Made by a program: the position numbers and the translations under genes. DNA of 64,000 nt, taken from assembly GCA_030535245.1 (NCBI GenBank), contig JAUNBJ010000002.1, positions 2,418 to 66,417 of the forward strand, in the 5' to 3' direction. The notes under the pieces were generated by a model. The model did not search any database, was not told the DNA's origin, and was given only the letters and a program-made list of their open reading frames with translations. Below, one piece after another: positions 1 to 64,000 of this stretch. The DNA comes from Planctomycetia bacterium (GTDB taxonomy: Bacteria; Planctomycetota; Planctomycetia; Pirellulales; Thermoguttaceae). How positions within the stretch are numbered: position 1 is the first letter of the stretch; the number at the start of each line of letters is the position of its first letter.

Positions 1-708
1 CTCAACTATCATCCCCAACCGCTGAGCTTCTGGTAGGTTACGATACTGTTCCGGCTCACTTAAAATCAAGGCGGTCTGTTGCCTTTGCAAACGTCTTATG
101 TCTGGCACTTCACGGAACGACGAATTAGGTATCTTTCCGCCGGGATATTCTGGAAGATAACTTCCGTTGAAATTAGGTGCCGGTCTGAAAGGCGCAGCCC
201 CGCTACCCGCATCCGCCTTTTGCTTCAAATCATCCAACGTGACAGGCTTACCTCCGGTTGTCTGCGTTGCACCTCCGCCTCCACTGACGCCATCCGACCT
301 CTGTACCTGACCGCCGGTACCGCCGCCGGTGTTCTTGGTCAGGTCTTCTGCCTCCCATTGCTTTCGTAGCTTAGCGGCCTCGGCCTCTGTCTCCGCAGCC
401 GCATCGGCAAAGTGCTGCCTACGTGCTAACTCTTCTGGGCTGGGGTTTAAGATACTTTTAGGCTTTGCTTCATGGAAACCCGGCTCTTTTACTTCTTCGG
501 ATTTAACCTCGACTTTTCCTTTGCCCCCAGGCCCCCCGTTGTCTACTATTCGTTCGGCCCCGCGTGTAACGTCATCCGTGTAGCCAAAGATTCCTTTTAT
601 CCCCCTCCAGACGCGGCCAGCATTTGATACATTCTTGGGATTCAGGCTAACGCCGCGCTTTTCCAAAGTTTCCGCCAGTAATTCTTCAAATTCGTCGTAC
701 CTAAGCAT
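1..708 (-). CDS. Hypothetical protein, 3' end runs off the left edge (N-terminus MLRYDEFEELLAETLEKRG...); Gly/Thr-rich, no recognised domain
   Basis: I checked by hand that the minus-strand frame is open from ATG at 706-708 down to position 1. It is missing from the ORF track because no stop lies in the window. AGGAG lies 7 nt upstream of the ATG. It shares an identical 47-aa module with ORF 839-1210 and an N-terminal motif with ORF 1306-2349. Confidence 0.6.
   Translation of the reverse strand, partial: MLRYDEFEELLAETLEKRGVSLNPKNVSNAGRVWRGIKGIFGYTDDVTRGAERIVDNGGPGGKGKVEVKSEEVKEPGFHEAKPKSILNPSPEELARRQHFADAAAETEAEAAKLRKQWEAEDLTKNTGGGTGGQVQRSDGVSGGGGATQTTGGKPVTLDDLKQKADAGSGAAPFRPAPNFNGSYLPEYPGGKIPNSSFREVPDIRRLQRQQTALILSEPEQYRNLPEAQRLGMIVE
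338..480. repeat. Copy 1 of a perfect 143-bp direct repeat (partner at 936-1078)
   Basis: Aligned by eye: gtcaggtcttctgcctcccattgc...ctttgcttcatggaaacc is identical in both copies. On the minus strand both copies encode FHEAKPKSILNPSPEELARRQHFADAAAETEAEAAKLRKQWEAEDLT. Confidence 0.9.
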
Positions 709-778
709 ATATAAACTCCTGCGATTGTTTACACGATTTACAGAAGATTATAGCTGTGTTTGTAGATCGCTACAAATA

Positions 779-820
779 TAAAAGAAAAGCCTGCAGCCTA
801 GAAGAAGAAGAGCTACAGGC
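779..820 (-). terminator. Candidate intrinsic terminator downstream of ORF 839-1210
   Basis: Stem gcctgcagc (789-797) pairs with gctacaggc (812-820) with one mismatch. On the minus strand it is followed by TTTTCTTTT (plus-strand aaaagaaaa). It lies 19 nt after the stop codon. Confidence 0.5.
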
Positions 821-838
821 AAAATAAAGCGAGCATAC

Positions 839-1210
839 TTAATCAGTAGGTAGCTCTTTAGCATCAGTTGTTTCCAACGTCGTCTCGCTTGTAGTTTGTT
901 GTTGTTGGTCTGTCCGAGCAGCGTTCACTCCAGACGTCAGGTCTTCTGCCTCCCATTGCTTTCGTAGCTTAGCGGCCTCGGCCTCTGTCTCCGCAGCCGC
1001 ATCGGCAAAGTGCTGCCTACGTGCTAACTCTTCTGGGCTGGGGTTTAAGATACTTTTAGGCTTTGCTTCATGGAAACCTTTAGTCGTACTCTCCTCCTCT
1101 TGAAGCTGCCTATATAACATCCCCGGCAGGACCTTCGGCACTTTATGACAACCGGCTACCACCATCAAGCACAAAGACATGCAACCTACAAGTAATACAC
1201 GACACCTCAT
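839..1210 (-). CDS. Small putative lipoprotein (MRCRVLLVGCMSLCLMVVAGC...), function unknown
   Basis: ORF track gives 839-1243. I prefer the ATG at 1208-1210, which is preceded by GGAGGGG. It has a lipobox-like VVAGC after a hydrophobic signal. The central 47 aa are identical to the ORF at 1-708. Confidence 0.6.
   Translation of the reverse strand: MRCRVLLVGCMSLCLMVVAGCHKVPKVLPGMLYRQLQEEESTTKGFHEAKPKSILNPSPEELARRQHFADAAAETEAEAAKLRKQWEAEDLTSGVNAARTDQQQQTTSETTLETTDAKELPTD
936..1078. repeat. Copy 2 of the perfect 143-bp direct repeat (partner at 338-480)
   Basis: Identical sequence to 338-480, located inside a different CDS. Confidence 0.9.
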
Positions 1211-1305
1211 GATACCCCTCCTTTTTTTTGTAATAAAGCTCACGCCTATACTATAAGTCTAAGGAATCCACCGCAGATTGTCAAGGAGGGGTGGTCACTA
1301 AAATA

Positions 1306-2349
1306 TTAGAACGGCAGATAAGTGATCGCTGGGTTTTTCTCTAGGAGCCGCCTGAAATCATAGGACTCCATATTCTCGCCGCGACCCATAGCATTCTGAC
1401 GCTCTATTTTAGCTTTTAACTCTGGATGTCTATACTGATCCTCACCAAAAAATTTGCCTGTCAGCCACGGACCTAAAAAACCACGAGATGCAACACCAAA
1501 ATCTGAGAGTATTTCAGCAGCGTAATTGTCCGCCTCGGCTTTCTGGTCGGCCAGCTGTTGTGACATAATCTGAGAGGCTCGCGCAGCTCTCGTTGCGTCG
1601 AGTGTATTATCCCGTTGCTCCCTATACCAATTATAATTGTCACCCATACCGCGATATATACGTTTTGGGTTTTGTTCCATCTTGTCAATCTCTCGTTTAA
1701 CGCCCGCTTCAGTGGGTGTAAACATGTTATAAGCCATGTAAGGGTATGGCCTCAGGTTCGTTGCACCTCTATTTCTGTCTATAGTATACTGGTCTCCTAA
1801 ATCGGGAAGCCTCGCTTCAAACGCCTTCACGGTAGGTTCCAGGAACATACCTCCCAGCATACCCCTAAAAGCCAGTTTACTGGCCCTTCGTAAATAATTT
1901 GAAGCTCTTGCGGTATTATTGCTGAGCCAGTTCCACTTTGGTCCCAGCTTCCTGCCCAAGAAAGTCAGTAAATCTGTCCCCGCTTCTGTCCCGAAGGTAC
2001 CATTATACACCGTAGAGCTACTGCCTAATGTCCTGTCTGACCAATGACGATTAGGATCCAAGGCCTTTTCAACGTCACCGAAAATACCGGGAGCACTATA
2101 AACATTAAATCCAAAATTCAAAAGGTTCCCTAGCGTACCCGGAACCGGAATCTTGGTAGGGTCTAAAGGAACAGTAGGCGGCTTGCCGGGTATATTTGTC
2201 CATTTGTTCCACGGCCCCCAACCCGTAGGCGGGGTTTTAACGGACGGAGTAGTTTTAACGGACGGTGGTTGCTTAACAACCGGCCTCTCCGCCCCCTGTT
2301 TGATTAAAATACTCTCTAACAGTCGTTCAAATTCGCTATACTTAATCAT
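1306..2349 (-). CDS. Hypothetical protein, 347 aa, no recognised domain
   Basis: Long ORF in the A/T-richer block. Its N-terminus MIKYSEFERLLESILIKQG parallels MLRYDEFEELLAETLEKRG of the ORF at 1-708. A Pro-rich linker (PSVKTTPSVKTPP) follows. Confidence 0.6.
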   Translation of the reverse strand: MIKYSEFERLLESILIKQGAERPVVKQPPSVKTTPSVKTPPTGWGPWNKWTNIPGKPPTVPLDPTKIPVPGTLGNLLNFGFNVYSAPGIFGDVEKALDPNRHWSDRTLGSSSTVYNGTFGTEAGTDLLTFLGRKLGPKWNWLSNNTARASNYLRRASKLAFRGMLGGMFLEPTVKAFEARLPDLGDQYTIDRNRGATNLRPYPYMAYNMFTPTEAGVKREIDKMEQNPKRIYRGMGDNYNWYREQRDNTLDATRAARASQIMSQQLADQKAEADNYAAEILSDFGVASRGFLGPWLTGKFFGEDQYRHPELKAKIERQNAMGRGENMESYDFRRLLEKNPAITYLPF

Positions 2350-2446
2350 CTTGCCTGCCCTGGCTATAACTGGGTTGGGTTAGTTTTAACACGTTCTTCG
2401 GTAATCAATTAGGGGGTCTGGGGATTCCACCCCAAGTTCCCCTCCA

Positions 2447-2893
2447 TTATTTAGCAACTTCTTCATCCAGAGGAGCTGGACCCCACTCAGCTTCGCGACG
2501 GAGTTTGTCGCGTGTTTCCTCTATCTCCTGTTCCCGTAGGAACCTATTCAGTGAGTCCGCCGCAGCGCCTGCACTACCACCGATGGCACCACCGCCACCC
2601 AGGTACATCAAATAATCTAACCATGTTCTGTTCTTCTTATTAGCCAAACCAATACCACCGGCGAGAGTACCAAGACCCGTTCCGACAGTAAGGCCCGGAT
2701 TGTTTGCAATAATCGTGGCCGCCGTATCCGCAGCCCCTAAAGCCGTATTGGCCATATCACCTAAATCAAAAGCTTCCTTCTTCAGACCTAACTGTTTAAG
2801 AAGTATTTGAGCTTTCGCTTGCTTTATTCGTCGTCCACTGCGGCGGATATTAGCAACCAGTTTTCTGGCTAATGCGGTTTTTCTGTGTGCCAC
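2447..2893 (-). CDS. Small basic protein with a glycine-zipper-like hydrophobic core
   Basis: GTG start with AGGAG 9 nt upstream. Basic N-terminus (RKTALARKLVANIRRSGRRIKQAK), then GLTVGTGLGTLAGGIGL and GGGGAIGGSAGAAA segments, then an acidic C-terminus. Confidence 0.5.
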   Translation of the reverse strand: MAHRKTALARKLVANIRRSGRRIKQAKAQILLKQLGLKKEAFDLGDMANTALGAADTAATIIANNPGLTVGTGLGTLAGGIGLANKKNRTWLDYLMYLGGGGAIGGSAGAAADSLNRFLREQEIEETRDKLRREAEWGPAPLDEEVAK

Positions 2894-2995
2894 TAAATTA
2901 ACTCCTAAGAAATAGGTAACCGAGTCTTATAAAAGACTGCCCGCCTGTTTGAGCACATAACCTTCGGCTATCTAGGCTTGACGGGCTCATTGAGA

Positions 2996-3220
2996 TTATT
3001 TACGGTTATTCGGAAGAGAAGCCACCAACGCAGCACGGGAGGCTTCGGCTTCCTTCTTAATGGCTCGCAACTGCAACAGCGACATTGCCGCTTCACCCAT
3101 CTTGTTAAGTGCCGCCTTCTTCTGTAAAGTACGACCAACAAGTTTCTGACGAATTCGATCTCGGATTTTCAGGTAACGCGTTCCTGAATTTCCTCCATGA
3201 TTTTTACCACGCTGCTCCAA
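2996..3220 (-). CDS. Doubtful small basic ORF (74 aa)
   Basis: ORF track only. Its 5' end overlaps the 3' end of the DeoC-like gene by about 50 nt. No RBS or domain recognised. Confidence 0.2.
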   Translation of the reverse strand: MEQRGKNHGGNSGTRYLKIRDRIRQKLVGRTLQKKAALNKMGEAAMSLLQLRAIKKEAEASRAALVASLPNNRK

Positions 3221-3888
3221 CTGATTCCAAACAGTCGGGCGCCGGCGGTGTGAAGGTCCAGAAGATTTTGCAGGGAACGCACCCCTCCTGCCGCTTTAAT
3301 GTTGGCGTCGGGGCCAAGGACGCGACGCATCAGGGCCACGTTTGCGGGGGTGGTTTTGTTCTTTTCCGGCCAGCCGGTGGAGGTTTTAATCCAGTCGGCA
3401 CCCGCGTTGTACGCCACACGCGCCGCCATGGCAATCTGCTCGTCGTTCAGGTACGGACATTCCAGAATCACTTTCAGCGTTTTCCCCTCGGTCGTCTTGC
3501 GGAGGGCGACAAGATCCGCTTCCACGCCTTTCCAGTCCCCCTCCCTGGCCAGACCCACGTTCTGCACACAGTCGATTTCGTCGCAGCCCAATTCCAGCAT
3601 TTTCGCTGCTTCCGCACACTTGATTTCCGTCAGGCTCCCACCGTCGGGGAATCCAGCGACGCCCCCCAGCTTGATACGCCGTTTTCCCTCCGACGCGCGA
3701 CGTCGGTTGACCCGTTCCAGCTCCGGAACGATACGCCGGGTGATTTCGCCCAGCAGAAAAATCGCCGAGCCACCAAACTGGTCGGCCGTTTCCAGCACGT
3801 GAACCGCATCGGCCCACGTGGACTGGGTTTGCACTGCCGAAACGTCGATCATCGCGGCAATTGATTCCTGGGTGATGGGTTCGTTCAT
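3169..3888 (-). CDS. deoC: Deoxyribose-phosphate aldolase (DeoC/class I aldolase family)
   Basis: 239 aa. Motifs DWIKTSTG (Schiff-base Lys context) and IKAAGGVR, and typical length. It lies last in a long minus-strand sugar operon. Confidence 0.75.
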   Translation of the reverse strand: MNEPITQESIAAMIDVSAVQTQSTWADAVHVLETADQFGGSAIFLLGEITRRIVPELERVNRRRASEGKRRIKLGGVAGFPDGGSLTEIKCAEAAKMLELGCDEIDCVQNVGLAREGDWKGVEADLVALRKTTEGKTLKVILECPYLNDEQIAMAARVAYNAGADWIKTSTGWPEKNKTTPANVALMRRVLGPDANIKAAGGVRSLQNLLDLHTAGARLFGISWSSVVKIMEEIQERVT

Positions 3889-3974
3889 GGTGGGGTTCCT
3901 TTATGGTATGGCCATTTCCGAAAGTTTCGATACCGGAATTATACACCGGGAATCCTTTTTTTCAAGGATACGGT

Positions 3975-5213
3975 TCAGGAACGGGTGTAATAATCCCGCC
4001 GATAGCACCCCCAGCCCACCAGCAAAATGACCAACCCTCCCCCCAACGCCACCCACGACAGCGAAGCCAATGCGGTGACAAAATCAAAGCGGGCCTTGAT
4101 TTCCGCGCACAGCAACGGGCCAAAGGCGCTGACGATCATCGCCACCGATAACATCAGCCCCGAAGCCGACGCCCGAATTTCCGCCGGGATGAAATCGAAC
4201 AGTGCGGCGAACAGATTGGAATCGTAAATTCCTCGCATGAATCCAAACAGAGCCATCCCCGCGACGCACCAGAACAGCGTGGAACCGGTTGCCAACAGGT
4301 AAACGAACGGGGCGCACAAAAGGAGGCTAACCCCCTCAATCACGAAGCGCGTCGCCCGATACCGCGTCGCCAGCAAGTCCGAAAACCAGCCGCCAAACAA
4401 CACCCCCACCACGGCAAAAAGCAGGTGGTAAAACGTGGCGTTGAATCCGGCCTGAATCTTATCCATGCCGAACTGCTCCTGCAAAAACGTCGGCATCCAT
4501 GTATAAAACGACAGGCCCACGAAATTGAACGCCGCAAACCCTGCCCACAACGCCAGAATCGTCGGGCGTGTCAGCAGGACGAACAACGTCTGGCCAATTC
4601 CCGGAACCTTGTGGGGAGCTTCCGTTTTCGATTCCTCTTCCTGACGATCCTTCCAGTCGTTTCGCAGCCGGAAAAGCATGAGAATCCCCAACAGAACCCC
4701 CGCCGAACCAAAAATCGCGAACGTGATCCGCCACCCAAATCGCAGGGCAATCCAGCCGGAAATCACGCTGCTGGCAATCATTCCCACGTACAGCGACGAT
4801 TGGTGAATCCCCATCGCCGTGGCACGCGTTTTCTCGTGATATTGCGCAATCAGCGAGTTGGCAGCCGGGTAATAAAACGCTTCCCCTGCCCCGGTCGCCA
4901 GTGCACGGAACAGGATCAGCCCAACCAGCCCAGTGGAAAATCCGGTCAACACCGTCGCCACCGACCAAAACAGGATACTCCCCGCCACGATCCATTTGCG
5001 GGAAATGTAATCCCCCAAAAATCCCGCGACCGGCACCAATATCCCGTACGTCAGCATGAACGCCGTCACCACCCACGCCGACTGCTGGTCCGTAAGCCCC
5101 ATGTCGAGCTGGATGTCCTTCAGCAGGATGTTGTAAATCTGCCGATCCGCCTGATTGAAAAAATACGCGAGCCACAAAAGCCCAACGAGTTCCCACGCAT
5201 ACCATCGTTTCAT
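3975..5213 (-). CDS. MFS transporter (sugar or sugar-acid type)
   Basis: 412 aa with about 12 hydrophobic segments. MFS signature region GFLGDYISRKW after TM2. N-terminus LLWLAYFFNQADRQ is typical of anion/sugar-acid MFS members. Confidence 0.8.
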   Translation of the reverse strand: MKRWYAWELVGLLWLAYFFNQADRQIYNILLKDIQLDMGLTDQQSAWVVTAFMLTYGILVPVAGFLGDYISRKWIVAGSILFWSVATVLTGFSTGLVGLILFRALATGAGEAFYYPAANSLIAQYHEKTRATAMGIHQSSLYVGMIASSVISGWIALRFGWRITFAIFGSAGVLLGILMLFRLRNDWKDRQEEESKTEAPHKVPGIGQTLFVLLTRPTILALWAGFAAFNFVGLSFYTWMPTFLQEQFGMDKIQAGFNATFYHLLFAVVGVLFGGWFSDLLATRYRATRFVIEGVSLLLCAPFVYLLATGSTLFWCVAGMALFGFMRGIYDSNLFAALFDFIPAEIRASASGLMLSVAMIVSAFGPLLCAEIKARFDFVTALASLSWVALGGGLVILLVGWGCYRRDYYTRS

Positions 5214-5245
5214 TGGATTCTTCCCTTGGGATTCTAAAATTAACG

Positions 5246-7564
5246 TCAGGGCTGGGCCGGGGCCAAAATTTCCTTCGCCGCCGCCGACATTTCCAGCATG
5301 GTCTTTCGGTAATTTTCCGACGTTCTGGGGAGGTTCGGCGCCATGGACTCAAGCGACGTTTGAAGCAGCTGCTGATACATCGCACCTCGACGCGTGTTGT
5401 GCGCGTTCTGGCCTGTAAAGTCGGTAAGGTCGTTTTTCTCCACCTTTTCCAGCACGCATGCCACGAGGTCTTTCATCATCGGAAGATACCAGTTTCGCAT
5501 GACTTCGTACTGGTGACTGCGGCAGTACGCATTCGCCGCATTCTCCAAAAGCACGCTGCCGAAATTCGGATTCTGAATTTTCTCGATCGCGTCGAGCCGT
5601 TGGTACGCTTCCCACAACGAATAATCGGTGTGTAACGCCAAAGTCTTTTCCATTCCCTCGGCAAGCTGTAAAAACGCGGCGGCCTTCGCCTTCACCACCT
5701 CGGCGGAAACGTTGCCCGCCTTCCATTCGTGATACGCTCGGAACATCCCGATTCGAGCACACGTCAAAAGCCGATCCGCCGTCGTTCGGGCCAGGTCGAT
5801 ACTGTCCCGTTTGAAGAACGGTGCGTCCCAGTCGATTTCCGCAAGCTCCGCGAAAATGGCGGGTGCGTCGGCCAACACCGGCGCCTGCTCGTTCCAGTTT
5901 TTCTGCCAGACGTTTCCATCGTTCCAGTTCGCACGACTGCTTGCCAGGATGGAACCAAAATTTCCTCCCCACTGCAAAAGCTGCGACGGCGGAAGAACCT
6001 TTTTCCAAATCGATTCCATCGCGTCGGCCCGCTTGCCGTACCGGTCGGCACAAAATTCGTGAAGCAGTTCCTCCACGCTTTTCACCCCCGGTTTCCACGC
6101 GTTGCTGGTGAAATAGTGCAGCAGGAAAATGTCCGTATGCGAGCTTTCCGGCCACAGAATGTACCCCTTGCACATGGGATCGTTCAGGATCACCTTCTGG
6201 CGTTCCTCGATCAGCGGATAATCGGCGCGAATGTCCAGGGCGCTTTCATACGCAAGGAAAATGCCAAACGTGTAGGGGAATTTCCCCACAACGCCCCAGT
6301 TCGTGAAGTTTCGCTCCCCTTGCGCTTCGGCTTCGTAATCCCACAGGATCGTGTTTTCCGGGTCGAGTTGGCTGGTAAATTCCCGCACCTCCTCCGGCGT
6401 CCACGCGTTGTAGAAATCCCAGCCGGCCAACAGGATTTTGCCGTTCGGATAGTGCCGCCGCGCGTTGTCAATCAGCCGACGATACGCGTACAGCTTCATC
6501 CGAAGGTTGTCCTCCCGGTCTTTGTAACAATGCCGCTCCGCAATCCCGATCGTGTGCAAAAGCTCCGGCTTCCCGTAATGGTCGATCGACGCCTGCGTTA
6601 GTTTCCAGTAATTCTCCAGATTTTCATCCTTGCGAATATCCCAAACTAAATCCGTCTCGTGCCCATAACCACTGTAATTGGGGACGAACTCCGGCTTGAC
6701 CTTTTCCAAAAACTGGTACGGCGTCCGCGAGTACCAGTGCGACATCGTGCCGAAATCCTCCGGGTGCATTAAATCCCGATCAAACGCGTAGGCCAGCAGA
6801 TTCTTGCGAAGCTCCCCCCGGTATTGCAGCGACCAGAACAGCGACCGATTGTCGTATCCCCCCAGCGCCTCCGGAAGCGGTTTTGCCGGGTCGGGATAAT
6901 CCACGATCTCCGGAAACGCTCTCTGAAACAGATCATCCATGCCGATGCGGAGCATGAACACGTTCAGACGCTTTTTTACGATCCAGTCGATCTCCTTTTT
7001 CCAATCCTCCAGCCCCCAATGCTCCGCCTGAAAACGGGTCAGCCCCCGGTGCGCAAAATATCGCAGCCCCCGATACTCAAACCGAGGCGATTCCCTCACG
7101 TCCAGTCCCGTAAGGTCGAGCGATTCCGCCTTGGGAACCACGTTGCCATCCCAAAACCAGCGGCAATTTCCGCGTCGTTCCAGAAAATCATACACGGCGT
7201 AGAGCGTGGAACGTCCACGCCCCCCCGCCAGAATCAGGTGATTCCGCGATCCGTCTTGCACCGACAGCAGACGGTAATCGTCCGACGCGATCTTCAGCGG
7301 AAAATCCCGGATCACTTTCCGTTCCACAAGTTGCCGCACAAAGGGATTCACCGCGTCGGAACCGATCACGATAAAATCGTCCACGTCGTTTCCTTCCGCG
7401 ACAATCGGCAACGTCGTTCCGGTTATTTCCCGATAGTATTTCTGAAATTCCCTGCCCGCCGTCTGGAACGCCTCGCCCGCATCCTTCGGAGGAACCAGAA
7501 TCTTCCAATCTCCCGCAAACAACGGCGCGGCGAACAGCAAAAACAACACGAAAATTTTCTTCAT
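5246..7564 (-). CDS. Secreted GH89-like alpha-N-acetylglucosaminidase
   Basis: Signal peptide [18 protein letters not shown]. Segments resemble human NAGLU as I recall it: [23 protein letters not shown] vs [28 protein letters not shown] vs [16 protein letters not shown]...FCADRYG vs APEGISQN...FAARRYG. Confidence 0.65.
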   Translation of the reverse strand: [772 protein letters not shown]

Positions 7565-7602
7565 GGGAAGTCTCCTTCAGGGGTTCAGGGGTTTGCGGAT
7601 TC

Positions 7603-8691
7603 TCAGACGCCTTCCTTCCATACGTAGGGTTGGCCGGTACGGATACTTTCATAACACGCGTTCATCGCCTCGATGGTTTTGCGGTGCCAACGAAGATTGA
7701 TCTGCGGCTGCCGGTGGTTGCGAATGCAGTCCACAAACTCGTCCACCATGCCAATCCACTCGTCGAAATACGTGTAACGAACCGTATAACGATCTTTCGG
7801 CGCCCCATTATGATACACGTTCGGCCCAAAACAGTCGGCCATCAAAACCCCCTTCTCACCATGCAACGCCATGTTCACTTCCATCCGCTTGGGGAAAATC
7901 TCCCAACCTGGCCCCGGAACCGGAATCCGTTCTTCCAGTCGCGACCACGAAGGATCCAGCAAAAACGTCGTTCCGTCCTTCATTTTTCCGTTGACTAAAA
8001 GCACATCCTCCACTTCCAGTTCGGTACGGAGATTCGGTGTGACTTGCGCAAAAACATGCTCAAAATCGCTCCCCGTCAGCCAGCGGATCATGTCGAAAAT
8101 ATGCGGATGGTCGCACAAAGCCCCGCCCCGAAAACGGGAATCGTGATCGTTGAGCGGTACCCGCTTGCCATAACTCAGTTCCGGAACCCCCTGCCACGGA
8201 AATGCCCAGACCGGCGAGAGCGTGATGTTCGTCGCCTGAAACGCGAACAGCTTGCCCAGCGCCCCTTCCGCCACGATCTTTTTGATGCGGTGGATCACCG
8301 GGTTGTAGTGCATTTCCAGCTCCACCTGGCAAACGATGTCCGCCTGGTCGACAAGCGTAATCATCCGGTCGTATTCGTCCATGTCGAACGTCGGAATCTT
8401 CATCGACAGCACATGAATGCCCCGCGACGCACACATCGTTACCTGCTCCATATGCCGGGAATTCCCCGAAGCCAGCACCACCGCCTCGATATCCGGGTGC
8501 CGGTCGAACATCTCCTCTGCCGACGCGTAACACGGAATCCCCGTGACGCTGCGGTTGAACAGGTCGATCACGTCCGGACTGTCGCCACATGCGGCCACCC
8601 AGTCGAGTTTCGGATTCTCTTTCAGCGTCTGATAATATTTCCGCGTATGCCCATGCGTCAGCGACATCATTGCAATTTTAACCGGTTTCAT
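7603..8691 (-). CDS. Gfo/Idh/MocA family oxidoreductase
   Basis: ORF track gives 7603-8757. I prefer the start MKPVKIAMMSLTHGH at 8689-8691, which overlaps the upstream stop as ATGA. Rossmann-like N-terminus and family-typical length. Confidence 0.75.
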   Translation of the reverse strand: MKPVKIAMMSLTHGHTRKYYQTLKENPKLDWVAACGDSPDVIDLFNRSVTGIPCYASAEEMFDRHPDIEAVVLASGNSRHMEQVTMCASRGIHVLSMKIPTFDMDEYDRMITLVDQADIVCQVELEMHYNPVIHRIKKIVAEGALGKLFAFQATNITLSPVWAFPWQGVPELSYGKRVPLNDHDSRFRGGALCDHPHIFDMIRWLTGSDFEHVFAQVTPNLRTELEVEDVLLVNGKMKDGTTFLLDPSWSRLEERIPVPGPGWEIFPKRMEVNMALHGEKGVLMADCFGPNVYHNGAPKDRYTVRYTYFDEWIGMVDEFVDCIRNHRQPQINLRWHRKTIEAMNACYESIRTGQPYVWKEGV

Positions 8692-9395
8692 GCGTTGCCT
8701 CCTTCCAAAGTAAGGTATTTTTTCTGCTCGTCGGAAACAAACGCCAACGCGACCCATTCCTTCAATCGTTTATCCTGCAAACGGGTGAAATCCTGAAGCT
8801 CCGGGTTTTTCGCCAACGCAAACGCCGCGCGAACCTGGTTGATCTCCTCGTTCGACAGGCCGAACAACTCGGAATCGGTGTCGGTAAAAATCGTGGTTCC
8901 CGCATCGGTATAAACGTAAACCGAATCCTGCGGAACATGCGTGTCCACCACACGATCGCTGGCCACCCCGCGACGACCGATCATCTCGTGACGGTCAAGG
9001 ATCGGACGAACGGAACCCTTTTTCAACGTCGTTCCCGCCTCCACCGAACAGACCACACCGTTGGCCAGACGCACCAGCAGATTGGCGAATCGCGCCCCGC
9101 CTGCCGCCGTCGTTATCGCAGCATACAATCCCGCAATTTCGCTCCCCACCAGAAACTCGCACAAATCCAGTTCCCGATATAAAATCTCCTCCAACGTCGC
9201 AAATTCCGGCGTGGTATTGCAGCTGAACCGGCACATCACGACGTTCTCCACCGTCGGTTCCGTCACCAGGTTTTTCAACTCCACAAACCGCCGCTCCTGT
9301 CGCCAGGGTAAAAGCGGCATCTTCTCCGGCTCCCAGTCCGCCGGTATCGTCACGGCATATTTTTCGCCCAGTTTCCGTAAATAATCTTTCAGCAT
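8688..9395 (-). CDS. Hypothetical protein, possibly a Rossmann-less Gfo/Idh/MocA C-terminal-domain-like partner
   Basis: 235-aa ORF translationally coupled to the downstream oxidoreductase by an ATGA overlap. No nucleotide-binding motif seen. Confidence 0.5.
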   Translation of the reverse strand: MLKDYLRKLGEKYAVTIPADWEPEKMPLLPWRQERRFVELKNLVTEPTVENVVMCRFSCNTTPEFATLEEILYRELDLCEFLVGSEIAGLYAAITTAAGGARFANLLVRLANGVVCSVEAGTTLKKGSVRPILDRHEMIGRRGVASDRVVDTHVPQDSVYVYTDAGTTIFTDTDSELFGLSNEEINQVRAAFALAKNPELQDFTRLQDKRLKEWVALAFVSDEQKKYLTLEGGNA

Positions 9396-9409
9396 TTTGC
9401 GTCCTTTTC

Positions 9410-10162
9410 TTAAAGTGCCTTCACTCGTGGAGAATATTTCGCCACATATTTCGCGTTAAATTCGTCGCCGCCCGGAGCGTTCGCGCTGCGCCACACCGGT
9501 GGCTCAATCCCACGCGCCACGCACTGCTTCACACACTCAATTTCCAGCCGGTGCGCAATGTAAAAATCGACCAGGTTCGAGTTCGGCGCAATCGGCGTCT
9601 CAAACCCCGGAACCGACACCGCACAGTCGCCCACCGGATTGTAATCGTCAATGCACACATCTGCCAAATCGAACAGGTTCTTGCCGCTCGGATGACGAAT
9701 AAAATGCTCCGGCGGCATCTCCTGCTGCCAGTGCGAGGAGCTGACCGCAACGATCTTCACCCCCGCCTTTTTCGCTTCCAACGCCGCGTCGATTGTCGCC
9801 GCATTGATCCCGATGTTGTGGAAAATAATCAGCAGCTCGTCTTTTTGCAGCTTGTAATACCGCATGATGTGCGCTCCGTAATTGACGCACCGTTCCAGCT
9901 CCAGATACTTGAGCGCCTGATTGAAAACGCTCAGCCCCGTCTCCATGATCGGGTTGATGTTCGCCAAACCGCCCGCACGGAAAAACATCTCGCCCATGAC
10001 CAGCGTCGTGTGCCCGCCGCCGCCATACACGTGAATCAGTTGATCCGCCGCCACCGCGTCGGCCATCATGCCTCCCGCCTTCTCGATGTTCGCCTGCTGC
10101 TCCGTTTCAATCCGTCGGTACACTTCCAACGTCTTTTCCAAATACCCAAAATCGTTTGCCAT
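9410..10162 (-). CDS. SIS (sugar isomerase) domain protein
   Basis: Start MANDFGY at 10160-10162 is preceded by GGGAGAGG; the ORF-track N-terminal extension is rejected. SIS-like LIHVYGGGGHTT and LLIIFHNIGINAATIDAALEAKKAGVKIVAVSS. Confidence 0.7.
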   Translation of the reverse strand: MANDFGYLEKTLEVYRRIETEQQANIEKAGGMMADAVAADQLIHVYGGGGHTTLVMGEMFFRAGGLANINPIMETGLSVFNQALKYLELERCVNYGAHIMRYYKLQKDELLIIFHNIGINAATIDAALEAKKAGVKIVAVSSSHWQQEMPPEHFIRHPSGKNLFDLADVCIDDYNPVGDCAVSVPGFETPIAPNSNLVDFYIAHRLEIECVKQCVARGIEPPVWRSANAPGGDEFNAKYVAKYSPRVKAL

Positions 10163-10173
10163 GATCCTCTCCC

Positions 10174-11208
10174 TTATTTCGTTTCCAAAACCTCGCCGTA
10201 AGCCCGCCCCACAGCATCCCAAAGCTCCAACGCGTGCGGCGCCGCCAACACCGTACCATACCCGCCGCGATACGTCCACGCAAACAGGCTCTCCGTTCCC
10301 ATGTCATGGTACAACTTCGCGATCTCCGTCACTTCGTCAAGATTTTCCGGTTCCTGATAATACCCCATCAACCACCGCTGCGGCGTTTTCCCATATTTTC
10401 TGGCCGCGTTGACCGTACGCTCCGTGATGGAACGGAAAAAACTCCGTGGCAGCGAATACGACAGGATCGTCGTCGAGAACGTGTCGCACGTCGCATTGGA
10501 CGCCACGCGATCCCAATTGTCGTAACCCCGATTCTCCGTGACGTAATACGTCCCCAGCGTCGCGTGAACGCACCACGTGATTTTGGACGACGGACGGATC
10601 GCCCGAATCTTCCTGCCTGCGGTCTCCAGAATCTCAATCGCGTTGTCGTGTCGAAACCGCTTGACTTCCATCGTCAGCTGCTTCGGCATTTCGTAACCGT
10701 ACTGCTGGCGGAATTTCTCCTGGCAGACCGAGCACCGACATGCCCAGTCGTCCCCCGCGCCGCCGGTAATCGACGCGTACGACTTCGGCAGTGCGTAGTG
10801 CGGCTCGTCCCAGAAAAACCCGTCCGCTTCCACGTACGTCGCCAGCTTTTCGCAAATATCCCAAAAATAACGCCGGAACGCATACGTGTTGAAGCAGGCC
10901 GCCGGCAGCGACTCCCCCGTAAGCGCCGATACCTGTCGGTTGCCGGGGTTGTTCGTAAGGAAAAGGCTGGTCGGTTCGCCGCCAAACCACTTGGCAATCC
11001 CCCACGTGTCGAGATAAACCTTCATCCCCATATCCTTCGCCAGCTTCGCCACACGCACGATGTTGGGGAACCAGAAATCAATATCGAACTCCGAAAGCGC
11101 CAGAATCACCGACGTGCAGTGATGGTCTTTCATTTCCTGAAAATCTGCTCTGGCGTGCTCCACGTAACTCAATCCGTAGTAGCTGACGCCCGTTTCGGTA
11201 ATGGCCAT
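10174..11208 (-). CDS. Hypothetical protein, possibly a TIM-barrel carbohydrate-active enzyme
   Basis: Start MAITETG at 11206-11208 with an AAGGAAAAGGA RBS. Alternating beta/alpha-like pattern. No signal peptide. Located in the sugar operon. Confidence 0.5.
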   Translation of the reverse strand: MAITETGVSYYGLSYVEHARADFQEMKDHHCTSVILALSEFDIDFWFPNIVRVAKLAKDMGMKVYLDTWGIAKWFGGEPTSLFLTNNPGNRQVSALTGESLPAACFNTYAFRRYFWDICEKLATYVEADGFFWDEPHYALPKSYASITGGAGDDWACRCSVCQEKFRQQYGYEMPKQLTMEVKRFRHDNAIEILETAGRKIRAIRPSSKITWCVHATLGTYYVTENRGYDNWDRVASNATCDTFSTTILSYSLPRSFFRSITERTVNAARKYGKTPQRWLMGYYQEPENLDEVTEIAKLYHDMGTESLFAWTYRGGYGTVLAAPHALELWDAVGRAYGEVLETK

Positions 11209-11224
11209 TGTCCTTTTCCTTTCC

Positions 11225-13744
11225 TTACTTTTCCAGCAAATAACACGGCCCCACAAACACCCATGAGGTGTGGTCGGAAACCGCTTTCAATTCATTCACA
11301 TACACACAAACCGTCAAAACACGGCTTTCCCGAACGAACGGGGAAACGTCCAGCGTCACCCAGTCCGGAGCGTTCACGGCGGCAATGTCCCGCTTGAAAA
11401 CGCTTTGGCCGTTCACCGTGATTTCGATTTCCCGATACCCCCGCGACGCGTTGTCAATCCGCGTGTCGGCCAGAAACAGTCGCAGTGCCCCGGCATTTTC
11501 CGGAACCTCCATTCGCAGCGACACGCTTGCCATATCGCCCGGCATCGTCGGCGTTCGTCGGGGAAGCATGATCCCCACCGCACGTTTTCCATCCCGGACG
11601 TATTTCCCCACAAGCGACCTTCCCACCACCCGATGGGAATCGATCGACCAGTCGTTTTCGTCGAACGTTTGCAGAACCTTTCCCTGGGGCACGTCGCCCG
11701 CATGGTCAAAAATCGCCGTCAGCGTCCCCTCCAGCGGCGACTTTAGAAACGGCAGTATCTCCGAAACGGGAAGCTGAACCTGCTTTTGCCATTGCAGTTC
11801 CATTTCCTTCGCGTCCATCTCCCGCAGCGTTGCTATCGCATTGGCCCGTTCCAGCCGCGTTTGCCACAGCTTCAGCACCGGCTCGATGTCCTTCAACTCC
11901 GCCAGCTCCCGCCGCAAAACGTCCAGCATGGGAGACACCTCCCGGCGGACTTCTTCCAGAAACGCATTGGCCGCCGCGTCCCCCTTTTCTGCCGCCAAAA
12001 CGATCGCTCGTTTCTCAAATGCGTGAAAACGATACTCCGGATATTCCAGCGTCGCCTGCAAACGGGCAAAACGAAGGCTCGTCAACATCGGTTCCACGTA
12101 ATAATCGTAAAGCCGCGTCTTGTCCAACGCCGTTTCGTTCGGAGCCTTTTCCGCCAGCTCGGCCGCCATTTTGTCCAGACGGTCCAAAAGCGCAAACGCC
12201 TTCTCCCGGTCGGCGACGTTACGCAGCTGCACCAGCCGCCCATCCTCCGCACGAAACCCCCACAACGTCGGCAGATAATACAACGATTTCAACTCCACAA
12301 ACGTGGCGTCAAACTCCCGAATAAGCGGCACCTGCGACGGCCCCCAGACGTAATCGTAAAGCGAATCCCGAAGCTGCTCCCAGTCGCACGCCTCCGGATT
12401 CCACGCCCACTGTCCGAACATGCAGACCGCATACTCCGCCGGCCACCCCCCACAAAGCGCCCAGAGCAGCACATGATCCGTATTTTCCCCGGCATCGCGG
12501 ATTTTGTCGAATTTCGGCAGCCCCCAGCCCGGCGTAATCGGAAGCAGGTTCATGTAACTCGGCTTGTTATTTTTTCGCTGCGTTGTGAGGATCGCGGAAC
12601 TGTGAAGGAATCCCGCTTTCGGGTCAACCCCCGGCACCTCGCAGTAATTGTACCACCAGCCCGGAAGATTTTTCAGCCCCATTTCCCGGCAATATTCCCG
12701 GTCGGCCTGGCACGGAACGCGTGTGAAGAACCAGGTCGCCTCGTTGAAATGTGCAAGCTTCGCCATCGCATGGTTGAGCGGTTTGTCGAGGGTCGTGTAT
12801 TCCGCACCGCCCGGCGTAAACGCGACCTGGTGGCCGGAAAGCTGGTTTTTCTCCATGTACTTCCCCATCGCTTCGGCAAGCGCCACGGGATTCCCCCCGC
12901 CGCCGGTGTCGTCCATGGAAAGCCACACGCCGTCGCACCCGACACGCCGCAACGCGTCGAACGTCTGGAACAGCCCGGCATATTCCCCCTCCGGCAAATT
13001 GCACGAAACCACACCATACACGAACATCCCACGACGGTGCGCCTCCGCAAGCAACCGGGTCGCAAGTGCCTGGTCGATCGGTTTTCCCGGCGGGCAGCCC
13101 ATCGACGATTTTCGCGCGTCCATCGTCACGGTTGCCGGCTGGTCGGGATTGTCCCGGAAATCGCAAAAATTGATCCGCCCATGAATGTACGCATCCAACT
13201 GCCCCGGAAGAAGCTGCTGCGGCATGACCGAATGCGGTCGCCCACGCCACGGAATCGTCGGCCAGTCGCGAACCTCCGCCATCGTGATTTGCGGCACGCC
13301 GTTTTCCCGCCGAATCAGATTGAAAAACGCCTCACCACCGTAAATCAACCCCGATGGATCGTCGCCGGTAAGGATAAAATCCGTGTACTTCCCCTGCATT
13401 TCGCACGTAATCGAAAATCCGTTGAACTTTTTATCCGCCCGATTTTCGTCCAATCGGAAATAAAAACGCTGCGTCCTGTCCGGTATCGCCACCTGTTCCG
13501 AAAGGATGGGAATCTTTTGCTGGAACCGATTCAGAAGGTGTGCTTGCAACCGTTCGGCAGCGTACCGCTCCTGCTCGCTTGCGTTTGTTGCGACGACGAT
13601 TGCCGCGTTTTCCGAAGTCCCCAGCGGCACGGTTTTCCCCATATCCTGATATTCTTTCGGAACAGGCACGATGGGGCACGCCGCAAAAAGGGTGTCCGTC
13701 AGCATCGCCAGAAGAAGCACCGCCAGGGGGGTGAAGAAACGCAT
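11225..13744 (-). CDS. Secreted putative glycoside hydrolase, family not assigned
   Basis: Start MRFFTPLAVLLLAML at 13742-13744 with an AAGGAAA RBS. Signal peptide, then IVPVPKEY and DWPTIPWRGRP, reminiscent of the N-terminal domains of hexosaminidase-type enzymes. Confidence 0.5.
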   Translation of the reverse strand: MRFFTPLAVLLLAMLTDTLFAACPIVPVPKEYQDMGKTVPLGTSENAAIVVATNASEQERYAAERLQAHLLNRFQQKIPILSEQVAIPDRTQRFYFRLDENRADKKFNGFSITCEMQGKYTDFILTGDDPSGLIYGGEAFFNLIRRENGVPQITMAEVRDWPTIPWRGRPHSVMPQQLLPGQLDAYIHGRINFCDFRDNPDQPATVTMDARKSSMGCPPGKPIDQALATRLLAEAHRRGMFVYGVVSCNLPEGEYAGLFQTFDALRRVGCDGVWLSMDDTGGGGNPVALAEAMGKYMEKNQLSGHQVAFTPGGAEYTTLDKPLNHAMAKLAHFNEATWFFTRVPCQADREYCREMGLKNLPGWWYNYCEVPGVDPKAGFLHSSAILTTQRKNNKPSYMNLLPITPGWGLPKFDKIRDAGENTDHVLLWALCGGWPAEYAVCMFGQWAWNPEACDWEQLRDSLYDYVWGPSQVPLIREFDATFVELKSLYYLPTLWGFRAEDGRLVQLRNVADREKAFALLDRLDKMAAELAEKAPNETALDKTRLYDYYVEPMLTSLRFARLQATLEYPEYRFHAFEKRAIVLAAEKGDAAANAFLEEVRREVSPMLDVLRRELAELKDIEPVLKLWQTRLERANAIATLREMDAKEMELQWQKQVQLPVSEILPFLKSPLEGTLTAIFDHAGDVPQGKVLQTFDENDWSIDSHRVVGRSLVGKYVRDGKRAVGIMLPRRTPTMPGDMASVSLRMEVPENAGALRLFLADTRIDNASRGYREIEITVNGQSVFKRDIAAVNAPDWVTLDVSPFVRESRVLTVCVYVNELKAVSDHTSWVFVGPCYLLEK

Positions 13745-13885
13745 GGTTTTTCCTTTCTCAAATCGCATGGAACACACCTCATCAACGGCTCTATTATAAA
13801 GGAATCGTTCGGTTTTTTCAACAAGAACCCCCCGCTTTTCCCCCGCTTTTTTATAAAGAATCGAAGCACAAGTTAAGGAATCGAA

Positions 13886-15061
13886 TCACTTTGTTTGCGA
13901 CCGAAACTGCGAAGGAGAAACGCCAATACGCTGCTTGAAAAGGTTGTTCAGGTGCTCCAGGTGACGAAAACCGCTAACGTGGGCGATCTTTTTGATCGGC
14001 ATGTCCGTTCCCGAAAGAAGCTCCATCACGTGCCGCATACGCCAATCCAGGATCGTGTCGTACACCGAGCGTTTGAGAACCTTACGGAATCGACGCTCCA
14101 ACGTGCTTTTGCTGATTTCGAGGTGCCGCACCAGGTCGTCGAGCCGAATATCCCGCGTCACATTCTCCCGAATCCAGCCCAACGCGTCCCGGACAAGCGG
14201 GTCTTGAATGGCAGTGACATCGGTAGAGTGACGCACCGTAATTCCAAGCGGTTCGATTTTTTCCGGGAAATGCGGCGTCGTGTCCCCGTGCATGCGTCGA
14301 TCCAGCAGCTCGGCGGCCTTGAATCCGAGTAATTCCTCGTTGTAACGCAAACTGGAAAGCGTCGGGGAAGTCAGGCGGCAAAGCGTCGCGTCGTCGCCAA
14401 GCCCCAGAACCGCCGCCTGGTCGGGAACCTTGCGACCGATTTTGTGGCAGGCGGAAAGGAGCTGGATTCCAAGATAATCGTCGGCCGCCACAATCCCCAC
14501 CGGAGCGGGAAGCGTCCGAAGCCATTCCGCCGTCACGTCGATTTCCCGTTCCATGGCGACTTCACGATACGAATCGGTGAATTGGAGCGTGTTGTGAAAC
14601 GTGTCGCACTCGAAACCATGTTCCTTCAGCGTTTGCGAAAAACCCTCGAAAATCAGCTCCGACCAGCGGGTGTCCCGGAACCCGGCAAACGCGAAATTCC
14701 GAAATTGCCGTTCCATCAAATGCGCCGCCGCCATCTGCCCGATGGAAAACCGATTGACTGAAAAGTCCGGCGGATTCACCGCGTCGGAAACGATCCCCTT
14801 CAGATTCACCAGCGGAATCCCTTTTTGTTTTACCTGATTCAGGGCATGGTCGTCCATGATTCGGGCGATGATGCCGTCCCCCTGCCAGTCGGTCAGCCAC
14901 TGAGGGGCCGGGTCGTGCAGGGAGCGTGGTTCGATAAAAATTTCCCACGGCTCGTTTTCCTGGAGGTAACGTGCAATTCCATCCAAAATCCGACGGCCAT
15001 ACTCCCGTTTCGACTCGATAATCAGGGCGACTCGCGGGATACGACGGTGCTGTAAGGGCAT
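13886..15061 (-). CDS. XylR-like AraC family transcriptional regulator (periplasmic-binding-protein-like sensor plus HTH)
   Basis: Start MPLQHRRIPRVALIIES at 15059-15061 with a GGAAGGAG RBS. LacI/PBP-like N-terminal part. C-terminal AraC HTH (IKKIAHVSGFRHLEHLNNLFKQRIGVSPSQFR). Confidence 0.8.
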   Translation of the reverse strand: MPLQHRRIPRVALIIESKREYGRRILDGIARYLQENEPWEIFIEPRSLHDPAPQWLTDWQGDGIIARIMDDHALNQVKQKGIPLVNLKGIVSDAVNPPDFSVNRFSIGQMAAAHLMERQFRNFAFAGFRDTRWSELIFEGFSQTLKEHGFECDTFHNTLQFTDSYREVAMEREIDVTAEWLRTLPAPVGIVAADDYLGIQLLSACHKIGRKVPDQAAVLGLGDDATLCRLTSPTLSSLRYNEELLGFKAAELLDRRMHGDTTPHFPEKIEPLGITVRHSTDVTAIQDPLVRDALGWIRENVTRDIRLDDLVRHLEISKSTLERRFRKVLKRSVYDTILDWRMRHVMELLSGTDMPIKKIAHVSGFRHLEHLNNLFKQRIGVSPSQFRSQTK

Positions 15062-15188
15062 GGAAAACTCCTTCCTGGGAATCTGTAGGGCCATTTGGCC
15101 ATTATAGTCCAAATTGGGAAAAAATCACCCCCCAACCCCGATAGGCCCCCGCACGACGTACGCTACCCAGCTTGCCACACGGTTGGGG

Positions 15189-17270
15189 TTAAGGATGGGA
15201 CGGGAGGCAGTCCGCAACGAATTTCTCGTAGTTTTTCCTGAAAAACGCGGAGGGGTATCCCGCCACGCCGTTTTCGGAAAGGAGCGGGGGTTCGCCGAGC
15301 TTTTGGCGATCGCAGTCCTCCATCACAGCGACAGGGTAGAAGGTCATCGCGGCGTCGATACTGGGGCTGCCTATTTTACCCGTTTCGTAAAAATAGCCGA
15401 GCATATAACAACTTTCCGGGTAATTTTTAGAGTCGAAAAAATACTTGTAGGCGGCACTCAGGTCGGGCAATGGACGTTCCATCGCCATTTTGCCAAGCTC
15501 GAACTTCGCGGCGTCATTGTTCGATTTTTTGAAAAAACGGCGTGCCGACGAGGGATTTTTCGGGAAACACTCCCCCGTCAGGCATGCTTTGCCCAAATAA
15601 TAAACGCATTCGGCCACCAATTCGGACGACCCGTCCGATTCCGAACCTTTCTGGAACCAGGAAATCGCCTTTTCCTCATCGCGTGGGGTGAAACGCCCTT
15701 CCCAATAATATTTCCCCATCGCCAACATGGCTTCGGGAATCTCCTGCTCCGCGGCCGCCTGCATGATCGCGACCAAAGCGTCTGCCGGGACGGGAATCGC
15801 CACATTCTGCCGCCAGCATTGCCACCGGAGATGAACCGCATTCCAGTTCCCCTTTTCCGACGCTTCCTCCAGGAGATCCATCGCCTTGCGGTATTTTTTT
15901 AATCGAAAATTTTCGTCGCCACGATTCCCCTCCCGGAAACATTGCTCCGCCTGCTGAACCATCGCCTCCAGGTGGGAATCGCGAGAGATTTTCCAATCCG
16001 AACGTGCGGACGGTTCCGGTACTTTGGGCGTTTCCAGAGGGGCTTCCGGCGGGGGAGTCGGCGTTTTTGCGGCAGGTTCCGCCTTTTCTTCCGGACGTTT
16101 GCTTTCGGGAAGAACCACGGCCTGCGGTTCCGATGGAGGAATTTTTTTCGACGTGTCGGGGGGAGCGTCTTTAAGCCAAAAGAACCCGGAAATCGCCGCA
16201 CCGAAAAGCAACGTCCCTCCCACAAAAATCGGCCATCGCGGGGATTCCGCCCGTTCCAGAATCGAAATCACTTCCGCCATATCTCGCGGACGACGGGAGG
16301 GGGAATATTCCGTCATGCGGCAAAGCAATTTTTGCAGGGTGGGCGTAATCCGGACGTTCGCCGCCCGCACGTCGGGAAAGGAAAGATTTTCTCGCAGGCA
16401 ATCCGACGCTGTTTTCCCCGTCAGCAGGTAAAACAGCACGCACCCCAGCGAATAAATGTCGGCCCGTCCGTCCACCACCGCGTTGGGAATCGTCTGTTCG
16501 GGCGGAAGAAAGTCGGGCGTTCCGGCCAACACATGCGTTTCCCCGGCATCCAATTCCTCCATGGAATGGGCCAGCCCGAAATCCAAAACCTTGATCGTGC
16601 CGTCGTCCGTACGCCAGAGGTTCGACGGCTTCACGTCGCAGTGTACGAACCCCTGTTCGTGTGCAAATCGCAGCGCTCTGGCCACGGAAAGCAGGATTTC
16701 CCGTGCCTCTTTCGGACGCAGTTTCCCACCAGATAAACGTGTGTACGCGCCAAGCGTCTGCCCCAAAAGCAGTTCCATCACCAGATACGGCGTGCCGTCG
16801 AACGACCCGGCATCGGTGGCTGTCACGATGTTCGGATGCACGAGCTTTCCCGCCGCCAGAATCTCTTTCTGAAACCGCTCCACGGCACGCAGATTCTCAA
16901 GACGCTTCTGCCGGATAAGTTTCACCGCCACACGCCGTTTCAGCACCCTATGTTCGGCCAGATACAAATCCCCCATCCCGCCGCGTCCCAACGGTTCCAG
17001 CAGTCGATACGCCCCCATCTCCATCGGCAACGGAAGCGGAACGTCGCGATCCAGAAAAGCGTCGAGTTTTTCGTTCGCCCGACGCAATTCCGAAGGGGAC
17101 GTCCCCGTCGAAAAAAACATGCCGCCAAACACCCCGCCACGCTCCCATTCCTCCACCTTTTTCCGACACGCGGCACACACCGACAGGTGGGATTCCACCT
17201 CGGCATGTTCCGCGTCGGAAATCTCGCAGCGAACGAAAGCGATCAAACGGATTTCATCGGGACACATCAT
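15189..17270 (-). CDS. Ser/Thr protein kinase with N-terminal Cys/His zinc-finger-like motif, TM segment and C-terminal Sel1-like repeats
   Basis: Hanks motifs GRGGMGDLY, VAVKLI, HCDVKPSNL, DFGLA, GTPDFLPPE. N-terminal HLSVCAACRKK. TM segment WPIFVGGTLLFGAAISGFFWL. Sel1-like AMLAMGKYYWEG. Confidence 0.85.
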   Translation of the reverse strand: MMCPDEIRLIAFVRCEISDAEHAEVESHLSVCAACRKKVEEWERGGVFGGMFFSTGTSPSELRRANEKLDAFLDRDVPLPLPMEMGAYRLLEPLGRGGMGDLYLAEHRVLKRRVAVKLIRQKRLENLRAVERFQKEILAAGKLVHPNIVTATDAGSFDGTPYLVMELLLGQTLGAYTRLSGGKLRPKEAREILLSVARALRFAHEQGFVHCDVKPSNLWRTDDGTIKVLDFGLAHSMEELDAGETHVLAGTPDFLPPEQTIPNAVVDGRADIYSLGCVLFYLLTGKTASDCLRENLSFPDVRAANVRITPTLQKLLCRMTEYSPSRRPRDMAEVISILERAESPRWPIFVGGTLLFGAAISGFFWLKDAPPDTSKKIPPSEPQAVVLPESKRPEEKAEPAAKTPTPPPEAPLETPKVPEPSARSDWKISRDSHLEAMVQQAEQCFREGNRGDENFRLKKYRKAMDLLEEASEKGNWNAVHLRWQCWRQNVAIPVPADALVAIMQAAAEQEIPEAMLAMGKYYWEGRFTPRDEEKAISWFQKGSESDGSSELVAECVYYLGKACLTGECFPKNPSSARRFFKKSNNDAAKFELGKMAMERPLPDLSAAYKYFFDSKNYPESCYMLGYFYETGKIGSPSIDAAMTFYPVAVMEDCDRQKLGEPPLLSENGVAGYPSAFFRKNYEKFVADCLPSHP

Positions 17271-19003
17271 CGCTCATAATCGTTTGAATTCACCGCATTT
17301 CCATCGTTTCGGCGAAGGAGATTGTCCAAAACATCGAAATCCAGCAACGAGGAAAGGGAATGGACGCTTCCATCGCAAAACGCGGCAAACGAGATGGTCG
17401 GGAAAGTGGAAACCAACCCCTTTTTCGCCTCCTCATACGACACGTCTCCGCGGGGATCCATCCAGCAGACCGCTTCGCATTCGACCAGCAGGATGGTGTT
17501 GATCATCCCATCCGAAATTGCCCCGATCTTCACCCCGTGATTCTTTCCCGGCTGGGGGGCGGGGAATACGGTATCGTCTCCCACCACGACGCCAATCGTC
17601 GCTTCTTCCGGAGCCAAATCCAGAGCAGGATGCTTGAAAATGGCGGGGCACAGGTTGTGGAACTGACGATTCCATTCGCTGTCCCAGGGTTCGTCCAGGC
17701 GGATTTTCTCGTACATCGCGTACTGCTCGATAAACGGCAGCAATTGCACCCGCCACGAATGGAGCGGTTTCCCCTCCGAATCCACCGTATAAGGCAATGG
17801 GTACGCTTGATGCATCGCCTCGTAATTCAGCATGGCCAACGCTACCTGCTTGAAATGGTTGGCATACAGCGTCCGACGGGCAGCTTCCCGCGACGACTGT
17901 ACCGCCGGCAAAAGCAGCCCCATCGCCATCCCCGCCACCATAACCGCCGGCGCGGAGCTGACGTTCTGAAGCGTCGGGAATTTTTCCGGCATTGCCGCGA
18001 AGTCCCAAAACAGACGATTCCCCTCAACTGTCGGCTCCAAAAGGGTGAAATAGACCTCCATCATATCGCACATCAATGCGGTTTGCATCGGGTCGCCGTC
18101 CGCTTCCTCCTCGGCCATGGCGAGCGCTTGCGTCTGCCACTTTTCATAAACGCGACCCAAATTCCGGGCCGATTTGTCCGTCTTGGACAAAATAGACAAC
18201 TTCAGCTGATTCGTACATGGATCTACTCCCAACGCCACACGGTCCAGCCCGCGAATCACTACGTTGTCCGGCGGAATCATCAACGGAAAATCCTCGTTTT
18301 GCCGTGCCATTTCCAGCAACCCCGGAATCATCCCCGCGATAAAATCGTTCATCACAAACGCCAACTCCACCGAACACCCCTCCGTCTGGGCAAACGCCGC
18401 CGCGAACTTCTCATTCGGAGCAAACTCCTTCCGTCCGAAAAACATCTTGATGTAATCCGCCTTCAAATCCTTCTCGATAGCGGACTGCGACGGCACGAAC
18501 ACCACCGCGTCGTTGTATCGCCCGGCATGAAAATATTGCTCCATCCACGCCTGCGACGCTTGCGGCACGTTGGGAAAATCGTTGACGATCTCCTCCACGG
18601 CCTGAAGCGATGCCTCGTCTTTCGTCGTGACTGGCAGCACCAGATACACCGGCATCGACAGATCCCCCGTGTCCACCAACACGAACAGATCCCGTCCGCC
18701 CGCTTTTTGCACGATCTCGATCCGATCCTCGATCGCGTCCAGCACCTGTTCCACGCTTTTCAACGCCAACGTGATTTCATTTTCCCCCGTAAGCGTCCGT
18801 TTGAACACCGGCTTGATGGCGTTCAACCCTTCGTGAAACGTGTCGCGAAGCCGTAACTCCTGCAAATCCACATGAACGACCAACGTCGTCCCTTGCGTCG
18901 TCCACGGGGAGAGCGCCTTCATCACACGCTCGGCACCTTCCCCTGCAAACAACGTCCCCATCCCCCACCCCAACAGAACGCAAAATAGCGCACACTTCTT
19001 CAT
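17267..19003 (-). CDS. Atypical DUF1559 protein: Sec signal, about 330-aa unknown domain, internal pilin-like helix, then DUF1559
   Basis: Signal MKKCALFCVLLGWGMGTLFA. Internal MVAGMAMGLLLPAVQSSREAARR, then HSWRVQLLPFIEQ, both hallmarks of DUF1559. Its stop overlaps the kinase start as ATGA. Confidence 0.7.
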   Translation of the reverse strand: MKKCALFCVLLGWGMGTLFAGEGAERVMKALSPWTTQGTTLVVHVDLQELRLRDTFHEGLNAIKPVFKRTLTGENEITLALKSVEQVLDAIEDRIEIVQKAGGRDLFVLVDTGDLSMPVYLVLPVTTKDEASLQAVEEIVNDFPNVPQASQAWMEQYFHAGRYNDAVVFVPSQSAIEKDLKADYIKMFFGRKEFAPNEKFAAAFAQTEGCSVELAFVMNDFIAGMIPGLLEMARQNEDFPLMIPPDNVVIRGLDRVALGVDPCTNQLKLSILSKTDKSARNLGRVYEKWQTQALAMAEEEADGDPMQTALMCDMMEVYFTLLEPTVEGNRLFWDFAAMPEKFPTLQNVSSAPAVMVAGMAMGLLLPAVQSSREAARRTLYANHFKQVALAMLNYEAMHQAYPLPYTVDSEGKPLHSWRVQLLPFIEQYAMYEKIRLDEPWDSEWNRQFHNLCPAIFKHPALDLAPEEATIGVVVGDDTVFPAPQPGKNHGVKIGAISDGMINTILLVECEAVCWMDPRGDVSYEEAKKGLVSTFPTISFAAFCDGSVHSLSSLLDFDVLDNLLRRNDGNAVNSNDYER

Positions 19004-19050
19004 CGGTACTCCCTAACAGGTTAAATTACAGGGATATGCGTTATCCCCTT

Positions 19051-20535
19051 CTATTTCTTCGTTTTTTGATATTTCACAAATTCCGATTCCTGAAGCGTCA
19101 GCAGGCTTTTCTCCGTCACGAACACCGGCGCGTCGTAAACCGGAACGGTCAGTTTCAGGTTTTCCCCTTCCACCACCATCCTGTCGGCGGGAATGGCATA
19201 CGCGTTTCCGGTGAGCGTGTCCACCCAGACCGGCTCCTTCCAGTTCGGATTCTTCCATGTAAACGTGGCCTGAACCGTTTCGTTCTGATCCGTCGGTCGC
19301 CCCGATTTTTCCCAGAACACCAAAATCGGCACCCCCGTTTTCACATCCTTGTGCCCGTACGCCGCGACCGGCTTGTCGCACGTCACGTCACACGCAAAAT
19401 CCTCCACCCACTCCACCGAATCGTTGAACACCGACACGATATTCTGCACCGCATAATATGCCAGCTTGACTTTCAACACCCGGAAATTCTCGGCCTGCCC
19501 CGCCGTTTTCAGCAGTCCGTACCGCACCAGCCCGTTGTGGAAACTGGTCGTCCGATAATCCAGGTCGGCGGCGGTGAAGACCTCCGAATCGGCACCATGG
19601 CTGATGTCGCCCAACATACGACGCGCATCCCACTTCGCCTGCGTCAGTTCCGTCCAGGGGGTCTTGCACAACGCACCGTTCAGGCACCATTCCGACTGCG
19701 TTCCCGATTCCCCCTGCCACAGGCGGAGGTTCGGGTTGTACCGCTTCACGATCTCACGCACTTCGTCCACCCGCGCGTACGGGTCGTCCGGGTTGGCGGT
19801 ATAGTGATGGTAGACAATCCACTGGAACAGGTCGCGTTTTCCACGCTTTTCCAACTCCTGAAGGAACGGCTCGATGATTTTTTTATTCGGACTGCAAATG
19901 GCCAACGCGGCAATCCGGGCGTCCGGAATCTCCCGACGAATGATCTCCGCCGTACGAATATTGAAATCGGCAATCTTCACGACATTGTTCGCCCCGAACA
20001 GCTCCGGTTCGTTCCAGACGCACCAGTCCTTAACCTTGTCCCGATACCGCCGGGCCATCGTTTCGACCCACTTGTCCCACGCTTTCAGCCCCACTTCCGA
20101 CGTCGGCATACCGCCGGCCAGCGTTCGACCGCCGCCCCCCTCGTACGCCGGGTTGCCATACGACGTTTCCAGCCAGACCGTCAGCCCACGCGCATACGCA
20201 TCGTTGATGATTCCATCCAGCCAGCCAAAATCGTAAATGCCGGGATCCTTCTCGCAGCGTGCCCATCCCGCCTGCAAACGAATCCGCTGAATCCCCAACG
20301 GCGGCAGGTATTCCTTCCACGCTTGATAATCCGAGTATTCCCGGTCGATCGTCTCGCAACCCAGCGTCCAACGCGACGTCGAAATCTCCTCCACGCTTTT
20401 CGGTGTCAGCGTTCCCACCTGCGTCATTTGCGGGTCGAGCGTCGTCTGAACACGCGTCGGCGTATTGTCAATCACCTGCGACCAGGCCAGTCCAGACCAC
20501 AGCAACACACTCCAAAACACCCATCGCTTTTTCAT
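19051..20535 (-). CDS. Secreted clan GH-A type glycoside hydrolase, family not assigned
   Basis: Signal MKKRWVFWSVLLWSGLAWSQ. TIM-barrel-like pattern with WCVWNEPE (NEP acid/base motif context). Confidence 0.6.
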   Translation of the reverse strand: MKKRWVFWSVLLWSGLAWSQVIDNTPTRVQTTLDPQMTQVGTLTPKSVEEISTSRWTLGCETIDREYSDYQAWKEYLPPLGIQRIRLQAGWARCEKDPGIYDFGWLDGIINDAYARGLTVWLETSYGNPAYEGGGGRTLAGGMPTSEVGLKAWDKWVETMARRYRDKVKDWCVWNEPELFGANNVVKIADFNIRTAEIIRREIPDARIAALAICSPNKKIIEPFLQELEKRGKRDLFQWIVYHHYTANPDDPYARVDEVREIVKRYNPNLRLWQGESGTQSEWCLNGALCKTPWTELTQAKWDARRMLGDISHGADSEVFTAADLDYRTTSFHNGLVRYGLLKTAGQAENFRVLKVKLAYYAVQNIVSVFNDSVEWVEDFACDVTCDKPVAAYGHKDVKTGVPILVFWEKSGRPTDQNETVQATFTWKNPNWKEPVWVDTLTGNAYAIPADRMVVEGENLKLTVPVYDAPVFVTEKSLLTLQESEFVKYQKTKK

Positions 20536-20564
20536 AAAAAACCTTCCTTTCGTTCTTTTTTTTG

Positions 20565-23500
20565 TTAACGAAACATCATCAACGGAAACAAATGTGGATT
20601 ATTCTCGCAGGCCATCCCCGCGTCCACCGCATTCGACAACCCCCGCGCTTTTGCCGGAACCGCCGCGTCGTCTCGATCGTGAACAAACAGCCCAAAACCG
20701 GTCGTGAACCCCTCCTCCAGCCGAATCGGACGGAGGAATTTCTCCGGAAACGTGATCGTGTAAACATACCCCATATCCGTCTTTTCCCATTGCGACACAA
20801 TCTGCTTTTGTGCGTCGGCCTTCGTCGGCATGTCCAGACCGTCGGCAAACTGCCCATTGACCTCCCGCAGCCGCCAGACCGCCGACCGCTTTGAGGTGGG
20901 GTCGCGTGGTGGCGCAAAATCATAGCAGTAGTCGTCCTGATCGTACCCCTTCACCTGTTTTTTTCTCGCGTTGGCGCCGCAGTCGAAATAGACCTCCACG
21001 CAGGCGTCCCACCGATGCAGCAACTGCTCGGCCAGCGGGTCGTTCCACAGTTCCGGAAAATCCAACACCCGGTCGTCCGTCACCGTCACCCGCAGGAAGA
21101 AATTCGCCTCGTTCCACGCCGCCTGATACGAAACCTCCAAATCCCCCTCCTTGCCCACCTCCGGCAAAACCGAGGAACCGTTTACCTTCACGTATTTCCG
21201 AAAACGATTCGTAAGCGGTATCGAGGGAATCGTACTCCAATCGGGCGTTTTCCCGCACTTCGGAACGTAAAAATAATCCATCGTCCAGGTCTGACGAACC
21301 GGGCGTCCCCCCTTGGGAACCATCGTGTAATCCCTCGCGAACGCGTACCTTTTCCCCGCTTCCGCCCCCAGGGGAACGTCCGGAATCGGCAGGGATACCG
21401 TCGCGTTGGCCGCCACGTCGTAATCCAACGTCGCCCCGCCGTCCCATTCCAGTTTTCCGGACTGCGGCATTCCTGTGAGATTCTGAATCACGCTCCGCAC
21501 CGTCCCATCTTTTTGCGGCTCCACCGACAGACGAACCGCCACTGTCGGATCGTCTATCGACGCTGAAAGCAGCGACGCACATAGCTTGTCCAGATCGCGA
21601 GCCTTCACAAAAAGCGGCGCGGGCGTCAGCGGAATTTGCGTCCATCCCTTCTTTTTCAAGGCGATTCGCTGGTTTCCCATCAGGTCGTAAAACGTCACGG
21701 GCTGATCCAGTTGGACCTCCAGCACCGCCCCCGTTTTGATCCCGTTGTCCACGTCCGGGTCGGTACTCCAAAGCGCCACCAGCCCCGAACCGTCCGGCAG
21801 CTTAAACGCATAACCCCGCACGTTGGCAAACGGTCGCACGTCCCGGTAAAACGCCACGTCCCCCATCAGGTGCCCCAGCGTGTTGACCGCCTTGCAAAAC
21901 AGATACGGCGACAAATCCCGATCCATGTACGGACAGGATCGCCAAATATTCGCGTGCTGAACCTGCGGGAAAAATTTCAGGCAAAGGATGTACGTCCGGG
22001 CAATGCACGACGCCTGCACCCATTCCCGATTGCCAAAATCGTAAGAAAATTTCCCCCACAACCACGAATCGCCCCACTGCCCCTGCCCCCAAAGCGGGTA
22101 GAATCCCTCCGGAATATTAAACAGCTCGGTGAAGAAAATCGGCGTCTCTTTCCCATAACCATAACGCGCCATCTGCGCCACCAGCCGCTGCGTTTCCTCG
22201 TCCAAATCCAGTCCGGAAAGCGCTCCGCGATCCAGATTCCAATACGGATGAACGGCAATCGCGTCGTACTTAAACTTGTGCCGCACCGACGCCGCCAAAT
22301 ACCCCTCGATCGCGTCGTACCCCCGCAAAAGCGAATACCCCGACGTGCCGCAGGTCGGAACGATCACCGCGTCGGGATTCGACCGCTTCACCCCACGCGC
22401 CACCGCCGACTGCGCCTTGAAATATTCGTCGAATTTCTTGCCGGCGACAAGCACGCTCCCTTCTTCCTCGTTGCCAAATCCCCAGACCGGAAAAAGGTCT
22501 TTCGGAAACCGCTCTGCCATCTGGTACGCGTGCTGCTCGATGTATTTCTCCCGCTCGGGCGTGATTTCCGTCCATTCTTTATAACCACGCAGAACGTCGG
22601 TAACTTCCTTCGGCCCCATTCCGGCAACCCCATGGAAAAAGTTCTGTATCCGATATTCCCGCATGAAATCGACCACCCCATTTTCCAGCTGCTCCAGCCC
22701 CCCCCAACTGGTCGAGCCAAAACCCCATTCCATGTACTTCCGCGCCAGGCGTGGACTCAAATCGTTCAACCCAAAACCGAGCAGATTGCCGAAAACGTTC
22801 TTCGTTTTATGCGTGTTGGAAAGCGGCGTCATGATGGAAAAACGGAAATAGTCCCGCCATTTCTGCCCGTCGGCCTCGTACGTCACTTTCAGATTGTATA
22901 TCCCCGTCCCCAGGTTTGCGGCGTCGAAATCCAACGGAATCGTTTTCGTGCCATCCTCGCGAAACGTGACGTTGTACCGCTTGCGAAAAAACGACTCCCG
23001 ATACGCATTCACCACTTCCAGCGTCACCGCACCCCGAACCCCCTTTTTCCCATAGCACGCAAAACGAGCCTCGATCGGTTCCCCATAGACCAAATCGTTC
23101 CACGGATTCGACGTCCGCAACATCCCCGAAAGAAGCGGCTCCACGTACTCCGTCGGCAGACTCCCCTCCTCCAGCTGGAAACCGTCCAAAAGCGTGTTTC
23201 CGCTGCCGCTGATCTCAAAAAACAGCCCGGCACCGTCGTCCGTCCATGTCCGATGATACCGCTGCCACTCGGTCGTGACCGAAACCCTGGAATCGGGATG
23301 ACTCATGTTTTTCAGCCAGTGAAACTGCCCGCCGTTGGCTCCGCTGGCAAGGGTGACGTTGATCGTCGTTGGCTTTTCGGACTTCGCGTAAAAACTGACC
23401 GTGTACGTCTTCCCCTTTTCCAGCGGATAGACAAAACTGGCCACCCCCGACACCCAATGCTGCGAGTTGGACCGCAAAATCAACGCGTGCTTCCCGAACA

Positions 23501-24578
23501 TCCCCCCTTCCACAATATCGTATCGCGGCAGCGGGTCGGGCGTGTAGCGTGCCCCCCCGGCAATCCCTTTCCAATAGCGAAATCCCTGCTCGAAACTGCC
23601 GTTACGCATCAGGTTCCGCCCCCCAGGGAATGGCACGTCGATCCCGTCAAACGCCCAAAAATCATGCCCGTTCACCGGTGGCAATGCCGTCGCCGCCGTT
23701 TCCGCCTCCCCCAAATCGATCACCACCCGATATTGCATCAACCCCTGCGTCCGCCAAATCGCATGGTAACGCTCCTCTCCGTACGGTTGGGAAATCGTCA
23801 AATGTTCCTCCAGATTCCCCTGAAGTTCCGCCCACTGAATCGAAAAATCTTTCCCCGGCGACTCGGCCGCGTACGTGAAATCCCCCTTCACCCTCCACGA
23901 AGCCCCGTTCTTTTCCAGCAAATCCCGACGGCTCCCCTGAATCCATTCCTCCCCACCCCAGGTCAGTTTCTTCCCCCGATACGCCCTCTCCATGTTAAAC
24001 CACAACCCGGGCGCAATGGATTTTTTTTGCTCCGCCAGCCTCTCCAGCTCCTCTTGCGGTGCCGTCACTTCCCAGACCAACGCCACCTGTCCGTCCCCAA
24101 TGGCGGTGAGCGTATAGGTGAACCGCCCCTTCGCCCCACTTGTAAACGCGAACGGACGCTCGTAACGAATCCAGCCCCTTTCCTGGTCAAACGAAAGCCG
24201 CCCCGGATCGTCGGCAATCTCCGGGTAGGGATACCCAAAACCACCCCCCTCGCCCGGAATGACGCCCCACCACGAAAGCCGCCCCACCTGTTTGCCGTCC
24301 ACGTAAATTGTCGGTGCGTTCTGGACATCCGGACGATTCGTGCCGTTGTCTTTCCGCACATGAATCGCCTTGTTCCCCATCTGGAAATACGGCAACGCAC
24401 ACCGCTTGATTTCCTTCGCCCCATGCGGTTGATACGTGAAGGTATCGACTTTCAATTCCGGCTTGAACCGCTTCCGAACATGCTTCGCCAATACCGGCTT
24501 GGCCACCGGCAACGGGCGTAAATCCTCCGCCGTCACCGAAATCGAGAACAAAACCCAAAGGATCAAAATTTTCTTCAT
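20565..24578 (-). CDS. Large secreted multidomain carbohydrate-active protein (CBM4_9-like, GH-A-like barrel, CBM9/DOMON-like C-terminus)
   Basis: 1337 aa with signal MKKILILWVLFSISVTA. NGSFEQGFRYWKG (CBM4_9-like), WGFGNEEEG (NE acid/base-like), C-terminal YQAAWNEANFFLRVTVTDD (CBM9-like). Confidence 0.6.
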   Translation of the reverse strand: MKKILILWVLFSISVTAEDLRPLPVAKPVLAKHVRKRFKPELKVDTFTYQPHGAKEIKRCALPYFQMGNKAIHVRKDNGTNRPDVQNAPTIYVDGKQVGRLSWWGVIPGEGGGFGYPYPEIADDPGRLSFDQERGWIRYERPFAFTSGAKGRFTYTLTAIGDGQVALVWEVTAPQEELERLAEQKKSIAPGLWFNMERAYRGKKLTWGGEEWIQGSRRDLLEKNGASWRVKGDFTYAAESPGKDFSIQWAELQGNLEEHLTISQPYGEERYHAIWRTQGLMQYRVVIDLGEAETAATALPPVNGHDFWAFDGIDVPFPGGRNLMRNGSFEQGFRYWKGIAGGARYTPDPLPRYDIVEGGMFGKHALILRSNSQHWVSGVASFVYPLEKGKTYTVSFYAKSEKPTTINVTLASGANGGQFHWLKNMSHPDSRVSVTTEWQRYHRTWTDDGAGLFFEISGSGNTLLDGFQLEEGSLPTEYVEPLLSGMLRTSNPWNDLVYGEPIEARFACYGKKGVRGAVTLEVVNAYRESFFRKRYNVTFREDGTKTIPLDFDAANLGTGIYNLKVTYEADGQKWRDYFRFSIMTPLSNTHKTKNVFGNLLGFGLNDLSPRLARKYMEWGFGSTSWGGLEQLENGVVDFMREYRIQNFFHGVAGMGPKEVTDVLRGYKEWTEITPEREKYIEQHAYQMAERFPKDLFPVWGFGNEEEGSVLVAGKKFDEYFKAQSAVARGVKRSNPDAVIVPTCGTSGYSLLRGYDAIEGYLAASVRHKFKYDAIAVHPYWNLDRGALSGLDLDEETQRLVAQMARYGYGKETPIFFTELFNIPEGFYPLWGQGQWGDSWLWGKFSYDFGNREWVQASCIARTYILCLKFFPQVQHANIWRSCPYMDRDLSPYLFCKAVNTLGHLMGDVAFYRDVRPFANVRGYAFKLPDGSGLVALWSTDPDVDNGIKTGAVLEVQLDQPVTFYDLMGNQRIALKKKGWTQIPLTPAPLFVKARDLDKLCASLLSASIDDPTVAVRLSVEPQKDGTVRSVIQNLTGMPQSGKLEWDGGATLDYDVAANATVSLPIPDVPLGAEAGKRYAFARDYTMVPKGGRPVRQTWTMDYFYVPKCGKTPDWSTIPSIPLTNRFRKYVKVNGSSVLPEVGKEGDLEVSYQAAWNEANFFLRVTVTDDRVLDFPELWNDPLAEQLLHRWDACVEVYFDCGANARKKQVKGYDQDDYCYDFAPPRDPTSKRSAVWRLREVNGQFADGLDMPTKADAQKQIVSQWEKTDMGYVYTITFPEKFLRPIRLEEGFTTGFGLFVHDRDDAAVPAKARGLSNAVDAGMACENNPHLFPLMMFR

Positions 24579-24685
24579 GCGTGCTCGCTTCCTGCCCGAC
24601 GCAATCCCCCCACCCCATTTCGGATAGGGAAATCGCGTTTTTTCATCACCTATTTCCTGACGTTCCTTTCAAGTCGTGGGGAAAA

Positions 24686-26014
24686 TCAAATTTCCAACTT
24701 CCACGGCTTGCGGTATTCGTAATGCAGCATTTCGTTGGCCGCGTCGCAGTTGGTGAACCGCTCCGCCTGAGCGTCCCATTCCAAACGCTGCTTCATGGCC
24801 AGAGAAATGTTCGCGATGTGGCTCATGGTGGTGCTGCGGTGCCCTTCCTCCACGTCGCAGTTGGGCTTTTGACGCGTACGTACGCAGTCCAGAAAGTTCT
24901 TCGCATGGAGCTGTTCGATCTCCAAAAGCGGCGTGCCGGGAAATTCGCGGGCTTCGCTGCGTGGTTTGTGGTCGGTAAAACGCCCGCCCCGTTCGGGATA
25001 AATCTTCACATGCCGGTCGGTGATGTACATCGTGCCGTCGGTACCCCGAAGCTCCATTTCGCCCAGGGAACGGTAGTTCGCGTCGGTCGCAAACATGGGA
25101 TTCCCCGTACCTTCCGAATGAATGAACGTCATCAGACGCCCGGAAGCAAACGCAAACACCGAGTGCAGCGTGTCGGGAATATCGCGGTCGTCGTCCACCA
25201 CGTATTGCCCGCCCATGGCACAAACGGACGTCGGAGCCGTTTCCCCCAGAATCCATCGCATGGCGTCGAGGTAATGAACCCCCCAGTTCCCCATCTGCGA
25301 GGAATAGAGGTGCCACCAGCGGAATTTGTACGGCGCGATGTTCTCCTGAAACGGACGCTCCGGACGCGGGCCAAGCCACAAATCCCAGTCGAGCGTCTCC
25401 GGCGGGGCGACCGGCTGGCAGTGCCCGATTCCGTTGGGGAAGTGGTTGCTGGCGTGAAAACTGTTGGCCATGGTGACGAAACCGCAGAGCTTGTCGCCGC
25501 CCGTTTCGGCCAGTTTCCGGTAATGCGGAGCACTTCTCCGGTGCGTCCCAACCTGCACGACCCGGTTGTACTTTCGGGCCGCATCGACCATGACGCGTCC
25601 TTCATGAACCGTCACACACAACGGCTTTTCGCAGTACACATCCTTTCCCGCCTTGCACGCTTCGACCGTCATCACCGCATGCCAGTGGTCGGGCGTGGCG
25701 ATCACGATCGCATCCACGTCGTTTCGCGCAAGCACTTCTCGGAAATCCTTCGTGGCAAACGGTTTGTTGCCATGCGCCTCCATCACTTTACCGAGCGTGA
25801 CGGAATCGACGTCGCACAGGGCGGTCAGCTCCAGATCGTCGGGATTGTCCTCGAACGCCCGGATCAGCTGGCCGCCACGATTGGCAATGCCGATGAATCC
25901 ACAACGAACCCGGTCGTTCGCCCCCAGAATACGCGCCCCGGAAGTGGAAGTTTGCAGCGCCGCCAGCCCAAACGCGGTTGTGGCCACCGATTTAGAAAAT
26001 GTACGTCGGTTCAT
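24686..26014 (-). CDS. TAT-signal Gfo/Idh/MocA oxidoreductase (a GH109-like NAD-dependent glycosidase cannot be excluded)
   Basis: Start MNRRTFSKSVATTAFGLAAL at 26012-26014 with GGAG 6 nt upstream. Twin-Arg motif. Rossmann segment VRCGFIGIANRG. Typical EKP motif (CEKPL). Confidence 0.75.
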   Translation of the reverse strand: MNRRTFSKSVATTAFGLAALQTSTSGARILGANDRVRCGFIGIANRGGQLIRAFEDNPDDLELTALCDVDSVTLGKVMEAHGNKPFATKDFREVLARNDVDAIVIATPDHWHAVMTVEACKAGKDVYCEKPLCVTVHEGRVMVDAARKYNRVVQVGTHRRSAPHYRKLAETGGDKLCGFVTMANSFHASNHFPNGIGHCQPVAPPETLDWDLWLGPRPERPFQENIAPYKFRWWHLYSSQMGNWGVHYLDAMRWILGETAPTSVCAMGGQYVVDDDRDIPDTLHSVFAFASGRLMTFIHSEGTGNPMFATDANYRSLGEMELRGTDGTMYITDRHVKIYPERGGRFTDHKPRSEAREFPGTPLLEIEQLHAKNFLDCVRTRQKPNCDVEEGHRSTTMSHIANISLAMKQRLEWDAQAERFTNCDAANEMLHYEYRKPWKLEI

Positions 26015-26091
26015 AAAAAACTCCATTTAAGGTTAGGAAAAACTATTGGATACGGCATCGAAGCGTAAAGCTCCACGTCCCTAATGTAATT

Positions 26092-27342
26092 TTAATCGCG
26101 AACGCTGGGATCGCTCGGAACGTTTGTTGAAGCCCAACATTCCATCAATATTTTCAAAAATTCCGCCCCGCGTGCCTGCGAATCGGGGACGTTGGCAAAC
26201 GTTCCGGTTTTGCGATTCCGGTTTATCTTCTGCTCAATCATCAACGTCGGCACACGGTGCCCCCACCAAAGGTCGAACGTCGATGGCACGGCGGTTTCCT
26301 GCTCGAAAATCGTGATCGGATGATTCGCATTCGGGTCGTAAAAAGGGGTTTCGGCAAGCGCTTTCTCGATCGCCCGGAACTTCGGCCAATCCCGCACCCT
26401 GTCGCCCGCAGCGTCAATGTAATCGGTATGCGTGTCGTTGTGTAAATTCACCACCAAATCGAGCGGAAGCCGGGCATGTTCGTCGAGAATGTCCTTCTTC
26501 ACGTACCACACCTCCGGACGCACGTCTCGCATCTTGGTTTTCGTTACGTCCACCTCGTTCCAGCGGCGGTTCACGTCGTACCCGTTGCCATTAAATCGGA
26601 TACGCCCATGCTCCACCCCGTCGCCATCCACGATCGGAATCACGTAAAACACCCCCTTTTGACGCAGCTTTGCCCCGGCATCCGAAATCAGGAAACGGAT
26701 CATTCCATCCGCCTGCCACGATGTGTGCGCCTCCCACGCATGCTGCCGGGCAAGGATGTAAAAACGCTTCTTTCCCGCCTCCGGAACCGCAAAGTCCGTC
26801 ACGGTAAACCGCACGATCGGTCGCCCTTCCAACGATTTTCCAATTTCCTGCATACGAACGTTCGGGGAATCGGCTACGGCGGTTTTCAACGCCTCCCAAT
26901 GCCGCTGCACATACAGGGCCGTATAGGCGACCCATACCGTCCTGCCAACCGCCGGAACCGTCACGGAAAGCGTCCGCCGCTCGTCGTCCCAAATCGAGTT
27001 TTCCGGCGGAACGTGCGTCCATGCGTCCCCATCCGTCGAGTAAACCGGACACTGCCCCAGCCATCGCGGTCGCGTCGGACGCCCGTTGTACACCGCGTCG
27101 AAGTCATGAAAAATCAGCGTCGTCGGCCCCGATACGTTCTCCATACGAAACGCGAACCATGTGGACTGCGTGTTGAGTCGTTTCTCATCGCACTGACGCG
27201 GCATGGCGATACGATAGACGTTTTCTCCCGCCTTCTCGATTTTTCCCACCGAGCCACCCGGAAAATCCGCCGAAAAACGTACCTCCTCCGCCAGCGCTCC
27301 AATCCCCAAAAAACATAAGCCGATCCAAAAATATTTGTTCAT
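26092..27342 (-). CDS. Secreted M14-family zinc carboxypeptidase-like protein
   Basis: Start MNKYFWIGLCFLGIGALA at 27340-27342 with an AAGGAG RBS. HxxE zinc motif (QHAWEAHTSW). N-terminal beta-rich domain. Confidence 0.6.
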   Translation of the reverse strand: MNKYFWIGLCFLGIGALAEEVRFSADFPGGSVGKIEKAGENVYRIAMPRQCDEKRLNTQSTWFAFRMENVSGPTTLIFHDFDAVYNGRPTRPRWLGQCPVYSTDGDAWTHVPPENSIWDDERRTLSVTVPAVGRTVWVAYTALYVQRHWEALKTAVADSPNVRMQEIGKSLEGRPIVRFTVTDFAVPEAGKKRFYILARQHAWEAHTSWQADGMIRFLISDAGAKLRQKGVFYVIPIVDGDGVEHGRIRFNGNGYDVNRRWNEVDVTKTKMRDVRPEVWYVKKDILDEHARLPLDLVVNLHNDTHTDYIDAAGDRVRDWPKFRAIEKALAETPFYDPNANHPITIFEQETAVPSTFDLWWGHRVPTLMIEQKINRNRKTGTFANVPDSQARGAEFLKILMECWASTNVPSDPSVRD

Positions 27343-27568
27343 CAACCGCTCCTTTTCCTCCATTCTAACATTTTCCCCCAACCTTTACAAGGACACGCAT
27401 TAATGGTTAATTAGCAAATCTGTATGGTGAATCTTATTTGCATTTCCATCCCTTAAGGCAAATTTCAATTTTGGAAAAGACACTCCTTGCGGGAACGGGG
27501 GACAAAAGGTATAATAAGGTTCTACGTTTGTAAGTCCGTTTGGCCCCCCATTAAGGAGGATACTAAAG

Positions 27569-28495
27569 ATGGAAATGAATCGTCATGATTTCTTGAAAAA
27601 TACCGTTCTGGGAACGACCGCAGCGGCAATGCTCGGCGGTGAAGAACTGCTGGCTGCCAAATCGTCCCGGAAAAACGACCTGGCGGCGGTTTTGGGTGGG
27701 GAGCCGGAAGCGATGCTGGCCAAGGGGCTGGAACTGTTGGGCGGCATGGGGCGGTTTGTCAAAAAGGGGCAAAAAGTCACCATTAAACCGAACATTGCCT
27801 GGGATCGCGTTCCTGAACGGGCGGGTAATACGAATCCGCTTTTGGTTGCCGCGCTGGTCAAACAGTGTTTGGCGGCGGGGGCTTCCAAGGTGTTCGTATT
27901 CGACCACACGTGCGACGAATGGCGGCGCTGCTACGAAAACAGTGGCGTGGAGGATGCCGCGAAAAACGCCGGTGCAACCGTCCTGCCGGGCAACGACGAG
28001 CGGTATTATCGGGAAGTGTCGATTCCGGGCGGAAAGATACTGAAAAACGCCAAAGTCCACGAAGCGATTCTGGACAGCGACGTCTGGTTCAACGTGCCGG
28101 TTCTGAAGCACCATGGTGGCGCGAACATGTCGCTTTCGATGAAAAACTACATGGGGCTTGTGTGGGATCGCCGGTTTTTCCACCGTAACGATTTGCAGCA
28201 GTGCATTGCGGACATCTGTTTGCTGGAGCCGCGTCCGGTGCTGAATATTGTCGATGGTTATCGGGTTTTGAAGGAACATGGGCCGCAGGGGCGAAGCGAC
28301 GCGGACGTCGTGCTGGCGAAGGGGCTTTTCCTGTCGACGGATATTGTTGCGGCAGACACGGCGGCGGTGCGATTCTTCAATCAGATTCGCCAAATGCCGT
28401 TGGAATCGGTCTCGCACATTCGGAACGGGGAAATGCTCGGGCTGGGGACGTCGAACCTGAAAAACGTTAATATCCTTCGTGCCAAAATAGGGTGA
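27569..28495 (+). CDS. DUF362 domain protein with TAT signal
   Basis: AAGGAGG RBS. MEMNRHDFLKNTVLGTTAAAML twin-Arg-like signal. DUF362-like GQKVTIKPNIAW and NTNPLLVAALVKQC. Confidence 0.7.
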   Translation: MEMNRHDFLKNTVLGTTAAAMLGGEELLAAKSSRKNDLAAVLGGEPEAMLAKGLELLGGMGRFVKKGQKVTIKPNIAWDRVPERAGNTNPLLVAALVKQCLAAGASKVFVFDHTCDEWRRCYENSGVEDAAKNAGATVLPGNDERYYREVSIPGGKILKNAKVHEAILDSDVWFNVPVLKHHGGANMSLSMKNYMGLVWDRRFFHRNDLQQCIADICLLEPRPVLNIVDGYRVLKEHGPQGRSDADVVLAKGLFLSTDIVAADTAAVRFFNQIRQMPLESVSHIRNGEMLGLGTSNLKNVNILRAKIG

Positions 28496-30030
28496 TTGCG
28501 ATGCTGCTACGATTTTTCCGACGCGTTGTGGCGTTGGCCATGCTGTTGACGTTGACGTTTTTCTTTGTGGATGGGCTGAACCTGTTGCCAGAATCGGTCA
28601 GCAAGTTGGCCAAAATCCAGCTGATTCCGGCGTTGCTTGGGCATCGTTGGGTGACGGTGGGGTTGTTGGTGGCCATGACGTTCGTGTTGGGGCGGTTTTA
28701 CTGCTCGGCGATTTGCCCGCTGGGCATTTTGCAGGACGTTATCGCGTGGTTTGGGCACCGGATTCCGAAAAAACGAAAATATGCGTTTCGCCCGGCGAAA
28801 AACTTGCTTCGCTGGGGGGTCGTGGTGCTGGTAACGGGTTTTGCGGCGGGGGGAATCACGTTCGTGCTGGGCCTGTTGGATCCCTATTCCATTTTCGGAC
28901 GGATCGCCACCAACGTGTTCCGTCCGGTCTGGCTGTTCGGTGAAAATCTGGTCACGGTCGCTGCGGTGAATCCGGCGGTACGGACGTTGGAGGCGTTTTT
29001 TCTCGCGTTGGTCATGCTGGCAGGCATCGGTGTTCTGGCGTATCGAAACGGCCGAACGTACTGCAACACGATCTGTCCGGTCGGCACGGTGTTGGGGTTG
29101 TTCTCGCGATTTTCGCTCTTCCAAATCCGAATGAACCCGGAGAAATGTATCGGTTGCGGGCTTTGTGCGGTGCGGTGTAAATCTTCGTGCATCGACCCCA
29201 AAGCGAAGCGTATCGACGCCAGCCGTTGCGTGATGTGTTTCGACTGCCTTGGTTCGTGTCGGAAAGACGCGCTTTCCTGCTCGATTTTTTCAGGGGGAAA
29301 GAAGTCGCCGGAAACGGAGAATGCCCCGGAAGCGAAGCCGTCGGAATCGGTCGCGGGGGTGGATTTATCGAAGCGCACGTTTTTAGTGACGCTCTCCACG
29401 TTGGCCGCCGCGTCGCAAACGGTCGTGGCCCAGCCGGTTTTGGAGATTCTGAACACGGGCAAAAATCCCTTTACGCGGCAGACTCCGATAGCCCCACCCG
29501 GAGCGGTAAGCATCCGTCACCTGGTCGGTCACTGCACGGCGTGTCACCTTTGCGTGAGCAAATGCCCGACGCAAGTGCTCAAGCCGGCCGTGATGGAATA
29601 TGGGGTGGCGGGAATGTTCGCCCCGCGTATGGAGTATTCCCGTGGGTTCTGTAATTACGACTGCACGATCTGTGGCGACGTCTGTCCGAATGGCGCGATC
29701 CTGCCGTTGACGGTGGAGGCGAAAAACCGTGTCCAGGTGGGCCGCGTCGTGTTTGTCGAGGACAACTGCGTGGTGAAGGTGGACAAGAAGAATTGCGGAG
29801 CCTGTGCCGAGCATTGCCCCACGCAGGCGGTCACGATGGTTCCCTACGAAGGCGTGCTGACGATTCCACACACCGATACGGAAATCTGCGTCGGCTGCGG
29901 CGGCTGCGAGTCGATCTGTCCCGTGCGTCCGTTCAAGGCGATTTATGTGGAGGGGAACGCGGAACATCAGCGTCGAAAAGAGTTTGAGGATGTCAAAGTC
30001 GAGGTGGAAATCGACGATTTCGGTTTTTAA
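28492..30030 (+). CDS. Membrane-bound polyferredoxin (NapH/MauN-like 4Fe-4S binding protein)
   Basis: GTG start overlaps the DUF362 stop (GTGA). TM segments, CSAICPLG and CNTICPVG motifs, and several CxxCxxCxxxCP clusters (CIGCGLCAVRC, CTACHLCVSKCP, CGACAEHCP, CVGCGGCESICP). Confidence 0.8.
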   Translation: MIAMLLRFFRRVVALAMLLTLTFFFVDGLNLLPESVSKLAKIQLIPALLGHRWVTVGLLVAMTFVLGRFYCSAICPLGILQDVIAWFGHRIPKKRKYAFRPAKNLLRWGVVVLVTGFAAGGITFVLGLLDPYSIFGRIATNVFRPVWLFGENLVTVAAVNPAVRTLEAFFLALVMLAGIGVLAYRNGRTYCNTICPVGTVLGLFSRFSLFQIRMNPEKCIGCGLCAVRCKSSCIDPKAKRIDASRCVMCFDCLGSCRKDALSCSIFSGGKKSPETENAPEAKPSESVAGVDLSKRTFLVTLSTLAAASQTVVAQPVLEILNTGKNPFTRQTPIAPPGAVSIRHLVGHCTACHLCVSKCPTQVLKPAVMEYGVAGMFAPRMEYSRGFCNYDCTICGDVCPNGAILPLTVEAKNRVQVGRVVFVEDNCVVKVDKKNCGACAEHCPTQAVTMVPYEGVLTIPHTDTEICVGCGGCESICPVRPFKAIYVEGNAEHQRRKEFEDVKVEVEIDDFGF

Positions 30031-30038
30031 CCGCCCTG

Positions 30039-31391
30039 TCAACAGACGATACCGACGATCCACAGGCACAAAACCGCCGTGACGCCGATGAGAAGCGTCA
30101 TGGCGGTGTGTGTTTTGTAGCCATCCTCCGGGGAGAGTCCGCCAAAGTTGGTGACGACCCAGAAGTAACTGTCATTGGCGTGCGAGACCACCATACTTCC
30201 GGCCCCCACTGCCAGAAGTACGCGGATTGCGTCGAACGTCGTTGTAAAGCCGAGTGCCGCCATCATGGAGTTCGGATCGGTGAAACTCCCCATCATGCTG
30301 GCGGTGGTGATGATGGCCACGGTGCTGGAACCTTGCGAAGTTTTCAGGATTGCCGCGAACAGAAACGGGAAAAAAATGCCGAATCGAGAGAGCGTTTCGG
30401 AATGACGGCTCAGGATTTCAGCCAGATTCGTGTTTGCGATGACCGCACCCAACACGCCGCCCGCCGCGGTGAGGAACAGGATCGGCCCTGCCATTTTCAG
30501 CGTTTCCTGCGTCAGCGTCTGGAATTGCCCTGTTTTCCCCGACACCACCAGAAGCGGTATGGCACAGAGCACCCCCACCGCAAGTGCCACGACCGGCGTG
30601 CCAAGAAACGCACCGATCTGCCGGACACTCTCTGGAACCGCCAGCACCGCCGAAATCGACCCCAATGCCAAAAACCCAATCGGCATGGCAATCGGCAGCA
30701 CCGAAAGGACCGCGTTCGGTAGTTTCCCAAACGCTTCCAGCATTTCCGAACATGATGGCAAGTCGGTTTCTTCCCGCGAATGCGTCCGTTTCCCCACCCA
30801 TTGGGCAAACCACAGCGCAACGAAAAACGGCGGTATCGAAAACAGCACCCCCCAACCCATCACGGCGAGCAGGTGGTCGGTCAATCCCAAAAACCCCGCT
30901 GCCGCGACCGGGCCGGGAGTCGGGGGAATGAATACATGGGCAAGGAGCAATCCCGCTGCGAGAATCACCGTCAGGGTCACACTGGAACAGCAGGTTTTTC
31001 GGTAGAGATTCCGGCGAATCGGGTCGAGAATCACGAAACCACTGTCACAGAACACCGGGATCGACACGACCCACCCCATCAGCCCCATCGCAAACGCCGG
31101 ATGTTTTTGCCCCACGCACCGCACGACCATCTCCGCCAGCTTTACCGCCGCGCCACTCGTTTCAAGCATCGCCCCGATGAGTGCTCCCAGAAGGATCACC
31201 AGGCCAATGCTCGCGAAGGTTTTGCCGAATCCGTTGTTGATCAGCCCCGGCAGCTCTTTCAGGGGAATCCCCACCGCCACGGCCAACCCGAACGACACCG
31301 CCAAAAGCACCAGGAACGGATGAATCTTCCAGCGGGAAATTGCGACGATCAAAACCGTCACTGCAACGGCAAAACAACATGCGAGGTACAT
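30039..31391 (-). CDS. GntP family (gluconate/organic acid:H+) permease
   Basis: Start MYLACCFAVAV at 31389-31391; the ORF-track extension is Arg/Pro-rich and rejected. GntP-like FGKTFASIGLVILLGALIGAMLETSGAA. Many TM segments. Confidence 0.8.
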   Translation of the reverse strand: MYLACCFAVAVTVLIVAISRWKIHPFLVLLAVSFGLAVAVGIPLKELPGLINNGFGKTFASIGLVILLGALIGAMLETSGAAVKLAEMVVRCVGQKHPAFAMGLMGWVVSIPVFCDSGFVILDPIRRNLYRKTCCSSVTLTVILAAGLLLAHVFIPPTPGPVAAAGFLGLTDHLLAVMGWGVLFSIPPFFVALWFAQWVGKRTHSREETDLPSCSEMLEAFGKLPNAVLSVLPIAMPIGFLALGSISAVLAVPESVRQIGAFLGTPVVALAVGVLCAIPLLVVSGKTGQFQTLTQETLKMAGPILFLTAAGGVLGAVIANTNLAEILSRHSETLSRFGIFFPFLFAAILKTSQGSSTVAIITTASMMGSFTDPNSMMAALGFTTTFDAIRVLLAVGAGSMVVSHANDSYFWVVTNFGGLSPEDGYKTHTAMTLLIGVTAVLCLWIVGIVC

Positions 31392-31392
31392 T

Positions 31393-32028
31393 TCAACGCG
31401 CCTCCGGATAGCCGACGGACTGGGCGTACAACACCCGCTGCGACGGGGAGAGACGGAAGCATTTTGCGAGTTCCTCTCGGTCGATCGACGCCCGGAATAC
31501 CGCCGCCATGCCGTTCGCGGCGGCAAACAGATAGACGTTCTGGCCGATGAATCCGGCGCTGGCGTTCGCGTAGGCCATCTTGTGTTCTTCCGCCGGGTTG
31601 CTGATTTTCAGCATGTCGAGGTCGGCGACAAAAAAGAGCGTCACCGGAACGGCATGCGTGTATTCCTGCGAGCCGGTCAGCCGACGATGATCGCCCGCAT
31701 GGACCAGAATCAGGAGATTTTTCGTTTCGTCGTATCGATAGACGCCGGTTTCCAGCATGACGTAAACCGACGTTTCCTGCATATTCAACGCCGACGGCAC
31801 GGTGCGCCGCCCATCCTCACGGTTGATCCCGCACGCCGCCCAAAGCAGGTTGGAGAGCGTTTGCAGGTCGGGCTTCCGGACGCTAAATTCCCGGCACGAG
31901 GCCCGTTTGGAAAGCGCGTCCAACAACGGCATTCCACCGGTTTTCACCGGCTGCGGGAGCGAAATATCCTGTCCGTTGGCCGAACATCCCAGGCACGCTA
32001 AAAGCGTCATTACAGAAAACCATCGCAT
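31393..32028 (-). CDS. Secreted or lipoprotein nitroreductase-family protein
   Basis: Start MRWFSVMTLLACLGCS at 32026-32028 with an AGGAGG RBS. Nitroreductase-like RASCREFS and LSNLLWAACGINR. Its stop lies 1 nt from the GntP start. Confidence 0.65.
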   Translation of the reverse strand: MRWFSVMTLLACLGCSANGQDISLPQPVKTGGMPLLDALSKRASCREFSVRKPDLQTLSNLLWAACGINREDGRRTVPSALNMQETSVYVMLETGVYRYDETKNLLILVHAGDHRRLTGSQEYTHAVPVTLFFVADLDMLKISNPAEEHKMAYANASAGFIGQNVYLFAAANGMAAVFRASIDREELAKCFRLSPSQRVLYAQSVGYPEAR

Positions 32029-32182
32029 GGGCGATCCTCCTTTCATGGATTGTGGTTGGGATAATGAATTTCGTCGATTATAGAAATTTTGTCGCCCTTT
32101 GTCAAGCGAGCGGGAAAACTTCCCCGAACGTGTCCGGGGGTGACCACTGGTTTTTCCGGGAGTTGTCGATATAATAATCTGT

Positions 32183-32746
32183 ATGATGAAGAAAAATCGT
32201 AAGAAACCGGAGCCTCCTCTCCTGCTTATCGACGGGTACAACCTGATTTACGCCATCGGCCTGCTCCCTGCCACGCCGGGACGTACGCGGTTTGCCCCCG
32301 GAAAGCTGCGCGACGCACGGGACGCCCTGCTGGAACTGCTGGTGCGTGGGCTTCCCGAAAAGGTGCGTGAGCGTACCACCCTCATTTTCGACGCTCTGGA
32401 ACCGCCGGAATTTTTGCCCGATTCGTTCCGCCTGCAGGGGATGTCCGTGCAATTTGCCCGAAACTACCGCGACGCCGACGAACGAATCATCGAAATGATC
32501 CATTCTGCCGACAGGGGAACCCTCATGACGGTCGTGTCGAGCGACCACCGCATTCAGGCCGCCGCCCAGCGTCGTAAGATGAAAGCGTACGACTCCGACC
32601 AGTGGTATTTCGGCGGGCTGCCGGTTCTGTTTCCCGAAACGCCTCCCCACGACCTCCCTTCGCAGGCCGAGAAACCGGAGGAGATTTCGCCGGAGGAAAC
32701 GCGGTACTGGTTGGACATCTTTGGCGAGTCCTCCGATTCTGGCTGA
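32183..32746 (+). CDS. NYN-domain (YacP/Rae1-like) putative ribonuclease
   Basis: LLIDGYNLIYA near the N-terminus, then VVSSDHRIQ, both characteristic of the YacP-like NYN family. 187 aa. Confidence 0.6.
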   Translation: MMKKNRKKPEPPLLLIDGYNLIYAIGLLPATPGRTRFAPGKLRDARDALLELLVRGLPEKVRERTTLIFDALEPPEFLPDSFRLQGMSVQFARNYRDADERIIEMIHSADRGTLMTVVSSDHRIQAAAQRRKMKAYDSDQWYFGGLPVLFPETPPHDLPSQAEKPEEISPEETRYWLDIFGESSDSG

Positions 32747-32758
32747 CGGTAATTTCGA

Positions 32759-34579
32759 TCAATCCTTTTCGCAGATTGCCAGGGCGAAGTAATCGTATTC
32801 GGGATGTTCCCGGTCGTTCTTCGAGAGAGTACGCCCCACCCGGAACGCTATCGTGTCCCCTACGTGTATCCCCAACGGCTGTTTCGGTTCCGTGAGCAGG
32901 CATCCCTGAAATTTGGAATCGATGGCTTCCTGAACACGCACCCAGGCACGTTCATACTCCTGGGGTGAGCGGGCCAGAAAAACCATCAGGTGATCGGGAT
33001 AGACCTTGTGCCGAAGCGTGTCTAACCACCCATCCCGACGCAAACTCTCCAGCATCTCGTCCTGTCGGAACGGCCCCACCACTTTTTGAAGGTACGCTTC
33101 GTAACGCTGCGTGTCGATTCCGTCGGTGACGTACGATCCCAAACATTGGGCAAGCTCTTTCGGGTAGCAGATTACCGGCTCGTCCCAATTCGTGCGTGGC
33201 AGGAACGCCATTCCCCCTTCCGGCTGGGGCTGGCCCTGGGTCAGCACCAGATACGAAAGTCGTCCTTCGCCATCCACAAAAACATACATCAAAAGCCATC
33301 CCGTTCCCTTCTCGAATCCCATCCGTCCGGCCAGACGGTTGGCCAGCGTTGCGGACTTCACCAGGAAAAACTCTCCGTACGCCGTGGAAAACGTGAAATC
33401 ATCCATGGGAAACAGCAGCATTTCCTCGAACGAACGGATTCCAAGCATGACTTCGTAGTTCGTGAGGTATTCCACCACATCCACAAATGCGGTTTTGCGT
33501 TTTGCCAAATCCAGCGGCGTCGCCCCGTTCCGGTTTGGAATATCCACCCGCCCCCCATGCTGGATCAACATCCGCAGAATGTTCCGGTGCTGATTACTGG
33601 CCGCCGAATGCACCGGGGTGACGTTGGCATATCCACCGACCGCGTTGACGTCTGCTCCCTGGGCGATCAGGTACTTTGCCACCTCAAAATATCCCTCCCG
33701 ACATGCGTTATGCAGGGCCGTCCAATGATCCGCCACATGCCCCTGCCTCACGTCCGCCCCCTGCGTTTCGACCAGGTATTTCACCAGTTCCAACGCGTCG
33801 GTTTCGGCGGCCGAAGCAATGACTGAACAGAGGCTCCCCGGCGTTTCCAGCGGAACGTGCCGCTCCTCCATCAAATAACGCACCAACGGCAGATTACCAT
33901 ACGCCGACGCCATTCCCAAAAGTGTCCAGCCATGGCGGGTCTGCACGGTCGCGTCCCACCCTTTTCCCAGCAGGTACGTTACCAACGCAATGCCATGTTC
34001 CCGATTCGCCGTGGCACAAAGAAGCGACGGCTCCCCCAACAGCAGGGTGGGGAGTTCATACCCTCGTTTCTCCAGCCATTCCAACATGGCTACCGGGGCT
34101 TCGGTGCGTAAAATTGCTCCGCAGAAAATCTCCTGATACGCTTCGGGAGCGTTTCGCACGTCGGTTTCCTTCTCCAGAATCGTGAGTATTTTTTCGACCT
34201 CCTCCATGGTTCCATTGAGAAACATCCGGTAAAGTGGCGAAGGGGTTTGCTCCCCCCGTTCCCAAAAGGAGGCCCCCTTTTCCCGAATCAGATATTCCAC
34301 CAATGCGAGATTATTCTGGGCTACGGCAATGTCTCCCACAACGCTCCCCATGCTGTCCGGAATCCTCCAGTCGGCCCCCCATTCCAGTAACAACCGTGAA
34401 AATTCCATCAGGTTCTCGTTCCTCGCGGAAACATGGAGCAACGTTCCCTCCCAGTCGTCCATCGATACCCAACTGTCTGGCGGGCAGCCCTGTTTGAGTA
34501 ATTGTTCCGCCGCGTGCAAGTCGCCGTTTTGCATCGCCTCGACAAACGCATCGCTCCAGGGAGTGTTTTTCGACGTCAT
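32759..34579 (-). CDS. Ankyrin-repeat protein with non-ankyrin C-terminal region (DUF2314-like tail)
   Basis: Multiple ANK-like units (GTLLHVSARNENLMEFSRLLLEWGAD; WTALHNACREGYFEVAKYLIAQGADVN; TPVHSAASNQHRNILRMLIQHGG). C-terminal ERAWVRVQEAIDSKFQGCLLTEP...GDTIAFRV. Confidence 0.75.
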   Translation of the reverse strand: MTSKNTPWSDAFVEAMQNGDLHAAEQLLKQGCPPDSWVSMDDWEGTLLHVSARNENLMEFSRLLLEWGADWRIPDSMGSVVGDIAVAQNNLALVEYLIREKGASFWERGEQTPSPLYRMFLNGTMEEVEKILTILEKETDVRNAPEAYQEIFCGAILRTEAPVAMLEWLEKRGYELPTLLLGEPSLLCATANREHGIALVTYLLGKGWDATVQTRHGWTLLGMASAYGNLPLVRYLMEERHVPLETPGSLCSVIASAAETDALELVKYLVETQGADVRQGHVADHWTALHNACREGYFEVAKYLIAQGADVNAVGGYANVTPVHSAASNQHRNILRMLIQHGGRVDIPNRNGATPLDLAKRKTAFVDVVEYLTNYEVMLGIRSFEEMLLFPMDDFTFSTAYGEFFLVKSATLANRLAGRMGFEKGTGWLLMYVFVDGEGRLSYLVLTQGQPQPEGGMAFLPRTNWDEPVICYPKELAQCLGSYVTDGIDTQRYEAYLQKVVGPFRQDEMLESLRRDGWLDTLRHKVYPDHLMVFLARSPQEYERAWVRVQEAIDSKFQGCLLTEPKQPLGIHVGDTIAFRVGRTLSKNDREHPEYDYFALAICEKD

Positions 34580-34865
34580 GTTTTTTCTCCTTGTTCTTTG
34601 TTTGTTGCATTGATAATTGATAATTGGGGGGGCCTCCAGAAAACTTTTGACGATGGCTTTCCCGTGGAACCAACCTTACCACCTTTCCCATTGGCTGTCA
34701 AGGAAACAGGACAGATTTTGTCCAGGGAAGGATATTTTGACGAAAAACTCCTGAACCGATGAAAATAGTGCGTATCGATTGGGGCCAAATGCCGAAAAGG
34801 ATAGAAACGTGACCCGGTGGGAAGGGAAAAGTCGCGAAAACGTGGAATCAACCAGAACGCATGAA

Positions 34866-36104
34866 ATGATGAAGATTTTACATACCTCCGACTGGCATTT
34901 GGACGCGCGACTCTACAATCAACGCAGGTCGGCGGAGCATGAGGCTTTTTTGGAGTGGCTGCGGCAGACGATTCGTGAGCAGCAGGTGCAACTGTTGGTG
35001 GTGGCGGGCGATATTTTCGACAACCGGACGCCAACGCTGGAATCGCAGGAGCGGTACGTTGCGTTTCTCATGGGGTTGTACGAGGATTCGATCCGGGGAA
35101 AGAGCGTTTGCCGGAACGTCGTGCTGATTGGCGGGAATCATGATTCTGCGTCGTTTTTGGAGATTCCGAAACCGATTTTGCAGCACTTACGTATCCACGT
35201 CGTGGCGAGGAAGCCCGCGCGGTGGGACGATCTGGTGTTGGAAATGAAGGACGATGCGGGGAAAACGGAGGCGGTGGTTGCGGCGTTGCCGTTCCTGTCG
35301 GACGTCGATTTGCGTCGGAGCGTGGAGGGGGAAACCCTTGAGGAGAAGAACCGTCACCTGATGGAGGGGATTCGCGACGCGTACAAGACGCTGGCGGAAA
35401 TCGCGACGACCAAACGTTCCGCCATTTCTACGGAAGCGTTCGTGCCCCTCATCGCGACCGGGCATCTGTTCACGCAGGGGGGCGACGCGGGGGATGGCGT
35501 GCGGGAAATCTATACGGCGGGGAACTTGGAGAAATTCCCGGCGGCGTGGATTCCGGAGCGGTTTGACTACACGGCCCTGGGGCACCTGCATTTACCGCAA
35601 ACGGTGGGGGGGCGGGAGAACGTGCGCTACAGCGGGTCGCCGATTCCGGTCGGTTTTCAGGAGGCGAAAACGGCCAAGCAGGTCGTTCTGGTCACGTGGG
35701 AGGGGGATGGAAAGCGGAGCATCGAGTTGCGTGACGTTCCCCGGTTTCAGCGGTTGGAGACGGTATCGGGGGATTGGCCGGAACTGGAAGCGAGCCTGAA
35801 AACGTTGAAAAAGATGGATGAACCGGTCTGGCTCCAGGTGCGTTATACGGGGAAGGCATTTCGCCCCATGCTTCAGCGAGACGTGGAGGAACTTTTGGAA
35901 GATTCGTCGGTCGTTTTGCTGCATTTGCAGAGCACGGCGGCCAGCGACCGGGGGTTGGTGCCGAATTTTTCCGGGGAGACGCTGGAATCGCTGGAGCCGT
36001 TGGAGGTTTTTCGGCGGGTGCTGGACGCGTGTAAAATTCCGGACGAGGAGCGGGACGAATACATTCAGACGTATCGGGAGGTATGGGAATCATGCGGATT
36101 TTGA
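34866..36104 (+). CDS. sbcD: Exonuclease SbcCD, nuclease subunit D
   Basis: M(M)KILHTSDWHLD, GDIFD, GNHD and LGHLH calcineurin-like phosphoesterase motifs. Overlaps sbcC. Confidence 0.85.
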   Translation: MMKILHTSDWHLDARLYNQRRSAEHEAFLEWLRQTIREQQVQLLVVAGDIFDNRTPTLESQERYVAFLMGLYEDSIRGKSVCRNVVLIGGNHDSASFLEIPKPILQHLRIHVVARKPARWDDLVLEMKDDAGKTEAVVAALPFLSDVDLRRSVEGETLEEKNRHLMEGIRDAYKTLAEIATTKRSAISTEAFVPLIATGHLFTQGGDAGDGVREIYTAGNLEKFPAAWIPERFDYTALGHLHLPQTVGGRENVRYSGSPIPVGFQEAKTAKQVVLVTWEGDGKRSIELRDVPRFQRLETVSGDWPELEASLKTLKKMDEPVWLQVRYTGKAFRPMLQRDVEELLEDSSVVLLHLQSTAASDRGLVPNFSGETLESLEPLEVFRRVLDACKIPDEERDEYIQTYREVWESCGF

Positions 36105-39100
36105 AACTTCGTTTTCGGAACCTGAACTCCCTGGCGGGGGAATGGACGGTGGACTTTACCGACCCGGCGTTTGCGGAGGACGGGTTGTTTGCGATTGTCG
36201 GGCCGACGGGGGCGGGGAAAACGACGATTCTGGACGCCCTTTCGCTGGCGTTGTTCCAGCGAACGCCGCGGTTAAAAAATTTTTCCAAAACCGAAAATGA
36301 AATCATGTCCCGGCAGACGAACGACTGCATGGCGGAAGTGACGTTTTCCGCAGAGGGGAAAACATACCGGGCTTCGTTCGAGCAAAAACGGAGCCGGGCA
36401 GGTTCGCAGAATCCTTTTGGGGAGGTGAAGTGCGAGCTGGCTCAGGCGACGGGAAATGCGGACGGCGATGAGGTTTTGGCGACGAAAAAACAGGCGTTTG
36501 AGGAGAAAATCAAAGCCATCCTCCATCTCGATTTCGACCAGTTTTCGCGGTCGGTACTTTTGGCGCAGGGGCAATTCCGCGATTTTCTTTTCCGACAAAG
36601 TGCGAACGAGCGGGCCGAACTGCTGGAAAAAATCACCGGAACCGGAATTTATACGGAAATCAGTAAAAAGGTTTCGGAGCTATACGGTCAAAAAAAACGT
36701 ATTCTGGAAAATCAGACGACCGGGTTGGAGGCCCTGAAAGCGGGGTTGCTGGGGGAGGAAGAAGCGGTTCGGCGGGCTGAGGAGCGGGAAAAGCGGATCG
36801 CGGAATTATCCCCGTTGGAGGCGGAATTGCGGGAATTGGAGACGCAGATTGCACGGAGGAAAACGCTTCTTTCGCTGGAATCCGAGCGGGCGACATTGGA
36901 GGCACATCGGAAGCAGTGCGACGCCGACCTTGCTGCGTTCGCGCCGGAGAAAAAGCAGCTGGAGCGTCATCGTCGGGCCGTTCCGCTGAAACCGTTGTTC
37001 CGGGAAACGGAGGGGTTGCGGAAGGCGCTTGCCGAGAAACGAACCGCGTTGGAAACGGAGAAAACCGCGTGGGAAACGGTATCTCGAAATCTGGAGGAAC
37101 TCCTGCCGCAGATGGTCGCTGCAAAGGCGTCGCTGCAAGCGGCGGAACAGATGCAGGCGGAGGAGACCCCTCTTTTGGCGAAAGTCCGGATTTGGGATCA
37201 GGAGATTAAAAACCACGAAAAGGCGTGGAACGAGGCGAAGCAGAATCTTCAAAAGCGTCGGCAGCATTGGGAGGAAATCCGCAGGAAGCGGGCGGGGTTG
37301 GAAAGCGACAAACAGCGGGTGGAAGTGGTCCGGCAGGAGCAAACCGCGTTGCGGGAGGCGCGTCGGGAGCGGCTTGGCGAGCGGACGGCGGCGGAAATTT
37401 TGACGGCCCTGCATACGATTCAGGAACGGCATCGGAATTGGCAGCAAATGTGGGATGGGGTGGTCGCGTGGGAAAAGAATCGCGAAAACCAGGCGGTTCA
37501 GGCGGAAACGTATGCGCGTATCGTGGCGGAACAGACGCAGTATCAGGCGGAACAGCGTGCAATCACCGCGAAGCTGGAAGCGTTGCGGGAGGAAATCGCG
37601 TCGCAGAACCGTACCGTCCAGCGGTCGGAGGATGTGGAAAACCTGAAGGAATACCGAAGCCGGCTGACCGAGGGGGAACCATGCCCGCTTTGTGGGGCGA
37701 CGCACCATCCGTTGGAACTGCCGCAGCGTGAAATCACCGCAGAGCGGGCAAGGCAGGCGGCGTTGAAAGAGGAGGAGCAGAGACTTCTTTCCCGGCAGGT
37801 TGCGTTGGCGGAGAAAGGGGGGCGGCTGGAAGCGGACGGGAAGCATTCCCAACAGCGGCTGGCCGAACGGGTCGAGGAGGAAACCGACCTGCAACAGCGG
37901 CTTGCGGTGTGGACGCAGCAACTGGCGTTGGAATCGCTGCCGGAAAAAGAGGGGATTCAGGCGAAGATCACCGAACTGGAAGCGGAGGAAACGGAGCTTG
38001 CGGAGGATTCCCGGCAGGCGGCAGACTGGGACGCGAAGATTGCGGAAAAAACGTCGGAAATGGAAGCGTTGGAGCGGAATTTGAAATCGTGGGACGCGTT
38101 GGAAGTGGCCGAGGCGACGGCCGAGCGGGAACAGACCGACGCTCTGGAAGAAACGCGGAAATGGGAAACGGCGTACATGGCAAGCCGGAAGGAGCGTCAG
38201 GAGAAATTTCAGGACAAAAATCCGGACGATGTGGAACGGGCATTGGCCGCGGCGGTTCGCGAAGCGCATAAAGAATACTCGGAACGGAAAGCGCAGAAAG
38301 AGAAATGGGAAATGGCGGTGACGATGCGTGAGGTATCGTGGAAAAGAGCCGCATCGGAAGTGGCGGATGGGGAATTTGGATTGGCCCGGCAGGAGGCGGA
38401 GTGGGCGGAAGCGCTTCGGGTGGCGCAATTCACCGACGAGCGGGATTTTCTGGCGGCGCAGCTGACGCAAGAGGAACAGGAACGGAAGGAAAAACGGCAG
38501 GAGGAACTGCACGCAACGGACACGCGTTTAAAAATTCAACTTCAATCGGTGATGGAACGGCTGGAGCAGGAGCGTCGGCAGCCTGCCCCGACGGGGAATT
38601 TGGAGGAATTGCTGGAACGTCAAAAGAGGGGGAAGGAGCAACAGAAGAAAACCATCGAGTGCATCGGGATGTTGGAGGAACAGCTCCGGCGAAATCGGCA
38701 ATTACTCGAAAAAGTTGCGGAGGAAACGGCAAAAATCGAGGGGATTCAGCGAGAAACCGACCGTTGGCAGAAGCTCCACCAACTCATCGGCGGGGAGCGA
38801 AATCCCCGTTTTCGGCGGCTGGTGCAGCGGCTTTCGCTGGAAATTTTGTTGGGAAACGCGAATTTACAACTTCAGCGACTGGCACCGCGGTACCTGCTGG
38901 TTCTGCCGTCGGACGATGGGGATAAAGAGCTTTCCATCGCCTGCCGGGATACTTTTTTCAATGATGAAATTCGTCCGGTGAGCAACCTTTCAGGGGGGGA
39001 GACGTTTCTGGTGAGCCTGGCGCTGGCGTTGGGTCTGTCAAAGATGTCCAGCCGCAACGTCCCGATGGAATCGCTGTTTTTGGACGAGGGATTTGGGACG

Positions 39101-39292
39101 CTCGATGAGGAAACGTTGCAGGCGGCATTGGAATCGCTTTCGTTGTTTCAATCGGGGGGCGGGGAGCAGAAGCTGATTGGCATTATTTCGCATGTGGAGA
39201 CCCTGAAAGAACGGATTGCGAACAAGATAGAAGTCCTTCCCGGAGCCATGGGCCGCAGCCGTTTGCAGGGTAACGGAATAAAAACAGGTTGA
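36092..39292 (+). CDS. sbcC: Exonuclease SbcCD, ATPase subunit C
   Basis: MRILKLRFRNLNSLAGEW. Walker A GPTGAGKTT. Long coiled coil with CPLCG zinc hook. C-terminal LSGGETFLVSLALAL signature and LFLDEGFG Walker B. Confidence 0.85.
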   Translation: MRILKLRFRNLNSLAGEWTVDFTDPAFAEDGLFAIVGPTGAGKTTILDALSLALFQRTPRLKNFSKTENEIMSRQTNDCMAEVTFSAEGKTYRASFEQKRSRAGSQNPFGEVKCELAQATGNADGDEVLATKKQAFEEKIKAILHLDFDQFSRSVLLAQGQFRDFLFRQSANERAELLEKITGTGIYTEISKKVSELYGQKKRILENQTTGLEALKAGLLGEEEAVRRAEEREKRIAELSPLEAELRELETQIARRKTLLSLESERATLEAHRKQCDADLAAFAPEKKQLERHRRAVPLKPLFRETEGLRKALAEKRTALETEKTAWETVSRNLEELLPQMVAAKASLQAAEQMQAEETPLLAKVRIWDQEIKNHEKAWNEAKQNLQKRRQHWEEIRRKRAGLESDKQRVEVVRQEQTALREARRERLGERTAAEILTALHTIQERHRNWQQMWDGVVAWEKNRENQAVQAETYARIVAEQTQYQAEQRAITAKLEALREEIASQNRTVQRSEDVENLKEYRSRLTEGEPCPLCGATHHPLELPQREITAERARQAALKEEEQRLLSRQVALAEKGGRLEADGKHSQQRLAERVEEETDLQQRLAVWTQQLALESLPEKEGIQAKITELEAEETELAEDSRQAADWDAKIAEKTSEMEALERNLKSWDALEVAEATAEREQTDALEETRKWETAYMASRKERQEKFQDKNPDDVERALAAAVREAHKEYSERKAQKEKWEMAVTMREVSWKRAASEVADGEFGLARQEAEWAEALRVAQFTDERDFLAAQLTQEEQERKEKRQEELHATDTRLKIQLQSVMERLEQERRQPAPTGNLEELLERQKRGKEQQKKTIECIGMLEEQLRRNRQLLEKVAEETAKIEGIQRETDRWQKLHQLIGGERNPRFRRLVQRLSLEILLGNANLQLQRLAPRYLLVLPSDDGDKELSIACRDTFFNDEIRPVSNLSGGETFLVSLALALGLSKMSSRNVPMESLFLDEGFGTLDEETLQAALESLSLFQSGGGEQKLIGIISHVETLKERIANKIEVLPGAMGRSRLQGNGIKTG

Positions 39293-39460
39293 ATTTTGAT
39301 AAATGGAGTGCAATTCGACCTCTCCTTCCCAAATTTTTAAAAAATTTTTTTGTAAAATGCGGGGGGATGTCTTGCAATTTCATCGTTTAGGCGTTAAGCT
39401 GTAGAATGACGTTTATTTATTATACCGAGACGTTCTTTTTCAAATTTTACGGAAAGCAAC

Positions 39461-42400
39461 ATGGCCAAACCATTTCTGCACATCAATCTTTCGGAGGAAG
39501 CGCAGTTCTTCCGTCCCGTCGCTCTGGAACCGGGGTGCCCCCTGTTTGACCCTACGAATGCCAACGATCGGATTCTTTTTCGTTGGTTTGGAGGGATGAC
39601 GCCGGAGCCGGAATGGGACGAAAACGGCCAGATTTTGCGATTTTTTATTCGGAACGATCAGGGGGGGCGTTTGGAGGACGTAACCTGCACGACCGTGACG
39701 AACGAGGATTTGAACGAGAAGTTGATTACGGAAATTGAGCGTCTGCAAGCGCGGTTCGAGCGGATTCGGGCCACCTCAACGACGGAGAAGATTTTACGGG
39801 AAAAACTTTCGGAAGAATTTCGGGATTTAATTGAGAATAAAAAGCGGCCGGATCGGACGTATTATTTCTTTAAGTATCAGGATGGCGGCGGGCTGACGCG
39901 GTTGGTCTGGATACCGGGGTATGCACCGATCCATCAGGAATATGGCGCGCCGATGATTTGTGACGACGAGGCGTGCAATCAGCTTTACGTGCGGCTGCCG
40001 GGGGCGAAGGCGCGGTGTCCGATCTGTTTGAAGGTTCCGACGGCGCGGCGGAAGGCGATAGAGGCGGCACGGCGGAAGCGGAATCGTTATTTGCTGCTCT
40101 GTTTTTTGCTGCTTTTGTGTGGATGGATTCTGTGGAATCAGTTTACGTTGAAGGTGAAGCCGGGGCCATGGAACACGTATGTGGGCTGTGCGTCGGACTT
40201 TCGGGTGATCACGCCGGGGCTGGATGGTTTTGGGCTGATTTTGTCGAAGGATGTGACGGACGAGGTTTTTAAGACGGTGGAGAATCCGTCGGTAGCCTGT
40301 TTTCCGGAGGGGGGAATGCGCGCGTACGCCGTCAGTCCGGGTGAGACGAAGATGCGGTTTTATTCTGGCTGGCGTTTTGGCGGGGTGAAGGTCACGGTTC
40401 ATCCGCCGGTGAATCCGAATCGGGTCTGGATTGAGCCGGAAAATATAACGCTGGCGGTCGGTTCGACGCAGCGGGTGAAGCTGATGGGCGAATACGAGGG
40501 GGGCCAGACGGCGGAGCTTTCGCAGAGCACGTATTGGGATTCGCGAAACGACGGGACGGTGTATCATTTTAATGGTTTCGTGGAGGGGTTGCAGCCTGGG
40601 GAAACGAACCTTTCGGCGAAATATCGTGCCACGCCCAAGGATGCGTGGATGGACGCTTCGGCCACGGTTTCGGTGGCGTCCAAGACGTTGGAGTCGCTGG
40701 AAGTCAAAGCGGTTCATGCGGGGCCTTTGCCGGTGGGGAAGAAGTCCCGGATTGAGGTTTTGGGCAAAACGGCGGAGGGGGAGGAGTATGCGTTTACAGG
40801 TTCTTCGCGTCTGGAGGCGGTGATTGATCCACCGTCGCTGGCGACGTACCAGGGGGAAACGATTCAAACGCTTCAGGCGGGCACGGGGCGATTGCAGGCG
40901 ACGTTGACCGACGGCACACCAGAGGGGGCGGCGCTTCAGACGGCGGAAATGGTGTTGGATATTGAGGATGTCGCGACGACGGCCCGGCTGCGGGTTTATC
41001 CGAAGGAAGCGTCGATTGCGGTGGACGAGCTGTTCCCGCTGTCGGTGGTGTGCGGGGATGTTTCGGCGTTGAAAATCACGTCGGCGAATCCGAAGGTGGT
41101 GCGTGTGGGGAAGGATCACTGCCTGATTGGGCGTTCGGCGGGGACGACGGAAATTACGGTGGAGGATGGTACCGGTTCGGTGGTGATTCCGGTGACGGTC
41201 GCGAACGTGAAGGCGGACGGGCTGGTGATGGTTCCGCCGTCGGGTGCGGTTCCGGTGGATCATGACACGACGTTCCGGTTCTTTGCGCGGGCAGGTTCGG
41301 AGCGGTATTATCCGCTGGCGCCGGGGGTGGTCAAGACCGACGCGGTGCCGAATGGGCGGTATGCGCTGGCGGACGGGCTGAAGGCGAGGGTTCGTGGGTT
41401 GAATCCGACGGATGCTGCCGATCCGCAGTCGGTAACGTTCAGCTACCAGGGGCAAAAGGCAAAGACGTCGGTCAAAGTGATTCCGGCGCCGTTGCGGTTG
41501 AAGATTACGCCGTCGGGGAAGGTGGCGTTGCCGTTGGGGTTGTGCATGACGTTTGACGGTTTCGCGGTTTATGGGGACGGGGTAAGCACGCTTGTTCCCT
41601 ACACGCGGATGGAGTGGAATACGGAACCTGCGGCGGCGGAAGTGGCCGGATTCGGGTTTGAAAAAGGAAAGGCGATGGCGTTGGACGTAGGGGCAGGGCC
41701 GGTGTCGATTTGGGGGAATTATTTTGGGACGGAATCGAATCGTGCGGAACTGACGACGACCGAGCGGACGGACGTGACGTTGGGGATCGAGGTGGATCGA
41801 ACGCTTCGGGTGGCCGGGGAGCCGGGGACGGCGATCCTGACGGGCAAGACGGTTCACGGGGATGTGGAGTTGGTTCCGAACGTGGGCAAATTCAGCACTT
41901 CCCAGGCGGACGTGGTGGCGGTTACGGGGGAGAATAGTGGCAGTTACAAGGCGGTGGCGGCGGGAGCGGCGTCGCTTTCGGCCACGCACCCTGCGGCGGA
42001 GCAGCCGGCGAGCGTCGATTTGCGGGTGGTTCATCCGCGAAACGCCCGGCTTTACTGGGAGCCGTCGGAAGTGAACGTGGCGGTGGGGGAGATTGCGCCG
42101 TTCCAGTTGATGCTGGAGGGGACGAACCCGGACGCTGCCGAGGGGGAGGAAACGGAGTGGTCGGTTCCGATGGATTCGCCGGGGGTGTACTATTCATTCG
42201 GAAAGCCGGACGCGGTTTTGTGGCGGAGTCCGACGTTATCTGGAATACAGCCAGCGGAGGCGTTTGACGTTTCGGCGTCGTATCTGCCGTATTTGAAGAA
42301 TCCGGCGCACGCGAAGGTTTCGGTATTTGGAGCCAATCCGCCGCAGGCGTTGCGGGTGGTGCCGTCGGAGGTTTCCCTGGCGCCGGGGCAGGCGATGAGT

Positions 42401-45400
42401 TTTGCGGTGGAGGAGCAGTTGGAAGGTGCGGAAGGCTTTACGGAAGTGCAGCCGGACGACGTGAAGTGGGAAGTTCCGAGGAATGTATACTGGCGTGGCC
42501 CGATGGGGCAGATTCGTCCGCAAGTGGAGATTCCGGCGGACGAGGCGGCGGGGAGTTTCACGCTGCGGGCGAAGTACCGTGGCAAGACGGCGGACGTAAC
42601 GGTTACGGCGGCGCCATCGACGTTGAACCCGGCGGATCCGGAGGTGGAGTTGTTGGTGCGGCGGTATCCGGCGGGGCGGTTGTTGCCGGTGGGGCAGGCG
42701 CAGAGCTATTCGATCTGGATGAAGAAGGGGGAGGTGGAGGAACCGGCGCCGAATGTCCGTTGGACGCCGGATTTTGAGAACGAATATTTGACGTGGAGTG
42801 CTCCGGTAATGGAGGCGACCAAGGCGGGCTTGACGCAGTGGATTACGGCGAAGGTGGGGGATCGTGCGGTGCGGTTCTTTACGCAGACGATGGATCCGTT
42901 TGTTCCGGGCGAGGTGCCGCCGCCGCGAGAGGGGGATCCGTCGGCCGTTCGGATTCTCAGCAACAGCGGTACGGAAGTATCCATGGCGGTGGGGGCGAAG
43001 TACGTGGACTATCGGGTGGAGGCGGAGTATCCGGACGGATTCATTCGTGTGGTGACGAAGGACGCGAACCTGCATCCGATTGCGGGGGACAAGTCGATTG
43101 TCAGTCCCAGCAACGGCGAGTTGACGGCGGTCAAGCCGGGGAAGGTGACGTTCATTGCCGAGTACATGGGGGTGGACAGCGAGGAGCCGCCCCTCACGTT
43201 GAACGTGACGGAGAGCGTGGATGTGGACGAGTTACGGCTGGAGCCGGACAAGGACATCCGTATGCTTCCGAACGAGACGGTGACGTTCCGGCTGCATGGC
43301 TACAAGGAAAAGAAGTCAGTCGGTTTGCTGACGGGGATGGGGAATATTGTCTGGAAGTCGGACAACGAGGCGGTCGCCACAACGCAGGGGCCGGTAACGA
43401 CTTCGGTGGCGTTGGGCAAGGCGAACATTACGGCGGAGTTGAATGGCGTCGTGAGCAAGCCGGCGGCGGTGGACGTGGTGGCGACGATCGACGAAAAGCT
43501 GGGGCCGACGGACAACGTGATCAAGATGTTGGTGGGTGAAAGCAAGCTGGTGGGGAAGGATTTTGCGCTCATCCGTGGGAATGTCGATTTCAGTATGCAG
43601 TGTGGTGTGACGCCGCTGGTTCCGGGGATTTGCGAGTATGACGCGACGCGTCATGCGTTGGTGGGGAAGGCGCCTGGGGCGACCGACGTGATCTTCACGA
43701 TGGCGGACAAGAAGGCGGTCATGCGGGTGATCGTGGGCGGTGTGGATGCGCAGACGCTGACGATGTTGAAAGAGGATGGCGAGATTATCGTGGAACCGGC
43801 AGCGGCGTCGATTTCGGCGGGCCAGGCGATCGAGCTGCGGGTTTACGCGGTATCCAAGGATCGTACGGTGCGGTTGGAGCGGACGGCAAGTGCGGTGTTC
43901 CGCAGCAGCGATCCGTCGGTCTGCGAGGTACGTGGTTTGCAGCTTTGCGGGCTGAAGCCGGGCGGCCCGGTGGAGATTACCGTGATGATTCCGGAGATTA
44001 CCGGGAAGGGGCGTTCGGGGAAGGCGTCGTTGACGGTGGACAATCATCCGATTACGGAACTGGTGGTGGAGCCGGGGGCGATTCGGATGTCGACGGGCGA
44101 CAAGTCGAATCTGTTTATTCAGGGGCGTAGTGCCAGCGGCCTGCTTCCGCTGTTTGCGCAGTCTCGGTTGAAGGTGGCGACGGACGGCCCGGCGGCTCGG
44201 ATGAACGGCATTCAGAGTGTCGAGGCGGCGGCTGCGGGGGACTGCAACGTGAATATTGATTGGGACGGCAAACTTCAGCGTTCGGTAGCGGTGAAGGTGG
44301 ACGACAATCCCTACACGAGCCTGGCGATCGACCCGGTGAGCACGACGTTGGCGGTGGGCGAGGGTCGCGCGTATCAGGTGACGGCGCTTCGTGGCGGTCG
44401 GTTGTACGTGCTTCAGCCGGAGACGGGGCTTCAGTTGACGACGGCGGATCCGAACGTGGCGGTGGTTCAGGGGAACATGGTTTTTGGCAAATCGGTGGGA
44501 CGTACGACGGTGGTCGCCCGGTTTGCGGGGCTGGTTTCGGAAGGAACGATCGACGTGGTGGAGCCGGGAGCGGTGCCGACGAGCGTCGAGGCGGCGTATG
44601 TGGATCCGAACGCGGCGGTAACGTACCGGACGGGCGACACGGTGCTGGACGGGGGGTATCGCGGGGTGGTCAGTACCGACGTATTTGGCGACGGTGTGGC
44701 GCCGTATGCGGTGACGGATTATGCGGTGACGGGCGTATCGGGGTTGCGGTTTGAGCCGGCGTCGATGCGGCTTTCGCGGTCGTCGGGGCCGGTAGCGGTG
44801 CGGGTGTTCGAGGAAATGTCGAACGGAACGCTGGGTCGTGAGGTCAGTAACGATCCGAATTTGAAGGTGGAATCCGCGTCGTCGGTGGTTCAGATCAGTC
44901 GTGCGGAGAATGGCCCATACATGATTCAGCCGGCGGGGAAGGATGGAACGGCGCGTGTATCGGCCACGTTGGGCGACAAGACGGCGTTGCCGATGTTCGT
45001 GCAGGTGGGCGAGGTTTCGGCGGCGGGGGCGGTGCTTTCGGCATTGCCGGGGACGTTGGAAATGAGCGTGGGGAACACGGCGGTGTTGGATTCGGTTCGG
45101 GTGATTCCGGACGCGGGGATGATGCCGTTTGACATTGCGTATCGTCTGACACCGACGGATGGTGGCGGCGTGGTTTCGGTGGAGGGAACGACGATCCGTG
45201 CAACGGCACCGGGCACGACGCGATTGCAGGTGACGTCGGTGGATCCGCAGGGGGTTTACGACAACATGACGACGTTCGTTCCGGTGACGGTAACCAAACC
45301 GTTGCAGTTGACGCTTTCTCCGATGGAATCGTCGTTGCGGGTGGGGGATCGGACGGCGCCGTTTGTGCTGATGGCGCGGGATGAAACGGGGGCGTCGTTC

Positions 45401-45874
45401 CCGGTTTCTGCGGCGTTTACGTCAACCGACCCGTCGATTTTGCAGCAGGACGCGATGGATCCGTCGCGATTCCAGGCGGTGTCGCTTGGGAGTGCCCAGG
45501 TGCGGGCATCCTATGGGGGGCAGGAGCTTTACGCGAATGTTTCCGTGGCGGGCGACCGATATTTGAATGTGGAGGGATCGCTCAGCGAGCGGGACAGCGA
45601 CTTTACGGTCATGCTGACGGTCACGGCGGGCAGCAGCCAGGGGGCGTTGGAGTATCGGATTTACGAGATGGGGAGCAATCCGCCGGACGCGTGGGTTCCG
45701 GGGACTCCGGGTGCGGACGGGCTGACGGTGATGCTGTCGAGTCCGGCGATTCGGTATCGGGGGCGCAACGACCAGTACACGTTGGTCATTGAGTCTCGGA
45801 CGGCGGGCGGCACGGACATACAGAAGTATCCTTACAATTTCCGGTTGGGGGCCATGATTAAGAAAGTGGACTAA
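39461..45874 (+). CDS. Giant (2137 aa) type-II membrane protein: cytosolic about 210-aa N-domain with Cys4 ribbon, one TM segment, then about 1900 aa of Big_2/Ig-like repeats
   Basis: No signal peptide. CDDEAC...CPIC at aa 167-189 (nt 39959-40027). TM segment YLLLCFLLLLCGWILW (nt about 40088-40138). Repeated Big_2-like units, e.g. ITSANPKVVRVGKDHCLIGRSAGTTEITVEDGTGSVVIPVTV. Confidence 0.8.
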   Translation: MAKPFLHINLSEEAQFFRPVALEPGCPLFDPTNANDRILFRWFGGMTPEPEWDENGQILRFFIRNDQGGRLEDVTCTTVTNEDLNEKLITEIERLQARFERIRATSTTEKILREKLSEEFRDLIENKKRPDRTYYFFKYQDGGGLTRLVWIPGYAPIHQEYGAPMICDDEACNQLYVRLPGAKARCPICLKVPTARRKAIEAARRKRNRYLLLCFLLLLCGWILWNQFTLKVKPGPWNTYVGCASDFRVITPGLDGFGLILSKDVTDEVFKTVENPSVACFPEGGMRAYAVSPGETKMRFYSGWRFGGVKVTVHPPVNPNRVWIEPENITLAVGSTQRVKLMGEYEGGQTAELSQSTYWDSRNDGTVYHFNGFVEGLQPGETNLSAKYRATPKDAWMDASATVSVASKTLESLEVKAVHAGPLPVGKKSRIEVLGKTAEGEEYAFTGSSRLEAVIDPPSLATYQGETIQTLQAGTGRLQATLTDGTPEGAALQTAEMVLDIEDVATTARLRVYPKEASIAVDELFPLSVVCGDVSALKITSANPKVVRVGKDHCLIGRSAGTTEITVEDGTGSVVIPVTVANVKADGLVMVPPSGAVPVDHDTTFRFFARAGSERYYPLAPGVVKTDAVPNGRYALADGLKARVRGLNPTDAADPQSVTFSYQGQKAKTSVKVIPAPLRLKITPSGKVALPLGLCMTFDGFAVYGDGVSTLVPYTRMEWNTEPAAAEVAGFGFEKGKAMALDVGAGPVSIWGNYFGTESNRAELTTTERTDVTLGIEVDRTLRVAGEPGTAILTGKTVHGDVELVPNVGKFSTSQADVVAVTGENSGSYKAVAAGAASLSATHPAAEQPASVDLRVVHPRNARLYWEPSEVNVAVGEIAPFQLMLEGTNPDAAEGEETEWSVPMDSPGVYYSFGKPDAVLWRSPTLSGIQPAEAFDVSASYLPYLKNPAHAKVSVFGANPPQALRVVPSEVSLAPGQAMSFAVEEQLEGAEGFTEVQPDDVKWEVPRNVYWRGPMGQIRPQVEIPADEAAGSFTLRAKYRGKTADVTVTAAPSTLNPADPEVELLVRRYPAGRLLPVGQAQSYSIWMKKGEVEEPAPNVRWTPDFENEYLTWSAPVMEATKAGLTQWITAKVGDRAVRFFTQTMDPFVPGEVPPPREGDPSAVRILSNSGTEVSMAVGAKYVDYRVEAEYPDGFIRVVTKDANLHPIAGDKSIVSPSNGELTAVKPGKVTFIAEYMGVDSEEPPLTLNVTESVDVDELRLEPDKDIRMLPNETVTFRLHGYKEKKSVGLLTGMGNIVWKSDNEAVATTQGPVTTSVALGKANITAELNGVVSKPAAVDVVATIDEKLGPTDNVIKMLVGESKLVGKDFALIRGNVDFSMQCGVTPLVPGICEYDATRHALVGKAPGATDVIFTMADKKAVMRVIVGGVDAQTLTMLKEDGEIIVEPAAASISAGQAIELRVYAVSKDRTVRLERTASAVFRSSDPSVCEVRGLQLCGLKPGGPVEITVMIPEITGKGRSGKASLTVDNHPITELVVEPGAIRMSTGDKSNLFIQGRSASGLLPLFAQSRLKVATDGPAARMNGIQSVEAAAAGDCNVNIDWDGKLQRSVAVKVDDNPYTSLAIDPVSTTLAVGEGRAYQVTALRGGRLYVLQPETGLQLTTADPNVAVVQGNMVFGKSVGRTTVVARFAGLVSEGTIDVVEPGAVPTSVEAAYVDPNAAVTYRTGDTVLDGGYRGVVSTDVFGDGVAPYAVTDYAVTGVSGLRFEPASMRLSRSSGPVAVRVFEEMSNGTLGREVSNDPNLKVESASSVVQISRAENGPYMIQPAGKDGTARVSATLGDKTALPMFVQVGEVSAAGAVLSALPGTLEMSVGNTAVLDSVRVIPDAGMMPFDIAYRLTPTDGGGVVSVEGTTIRATAPGTTRLQVTSVDPQGVYDNMTTFVPVTVTKPLQLTLSPMESSLRVGDRTAPFVLMARDETGASFPVSAAFTSTDPSILQQDAMDPSRFQAVSLGSAQVRASYGGQELYANVSVAGDRYLNVEGSLSERDSDFTVMLTVTAGSSQGALEYRIYEMGSNPPDAWVPGTPGADGLTVMLSSPAIRYRGRNDQYTLVIESRTAGGTDIQKYPYNFRLGAMIKKVD

Positions 45875-46052
45875 AATCGGAGAGGCATTGCGGGGTTGCG
45901 TTTTTCGCGGCCCTGTGGGTAACTATTCCTTGTTATTATTTATGGCAGCTTTTAAAAACGCGATTCCGACCGAAAGGGTGATTTATCGTTTGGGTTCGGG
46001 GAGCGGTTTTTCGAAGGTGTCTATCACGACAACAACGTAACACGAGAGAGCT

Positions 46053-52635: not shown

Positions 52636-55260
52636 ATGGGAACTTATCAATGCAGTAAATGTGGTTATTGCCTTCAGCAGCCGACCGAACCGTTTCATTG
52701 TCCGCAGTGTGGCAGTCAGGGAATTGGACTGTTCCGTGCCATGCCGGACGGTGGGGGTTTTGGTGGGGCGCCGCAGGGGGGTGGTTATCGCCCGCAGCAG
52801 GGGGGATTTTCTCCGAACGGTGGTTATGGTGCCCCGCAGCAGGGGGGGGGATACTCGCCGAATCCGGGGGGATATACCACGAACCGGCCATGTTTTGGTG
52901 GGGCGCCGCAGGGGGGGGGAAACCCATCGCAGCAGCAGCCGTCGGGCGGTTTTGGGGGATATTCGCCGCAGCCGAACAACACCTTTAACGCACCGGGGCA
53001 AGGGGGGGGATACCGTCCGCAGCAGCCCGGTTTTGGGGGACAGCAGCCATCGACGGGGGGATATCGTCCGCAGCAGCCGTTTGGCGGCCCGCAGCAACCG
53101 TTTGGAGGGCAGCAGCCGTCGGGCGGTTTTGGGAGCGGTCAGGCGGGGTATCCGTCCAATGGTGGGGGGTATCGTCCGCAGCAGCCGTTTGGCACGCAAC
53201 CTGCCGGAGGTATGCCGGGTGGCTCAGTTCCGGGTGGCTCAGTTCCGGGGGGTTCGGTACCGGGCGGGGCGATCCGGGGTGGTTTTGGCGGGATGAACCC
53301 AGGCAATGCGGCCAATCGGATGCCGTTTGGGGGGCAACCGCAGCAGCCGCAGCAACCGTTTGGTTCTCAGCCGCAGCAGCCGTTTGGCGGGCAAGTGCAG
53401 GCTCCGTTTGGGGGGCAGCCACAACAGCCATTTGGCGGACAACCGCAGCAGCCACAGCAACCGTTTGGTTCCCAGCCGCAGCAGCCGTTTGGGGGGCAGC
53501 CGCAACAGCCGCAGCAACCGTTTGGGGGCCAGCCGCAGCAGCCGTCCGCATTTCCGTCGCAGCCGTTTGTGCCGCAGGCTCCGGTGCAGGAACCGATTCC
53601 GCAGGCACCGGTACAGGCCCCCATGCCGCAGGCGCCCGTACAGGCTCCAGTTTCGCAAACTCCCATGACGGAGCCGGTACCGCAGCCGGTTCCTCAGGTT
53701 CCGGTGCAGCCCTCCGTTCCTCAGACGCCACCACCGTCGCCGCAGCCGCCCACGCAGGCACCCATGCCGCAGCGTCCGGCACAGGCTCCGGTACAGCGAC
53801 CAGCGGCTCAGGCGCCCGTGCAGCGTCCAGCGCCGCAGGCTCCGGTGCAGCGACCGGCGGCACGTCCGGCACCGCGTCCGGCGCCGCAGCAGCAACGGCC
53901 CGCGCCGCCGCGACAGAATTTTCCCGCCCCGCCCAGCATGGAGGAAGCACCGGCGAAAAAGTCAAAGCCGGCGCCGAAACCGGGGATTCAGGTACGGGGC
54001 AAGCCGATTCCGAAGCAACCGGCGGGGCGTCCTGCGTCGGCCAACGATCCCAAGGCGCGTCCGCGTTATCGTGCTCCGGAACCCCGTCCGCAGGTTCGGC
54101 CGGATGTGGACCGTCCAGAGCGGTGTTTCTGGGGATTCCCGGAGGTTCCGCCATTTACCTGCGACGCGAAGCCGATGAAAAACGCTCCGGTGCTTGACGA
54201 CAAGGGGCGGTTGGTGCTGGTTTCGCAGGGGAGCCTGTACGCGATAGACATTACCACACCGGAGCCGGAGATTTGCTGGGAGTACATCATCAAGTCGCAC
54301 GTTCCGGGGCCGATTGTCGTGGATGCGGAGGGGGATTATCACCTTCACAGTGCGGACGGCTACCTGCATTGCGTTACGAAGCATGGCAAGCAGTCGTACA
54401 TGCCGGTACAGATTGGCGAACCGTTGGGGTATGCCGCGCCGGTTGTGGACGCATGGGGCAACACCATCGTCAGCGATTACAACGGCGGGTTGATTCGTGT
54501 GTCGAAGGAGGGGAAGAAGGATTCGCGTCCTTATTTCCGGTGCCGTGCGAAGCTGGATTCGTCGGGGGTGATTGCGGGCGAAACGCTCTACATCGGTTCG
54601 GAGGAAGGGTACCTGTTCGCCATTCAGCTTGGGGAAGTGGGGAAAAACCTCTGGGATCAGGGGGCCGAAGTGGGTTACGCGGGGGGCTTTTTGAACTCGT
54701 CGCCGGCGGTGACGAAAGACGGGATTATCGTCGTCGCCACGCGAACGGAGAAGTTGATGGGTTTCCTGCCCAGTGGGGAGGTGGCCTGGTCCACGCACAT
54801 GCCGGGGCAGCTTTTGGGTTCGCCGGTGATCGACGCGTACGGGCACATTTACGTGGGGGCCAGCTTGTCAACCCGTCAGGGGGGGCAGGGGTATCTGGTC
54901 AGCGTGGATGGGAATTCGCACAAAATCCGCTGGCAGTTTCAGGCCGAGGAGATGGTGGAGTGTACGCCGGTGGTGGGGGACGACGGCACGATTTACTTCG
55001 GGGACAACGCCGGCTGGGTGTATGCCGTTTCGCCGCGAGGGGACAAGAAATGGGGCGTCCGATTTGAGGCTCCGGTCCGTTCGGCGGGAACGATTGTGGC
55101 CCCGAACGTGCTGGCATTTGCGTTGGACGACGACGTGCTGGTGGGCATCCGTTGCGAATCGACCGACCTGGGGGGCGACTGGCCGAAGTTGGGGCGTGAC
55201 AATTACCACTCGTTTGTTGGGCCGACGCCTCCACCGGTGGTGATTGGTTCGGAAGAATAA
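52636..55260 (+). CDS. Cytosolic Zn-ribbon / FG- and PQ-rich disordered region / PQQ-like beta-propeller protein
   Basis: CSKC...CPQC at aa 6-25. aa 40-300 are G/P/Q-rich with about 17 FG dipeptides (QPFGGQPQQ units). aa about 305-495 are Pro-rich (PQAPVQ units). aa about 515-874 have PQQ/BamB-like repeats (GTIYFGDNAGWVYAVSPRGDKKW). No signal peptide or TM segment. Confidence 0.75.
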   Translation: MGTYQCSKCGYCLQQPTEPFHCPQCGSQGIGLFRAMPDGGGFGGAPQGGGYRPQQGGFSPNGGYGAPQQGGGYSPNPGGYTTNRPCFGGAPQGGGNPSQQQPSGGFGGYSPQPNNTFNAPGQGGGYRPQQPGFGGQQPSTGGYRPQQPFGGPQQPFGGQQPSGGFGSGQAGYPSNGGGYRPQQPFGTQPAGGMPGGSVPGGSVPGGSVPGGAIRGGFGGMNPGNAANRMPFGGQPQQPQQPFGSQPQQPFGGQVQAPFGGQPQQPFGGQPQQPQQPFGSQPQQPFGGQPQQPQQPFGGQPQQPSAFPSQPFVPQAPVQEPIPQAPVQAPMPQAPVQAPVSQTPMTEPVPQPVPQVPVQPSVPQTPPPSPQPPTQAPMPQRPAQAPVQRPAAQAPVQRPAPQAPVQRPAARPAPRPAPQQQRPAPPRQNFPAPPSMEEAPAKKSKPAPKPGIQVRGKPIPKQPAGRPASANDPKARPRYRAPEPRPQVRPDVDRPERCFWGFPEVPPFTCDAKPMKNAPVLDDKGRLVLVSQGSLYAIDITTPEPEICWEYIIKSHVPGPIVVDAEGDYHLHSADGYLHCVTKHGKQSYMPVQIGEPLGYAAPVVDAWGNTIVSDYNGGLIRVSKEGKKDSRPYFRCRAKLDSSGVIAGETLYIGSEEGYLFAIQLGEVGKNLWDQGAEVGYAGGFLNSSPAVTKDGIIVVATRTEKLMGFLPSGEVAWSTHMPGQLLGSPVIDAYGHIYVGASLSTRQGGQGYLVSVDGNSHKIRWQFQAEEMVECTPVVGDDGTIYFGDNAGWVYAVSPRGDKKWGVRFEAPVRSAGTIVAPNVLAFALDDDVLVGIRCESTDLGGDWPKLGRDNYHSFVGPTPPPVVIGSEE
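53323..53545 (+). repeat. In-frame tandem DNA repeats encoding (Q)PFGGQPQQ(PQQ) units
   Basis: Reiterated ccgtttggnnnncagccgcagcag units. Two about 57-nt segments (about 53335-53390 and about 53440-53496) are near identical. Confidence 0.7.
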
Positions 55261-55293
55261 CGTACGGCAGAATCCGGGAAACCGGGAGGAGGA

Positions 55294-56613
55294 ATGGCGA
55301 TGTTGAATCGACGGGATTTTTCGCGGGTGGTTGCGGCGATGGGCGCAGCGGCGGTTTTACCTTCGGGGGTTTCGGGGGAGGAGCCGGCGTCGCGTGGGAA
55401 GAAGTGGTATCGTGGCAACCTGCACATGCACACGTTCCGTTCCGACGGGGTGGCGTTTGCCGAGGAAGCGGCGGCGTTGTACAAGCGGCTGGGGTATCAT
55501 TTCGTCTGCCTGACCGATCACAATAGCGTTCATGAATCGGACGACCGTTGGGTGAAGCTTGGGCAGAAGAAATTAACGGAGGCGCACGTGGCCCGCTATC
55601 GGGAAACGTTCGATTTTCCGCTGGAGGAACGGGAGGAAAATGGGGAGAAGGCGTATCGCCTCAAGACGTTCGCGGAAATGGGGGCGTTACTCAACGAGCC
55701 GGATCGGTTCCTGTTGCTTTCGGGGATGGAGTATAGTGGCACGGTGAAGAACCGGCACGAGGTGCATACCAATTTCATCAACGTGCGTCAAAATCATCCG
55801 TGGGTGGCGAAGGAGACGACGGCGGAGAATATCGACTGGAGTTTGGAGCTGTACCGCAGCATGGCGAACGAGCAGACGATTTACACGATGAACCACCCCC
55901 TCTGGCGGTTTTACGACATCGACCCCATGGATTTGGTGAAGCGTCCGGAGATACGGTTTTTCGAGGTGGCGAATGTGGAGGCACGGCCGCTGTTCCATGC
56001 GCCAGTGGAGTTTTGGACGCACGATAAATTCTGGGACATTGTGAACGCATTTCGGGCGCGGCGGGGGGAACCGCTGTTGTACGGTACGGCGACGGACGAT
56101 ACGCATGGTTATAACATGTTCTATCGCAAGCCGGATTTTGTGGGATATGTGATGGTGCACGCGGCGGAGCTTTCGGAAGGGGGGCTGATTTCGGCGATGA
56201 AGGCGGGTGATTTTTACGCTTCGACCGGGTTGACGCTGAACACGATGGCATTCGATCGTGCTACGGGGACGCTTTCCGTCGAAGTGGCTCCAGAGCCGGG
56301 GTATGCTTATACGATTCAGTTTATCGGCACGAAGCGGGATTTCGACCCCACCGTTTTGCGGGAGGTGGAACATCAGGCGCAAGGGGTCATGCCGTCGTGG
56401 TGGAAGGGGGGGGAGCTGCCGAAGCGGAAACTGGCGGTCTATTCCGATTCTATTGGACAGGTGCTGGGCGAGGTGCGTGGCACGGTCGGGAGTTACACGC
56501 TCCGGCCCGACGACCTTTACGTCCGGGCGAAGATTTTTACGCAGAAAATTTCGTATAACGAGTGGGAACATCCTTCCAGTCCGATTGCCTGGACGCAGCC
56601 GTATTCCCGGTAG
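55294..56613 (+). CDS. TAT-signal PHP-domain (CehA/McbA-like) metallohydrolase
   Basis: GGGAGGAGG RBS. MAMLNRRDFSRVVAAMGAAAVL twin-Arg signal. GNLHMHTFRSDG PHP motif. Confidence 0.7.
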   Translation: MAMLNRRDFSRVVAAMGAAAVLPSGVSGEEPASRGKKWYRGNLHMHTFRSDGVAFAEEAAALYKRLGYHFVCLTDHNSVHESDDRWVKLGQKKLTEAHVARYRETFDFPLEEREENGEKAYRLKTFAEMGALLNEPDRFLLLSGMEYSGTVKNRHEVHTNFINVRQNHPWVAKETTAENIDWSLELYRSMANEQTIYTMNHPLWRFYDIDPMDLVKRPEIRFFEVANVEARPLFHAPVEFWTHDKFWDIVNAFRARRGEPLLYGTATDDTHGYNMFYRKPDFVGYVMVHAAELSEGGLISAMKAGDFYASTGLTLNTMAFDRATGTLSVEVAPEPGYAYTIQFIGTKRDFDPTVLREVEHQAQGVMPSWWKGGELPKRKLAVYSDSIGQVLGEVRGTVGSYTLRPDDLYVRAKIFTQKISYNEWEHPSSPIAWTQPYSR

Positions 56614-56619
56614 CGTTGG

Positions 56620-56660
56620 CCTGAAAATCGGAAAAATTTTTGGCTTTTCAGGAAATTTTT
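56620..56660 (+). terminator. Candidate intrinsic terminator after the PHP gene
   Basis: Perfect 8-bp stem cctgaaaa (56620-56627) / ttttcagg (56645-56652) with a 17-nt loop, followed by aaattttt. The loop is long, so confidence is modest. Confidence 0.4.
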
Positions 56661-56680
56661 GGAAAAATTTTGGAAAAAAA

Positions 56681-56710
56681 AGCCCACTGGCGGGATTTTT
56701 GGATTATACT
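56681..56710 (+). promoter_or_regulatory. Candidate promoter or operator: AGCCCACTGG, 14 nt, TATACT, preceded by phased GGAAAAATTTTT tracts
   Basis: The 10-mer AGCCCACTGG recurs at 59503-59512 in another upstream region. TATACT lies at 56705-56710, 65 nt before the ATG at 56775. Confidence 0.25.
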
Positions 56711-56854
56711 ATGTGTTGAAACAATGTTAAAATAATTGGAAACATTTCATATCCAGTGAGTTTTGGAGGAAAAGATGCTATTCAAGACATCCTTATCGTG
56801 CAAACATATTTCTCATCGAGCGGCACGAACAACCGAATCATTCGCCATAGATTG

Positions 56855-56863
56855 CCCCCCCCC
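56855..56863 (+). repeat. C9 homopolymer in the 5' region of the PEP-CTERM surface protein gene
   Basis: Counted directly (attg-ccccccccc-acg). It separates an SD-preceded ATG (56775) from the main reading frame by one nucleotide. Confidence 0.9.
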
Positions 56864-56913
56864 ACGCATCTTCACACAAGCGGGGCGTTGATTCCTGGTG
56901 CTTCGGGGGCTGT

Positions 56914-59430
56914 TTGGGCCTGATTCTGGCGATGGGTTGCGGGATGGCGGCGTATGGTGTCGAGATTGGGTCAGGCACGACGATTACCGTTACCAATACG
57001 GACTGGGCGACGAAACTTCCCGACACGATGAACTTTTCCGGCGGAACGCTGGTGATCAATCCCACATCAGATATTACCATTTCACGTAATGCGGTCTTTG
57101 CGGCCAACACGACCAGTACCATCACCTCAGGTGGCAGTGCCACGTCACTGTTAAGCGGGGCACTTTCCGGTTCGGGAACAATTACCAAAGGCGGTACCAC
57201 CCAGCAGTTGCATTTTTCGGGTAATAATTCCGCATTTACCGGAACGTTGAACGTCAGTTCCAATTGGGTCAATTTCCGAAATACCGGAGCGGCTCTTTCC
57301 TCTGGAACGGTTAACTTCAATGGTGGCACGGGATTTGTTCTGGTTCCTTCGGCCAATGGGGAGGTTTTCGCTTTCGGCATGATTACTTCCAGCACGGGAA
57401 CTCCAGAAGTCCGGGTTACTGGCGGAAACGCATACGCCGCAACGATTCGGGTCGGCGGAACCAACGCCAGTGGAACGTTTGCTGGTAAGATGCTCGATAA
57501 CTCCACCAATACGGCTCTTTCGGTCGAGAAGGTTGGCACGGGAACATGGACGCTCACGGGAACCAGTTCGTATACGGGAGCCACCACCATTTCCGCAGGA
57601 ACGCTTCAACTGGGCAATGGGACGGCTTCCGGGTTTTTGGGGGGCATGATGGCTGTAGACGGTGCATATACCGGGACAGCGACTGCGATTACCGTGGCAT
57701 CGGGGGCAACGCTTGCTTTTAACAATGTCGGTAACGCGACCAGAACGCATAACACGATTACATTCAACGGCGGTAATCTGTCGGTTACAGGGGCGCAAGT
57801 CAATCTGGGAGGAACGGTTGCGGGAACGGAACTGATCAAAATCGGTTCGGGAACGGCATTCTTCCAGGGGGGGACGACTTCTAATAACGCGACGGTTACG
57901 GTTGGCAAAATTGTCGTCAATGCGGGGGTACTCGCCAACAAAGCGGCACTGACCGCCACCACCACCGACATTACCGTCAACGATGGCGGTACGTTCCAGA
58001 TCGGTTCAGCAACTTATCCAAAAATAGGTTCCGTTCATGCGTCCACCAACATTACCGTCAATACGGGCGGCACGTTTGCCGTGTATGAGAATACGATAAC
58101 AAACGCGATTACGTTCGACGGTGGAAATATCACCTCGAACGATAAAAATGCGACGTTCAGTGGAGCGTTGGATGGCAGTGGACTTGTGAAAACCGGCACA
58201 GGTACGATTACGCTTACCCAGAATTATGCCGGAACCGTCAGTGTTTCTGCCGGGAAGCTGGTTTCCACGGCATCGGTTACGGGAAATATTACGGTAAATG
58301 GCAGTTCTTCCATCCTGCAACTTGGTCTTGGTTCTGAAGGCAGCTCGGGAAGTCTGGGAACGAACACCATTACGCTTTCCAACGGTGGAACGTTTGGTTT
58401 GAATCGTACCGATAGTAATAATTTCAACCTACAGAACAGTATCACGGTTAGCAACGGTGGAACCATTGCCAATTACGGTTCCAAAAACCTCGTTTTGCAG
58501 GGGACGGTTTCCGGGAACGATCTGACACTTTCCAATGAAGGTACGGGGAACCTGTTTTTGCAGAACTTGAGTAGCGAGTGGCCATCCGATTTCACGGGGC
58601 TGACCGGAACGTTGACGATTGCGAAGGGAACCGTAATCAACAAAAATCCCGCCGTCGGAAATGCCGCGAATCCGCTTTCCGTGGTCGTGAAGGATGGGGC
58701 GACGCTCCAGATGGGAAATATCTACAACAACAGCGTTTCCCAAATCCACGGTACGATTGAACTGGAATCGAGGGCCAATTTGATGCTGGGATATGCTCCA
58801 AGTGGGACGACGGCGACGTACGCGAACGACATTTCCGGTGCGGGAACCATCTCCGCAGCATACGGAACCACGGAATTGACCGGTGATAACAGTGCTTTCA
58901 CCGGAGCGGTTAACGTTGGCAGTAATTACACATTGATCGCAAGCGGAGACCAGACGCTCGGCAATTCTGCGGTGACGCTCCGAAGCAACGGCACGCTGGA
59001 AGTTGCGGGCGATCAGAACCTCAAGTCGCTGACACTGGGGGAAAATTCCGATTTAACGCTGGAATCGGGAACGGTTTCCGTTGCGGATAGCTTTGCGGCG
59101 GCAAGCGGTTCGGAGATTACGTTCCTCCTGTCCAATATGGATTCCGCAACCCTCGACCTGAACGGTACTGCCACGTTTAATGACGTTATGGTGTATCTGG
59201 ATACCGTAGAAACGCTTGACATTTGGAAATCGTATGATTTTCTACAGACGGCGATGGCGGAGGGGATTTCTTTTGCTTTGTCCACGAACCTGTTATCGCA
59301 GGGGATGGTGTTGCGATTTACGGAGACGGGATATGCGGTGCAGAATGCGGCGGCATTTCCGGAACCGGCGACCTGGACGTTGTTTTTGCTTATGGGGGTG
59401 TGGATGTGGCGAAAACGTCGAGGGGCTTGA
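56914..59430 (+). CDS. PEP-CTERM-anchored surface protein with autotransporter-associated beta-strand (PATR) repeats; 5' end probably frameshifted
   Basis: Repeats such as GTGTWTLTGTSSYTGATTISAGTLQLGNG. C-terminal FPEPATWTLFLLMGVWMWRKRRGA. The ORF-track start is a TTG without RBS or n-region. A better start (GGAGGAAAAG-ATG at 56775) is 1 nt out of frame. Confidence 0.8.
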   Translation: MGLILAMGCGMAAYGVEIGSGTTITVTNTDWATKLPDTMNFSGGTLVINPTSDITISRNAVFAANTTSTITSGGSATSLLSGALSGSGTITKGGTTQQLHFSGNNSAFTGTLNVSSNWVNFRNTGAALSSGTVNFNGGTGFVLVPSANGEVFAFGMITSSTGTPEVRVTGGNAYAATIRVGGTNASGTFAGKMLDNSTNTALSVEKVGTGTWTLTGTSSYTGATTISAGTLQLGNGTASGFLGGMMAVDGAYTGTATAITVASGATLAFNNVGNATRTHNTITFNGGNLSVTGAQVNLGGTVAGTELIKIGSGTAFFQGGTTSNNATVTVGKIVVNAGVLANKAALTATTTDITVNDGGTFQIGSATYPKIGSVHASTNITVNTGGTFAVYENTITNAITFDGGNITSNDKNATFSGALDGSGLVKTGTGTITLTQNYAGTVSVSAGKLVSTASVTGNITVNGSSSILQLGLGSEGSSGSLGTNTITLSNGGTFGLNRTDSNNFNLQNSITVSNGGTIANYGSKNLVLQGTVSGNDLTLSNEGTGNLFLQNLSSEWPSDFTGLTGTLTIAKGTVINKNPAVGNAANPLSVVVKDGATLQMGNIYNNSVSQIHGTIELESRANLMLGYAPSGTTATYANDISGAGTISAAYGTTELTGDNSAFTGAVNVGSNYTLIASGDQTLGNSAVTLRSNGTLEVAGDQNLKSLTLGENSDLTLESGTVSVADSFAAASGSEITFLLSNMDSATLDLNGTATFNDVMVYLDTVETLDIWKSYDFLQTAMAEGISFALSTNLLSQGMVLRFTETGYAVQNAAAFPEPATWTLFLLMGVWMWRKRRGA

Positions 59431-59502
59431 TCGGTTTACGAGCAGGAATCTTTATTGCGAAGAATTTTAAAAATTTTTCCTTTTTTTTACACAAAACAGG
59501 GA

Positions 59503-59538
59503 AGCCCACTGGTTAACAGAGCCGAAATCTGTTAATAT
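59503..59538 (+). promoter_or_regulatory. Candidate promoter or operator: AGCCCACTGG, 20 nt, TAATAT, preceded by an AATTTTAAAAATTTTT tract
   Basis: Second copy of the 10-mer AGCCCACTGG, upstream of the kinase gene. A -10-like TAATAT lies at 59533-59538. Confidence 0.25.
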
Positions 59539-59697
59539 AGAATGAGTAGGATATTATGGGTTGAAATTTTTGGGATACTTCTGCTTTCTTGTGTAAACCG
59601 AGAAATATTAAGAAGATAACAATACCGGGTTCCCTTTCGGTGCTTGAAAAAGCGACGTGAAAAAAGGGACATTAGCCGGAGAGTTTTTGGACAAGCC

Positions 59698-61572
59698 ATG
59701 GCAAACATCGTCCTTGACGATTATTTAACGATGCTTCAGAAATCGCGCCTGTTCGAGGATAAGGCGGAGATTGAAGGGTATCTTGCGAGCTGGCGGGCGG
59801 ACGAGGGAACGACCGATCCGGACAGCGTACCTTCTTTTTCGGATTGGCTGGTTGCGAACGATCACGTTACGCGCTGGCAGGCGGATAACATATTGGCAGG
59901 AAAATACAAGGGATTTTTCCTGGGCCAGTACAAGCTGCTCCGTTCGATTGGTGCGGGCGGGATGAGCAGCGTTTATTTGGCGGTGCATACGCTTTTAGAG
60001 CGTCAGGTCGCGATCAAGGTGTTGCCGAAAAGTCGGGTAACGACCGATTCGTCGTATCTGGAGCGGTTTCTTCTGGAAGCGCAGGCGGTAGCGGCGTTGG
60101 ATCATCCGAACATTGTGCGGGCGTACGATATCGACAATGAAGGGGGTTCCATTTACTATTTGGTGATGGAATTTGTGGATGGGCCGGATTTGTTGTCGTT
60201 GGTAAAAAAGAATGGGCCGTTGGATATTTACAAGGCGGCGCAGTACATTCGTCAGGCGGCGATAGGGCTGGAATATGCGCACAACAACAGGCTGATTCAC
60301 CGGGACGTGAAGCCGGCGAACCTGTTGGTGGACAAGGACGAAATCATTCACGTGCTGGATTTGGGGCTGGCCCGGTTTACGGACGAGCGGCGTGCTTCGT
60401 TGACGATCGCGTATGATGAAAACGTTTTGGGGACGGCCGATTATTTAGCGCCGGAGCAGGCGCGGAACAGTCACAACGTGGATGGTCGTGCGGACATCTA
60501 CGGGTTGGGCTGCACGTTGTATTATCTGTTGGTCGGGCATGTTCCGTTCCCGGACGGGACGCTTCCTCAGCGGATTGCGGCGCACCAGAAGCGAATGCCG
60601 AAGGCGATTCAGGAGGAGCGTCCGGAGGTTCCGGAAGATTTATGTGCCATTTGTTGGAAGATGATGGCCAAAGACCCGAACGATCGCCAGCAGACGATGC
60701 AGGAGGTGGCCGACGATTTGACCGACTGGCTTCTGGAAAACGGTCAGAAGATTGCGGGGTATACGGGGGTTTTACCCACCCGTAAAAAGGCAGCGCAGAC
60801 GACGGATTCCGGCGTGGTTTTGGAAGGAGACGCCTTAAAGGAGCTGGAGGCGATTGCGCAAATTGCGGTATCGGATTCGCGGCACGACGAGTCCTCGGTG
60901 ACGAAGGGGTTGTTCCATTTCTCCAAAGCGGGCGGTAGTTCTGTGAGTAAATCTGCCGAGACGGTGGTTTCGGGGGGTTCGGACAGTAGCCGTAAAAAGG
61001 AGCCGGTCAAGAAGGAGTCGCCCAAGGGGGGGCTGTTTGGTTTCGTTCGGAAGCCGGAGAAGGGTTCCAAGGCGGAAAAAAATTCCAAGCCGGAAAAGGG
61101 TTCCAAGAGTGGTACGGTAGTAACGGGGAAAACCACGTCGTCGTCGGTGGTGAAGAAATCGGGAGAGCAGCAGAAGCAGGACGAGTCGTCGTTCATGAAC
61201 TTTCTGAATGAGAAGGAGCGGTTCCGTCCGGGCAAGGGGGAGACCGGTTCCGGTACGGTCAAGGCGGACGACAGTCACATGGCGTTCAACGTGGTGAATC
61301 TGAATTTGGATTTGAATTCCGGTTCCACGCCGTCGTCCCCGTCGTCGCCGTCAAAGAGTTCCAAGGTATCGCTTTCGGCCCCCTCCCAGAAAACGGGTGG
61401 GAGTTCCAAATCGGGGCGTAAATCGGCACCGGCGAAATCGGATTCCAAAACCGATTCCAACGGGGGAGCGGGTTATAAGAAAAAGCAGACCAGCAAGCAG
61501 GAAACGTGGATGGTGATCGGGATTTGTGCTGCGGTACTGGTCGTGTTGATCATCATTGCCTGCCTGCTTTGA
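59698..61572 (+). CDS. Ser/Thr protein kinase with long K/S-rich disordered tail and C-terminal TM anchor
   Basis: I prefer the ATG at 59698 (MANIVLDDYL) over the TTG at 59644. Motifs GAGGMSSVY, VAIKVL, HRDVKPANL, DLGLA, GTADYLAPE. The last 21 aa are WMVIGICAAVLVVLIIIACLL. Confidence 0.85.
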   Translation: MANIVLDDYLTMLQKSRLFEDKAEIEGYLASWRADEGTTDPDSVPSFSDWLVANDHVTRWQADNILAGKYKGFFLGQYKLLRSIGAGGMSSVYLAVHTLLERQVAIKVLPKSRVTTDSSYLERFLLEAQAVAALDHPNIVRAYDIDNEGGSIYYLVMEFVDGPDLLSLVKKNGPLDIYKAAQYIRQAAIGLEYAHNNRLIHRDVKPANLLVDKDEIIHVLDLGLARFTDERRASLTIAYDENVLGTADYLAPEQARNSHNVDGRADIYGLGCTLYYLLVGHVPFPDGTLPQRIAAHQKRMPKAIQEERPEVPEDLCAICWKMMAKDPNDRQQTMQEVADDLTDWLLENGQKIAGYTGVLPTRKKAAQTTDSGVVLEGDALKELEAIAQIAVSDSRHDESSVTKGLFHFSKAGGSSVSKSAETVVSGGSDSSRKKEPVKKESPKGGLFGFVRKPEKGSKAEKNSKPEKGSKSGTVVTGKTTSSSVVKKSGEQQKQDESSFMNFLNEKERFRPGKGETGSGTVKADDSHMAFNVVNLNLDLNSGSTPSSPSSPSKSSKVSLSAPSQKTGGSSKSGRKSAPAKSDSKTDSNGGAGYKKKQTSKQETWMVIGICAAVLVVLIIIACLL

Positions 61573-61625
61573 TTCCCATCGGCGGGCAATTTTGGGGAAA
61601 CGTTTTTTGGGGGAAGCGTTGGGGG

Positions 61626-62426
61626 TTATTGGTCGAAACGTCCGCTTTGGAAATCCTCTAAATCGAGCGTGACGAAACGGAAACCGAGGGTTTTCATCGT
61701 TTCCGTCCATTTTTGTTGTAGGTCGGGGCGGGAGAGGAAGGTTTGGCGGTCGGTTTCGGAAAGTTCCAGACGCACAAGCTCCCCTTCGTGAACTCGGACG
61801 CGAAAATTATCTTGCGGGGAGAGGAGGTTGTGGAGCGATTCTTCCGCCGCCTCAAGGTGGGCCAGAAGTTGCGGCGTGAGGGGGATTCCGTAAGCGACAC
61901 GCGTGGCCAGGCAGGGAACGGACGGTTTTTCCGCCGAAGCGAGATTCCACTGAGAAGCCAGGCGGCGGACGTCGGCTTTCGTGAGTCCGAATTGGGCCAT
62001 GGGGCTGGGGATTCCGAGTTCTTCGAGTGCTTTTCTTCCAGGGCGATAGACTTTCAGGTCGTCGGCGTTGCTCCCTTCCAGAAGGTGGGGGAACCCACGG
62101 CGGCGGGATGCTTCGAGCATGACCGAGAAGAGCTGGCGTTTGCAGTAGTAGCAGCGCAGGAGGTCGTTCCGGGAAATTTCCGGGTCGTCGAGCATGGCGA
62201 AGGGGACGGCGACCAGCGTAACGTTCATTGCATGGGCTTCACGTTCCAGAAAGTCGCGTTCCCGCTGGGGGACGGCGGCAAGATAGACGGAGATGGCCAG
62301 CGTATGTTCCCGCCCCACCGCCTCCACCGCCGCGCGAAGCAAAACGGAACTATCCACACCGCCGGAGAACGCGACCGCAATCTTGCCCAAATTCCGTAAA
62401 TAATCCAAAAATTCTTTTTGTTGCAT
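61626..62426 (-). CDS. larE: LarE-like ATP-dependent sulfur transferase (PP-loop ATP pyrophosphatase family)
   Basis: Start MQQKEFLDYL at 62424-62426. PP-loop AFSGGVDSSVLL. PCLATRVAYG resembles the LarE sacrificial-Cys motif. Confidence 0.7.
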   Translation of the reverse strand: MQQKEFLDYLRNLGKIAVAFSGGVDSSVLLRAAVEAVGREHTLAISVYLAAVPQRERDFLEREAHAMNVTLVAVPFAMLDDPEISRNDLLRCYYCKRQLFSVMLEASRRRGFPHLLEGSNADDLKVYRPGRKALEELGIPSPMAQFGLTKADVRRLASQWNLASAEKPSVPCLATRVAYGIPLTPQLLAHLEAAEESLHNLLSPQDNFRVRVHEGELVRLELSETDRQTFLSRPDLQQKWTETMKTLGFRFVTLDLEDFQSGRFDQ

Positions 62427-62516
62427 GGGATTCCATTCATCAAAAAACCCCGCAAGGAGGGTTCCCTGCGGGGATGTCATGGGGTGGAGGGATTTTTTAA
62501 TCCCCCTCGGTTAAAA

Positions 62517-64000
62517 TCACGGTGCCGGAGCGGGTGCGGGCGCCGGAGTGGGCGCCGGGGTCGGAGCGGGCGCAGGGGCTGGAGCAGGGGCCGGCTGCGG
62601 AGCGGGTTGCGGCGGCTTTACCTCCGGAACCTTACCATTCGGGCCAAACCCATCCGGATTGGGGACGTCCGGCTTGCTTCCGTCGGGCGTTTCGTCGCTG
62701 AACACGTCGAACCATTCCTTCTTGAAATCGATCTTGCGCCCCTCCGCCGCGGCAATGTTGGTCGTCAGGGCAATGATCGCGTCGGCCATCGCCACTTTCG
62801 GCTGGCAGCGAACCATCGGAGCGTCTTTGTCCACGTAATTCGGCTCCGGGTTGTTCCGAACGCACCACGCGAAATGCTCGATTTCCTCGGTGTATCCCAG
62901 ACTCAGATTCTGCAACGCCTGAATGCCGTAGGAGAGATCCTCCTCGTTCAATTCCGACGCGACTTTCATCGTCATGGGGAACGTGTCGGATTTCTCGTCC
63001 CGAATCACTTCCACAGCACTGCCGACATTGTGGGTGTACCAGAGCATGGCCGTTTCTTCGCGGTCCAGCTGCAACGTCCCCTTCGTGCCAAAGACCGTTT
63101 CGCCATATCCGCCATAGTCGTTGCCGTTAATGGCACTGTACGCCACGGCAATCTTCTGGCGACGCCCCTGTTCCGTATTGGGATCGTACCCCGGAGCTGG
63201 ATACTCGAAAATACACGAAATATGGTCGTCAATATCCCGGTCGTACGGGAAAATCGGACGGTTGGAAAACGCGTTGACCGAAAGCGGAATCTGCTTTTCC
63301 CCTCCGTGCATGGCGGAGATGAAAATGCTGGACGCGTCCAGCTGGTGGCTTCCCAGTTCGGCCATCAGACCGGCACTGGTACGATCCCACAAACGCCAGC
63401 GAATCAGCTCCTCAAGCGCCGGTGCCTCGTACGTGACCGTGCCGTCCGGGTTCTTCAAAACGTGGGACTCGTACCCACACTTCGCGAACACTTCCGGAAC
63501 GATTTCGTCGTTCAGCTGCGCTTCCAGCTGCGCCACCTTCTTCACCCACGCGTCGACATCTGGGGCCTTTTTCGCAATCGCGGCATCACGACGCTTGATC
63601 CACGACGCAATTTTATCCTGCTGCTTTTTAATCAGCAACGCGTCGTTTTCACAGAATTTGCCATTTTTGGCATTGAAAGCCACCAGCGGCAACATCGGCT
63701 GCCAGCTGTCGTTTCCCGGCAGGTTCCCGCGGTGCCACTGGGCACGGATGTAGTGCAAATCGCCCAACAATCCCTGCTGAATCGCCTGAATCGCGTTGTC
63801 GTACAGGGCACTGTAGTGACGCTGGTGCCCGGTTGCCATGTGCTTTTTCAGACCGGCGGCCATGCGGCCCATGTTTTTGCACTGGCCAATGTCGTGCGCC
63901 ATCAGCTTTTCCGTCAGCACATGCAATCCACGCTCCATCGCCGCCCGCGCAGCCGCCTGGTGCAGGTGCAACGGAAGCGCAATCAGCACCGCCTCCAGCC
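62517..64000 (-). CDS. Gfo/Idh/MocA family oxidoreductase, N-terminus beyond the right edge, with Pro/Ala-rich C-terminal tail
   Basis: The reading frame is open to the window end. HVLTEKLMA (EKP-type motif region). The C-terminal 40 aa are PQPAPQPAPAPAPAPAPTPAPTPAPAPAPAP. Confidence 0.7.
   Translation of the reverse strand, partial: LEAVLIALPLHLHQAAARAAMERGLHVLTEKLMAHDIGQCKNMGRMAAGLKKHMATGHQRHYSALYDNAIQAIQQGLLGDLHYIRAQWHRGNLPGNDSWQPMLPLVAFNAKNGKFCENDALLIKKQQDKIASWIKRRDAAIAKKAPDVDAWVKKVAQLEAQLNDEIVPEVFAKCGYESHVLKNPDGTVTYEAPALEELIRWRLWDRTSAGLMAELGSHQLDASSIFISAMHGGEKQIPLSVNAFSNRPIFPYDRDIDDHISCIFEYPAPGYDPNTEQGRRQKIAVAYSAINGNDYGGYGETVFGTKGTLQLDREETAMLWYTHNVGSAVEVIRDEKSDTFPMTMKVASELNEEDLSYGIQALQNLSLGYTEEIEHFAWCVRNNPEPNYVDKDAPMVRCQPKVAMADAIIALTTNIAAAEGRKIDFKKEWFDVFSDETPDGSKPDVPNPDGFGPNGKVPEVKPPQPAPQPAPAPAPAPAPTPAPTPAPAPAPAP

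Follow-up and report, generated by a model that had tools for sequence, protein, structure and literature searches.

The locus lies in a window of 64,000 nucleotides and comprises five genes, followed by the gene of a PHP hydrolase, all on the + strand and separated by successive gaps of 178, 40, 111, 45 and 33 nt (Table 1). Reading frames, shared direction and gap sizes agree exactly with the preliminary description. We are confident that the genes are real since each of them has many homologues and their synteny is conserved. The intergenic gaps of the cluster are devoid of terminator-like sites, and an Rfam scan of the window returned no RNA family. The window genes flanking the cluster are ordinary ones (SbcCD, a hydrolase). 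The PHP hydrolase was considered as a sixth member and rejected: it was seen beside the cluster only in the closest relative and is not a conserved neighbour.

Table 1. Positions of the cluster genes, their domains and motifs, and the adjoining gene
Feature	Position (nt)	Strand	Basis
g1: SrfA-like bitopic anchor, 2137 aa	39461..45874	+	ORF
g1 cytoplasmic N-domain, aa 1-205: SrfA-N-like, weakly kinase-like fold, plus Cys4 ribbon	39461..40075	+	hhalign, AF2, Foldseek
g1 Cys4 ribbon, aa 167-189	39959-40027	+	invariant cysteines
g1 TM helix, aa 212-230	40094..40150	+	hydropathy, family-wide position
g1 ectodomain, ~1900 aa, beta-rich Ig/Big_2-like modules	40151..45871	+	sub-threshold Pfam and motif recurrence
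g2: SrfC-family P-loop NTPase, 868 aa	46053..48659	+	PF10139
g2 Walker A, aa 76-83	46278-46301	+	GPSQVGKS
g3: SrfB-family Hsp70/actin-fold ATPase (predicted), 941 aa	48700..51525	+	PF07520, hhalign
g4: 317-aa cytosolic protein, Planctomycetota-specific	51637..52590	+	homologues, synteny, AF2 model
g5: Zn-ribbon aa 1-30, P/G/Q-rich disordered linker aa ~36-560, PQQ/BamB-type propeller aa ~620-860	52636..55260	+	PQQ_2, composition
PHP hydrolase, 439 aa	55294..56613	+	ORF

The two nucleotide-binding proteins

Gene 2 matched PF10139 (Virul_Fac) over profile positions 25-628 of 878 (E 1.7e-54; 185.9 bits, cut-off 28.1), and its close homologues are named 'virulence factor SrfC family protein' by NCBI. 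In addition to Walker A it carries a DxxDxPG motif resembling Walker B or a switch. In an alignment spanning planctomycete and proteobacterial SrfC proteins, G76, S78, Q79, G81, K82, S83, D374, D377, P379 and G380 were invariant. On sequence grounds g2 is a bona fide SrfC-family P-loop NTPase, for which nucleotide hydrolysis is predicted.

The DxPG motif had been taken as dynamin-style. The Walker A NTPase and the motif itself stood, but the class assignment relied on motifs and found no dynamin or GTPase profile behind it: a relaxed Pfam search on aa 1-516 (E<=1) returned only Virul_Fac and a weak AAA_16 match, without Dynamin_N or GTPase families, and PDB profile searches gave only a match to the Walker A of FliI at E 0.16. 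SrfC shares with bacterial dynamin-like proteins (BDLP, LeoA) the large P-loop NTPase, the G1 and DxPG-type G3 motifs, both recognizable by eye, and a place near the membrane. It differs from them in this lack of a profile match, in the G4-type motif (TGID/TKFD), which is not conserved and reads TGID without the lysine, and in having no paddle or TM region.

Gene 3 matched PF07520 with E 1.9e-84 and 284.8 bits, against a cut-off of 27.1. Comparison with the Hsp70 nucleotide-binding domain (NBD) by hhalign gave three colinear blocks, phosphate-1 (E 3e-3), phosphate-2 (E 1e-4) and adenosine (E 3.5e-5), which map in order to Hsp70 positions 6, 169-192 and 277-361; the whole alignment scored 40.1 and shuffled sequences at most 19.2. 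All PDB sequence matches were DnaK NBDs, and Pfam gave no HSP70 (PF00012) match at E<=0.01. We take g3 as a bona fide SrfB protein whose NBD is Hsp70-like and whose ATPase activity is predicted. The Hsp70/actin-type motifs noted beforehand were thus recovered for these three blocks, and the SrfB/SrfC pair, named at the time as the nearest known thing, turned out to be the true family of genes 2 and 3 according to Pfam. A hydropathy scan also agreed with the earlier assignment of g2, g3, g4 and g5 as proteins without signal peptides or TM-grade hydrophobic segments.

The giant membrane anchor

In g1, aa 212-230 form the sole 19-mer with a Kyte-Doolittle mean above 1.8, a signal peptide was not found, and the cysteines C167, C172, C186 and C189 are invariant across the family. 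One TM helix, no signal peptide and an N-terminal Cys4 site are what had been described. Relatives of the N-domain escaped a word-indexed homology search and were found by an index-free one. In 283 cluster representatives this domain is always N-terminal; a TM segment comes next, around residue 200, and then an ectodomain that varies.

Aligned by hhalign with 32 SrfA-N sequences, the g1 N-domain gave a probability of 85%, E 6.2e-6 and a score of 41.6 over 139 columns. Controls with the reversed alignment, 30 shuffled and 4 unrelated ones scored 9-18. The comparison was weak with only 5 SrfA sequences (probability 17%) and convincing only with the 32. The likeness is visible at the profile-profile level only and goes undetected by HMMER-level models: none of the NCBIfam models, including the SrfA model cited by a preprint (bioRxiv 10.64898/2026.09.18.752743), matched g1 at E<=10. 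From the profile-profile comparison we conclude that the cytoplasmic N-domain of g1 is a remote homologue of SrfA-N. Its AF2 model (pLDDT 92.4) had HipA/HipT-type kinases as all of its top 14 Foldseek matches in the PDB, weak ones (E 0.03-0.5, TM 0.2-0.3) that echo the kinase-like fold published for SrfA-N. For SrfA, an N-domain, one TM helix and an ectodomain have been published. G1 agrees with this topology, its C-terminal part presumably lying beyond the membrane, and is a bitopic inner-membrane protein.

The ectodomain had been described as an array of Big_2-like repeats, and this is weakly supported. A Big_2-type strand motif recurs about every ~90 aa, but the Ig-type Pfam matches (Big_2, aBig_2, HL_N-beta, Ig_TMEM132) all stayed below threshold. 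At E<1e-3, blastp of g1 against itself did not reveal internal repeats, and the Ig modules would accordingly have to be highly diverged. G1 relatives of every length have in common a C-terminal motif ERKIGD..RYPFxFxL, which reads ..YPYNFRL.. in g1 itself. The lipocalin-like C-terminal domain of SrfA, with its FLNGxW / CxDGS motifs (bioRxiv 10.64898/2026.09.18.752743), is absent from g1, which has neither an FLNG nor an NGxW motif.

The two additional genes

The AF2 model of g4 consists of long N-terminal helices, a helical bundle (aa 167-263) and a small C-terminal beta domain, with a mean pLDDT of only 71. Among its 25 homologues, those that are named and those whose contexts were examined belong to Planctomycetota. 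No known family matched in Pfam, NCBIfam, PDB profiles or Foldseek. The C-terminal domain had been called GrpE-like, which our tests did not support. Pfam and NCBIfam gave no GrpE (PF01025) at E<=10, and GrpE was absent from PDB profile searches with the whole protein and with the C-domain; among the Foldseek matches in the PDB none fell below E 0.3, and the top 50 did not include GrpE. Aligned with 8 GrpE sequences by hhalign, g4 scored 17.3 (E 0.075), inside the shuffle range of 6-19.4. A possible counterpart in canonical loci, the ~330-aa gene after proteobacterial srfC, was also ruled out: it encodes a bitopic Sel1-like protein (hhalign probability 0.3%).

These results bear on the idea of an Hsp70-NEF chaperone or export motor devoted to the giant protein. 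In it, SrfB would keep hold of the 2137-aa chain, or thread it, as it enters the membrane, and g4 would serve as an exchange factor derived from GrpE. The Hsp70-like NBD of SrfB would fit, as would the GrpE-like layout of the g4 model described above, the best local match of g4, which sits on the GrpE 'G..FDP..H.A' block, and a permissive alignment that is colinear for three GrpE blocks. The score of that match is nevertheless not above the shuffle background, and the profile and structure searches gave no GrpE. Moreover, SrfB and SrfC also accompany the small canonical SrfA (420-480 aa), and g4 is retained beside planctomycete anchors of ~870 aa, which indicates that substrate size is not the driver. 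We regard this motor as very improbable. Compared with Hsp70 itself, SrfB keeps the three nucleotide-binding blocks in order and has a small helical-plus-beta protein encoded alongside; it differs by the missing Hsp70 Pfam match, by large insertions, by a g4 that fails the GrpE sequence tests, and in that no J-domain protein was found.

For g5, the make-up given in the preliminary description was confirmed. Its N-terminal Cys4 ribbon is rubredoxin-like; in the low-complexity linker (aa 36-560) 23% of the residues are P and 16% each are G and Q, and FG dipeptides occur 17 times; and the propeller matched PF13360 (PQQ_2) at aa 669-813 with 53.6 bits, above the cut-off of 27.6. The suggested analogy to membrane coats and uncoating found no support. 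G5 resembles the membrane-coat-like proteins of PVC bacteria in that it has a beta-propeller and comes from a planctomycete, but the propeller is of the PQQ/BamB type, a P/G/Q linker stands before it where the alpha-solenoid would be, and no solenoid family matched in Pfam.

Synteny, identity and proposed mechanism

We sampled 52 species-level Planctomycetota loci and counted those with enough flanking sequence. The order g1-SrfC-SrfB-g4-g5 is kept in ~90% of them: SrfC lies upstream of SrfB in 45/46 loci, g1 upstream of SrfC in 36 of the 40 with room, g4 downstream of SrfB in 32/36 and the g5 propeller downstream of g4 in 29/31. A conserved neighbourhood had been anticipated, and the five genes are indeed kept together as one unit, which combines a giant membrane-anchored protein, presumably displayed outside, with a P-loop and an Hsp70-fold NTPase of the cytosol. 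Genes for A, B and C also occur together elsewhere, in the order A-B-C in Proteobacteria, B-A-C in Myxococcota and B-C-A in Bacteroidota. SrfB and SrfC are found widely across phyla, and a genome scan found at least 515 relatives. Genes g4 and g5, the latter with Zn-ribbon, P/G/Q linker and PQQ-type propeller, were seen only in Planctomycetota loci; they are obligate syntenic partners confined to the Planctomycetota version. Around 20 loci have vWA+PP2C or FHA genes as neighbours, the vWA-PP2C pair often together with a kinase-like gene.

An SrfC, an SrfB and an SrfA-like N-domain in a protein of SrfA topology point to a divergent SrfA-SrfC-SrfB system. We consider it probable that the cluster is an expanded, five-gene Planctomycetota form of SrfA/SrfB/SrfC, with the order A-C-B, in which a cytoplasmic complex driven by nucleotides docks on the tail of the anchor. 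The cluster was initially held to be an undescribed system, which is no longer tenable given that it maps to the named SrfABC; a match to a characterised system of known function, which would have refuted the initial view, applies only by half, SrfABC being a poorly understood module. With the SrfABC of Salmonella enterica, Xenorhabdus stockiae and Haemophilus parainfluenzae it shares the SrfB and SrfC families, a bitopic SrfA-N-like partner, close linkage among the three genes, neighbouring vWA genes and the absence of signal peptides from B and C. Apart from gene order (srfA-srfB-srfC there) and the two extra obligate genes, it differs by the additional Cys4 ribbon of the anchor and the ~1900-aa Ig-like array replacing the lipocalin-like domain, by an SrfB with a distinct N-terminal ~140 aa and 24-28% identity to proteobacterial SrfB, and by the lack of both the Lol-like ABC/SUMF1 cassette and the 'postC' Sel1-like bitopic gene.

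As a working model, g1 would be inserted N-in/C-out, with ~20 Ig-like modules exposed either to the periplasm or on the outside of the cell. The SrfA-N-like domain of g1, together with its Zn-ribbon, may form a docking platform for SrfB, which would in turn recruit SrfC; this docking order has been proposed for canonical SrfABC by a published AF3 model. ATP/NTP turnover by SrfB and SrfC could then change the conformation of the anchor or the way it oligomerises, so that the outer array would be controlled from inside or its engagement reported inward. Two lineage-specific accessories would complete the model: g4, perhaps a cofactor in the cycle of SrfB and SrfC, and g5, perhaps a propeller scaffold joined by its long flexible linker to the Zn-ribbon.

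Although SrfB and SrfC are widespread, their functional labels are only 'virulence factor' or 'toxin' and stem from two enterobacterial studies. The experimental data on SrfABC are limited to a swarming defect in Salmonella and the cytotoxicity of Xenorhabdus proteins expressed in E. coli, neither of which defines a mechanism. A tripartite exported toxin, with SrfA as effector or platform and release in membrane vesicles as put forward for Xenorhabdus and Haemophilus, would be consistent with the family membership of g2 and g3, with the cytotoxicity reported for Xenorhabdus SrfABC on co-expression and with the vesicle-export hypothesis. It is hard to reconcile with SrfB, SrfC, g4 and g5 proteins free of signal peptides and TM segments, with an Ig array in place of the lipocalin-like SrfA C-domain, and with scanned window genes and conserved neighbours among which no Lol-like ABC module was detected. 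Furthermore, the g2 homologues share 46-91% identity across Planctomycetota MAGs of varied origin, animal-gut as well as non-host, and in Salmonella the operon is under flagellar regulation, with an effect on swarming and not on T3SS-dependent virulence. An exported toxin is in our view very unlikely. Deep conservation in environmental and gut MAGs, varied ectodomains and NTPases without export signals argue for a cell-autonomous envelope function of SrfABC, SrfA-N being a portable cytoplasmic adaptor joined to ectodomains as different as a lipocalin-like domain, a protease and a 20-module Ig array.

More speculatively, and with the odds clearly against it, SrfA/SrfB/SrfC might be not a toxin but a machine that spans the envelope, mechanochemical or signalling, of a class not recognised before. 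An Hsp70-fold ATPase and a P-loop NTPase on a pseudokinase-like tail would actuate or read a long outer array, gated by vWA/PP2C/kinase/FHA phospho-signalling; Planctomycetota would have added g4, as an exchange-factor-like cofactor derived from GrpE but diverged beyond the reach of sequence methods, and g5 as a tethered propeller scaffold. The cluster supplies parts with which such proposals can be tested (a docking domain, nucleotide motifs, two new cofactors, phospho-regulators), and for Planctomycetota it provides a conserved five-gene cluster coupling the cytoplasm to a giant envelope protein.

The contrast between the NTPases, with a median identity of 63-66%, and the anchor ectodomains, variable in length (870-2300 aa) and in sequence (median identity 36%), may also be read as that of a constant NTPase switch with a variable sensor. 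In such a conflict or defence system the Ig array would be the envelope's sensor for an invader or a neighbouring cell, with the threshold set by SrfB and SrfC, and vWA, PP2C, kinase and FHA proteins, encoded next door, would relay the signal. Toxin-antitoxin (TA) and PDDEXK genes adjoin one locus, and proteobacterial srf copies are plasmid-borne; tblastn found genes annotated 'virulence factor SrfB' on 144 plasmids. The theme is also close to that of GTPase-centric systems of the GAP1-N2 type, reported from planctomycetes too, in which HSP70 and GrpE stand together with FNIII-repeat membrane proteins and with kinase-PP2C-vWA modules (Kaur, Burroughs, Iyer, Aravind 2020, PMC7159879). By description, to which our comparison is confined, the likeness covers an NTPase switch, Zn-ribbons, HSP70(-like) proteins, an FNIII/Ig repeat membrane protein and kinase-PP2C-vWA; the core, however, is a DO-GTPase with a Walker B glutamate and a three-domain GAP1 protein there and SrfC and SrfB here, and Srf does not appear in the text of PMC7159879. 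Against defence, PADLOC-DB 2.0 gave no defence-system match beyond one sub-threshold match of SrfB to PDC-M61B (14 bits, E 0.0038), no effector was recognizable, the flanking window genes are ordinary, and strong conservation with stable synteny across families looks like the vertical inheritance of a housekeeping-type system. We hold a defence role to be possible, though doubtful. Under the reading that we prefer, a divergent SrfABC complex docked on its anchor, the vWA-PP2C, kinase-like and FHA neighbours suggest control by Ser/Thr phosphorylation; a vWA gene also follows canonical srfABC.

A planctomycete variant of the Srf module

The five co-directional genes g1 to g5 form a real and coherent unit, which is a variant of a module already known, if obscure in its mechanism, and not a categorically new system. 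They had been put forward as a candidate undescribed system in the preliminary description, a claim that our data did not uphold: g2 is SrfC, g3 is SrfB and g1 is, by profile comparison, a SrfA homologue. In Pfam, g2 matched PF10139 (Virul_Fac/SrfC; 185.9 bits, E 1.7e-54) and g3 matched PF07520 (SrfB; 284.8 bits, E 1.9e-84), the two families that had been suggested for a check. The g5 product exceeded the curated Pfam cut-off as a PQQ_2/BamB-type propeller, and g1 and g4 gave no significant family match in Pfam or NCBIfam. The six predicted ORFs (g1 to g5 and the following g6) and the gaps of 178, 40, 111, 45 and 33 nt between them were confirmed exactly. No gap held a terminator-like hairpin, and terminator-like sites were fewer in the cluster region than in shuffled sequence. 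As described before, g1 alone among the five carried a TM-grade hydrophobic segment (aa 212-230), with none in g2 to g5.

Among the matches listed, the nearest relatives of the window were Thermoguttaceae MAGs from gut and rumen, and SrfC genes of these MAGs are already so named by NCBI. The g4 product was 100% identical to NCBI locus Q4D98_00520 of a Planctomycetia MAG. In the literature searched we found no description of a planctomycete Srf system, of g4, of g5 or of a link between g1 and SrfA. A rival reading takes the cluster as a defence or conflict sensor; PADLOC gave no defence-system match for it.

A genome scan returned at least 515 SrfB relatives, the best 80 of which were compared. 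Planctomycetota accounted for 52 species loci among these, with identities of 41-88%; beyond this phylum, SrfB identity in the same 80 fell sharply to 24-28% (Myxococcota, Alphaproteobacteria, Bacteroidota and others). The loci were searched with HMMs from our own alignments, and those of Planctomycetota were counted where the flanks were long enough. SrfC preceded SrfB in 45/46, a g1-type protein preceded SrfC in 36/40 (one of the four exceptions being a contig-edge truncation), g4 followed SrfB in 32 of 36 and the g5 propeller came next in 29 of 31, so that the cluster genes are indeed conserved neighbours in related genomes. Among the matches listed, g4 and g5 were seen in Planctomycetota loci only. 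With A, B and C for the three srf genes, Proteobacteria had the order A-B-C, Myxococcota B-A-C and Bacteroidota B-C-A(-A-A). Compared with the window proteins, SrfC and SrfB had median identities of 63% and 66%, the N-domain of g1 (g1-N) 40% and its ectodomain 36%, the C-domain of g4 48% and the propeller of g5 47%. The anchors fell into two length classes, ~870-1200 aa (Pirellulaceae-type) and ~1850-2300 aa (Thermoguttaceae-type). The PHP/CehA-McbA-type metallohydrolase g6, with a Tat-like RRxF N-terminus, probably lies outside the system, since among the loci compared it recurred only in the nearest relative, L014.

Some loci carried additional genes. In one Thermoguttaceae MAG (L008/L026), SrfC and SrfB were separated by a PDDEXK_3 gene and an ORF of 67 aa, and HicAB, PDDEXK_4 and Phd/YefM-like genes came after the cluster. 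Another locus (L001) had a ThuA-like gene between SrfB and g4 and a 1128-aa HZS_alpha + FGE-sulfatase protein nearby; SUMF1/FGE-type enzymes likewise flank proteobacterial srfABC.

The anchor protein g1 and SrfA

Canonical SrfA is described as having an N-terminal non-catalytic kinase-like cytoplasmic domain (SrfA-N), which a TM helix connects to a lipocalin-like domain in the periplasm, and in a published AF3 model SrfA-N binds SrfB, with SrfC joining next (bioRxiv 10.64898/2026.09.18.752743). When g1 aa 1-240 served as query in an index-free HMMER search, 283 cluster representatives were recovered; in all of them the domain was N-terminal, with a TM helix behind it near residue 200 and then an ectodomain of ~300 to 2200 aa. 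Many shared a C-terminal motif ERKIGD..RYPFxFxL (..YPYNFRL in the window). When this family was aligned by hhalign with 32 SrfA-N domains, gathered from canonical srf loci on plasmids and in a genome-collection scan, 139 colinear columns were obtained (Prob 85%, E 6.2e-6, score 41.6); reversed, 30 column-shuffled and four unrelated alignments scored 9-18. The AF2 model of g1-N was confident (pLDDT 92.4, pTM 0.86) and its top 14 Foldseek PDB matches, although weak (E 0.03-0.5, TM 0.2-0.3), were all HipA/HipT-type kinases, an independent echo of the published kinase-like fold.

The Cys4 ribbon (C167, C172, C186, C189) is invariant in the g1-N family and specific to the planctomycete version, which, unlike canonical SrfA, lacks the lipocalin motif. 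Also particular to this version is an ectodomain for which, in place of clear support for the Big_2-like repeats proposed for g1, all Ig-type Pfam matches stayed sub-threshold (Big_2 at E 0.0017, aBig_2, HL_N-beta), though a Big_2-style strand motif recurs about every 90 residues. Canonical loci often hold two or three SrfA-N paralogues with differing ectodomains; one of these bears the annotation 'serine protease', and in Larkinella three stand in succession. From these pairings SrfA-N looks like a modular cytoplasmic adaptor.

SrfB, SrfC and the gene 4 product

No solved structure was sequence-related to SrfB or SrfC. In the alignment of planctomycete and proteobacterial SrfB, DxGNS, DxGGGxxD and LLxGxP blocks were invariant, and against 177,635 PDB sequences the profile matched only DnaK nucleotide-binding domains (E ~1). 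Compared by hhalign with an Hsp70 NBD alignment (HscC and three DnaK sequences), SrfB scored 40.1 (E 5.6e-4; shuffles ≤19.2), and segment by segment its phosphate-1, phosphate-2 and adenosine blocks fell in order on Hsp70 positions 6, 169-192 and 277-361. The Hsp70/actin fold suggested earlier for g3 is supported. A rival explanation would make the cluster a dedicated chaperone for the giant g1.

In SrfC, Walker A and DxxDxPG motifs were both invariant. Relaxed Pfam and PDB profile searches revealed no dynamin or GTPase relation, and the term 'dynamin-style' therefore remains a motif impression.

The GrpE-like character ascribed to g4 failed every objective test. At E≤10 neither Pfam nor NCBIfam gave any match, and GrpE was absent from the PDB profile matches of whole g4 or its C-domain and from the top 50 Foldseek matches of its model, which never went below E 0.3; against eight GrpE sequences hhalign scored 17.3, within the shuffle range of 6-19.4. 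A very remote relationship may exist, since the best local alignment falls on the GrpE block G..FDP..H.A and a permissive one keeps three GrpE blocks colinear. The AF2 model (pLDDT 71) has long helices at its N-terminus, a bundle of helices predicted with confidence at aa 167-263, and a small beta domain. Of the 25 homologues retrieved, those with names were Planctomycetota, as were the contexts examined. The conserved bitopic Sel1-like gene after proteobacterial srfC, considered as a counterpart, was unrelated to g4.

Neighbouring genes and proposed mechanism

Genes for vWA and PP2C proteins lay directly upstream of the anchor gene in ~12 Planctomycetota loci, joined in ~4 by a kinase-like gene; in L025 the triad was downstream, with a kinase-like/WD40 gene, and in ~7 other loci an FHA protein was encoded upstream on the opposite strand. 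Genes for vWA proteins also follow canonical srfABC, and Xenorhabdus srfABC reportedly adjoins T6SS post-translational control genes. Ser/Thr kinases were near the cluster in several loci, including the window, whose downstream kinase might be related to this kinase/FHA theme. The upstream kinase of the window also carries a zf-HC2 anti-sigma-type finger and Sel1 repeats. The parts list of cluster and neighbours is thematically close to GAP1-N2 GTPase-centric systems (NTPase switch, Zn-ribbons, HSP70+GrpE, FNIII-repeat membrane protein, kinase-PP2C-vWA), which occur in planctomycetes as well; the core families differ, and Srf is absent from that study (Kaur et al. 2020, PMC7159879).

Starting from the demonstrated family identities, topology elements and synteny, g1 would be inserted N-in/C-out, exposing its Ig-like array, and its SrfA-N-like tail would be a dock for SrfB, which would bring in SrfC. 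Nucleotide turnover might alter the anchor state, either inside-out or outside-in, with g4 and g5 as putative cofactors particular to the lineage, and the system is probably gated by Ser/Thr phosphorylation. The only genetics on the Srf family, from Salmonella srf mutants, showed a swarming-specific defect, which agrees better with a surface-related role than with the rival reading as an exported toxin.

Coordinates of features in the window and in related loci
Feature	Locus	Position	Strand or remark
g1 to g5	window	39461-55260	+
g6, PHP hydrolase	window	55294-56613	+
Ser/Thr kinase, upstream	window	15189-17270	-
Ser/Thr kinase, downstream	window	59644-61572	
Ankyrin-repeat protein	window	32759-34579	-
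SbcD-SbcC	window	34779-39292	+
PATR protein	window	56914-59430	+
GC skew and gene orientation change	window	~28000-35000	
Inserted and following genes	L008	12634-13301 and 20014-22568	
ThuA-like; HZS_alpha + FGE-sulfatase	L001	8837-9913 and 14722-18108	
SrfA-N paralogues	L009	4361-6889	
SrfA-N paralogues	L077-L091	e.g. L085 16178-21541	
vWA-PP2C/FHA neighbours	L035-L037, L041-L045, L051, L053, L062	about 1.1-4.5 kb	upstream of anchor
vWA-PP2C/FHA neighbours	L025	15502-20746	
vWA-PP2C/FHA neighbours	L007	1602-2867	

Directly upstream of the cluster are genes for a protein of 606 aa with ankyrin repeats and for an SbcD-SbcC pair, and downstream is one for a PATR (autotransporter-repeat) protein; none was kept beside the cluster in relatives. 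No dnaA gene was seen within the window. GC skew turns from negative to positive, with a cumulative minimum near 33-34 kb, and in the same stretch gene orientation changes from mostly minus to plus strand, which looks like a replication-related strand switch.

Follow-up and report, generated by a model that had tools for sequence, protein, structure and literature searches.

What does a bacterial protein do that joins a Zn knuckle, a long low-complexity linker rich in FG dipeptides and a β-propeller, and that is encoded downstream of Srf-type NTPase genes? The question arises in the stretch of 64,000 nucleotides of Planctomycetia DNA analyzed here (the window), in which a sequence-only reading had described such an open reading frame and proposed that its product could act as a scaffold or condensate-forming element for the neighboring NTPases. 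We confirmed that the open reading frame is real. It begins with ATG and encodes 874 aa, an identical 874-aa protein (P0001) comes from a different assembly, and in 41 related loci the frame runs unbroken between the knuckle and the propeller. The order that had been claimed, Zn ribbon, then disordered region, then PQQ-like propeller, is borne out by the motif, the composition, a PQQ_2 match and the architecture of the orthologues. The parts of the gene are as follows.

52636..55260, + strand: whole gene, encoding an 874-aa Zn-knuckle / disordered linker / eight-bladed propeller protein (open reading frame, translation, same architecture in orthologues)
52636..52743, + strand: rubredoxin-like Zn knuckle, CxxC-12-CxxC, residues 1-36 (motif, sub-threshold Pfam/NCBIfam matches, AlphaFold2 [AF2] model)
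52744..53550, + strand: G/Q/P/F(Y)-rich low-complexity region, residues 37-305 (composition, shuffle test, TRF, pLDDT)
53206..53292, + strand: GGMPGGSVPGGSVPGGSVPGGAIRGGFGG, a tandem triplicate of the semi-conserved island PGG.[VI]PGGA[IV]R, residues 191-219 (alignment)
53551..54057, + strand: Pro-rich, net basic linker with PQAPVQ / APVQRPA units, residues 306-474 (composition, TRF)
54058..54123, + strand: conserved basic lead-in RPRYRAPEPRPQVRPDVDRPER before the first propeller strand, residues 475-496 (invariant columns R475-R496)
54124..55170, + strand: eight-bladed PQQ/BamB-type β-propeller, net acidic, residues 497-845 (Pfam PQQ_2, sequence matches, Foldseek, pLDDT)
55171..55260, + strand: tail with a conserved W-P-K-L-G motif, the rest disordered, residues 846-874 plus stop codon (alignment, AF2 model)

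In the AF2 model, only residues 1-36 and about 480-845 are folded, and in the family alignment almost all invariant columns lie in the knuckle and in residues 475-874, with a middle that is not conserved. The CxxC-12-CxxC pattern claimed for the N-terminus (MGTYQCSKCG) is formed by C6/C9 and C22/C25 (residues 6-25). As in rubredoxin-like Zn ribbons, the two CxxC pairs lie about 12 residues apart among short strands, which are modeled with a pLDDT of 83-91. This knuckle is the best-conserved N-terminal element of the family (consensus M.T[FY].C..CG....QP T.P[FY].CP.CG.Q.[IV]GLF), and its matches to rubredoxin-like and Zn-ribbon models are weak (E = 2e-4 to 6e-3, all under the curated Pfam and NCBIfam cut-offs). 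It shares CxxC-12-CxxC and short strands with the RUBY_RBDX, RCKP-type and DUF7129 mini-domains; the QP[TS].P[FY] inter-knuckle loop and the GLF tail, in contrast, are specific to the family. An exhaustive search of 1.84 billion representatives found the knuckle nowhere outside the family except in generic rubredoxin-like repeats, the tandem knuckles among them being the remoter matches, and otherwise returned family fragments or frame-shifted copies. Among non-edge loci, the knuckle was found in 41 of 55; the negative loci include frame-shifted-looking upstream translations, one run of N and two variant second knuckles.

At the other end of the protein, the PQQ/BamB-like propeller is recovered by profile (PQQ_2, 53.6 bits against a threshold of 27.6), with an AF2 pLDDT of 74-96 and a net charge of -16. 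Its sequence matches the designed 8-9 blade "Cake" propellers and 3hxj, and Foldseek superposes its model on eight-bladed propellers, namely on Cake8 (TM 0.90, rmsd 2.6 Å), with TM values of 0.77 to YxaL and 0.70-0.77 to BamB. The fold and the blade repeat are common to BamB, YxaL, archaeal 3hxj and the Cake propellers. The protein differs from BamB, however, in its missing lipoprotein signal (no hydrophobic h-region at the N-terminus, judged by hydropathy only), its N-terminal Zn knuckle, its disordered region of approximately 460 aa and its Srf genomic partners. It does not reach the BamB equivalog cut-offs (TIGR03300, 40 against 285.2 bits; NF008351, 35.8 against 423) or that of the PQQ-dependent dehydrogenases (TIGR03075, 14.8 against 480 bits). 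Public gene calls for the family are often cut to the propeller and labeled BamB, so that the knuckle and the linker go unnoticed.

The absence of a signal peptide or transmembrane (TM) segment, on which the earlier assignment to the cytosol was based, agrees with hydropathy, the only measure applied: KD19 peaks at 0.45 ahead of the propeller, and no eight-residue window in the first 50 aa exceeds 1.19. Likewise, 41 of 41 members lack a hydrophobic segment ahead of the propeller (KD19 < 1.0, a hydropathy threshold rather than a signal-peptide prediction). The accompanying remark that PQQ-type propellers are usually periplasmic stands as a tendency but not as a rule, given that the Pfam and NCBIfam matches include the cytosolic ACSF4 propeller and that of the AfsK kinase. 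The protein is probably cytoplasmic. Because low-complexity words swamped the full-length query, which gave 10 matches, the search for homologues was rerun with the propeller alone. All matches came from Thermoguttaceae/Pirellulales metagenome-assembled genomes (MAGs) and none from Gemmata; the family is one of Planctomycetota, defined by its knuckle/linker/propeller architecture.

The genes upstream of the propeller gene are the following.

39461..45874, + strand: giant single-pass membrane protein, 2137 aa (hydropathy, sequence, faint Ig-like Pfam matches)
46053..48659, + strand: SrfC-like "Virul_Fac" protein, 868 aa, with Walker A GPSQVGKS and DxPG (Pfam PF10139, E = 1.7e-54)
48700..51525, + strand: SrfB family protein, 941 aa, with actin/Hsp70 (ASKHA)-type motifs (Pfam PF07520, E = 1.9e-84)
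51637..52590, + strand: g4, 317 aa, with an N-terminal coiled coil, a five-helix bundle and a small C-terminal β domain (synteny, AF2 model)

All genes of this operon are co-oriented, with gaps of 34-179 nt, and the protein has SrfB (PF07520) and SrfC (PF10139) as same-strand neighbors. The suggested tie to the Hsp70-fold and P-loop genes holds across the family: the colinear order SrfC, SrfB, g4 and, last, the propeller gene was found in 37 of the 39 loci that extend 9 kb or more upstream, g4 adjoins the propeller gene in 7/7 loci with 3-9 kb upstream, and homologues of the giant protein hold the equivalent position in related loci. The giant protein consists of an N-terminal domain of about 210 aa with a Cys cluster, a TM segment (212-230) and about 1900 aa of Ig-like repeats. 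GPSQVGKS is invariant in the SrfC-like proteins, and the phosphate-1, phosphate-2 and adenosine motifs of SrfB (DFGNSRTG 146-153, DIGGGTSD 532-539 and LAGQPSK 715-721) are invariant or nearly so in 20 sequences. Single-sequence and profile searches of PDB sequences matched neither SrfB nor SrfC, and their fold assignments are therefore motif-based; the literature on their Pfam accessions or fold assignments yielded nothing useful. The AF2 model of g4 has a mean pLDDT of 71.5 (>90 for residues 167-270), and g4 has no Pfam match and no fold match. SrfB and SrfC keep 62-91% identity across the family, more than one would usually expect of a toxin or defense locus. As a separate observation, PADLOC gave no significant anti-phage defense match for six proteins, its sole match being a weak one to SrfB (E = 0.004).

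Compared with SrfABC of Salmonella and Xenorhabdus, the SrfB and SrfC of the window are bona fide family members. The giant neighbor has a bitopic layout like that of SrfA (cytoplasmic N-domain, one TM segment, extracytoplasmic C-part), a likeness of analogy: at 2137 aa and with Ig-like repeats, it has no Pfam or NCBIfam SrfA match and no detectable SrfA homology. The gene order is A, B, C there and A-like, C, B here. In addition, the window has two further conserved genes, g4 and the propeller gene, neither of which is mentioned for proteobacterial srf loci; those are flanked by a Lol-like ABC transporter, vWA proteins and an FGE-type enzyme (bioRxiv 10.64898/2026.09.18.752743). The same study proposed SrfA as a membrane anchor for cytoplasmic proteins, a part that the giant protein could play, given its single TM segment and Cys-containing N-terminal domain.

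Our preferred reading, which we regard as quite possible though short of probable, is that the propeller protein is the fifth, cytoplasmic, adaptor subunit of a Planctomycetota-specific Srf module and bridges its partners via a flexible tether. It builds on what is observed, namely the architecture, the disorder proxy, the two conserved ends, a linker that no member lacks and a strict synteny. The module would comprise the giant single-pass envelope protein, the SrfC-like P-loop NTPase, the SrfB actin/Hsp70-type ATPase, the coiled-coil protein and the propeller protein. Both folded ends, the rubredoxin-like Zn knuckle and the acidic eight-bladed propeller, would serve as docking modules, and the segment of 87-508 aa between them, uncharged first and then basic and Pro-rich, as the flexible tether. 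The protein would then link two partners of the machine, or one machine to its neighbor, on the cytoplasmic side of the membrane. In the gut Thermoguttaceae lineage, tandem duplication would have lengthened the tether into a G/Q/P repeat with regular F/Y, which may add weak self-association. Counted against the adaptor role are the wide range of linker lengths, a possible export of the protein by a non-classical route and the motif-only fold assignments of SrfB and SrfC, as well as the toxin activity reported for SrfABC in Xenorhabdus.

The other explanations differ mainly in what they make of the linker. The disorder proxy covers residues about 37-475, where AF2 pLDDT is 32-56 (32-49 in residues 37-305) and secondary structure is absent; pLDDT climbs to 61-84 at the basic lead-in, residues 475-496. 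Residues 37-305 are 29% G, 20% Q, 19% P and 7% F, with seven K+R and one D+E. They hold 17 FG dipeptides, in line with the earlier count of about 17, where composition predicts 5.5±1.9. None of 20,000 shuffles reached 17 (maximum 14), and the three-fold enrichment is therefore no by-product of composition. We also recovered the four GGYRPQQ units (at residues 49, 124, 141 and 177) and the GGSVPGGSVPGGSVPGG stretch (about residues 196-212) that had been pointed out, as well as nine QPFG[GST] units. The segment described as Pro-rich proved to be so, with 31% Pro and 24 K+R against 9 D+E in residues 306-500.

Across the family, a disordered region was found in every orthologue, the shortest linker, the P/A one of homologue L033, having 87 aa, and it is therefore not the dispensable junk that the sequence-only reading had allowed for. 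The linker reaches 508 aa at most, and this five-fold range argues against a precise spacer. Its chemistry differs by clade, being F-rich here and Y-rich, W-rich or aromatic-free elsewhere. A charge pattern is kept across 38 members, with about +3 for the N half of the linker, about +14 for the C half and about -10.5 for the propeller; the basic C-terminal half (median net charge +14) is a family-wide feature, and distant homologues carry a motif, [KR]P.P[KR].RP...RP.., related to the basic lead-in.

Such a linker might be a neutral spacer, with FG and aromatic repeats that are functionless by-products of replication slippage in GC-rich DNA coding for Pro and Gly. Consistent with this, diverged DNA tandem repeats underlie the protein repeats of residues 37-305 (TRF periods of 15, 21, 24, 33 and 57 nt, 68-92% match), with further TRF repeats of 27 nt and 12 nt under the Pro-rich linker. 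The linker is essentially unalignable even among relatives with 70-85% identical propellers, its length varies widely, and several lineages have short P/A-rich linkers without an aromatic residue. We nevertheless consider the neutral explanation unlikely, although a serious contender. Despite the sequence turnover, the ten other gut-clade members retain 21-28 aromatic residues each at a median spacing of 8-11, and long aromatic-rich linkers that use different residues (F, Y or W) sit in separate branches of a neighbor-joining tree, which is only indicative. The AT-rich codons of F and Y are unlike the favored products of slippage in GC-rich DNA. Moreover, every gut-clade member contains the PGG.[VI]PGGA[IV]R island, as does a distant clade (L036, L045 and L062: PGGAVPGGAIRPPQ[FY]), and at the corresponding position yet another clade carries HGG[VI]SPI.APPPPPG.

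If the aromatic residues are retained, the G/Q/P aromatic region could be a prion-like "sticker-spacer" that mainly drives a condensate or hydrogel concentrating the Srf-like NTPases, which is the scaffold proposed from the sequence alone. Aromatic/G/Q/P low-complexity regions of this kind include the prion-like domain of the FUS type and, in Escherichia coli SSB, a G/Q/P-rich linker. The composition in our protein is like theirs: its 32 aromatic residues have a median spacing of 8 and are flanked by G, P or Q, charges are few and FG is enriched. It has no sequence homology to them, however, and tethers two folded modules. The repeated rise of aromatic-rich linkers with different residues would fit a condensate as well. 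On the other hand, the short linkers of many members are aromatic-free, which indicates that condensate formation is not the ancestral or essential role, and we rate it as fairly improbable that the region acts mainly in this way. Cohesive or condensate behavior is possible in the aromatic-rich clades, and the interpretation of the sequence-only reading as a whole is partly supported. A stronger version would have the long aromatic-rich linkers evolve repeatedly, each time with another aromatic residue (F, Y or W), because selection favored a cohesive, FG-like phase able to cluster or gate the envelope-spanning NTPase machine at the cytoplasmic membrane of Planctomycetota. We find this version improbable; if true, bacteria would have evolved, by convergence, their own counterpart of FG-type cohesive domains.

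The neighborhood suggests two further roles in place of the adaptor. First, the protein could be a co-chaperone-like regulator or substrate mimic of the SrfB actin/Hsp70-type ATPase, with g4 as the nucleotide-exchange factor. The invariance of the ASKHA motifs in SrfB speaks for this, the Zn-binding cysteines and the G/F-rich segment recall the zinc-finger domain and the G/F region of DnaJ, and the long helix, helical bundle and small β domain of g4 are arranged in a GrpE-like manner by eye. The G/F richness is limited to one clade, however, and no Pfam or NCBIfam J-domain model matched the protein or its operon partners. The GrpE likeness, an idea that came from the appearance of its C-terminal motif, failed three tests: hhalign against planctomycete GrpE gave a probability of 0.6%, a PDB-sequence profile search gave only coiled coils, and the AF2 model had no Foldseek match at E < 0.1. 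We regard a co-chaperone role as quite improbable.

Second, the protein could be a cargo, effector or periplasmic BamB-like factor that the Srf machine carries across the membrane, with the long unfolded segment aiding translocation. A study of Xenorhabdus reported SrfABC to be a tripartite toxin (PMC6950479), the nearest propeller folds, BamB and YxaL, act outside the cytoplasm, and the giant neighbor is mostly extracytoplasmic. Against this stand the lack of a signal-like or TM segment by hydropathy in 41 members, a four-Cys metal knuckle at the extreme N-terminus, the BamB equivalog score (40 against 285 bits), the slow evolution of the entire module and the lack of a significant PADLOC match. 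We consider export as cargo very unlikely.

Finally, we give next to no credence to the protein being a bacterial FG-nucleoporin analogue, a selective barrier at a pore in a compartmentalized planctomycete. Nup159/Nup214 are FG-nucleoporins with a propeller, and our protein likewise joins a low-charge, FG-rich disordered region to a β-propeller in one polypeptide, its 17 FG lying in 269 residues with pLDDT < 50. The type of propeller (PQQ/BamB, not Nup-like) and the domain order are different, though, and with G/Q/P-rich spacers and no pore or karyopherin context, this is resemblance only. Pore-like structures have been claimed for planctomycetes. From Gemmata, a protein whose 200 residues contain only 5 FG was suggested as a possible FG-repeat protein (bioRxiv 10.1101/076430); the matches of our protein, in contrast, include none from Gemmata, and its partners are Srf proteins rather than pore scaffold proteins. 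As a family property, the FG-nucleoporin analogy that the sequence-only reading had floated is not supported: gut-clade members have 3-17 FG dipeptides, and those of every other clade 0-2, with Y or W in place of F or with no aromatic residue. The FG repeats belong to this lineage alone, and we find no support for homology to FG-nucleoporins.

With the cytoplasmic adaptor as the preferred reading, the locus bears on Srf proteins more widely. SrfB and SrfC are widespread and carry conflicting labels ("virulence factor", "toxin"). In free-living and gut Planctomycetota, they belong to a strictly conserved, slowly evolving set of five genes, a pattern more in keeping with a cell-biological machine than with a toxin, and g4 and the propeller protein emerge as two new putative obligate partners. 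The family is also a natural experiment on bacterial disordered regions, in which the folded ends stay constant while the linker between them varies five-fold in length and changes its chemistry.

The open reading frame at 52636-55260 (+) encodes an 874-aa product that begins MGTYQCSKCGYCLQQPTEPFHCPQCG, with its cysteines arranged as CxxC-12-CxxC at residues 6-25. Residues 37-305 consist largely of G (29%), Q (20%), P (19%) and F (7%), with eight charged residues, and contain four GGYRPQQ units, nine QPFG[GST] motifs, a GGSVPGG triplet and 17 FG dipeptides, compared with 5.5±1.9 in shuffled sequences (20,000 shuffles, none as high as 17); 17 of the 20 Phe precede Gly. Residues 306-500 are 31% Pro with a basic net charge, and Pfam PQQ_2 matches the C-terminal part with a score over threshold. 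The frame and all counts of the sequence-only reading (CxxC-12-CxxC, FG, GGYRPQQ and the triplet) were reproduced by a recount on the translation. At the DNA level, diverged tandem repeats of 15-57 nt (68-92% identity) underlie the protein repeats in the window. A perfect tandem repeat, AATACGG x2.6, lies at 52612-52629, just 5' of the ATG and inside the 45-nt gap that separates this gene from the upstream gene, g4.

An AlphaFold2 model built from an alignment of 22 family sequences predicts two folded ends. Specifically, residues 1-36 form short strands (pLDDT 83-91) and residues ~480-845 an all-beta domain (pLDDT 74-96), while residues ~37-475 (pLDDT 32-56) lack secondary structure and the final 29 residues are unstructured. 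Eight-bladed propellers give the best superpositions of the C-terminal domain, namely the designed Cake8 (TM 0.90, rmsd 2.6 A), YxaL (TM 0.77) and BamB (TM 0.70-0.77), and its sequence matches are Cake/Scone designs and the archaeal PQQ-like protein 3hxj. The PQQ/BamB-like propeller proposed earlier is thus supported by both the Pfam match and the eight-bladed superposition. The domain is of the PQQ/BamB fold class, yet the protein is neither BamB nor a quinoprotein: with the curated models for BamB and PQQ-dehydrogenase it reaches 15-40 bits, where 285-480 are required. In agreement with the earlier claim that a signal peptide is absent, no hydrophobic stretch was found in the window protein (maximum hydropathy scan value, KD19, of 0.45 upstream of the propeller) or ahead of the propeller in any of 41 complete family members (KD19 <1.0). 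Since the four-Cys metal knuckle sits at the extreme N-terminus and no signal-like segment is present, the predicted location is most likely cytoplasmic.

The gene is the last of five on a single strand, separated by gaps of 34-179 nt:

39461-45874 (+): giant protein, 2137 aa, first in the order and on the same strand as the propeller gene
46053-48659 (+): SrfC-like 'Virul_Fac' protein (PF10139, E 1.7e-54), second
48700-51525 (+): SrfB (PF07520, E 1.9e-84), third
51637-52590 (+): g4, 317 aa, without a family match, fourth
52636-55260 (+): knuckle, linker and propeller protein, last

Five loci for which gene calls are deposited repeat this order. By tblastn it is colinear in 37 of the 39 loci that extend ≥9 kb upstream (all but L059 and L067), and in each of the seven loci that extend 3-9 kb upstream, g4 adjoins the propeller gene. 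The co-occurrence with Hsp70-fold and P-loop genes that the sequence-only reading had asked about is therefore borne out. Across the locus set, identity is 62-91% for the SrfC-like protein and SrfB, 45-85% for the propeller and 32-72% for the giant protein. In one gut Thermoguttaceae sub-clade, a YbaB_DNA_bd-like gene of 109-114 aa lies between g4 and the propeller gene (L001:9561-9890, L002:9574-9918, also L008, L010, L011, L014 and L017); it is not found in the window, L006, L015 or L016.

No conserved gene was found downstream of the propeller gene, either in loci with gene calls or by tblastn comparison. In the window, a PHP/CehA-McbA-type metallohydrolase with a twin-arginine-like N-terminus (MAMLNRRDFSRVVAAMGAAAVLPSG) follows at 55294-56613 (+), 34 nt 3'; because only L006, and weakly L009, retain it at that place, it probably lies outside the module. 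A PATR-repeat, autotransporter-passenger-like protein (56914-59430, +) and a Ser/Thr protein kinase (59644-61572, +) come next on the same strand, and neither is a conserved neighbor of the module in other loci. Directly 5' of the giant gene is an SbcD (Metallophos + SbcD_C)/SbcC (AAA_23 + SbcC_Walker_B) pair (34779-39292, +). On the opposite strand, 32759-34579 (-) encodes 606 aa that include multiple ankyrin repeats (Ank_2, E 8e-37). GC skew turns from negative to positive at ~28000-36000, where the coding strand flips from - to +, with a cumulative minimum at ~33-34 kb; either gene orientation or a replication landmark may lie behind this change.

Low-complexity words dominated the search with the full-length protein, and all ten proteins that it matched show the same three parts, with knuckles that look identical and 51-82% identity. 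With the propeller alone as query, 231 matches were obtained at E ≤ 1e-10, and every match bearing a source name was labelled Planctomycetota. Truncated gene calls account for the many database entries of only 350-460 aa; calls for this family are often reduced to the propeller and labelled 'outer membrane protein assembly factor BamB', with knuckle and linker unannotated. In L005, for example, the deposited 399-aa protein (10001-11200) lies within an 854-aa frame (8636-11200) that starts MNTYRCTQCGCQIQRPTQPFSCPQCGRQAVGLFR and continues into a P/G/W-rich region. With one genome per species, the scan found 62 loci, all but two labelled Planctomycetota (Thermoguttaceae, Pirellulales, Planctomycetia and similar), those closest to the window coming from ruminant and other gut samples. 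The two others are L048, from a Chitinophagaceae-labelled MAG, a 3.4-kb contig with g4 and the knuckle that is probably a binning error, and L067, from a Bryobacterales-labelled MAG, a propeller fragment of 42% identity without any Srf genes. The knuckle opens the frame in 41 of 55 loci, leaving out those cut by a contig end; the 14 failures include frame-shifted-looking upstream translations, one run of N, and a variant second knuckle in L046 and L050. When 1.84 billion representative proteins were searched exhaustively with a 38-residue query, this knuckle type turned up only at the N-terminus of the family, remoter matches being generic rubredoxin-like repeats.

As for the partner proteins, the motifs DFGNSRTG, DIGGGTSD and LAGQPSK of SrfB, each invariant or nearly so, follow the order phosphate-1, phosphate-2 and adenosine of actin/Hsp70-type ATPases, and the SrfC-like protein carries an invariant Walker A (GPSQVGKS) and a DxPG motif. 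On these motifs, SrfB would be an actin/Hsp70-type ATPase and the SrfC-like protein a P-loop NTPase; sequence and profile searches found no relatives of either in the PDB. The g4 model runs from a coiled coil through a confident five-helix bundle to a small beta domain, with no structural match found. A GrpE-like identity for g4 failed in sequence comparison, PDB profile search and structure search. In the giant protein, an N-terminal domain of ~210 aa that contains a Cys cluster is followed by one TM (residues 212-230) and then by ~1900 aa of Ig-like repeats. The cluster (CDDEAC...CPIC, residues 167-189), just ahead of the TM, is a putative second metal-binding knuckle of the operon.

We tentatively favor a model in which the propeller protein is a cytoplasmic adaptor subunit of an Srf-like machine. 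Its knuckle and propeller would each dock one partner, with the linker as a flexible tether between them; candidates for docking include the SrfB/SrfC-like NTPases, g4 and the giant protein's cytoplasmic domain. This model fits the strict synteny, the conservation of both folded ends and a linker that is obligatory but evolves freely. That the linker is purely neutral is an unlikely, although still serious, alternative. Its length (87-508 aa) and composition do vary widely; nonetheless, it is present in every member, so the loss from all orthologues that would have marked it as junk did not occur, and it is Pro-rich throughout (15-44%). In keeping with the adaptor model, 38 members share a charge pattern (medians of +3 for the near-neutral N half, +14 for the basic C half and -10.5 for the propeller), and the acidic propeller, or acidic lipids, could be bound by the basic half. 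An island, PGG.[VI]PGGA[IV]R, survives the turnover: it occurs throughout the gut clade, in three copies in the window protein (GGSVPGGSVPGGSVPGGAIRGGF), and in a clade whose propeller is only ~50% identical, with HGG[VI]SPI.APPPPPG at the equivalent position in another clade.

A role centered on condensates appears improbable. In aromatic-rich clades the tether has a sticker-spacer composition and may self-associate, but self-association cannot be the ancestral role, since many members have no aromatic residues. Gut-clade linkers are G/Q/N/M-rich with 15-22 F, 4-10 Y and no W, while those of other clades have 10-20 Y, or ~10 W in WPAQPG-type units, or are short, P/A-type and free of aromatics. 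Because aromatic-free clades lie between aromatic-rich ones on a neighbor-joining propeller tree (without support values), the topology suggests several independent expansions of aromatic-rich linkers, a pattern that is only indicative.

Co-chaperone, exported-cargo and nucleoporin-like readings rank lower still. Regarding the last, which the sequence-only reading had raised, FG is not conserved: counts span only 3-17 within the gut clade because the commonest Phe context moves from F-G to F-Q or F-N, the propeller is of the PQQ/BamB fold class rather than a Nup-type domain, and the neighboring genes encode Srf proteins, not components of a pore. The likeness to FG-nucleoporins is compositional and lineage-specific, and the richness in FG represents a local embellishment of a tether that varies across the family. 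A Gemmata protein with only 5 FG per 200 residues was once proposed as a possible FG-repeat protein (bioRxiv 10.1101/076430); the present region is denser (17 per 269), and equal caution is due.

The five genes make up a variant of srfABC, an operon whose function is unsettled. In Xenorhabdus, SrfABC was described as a tripartite toxin (PMC6950479); the system was recently reinterpreted as a membrane-anchored complex (bioRxiv 10.64898/2026.09.18.752743). The layout of the giant protein resembles the bitopic one proposed there for SrfA, with no SrfA homology detected by NCBIfam, and the flanking genes described for proteobacterial loci in the same study include neither a g4-like nor a propeller gene. 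Altogether, the planctomycetal SrfB/SrfC genes have in this protein a conserved partner that had not been described before and is frequently mis-annotated.
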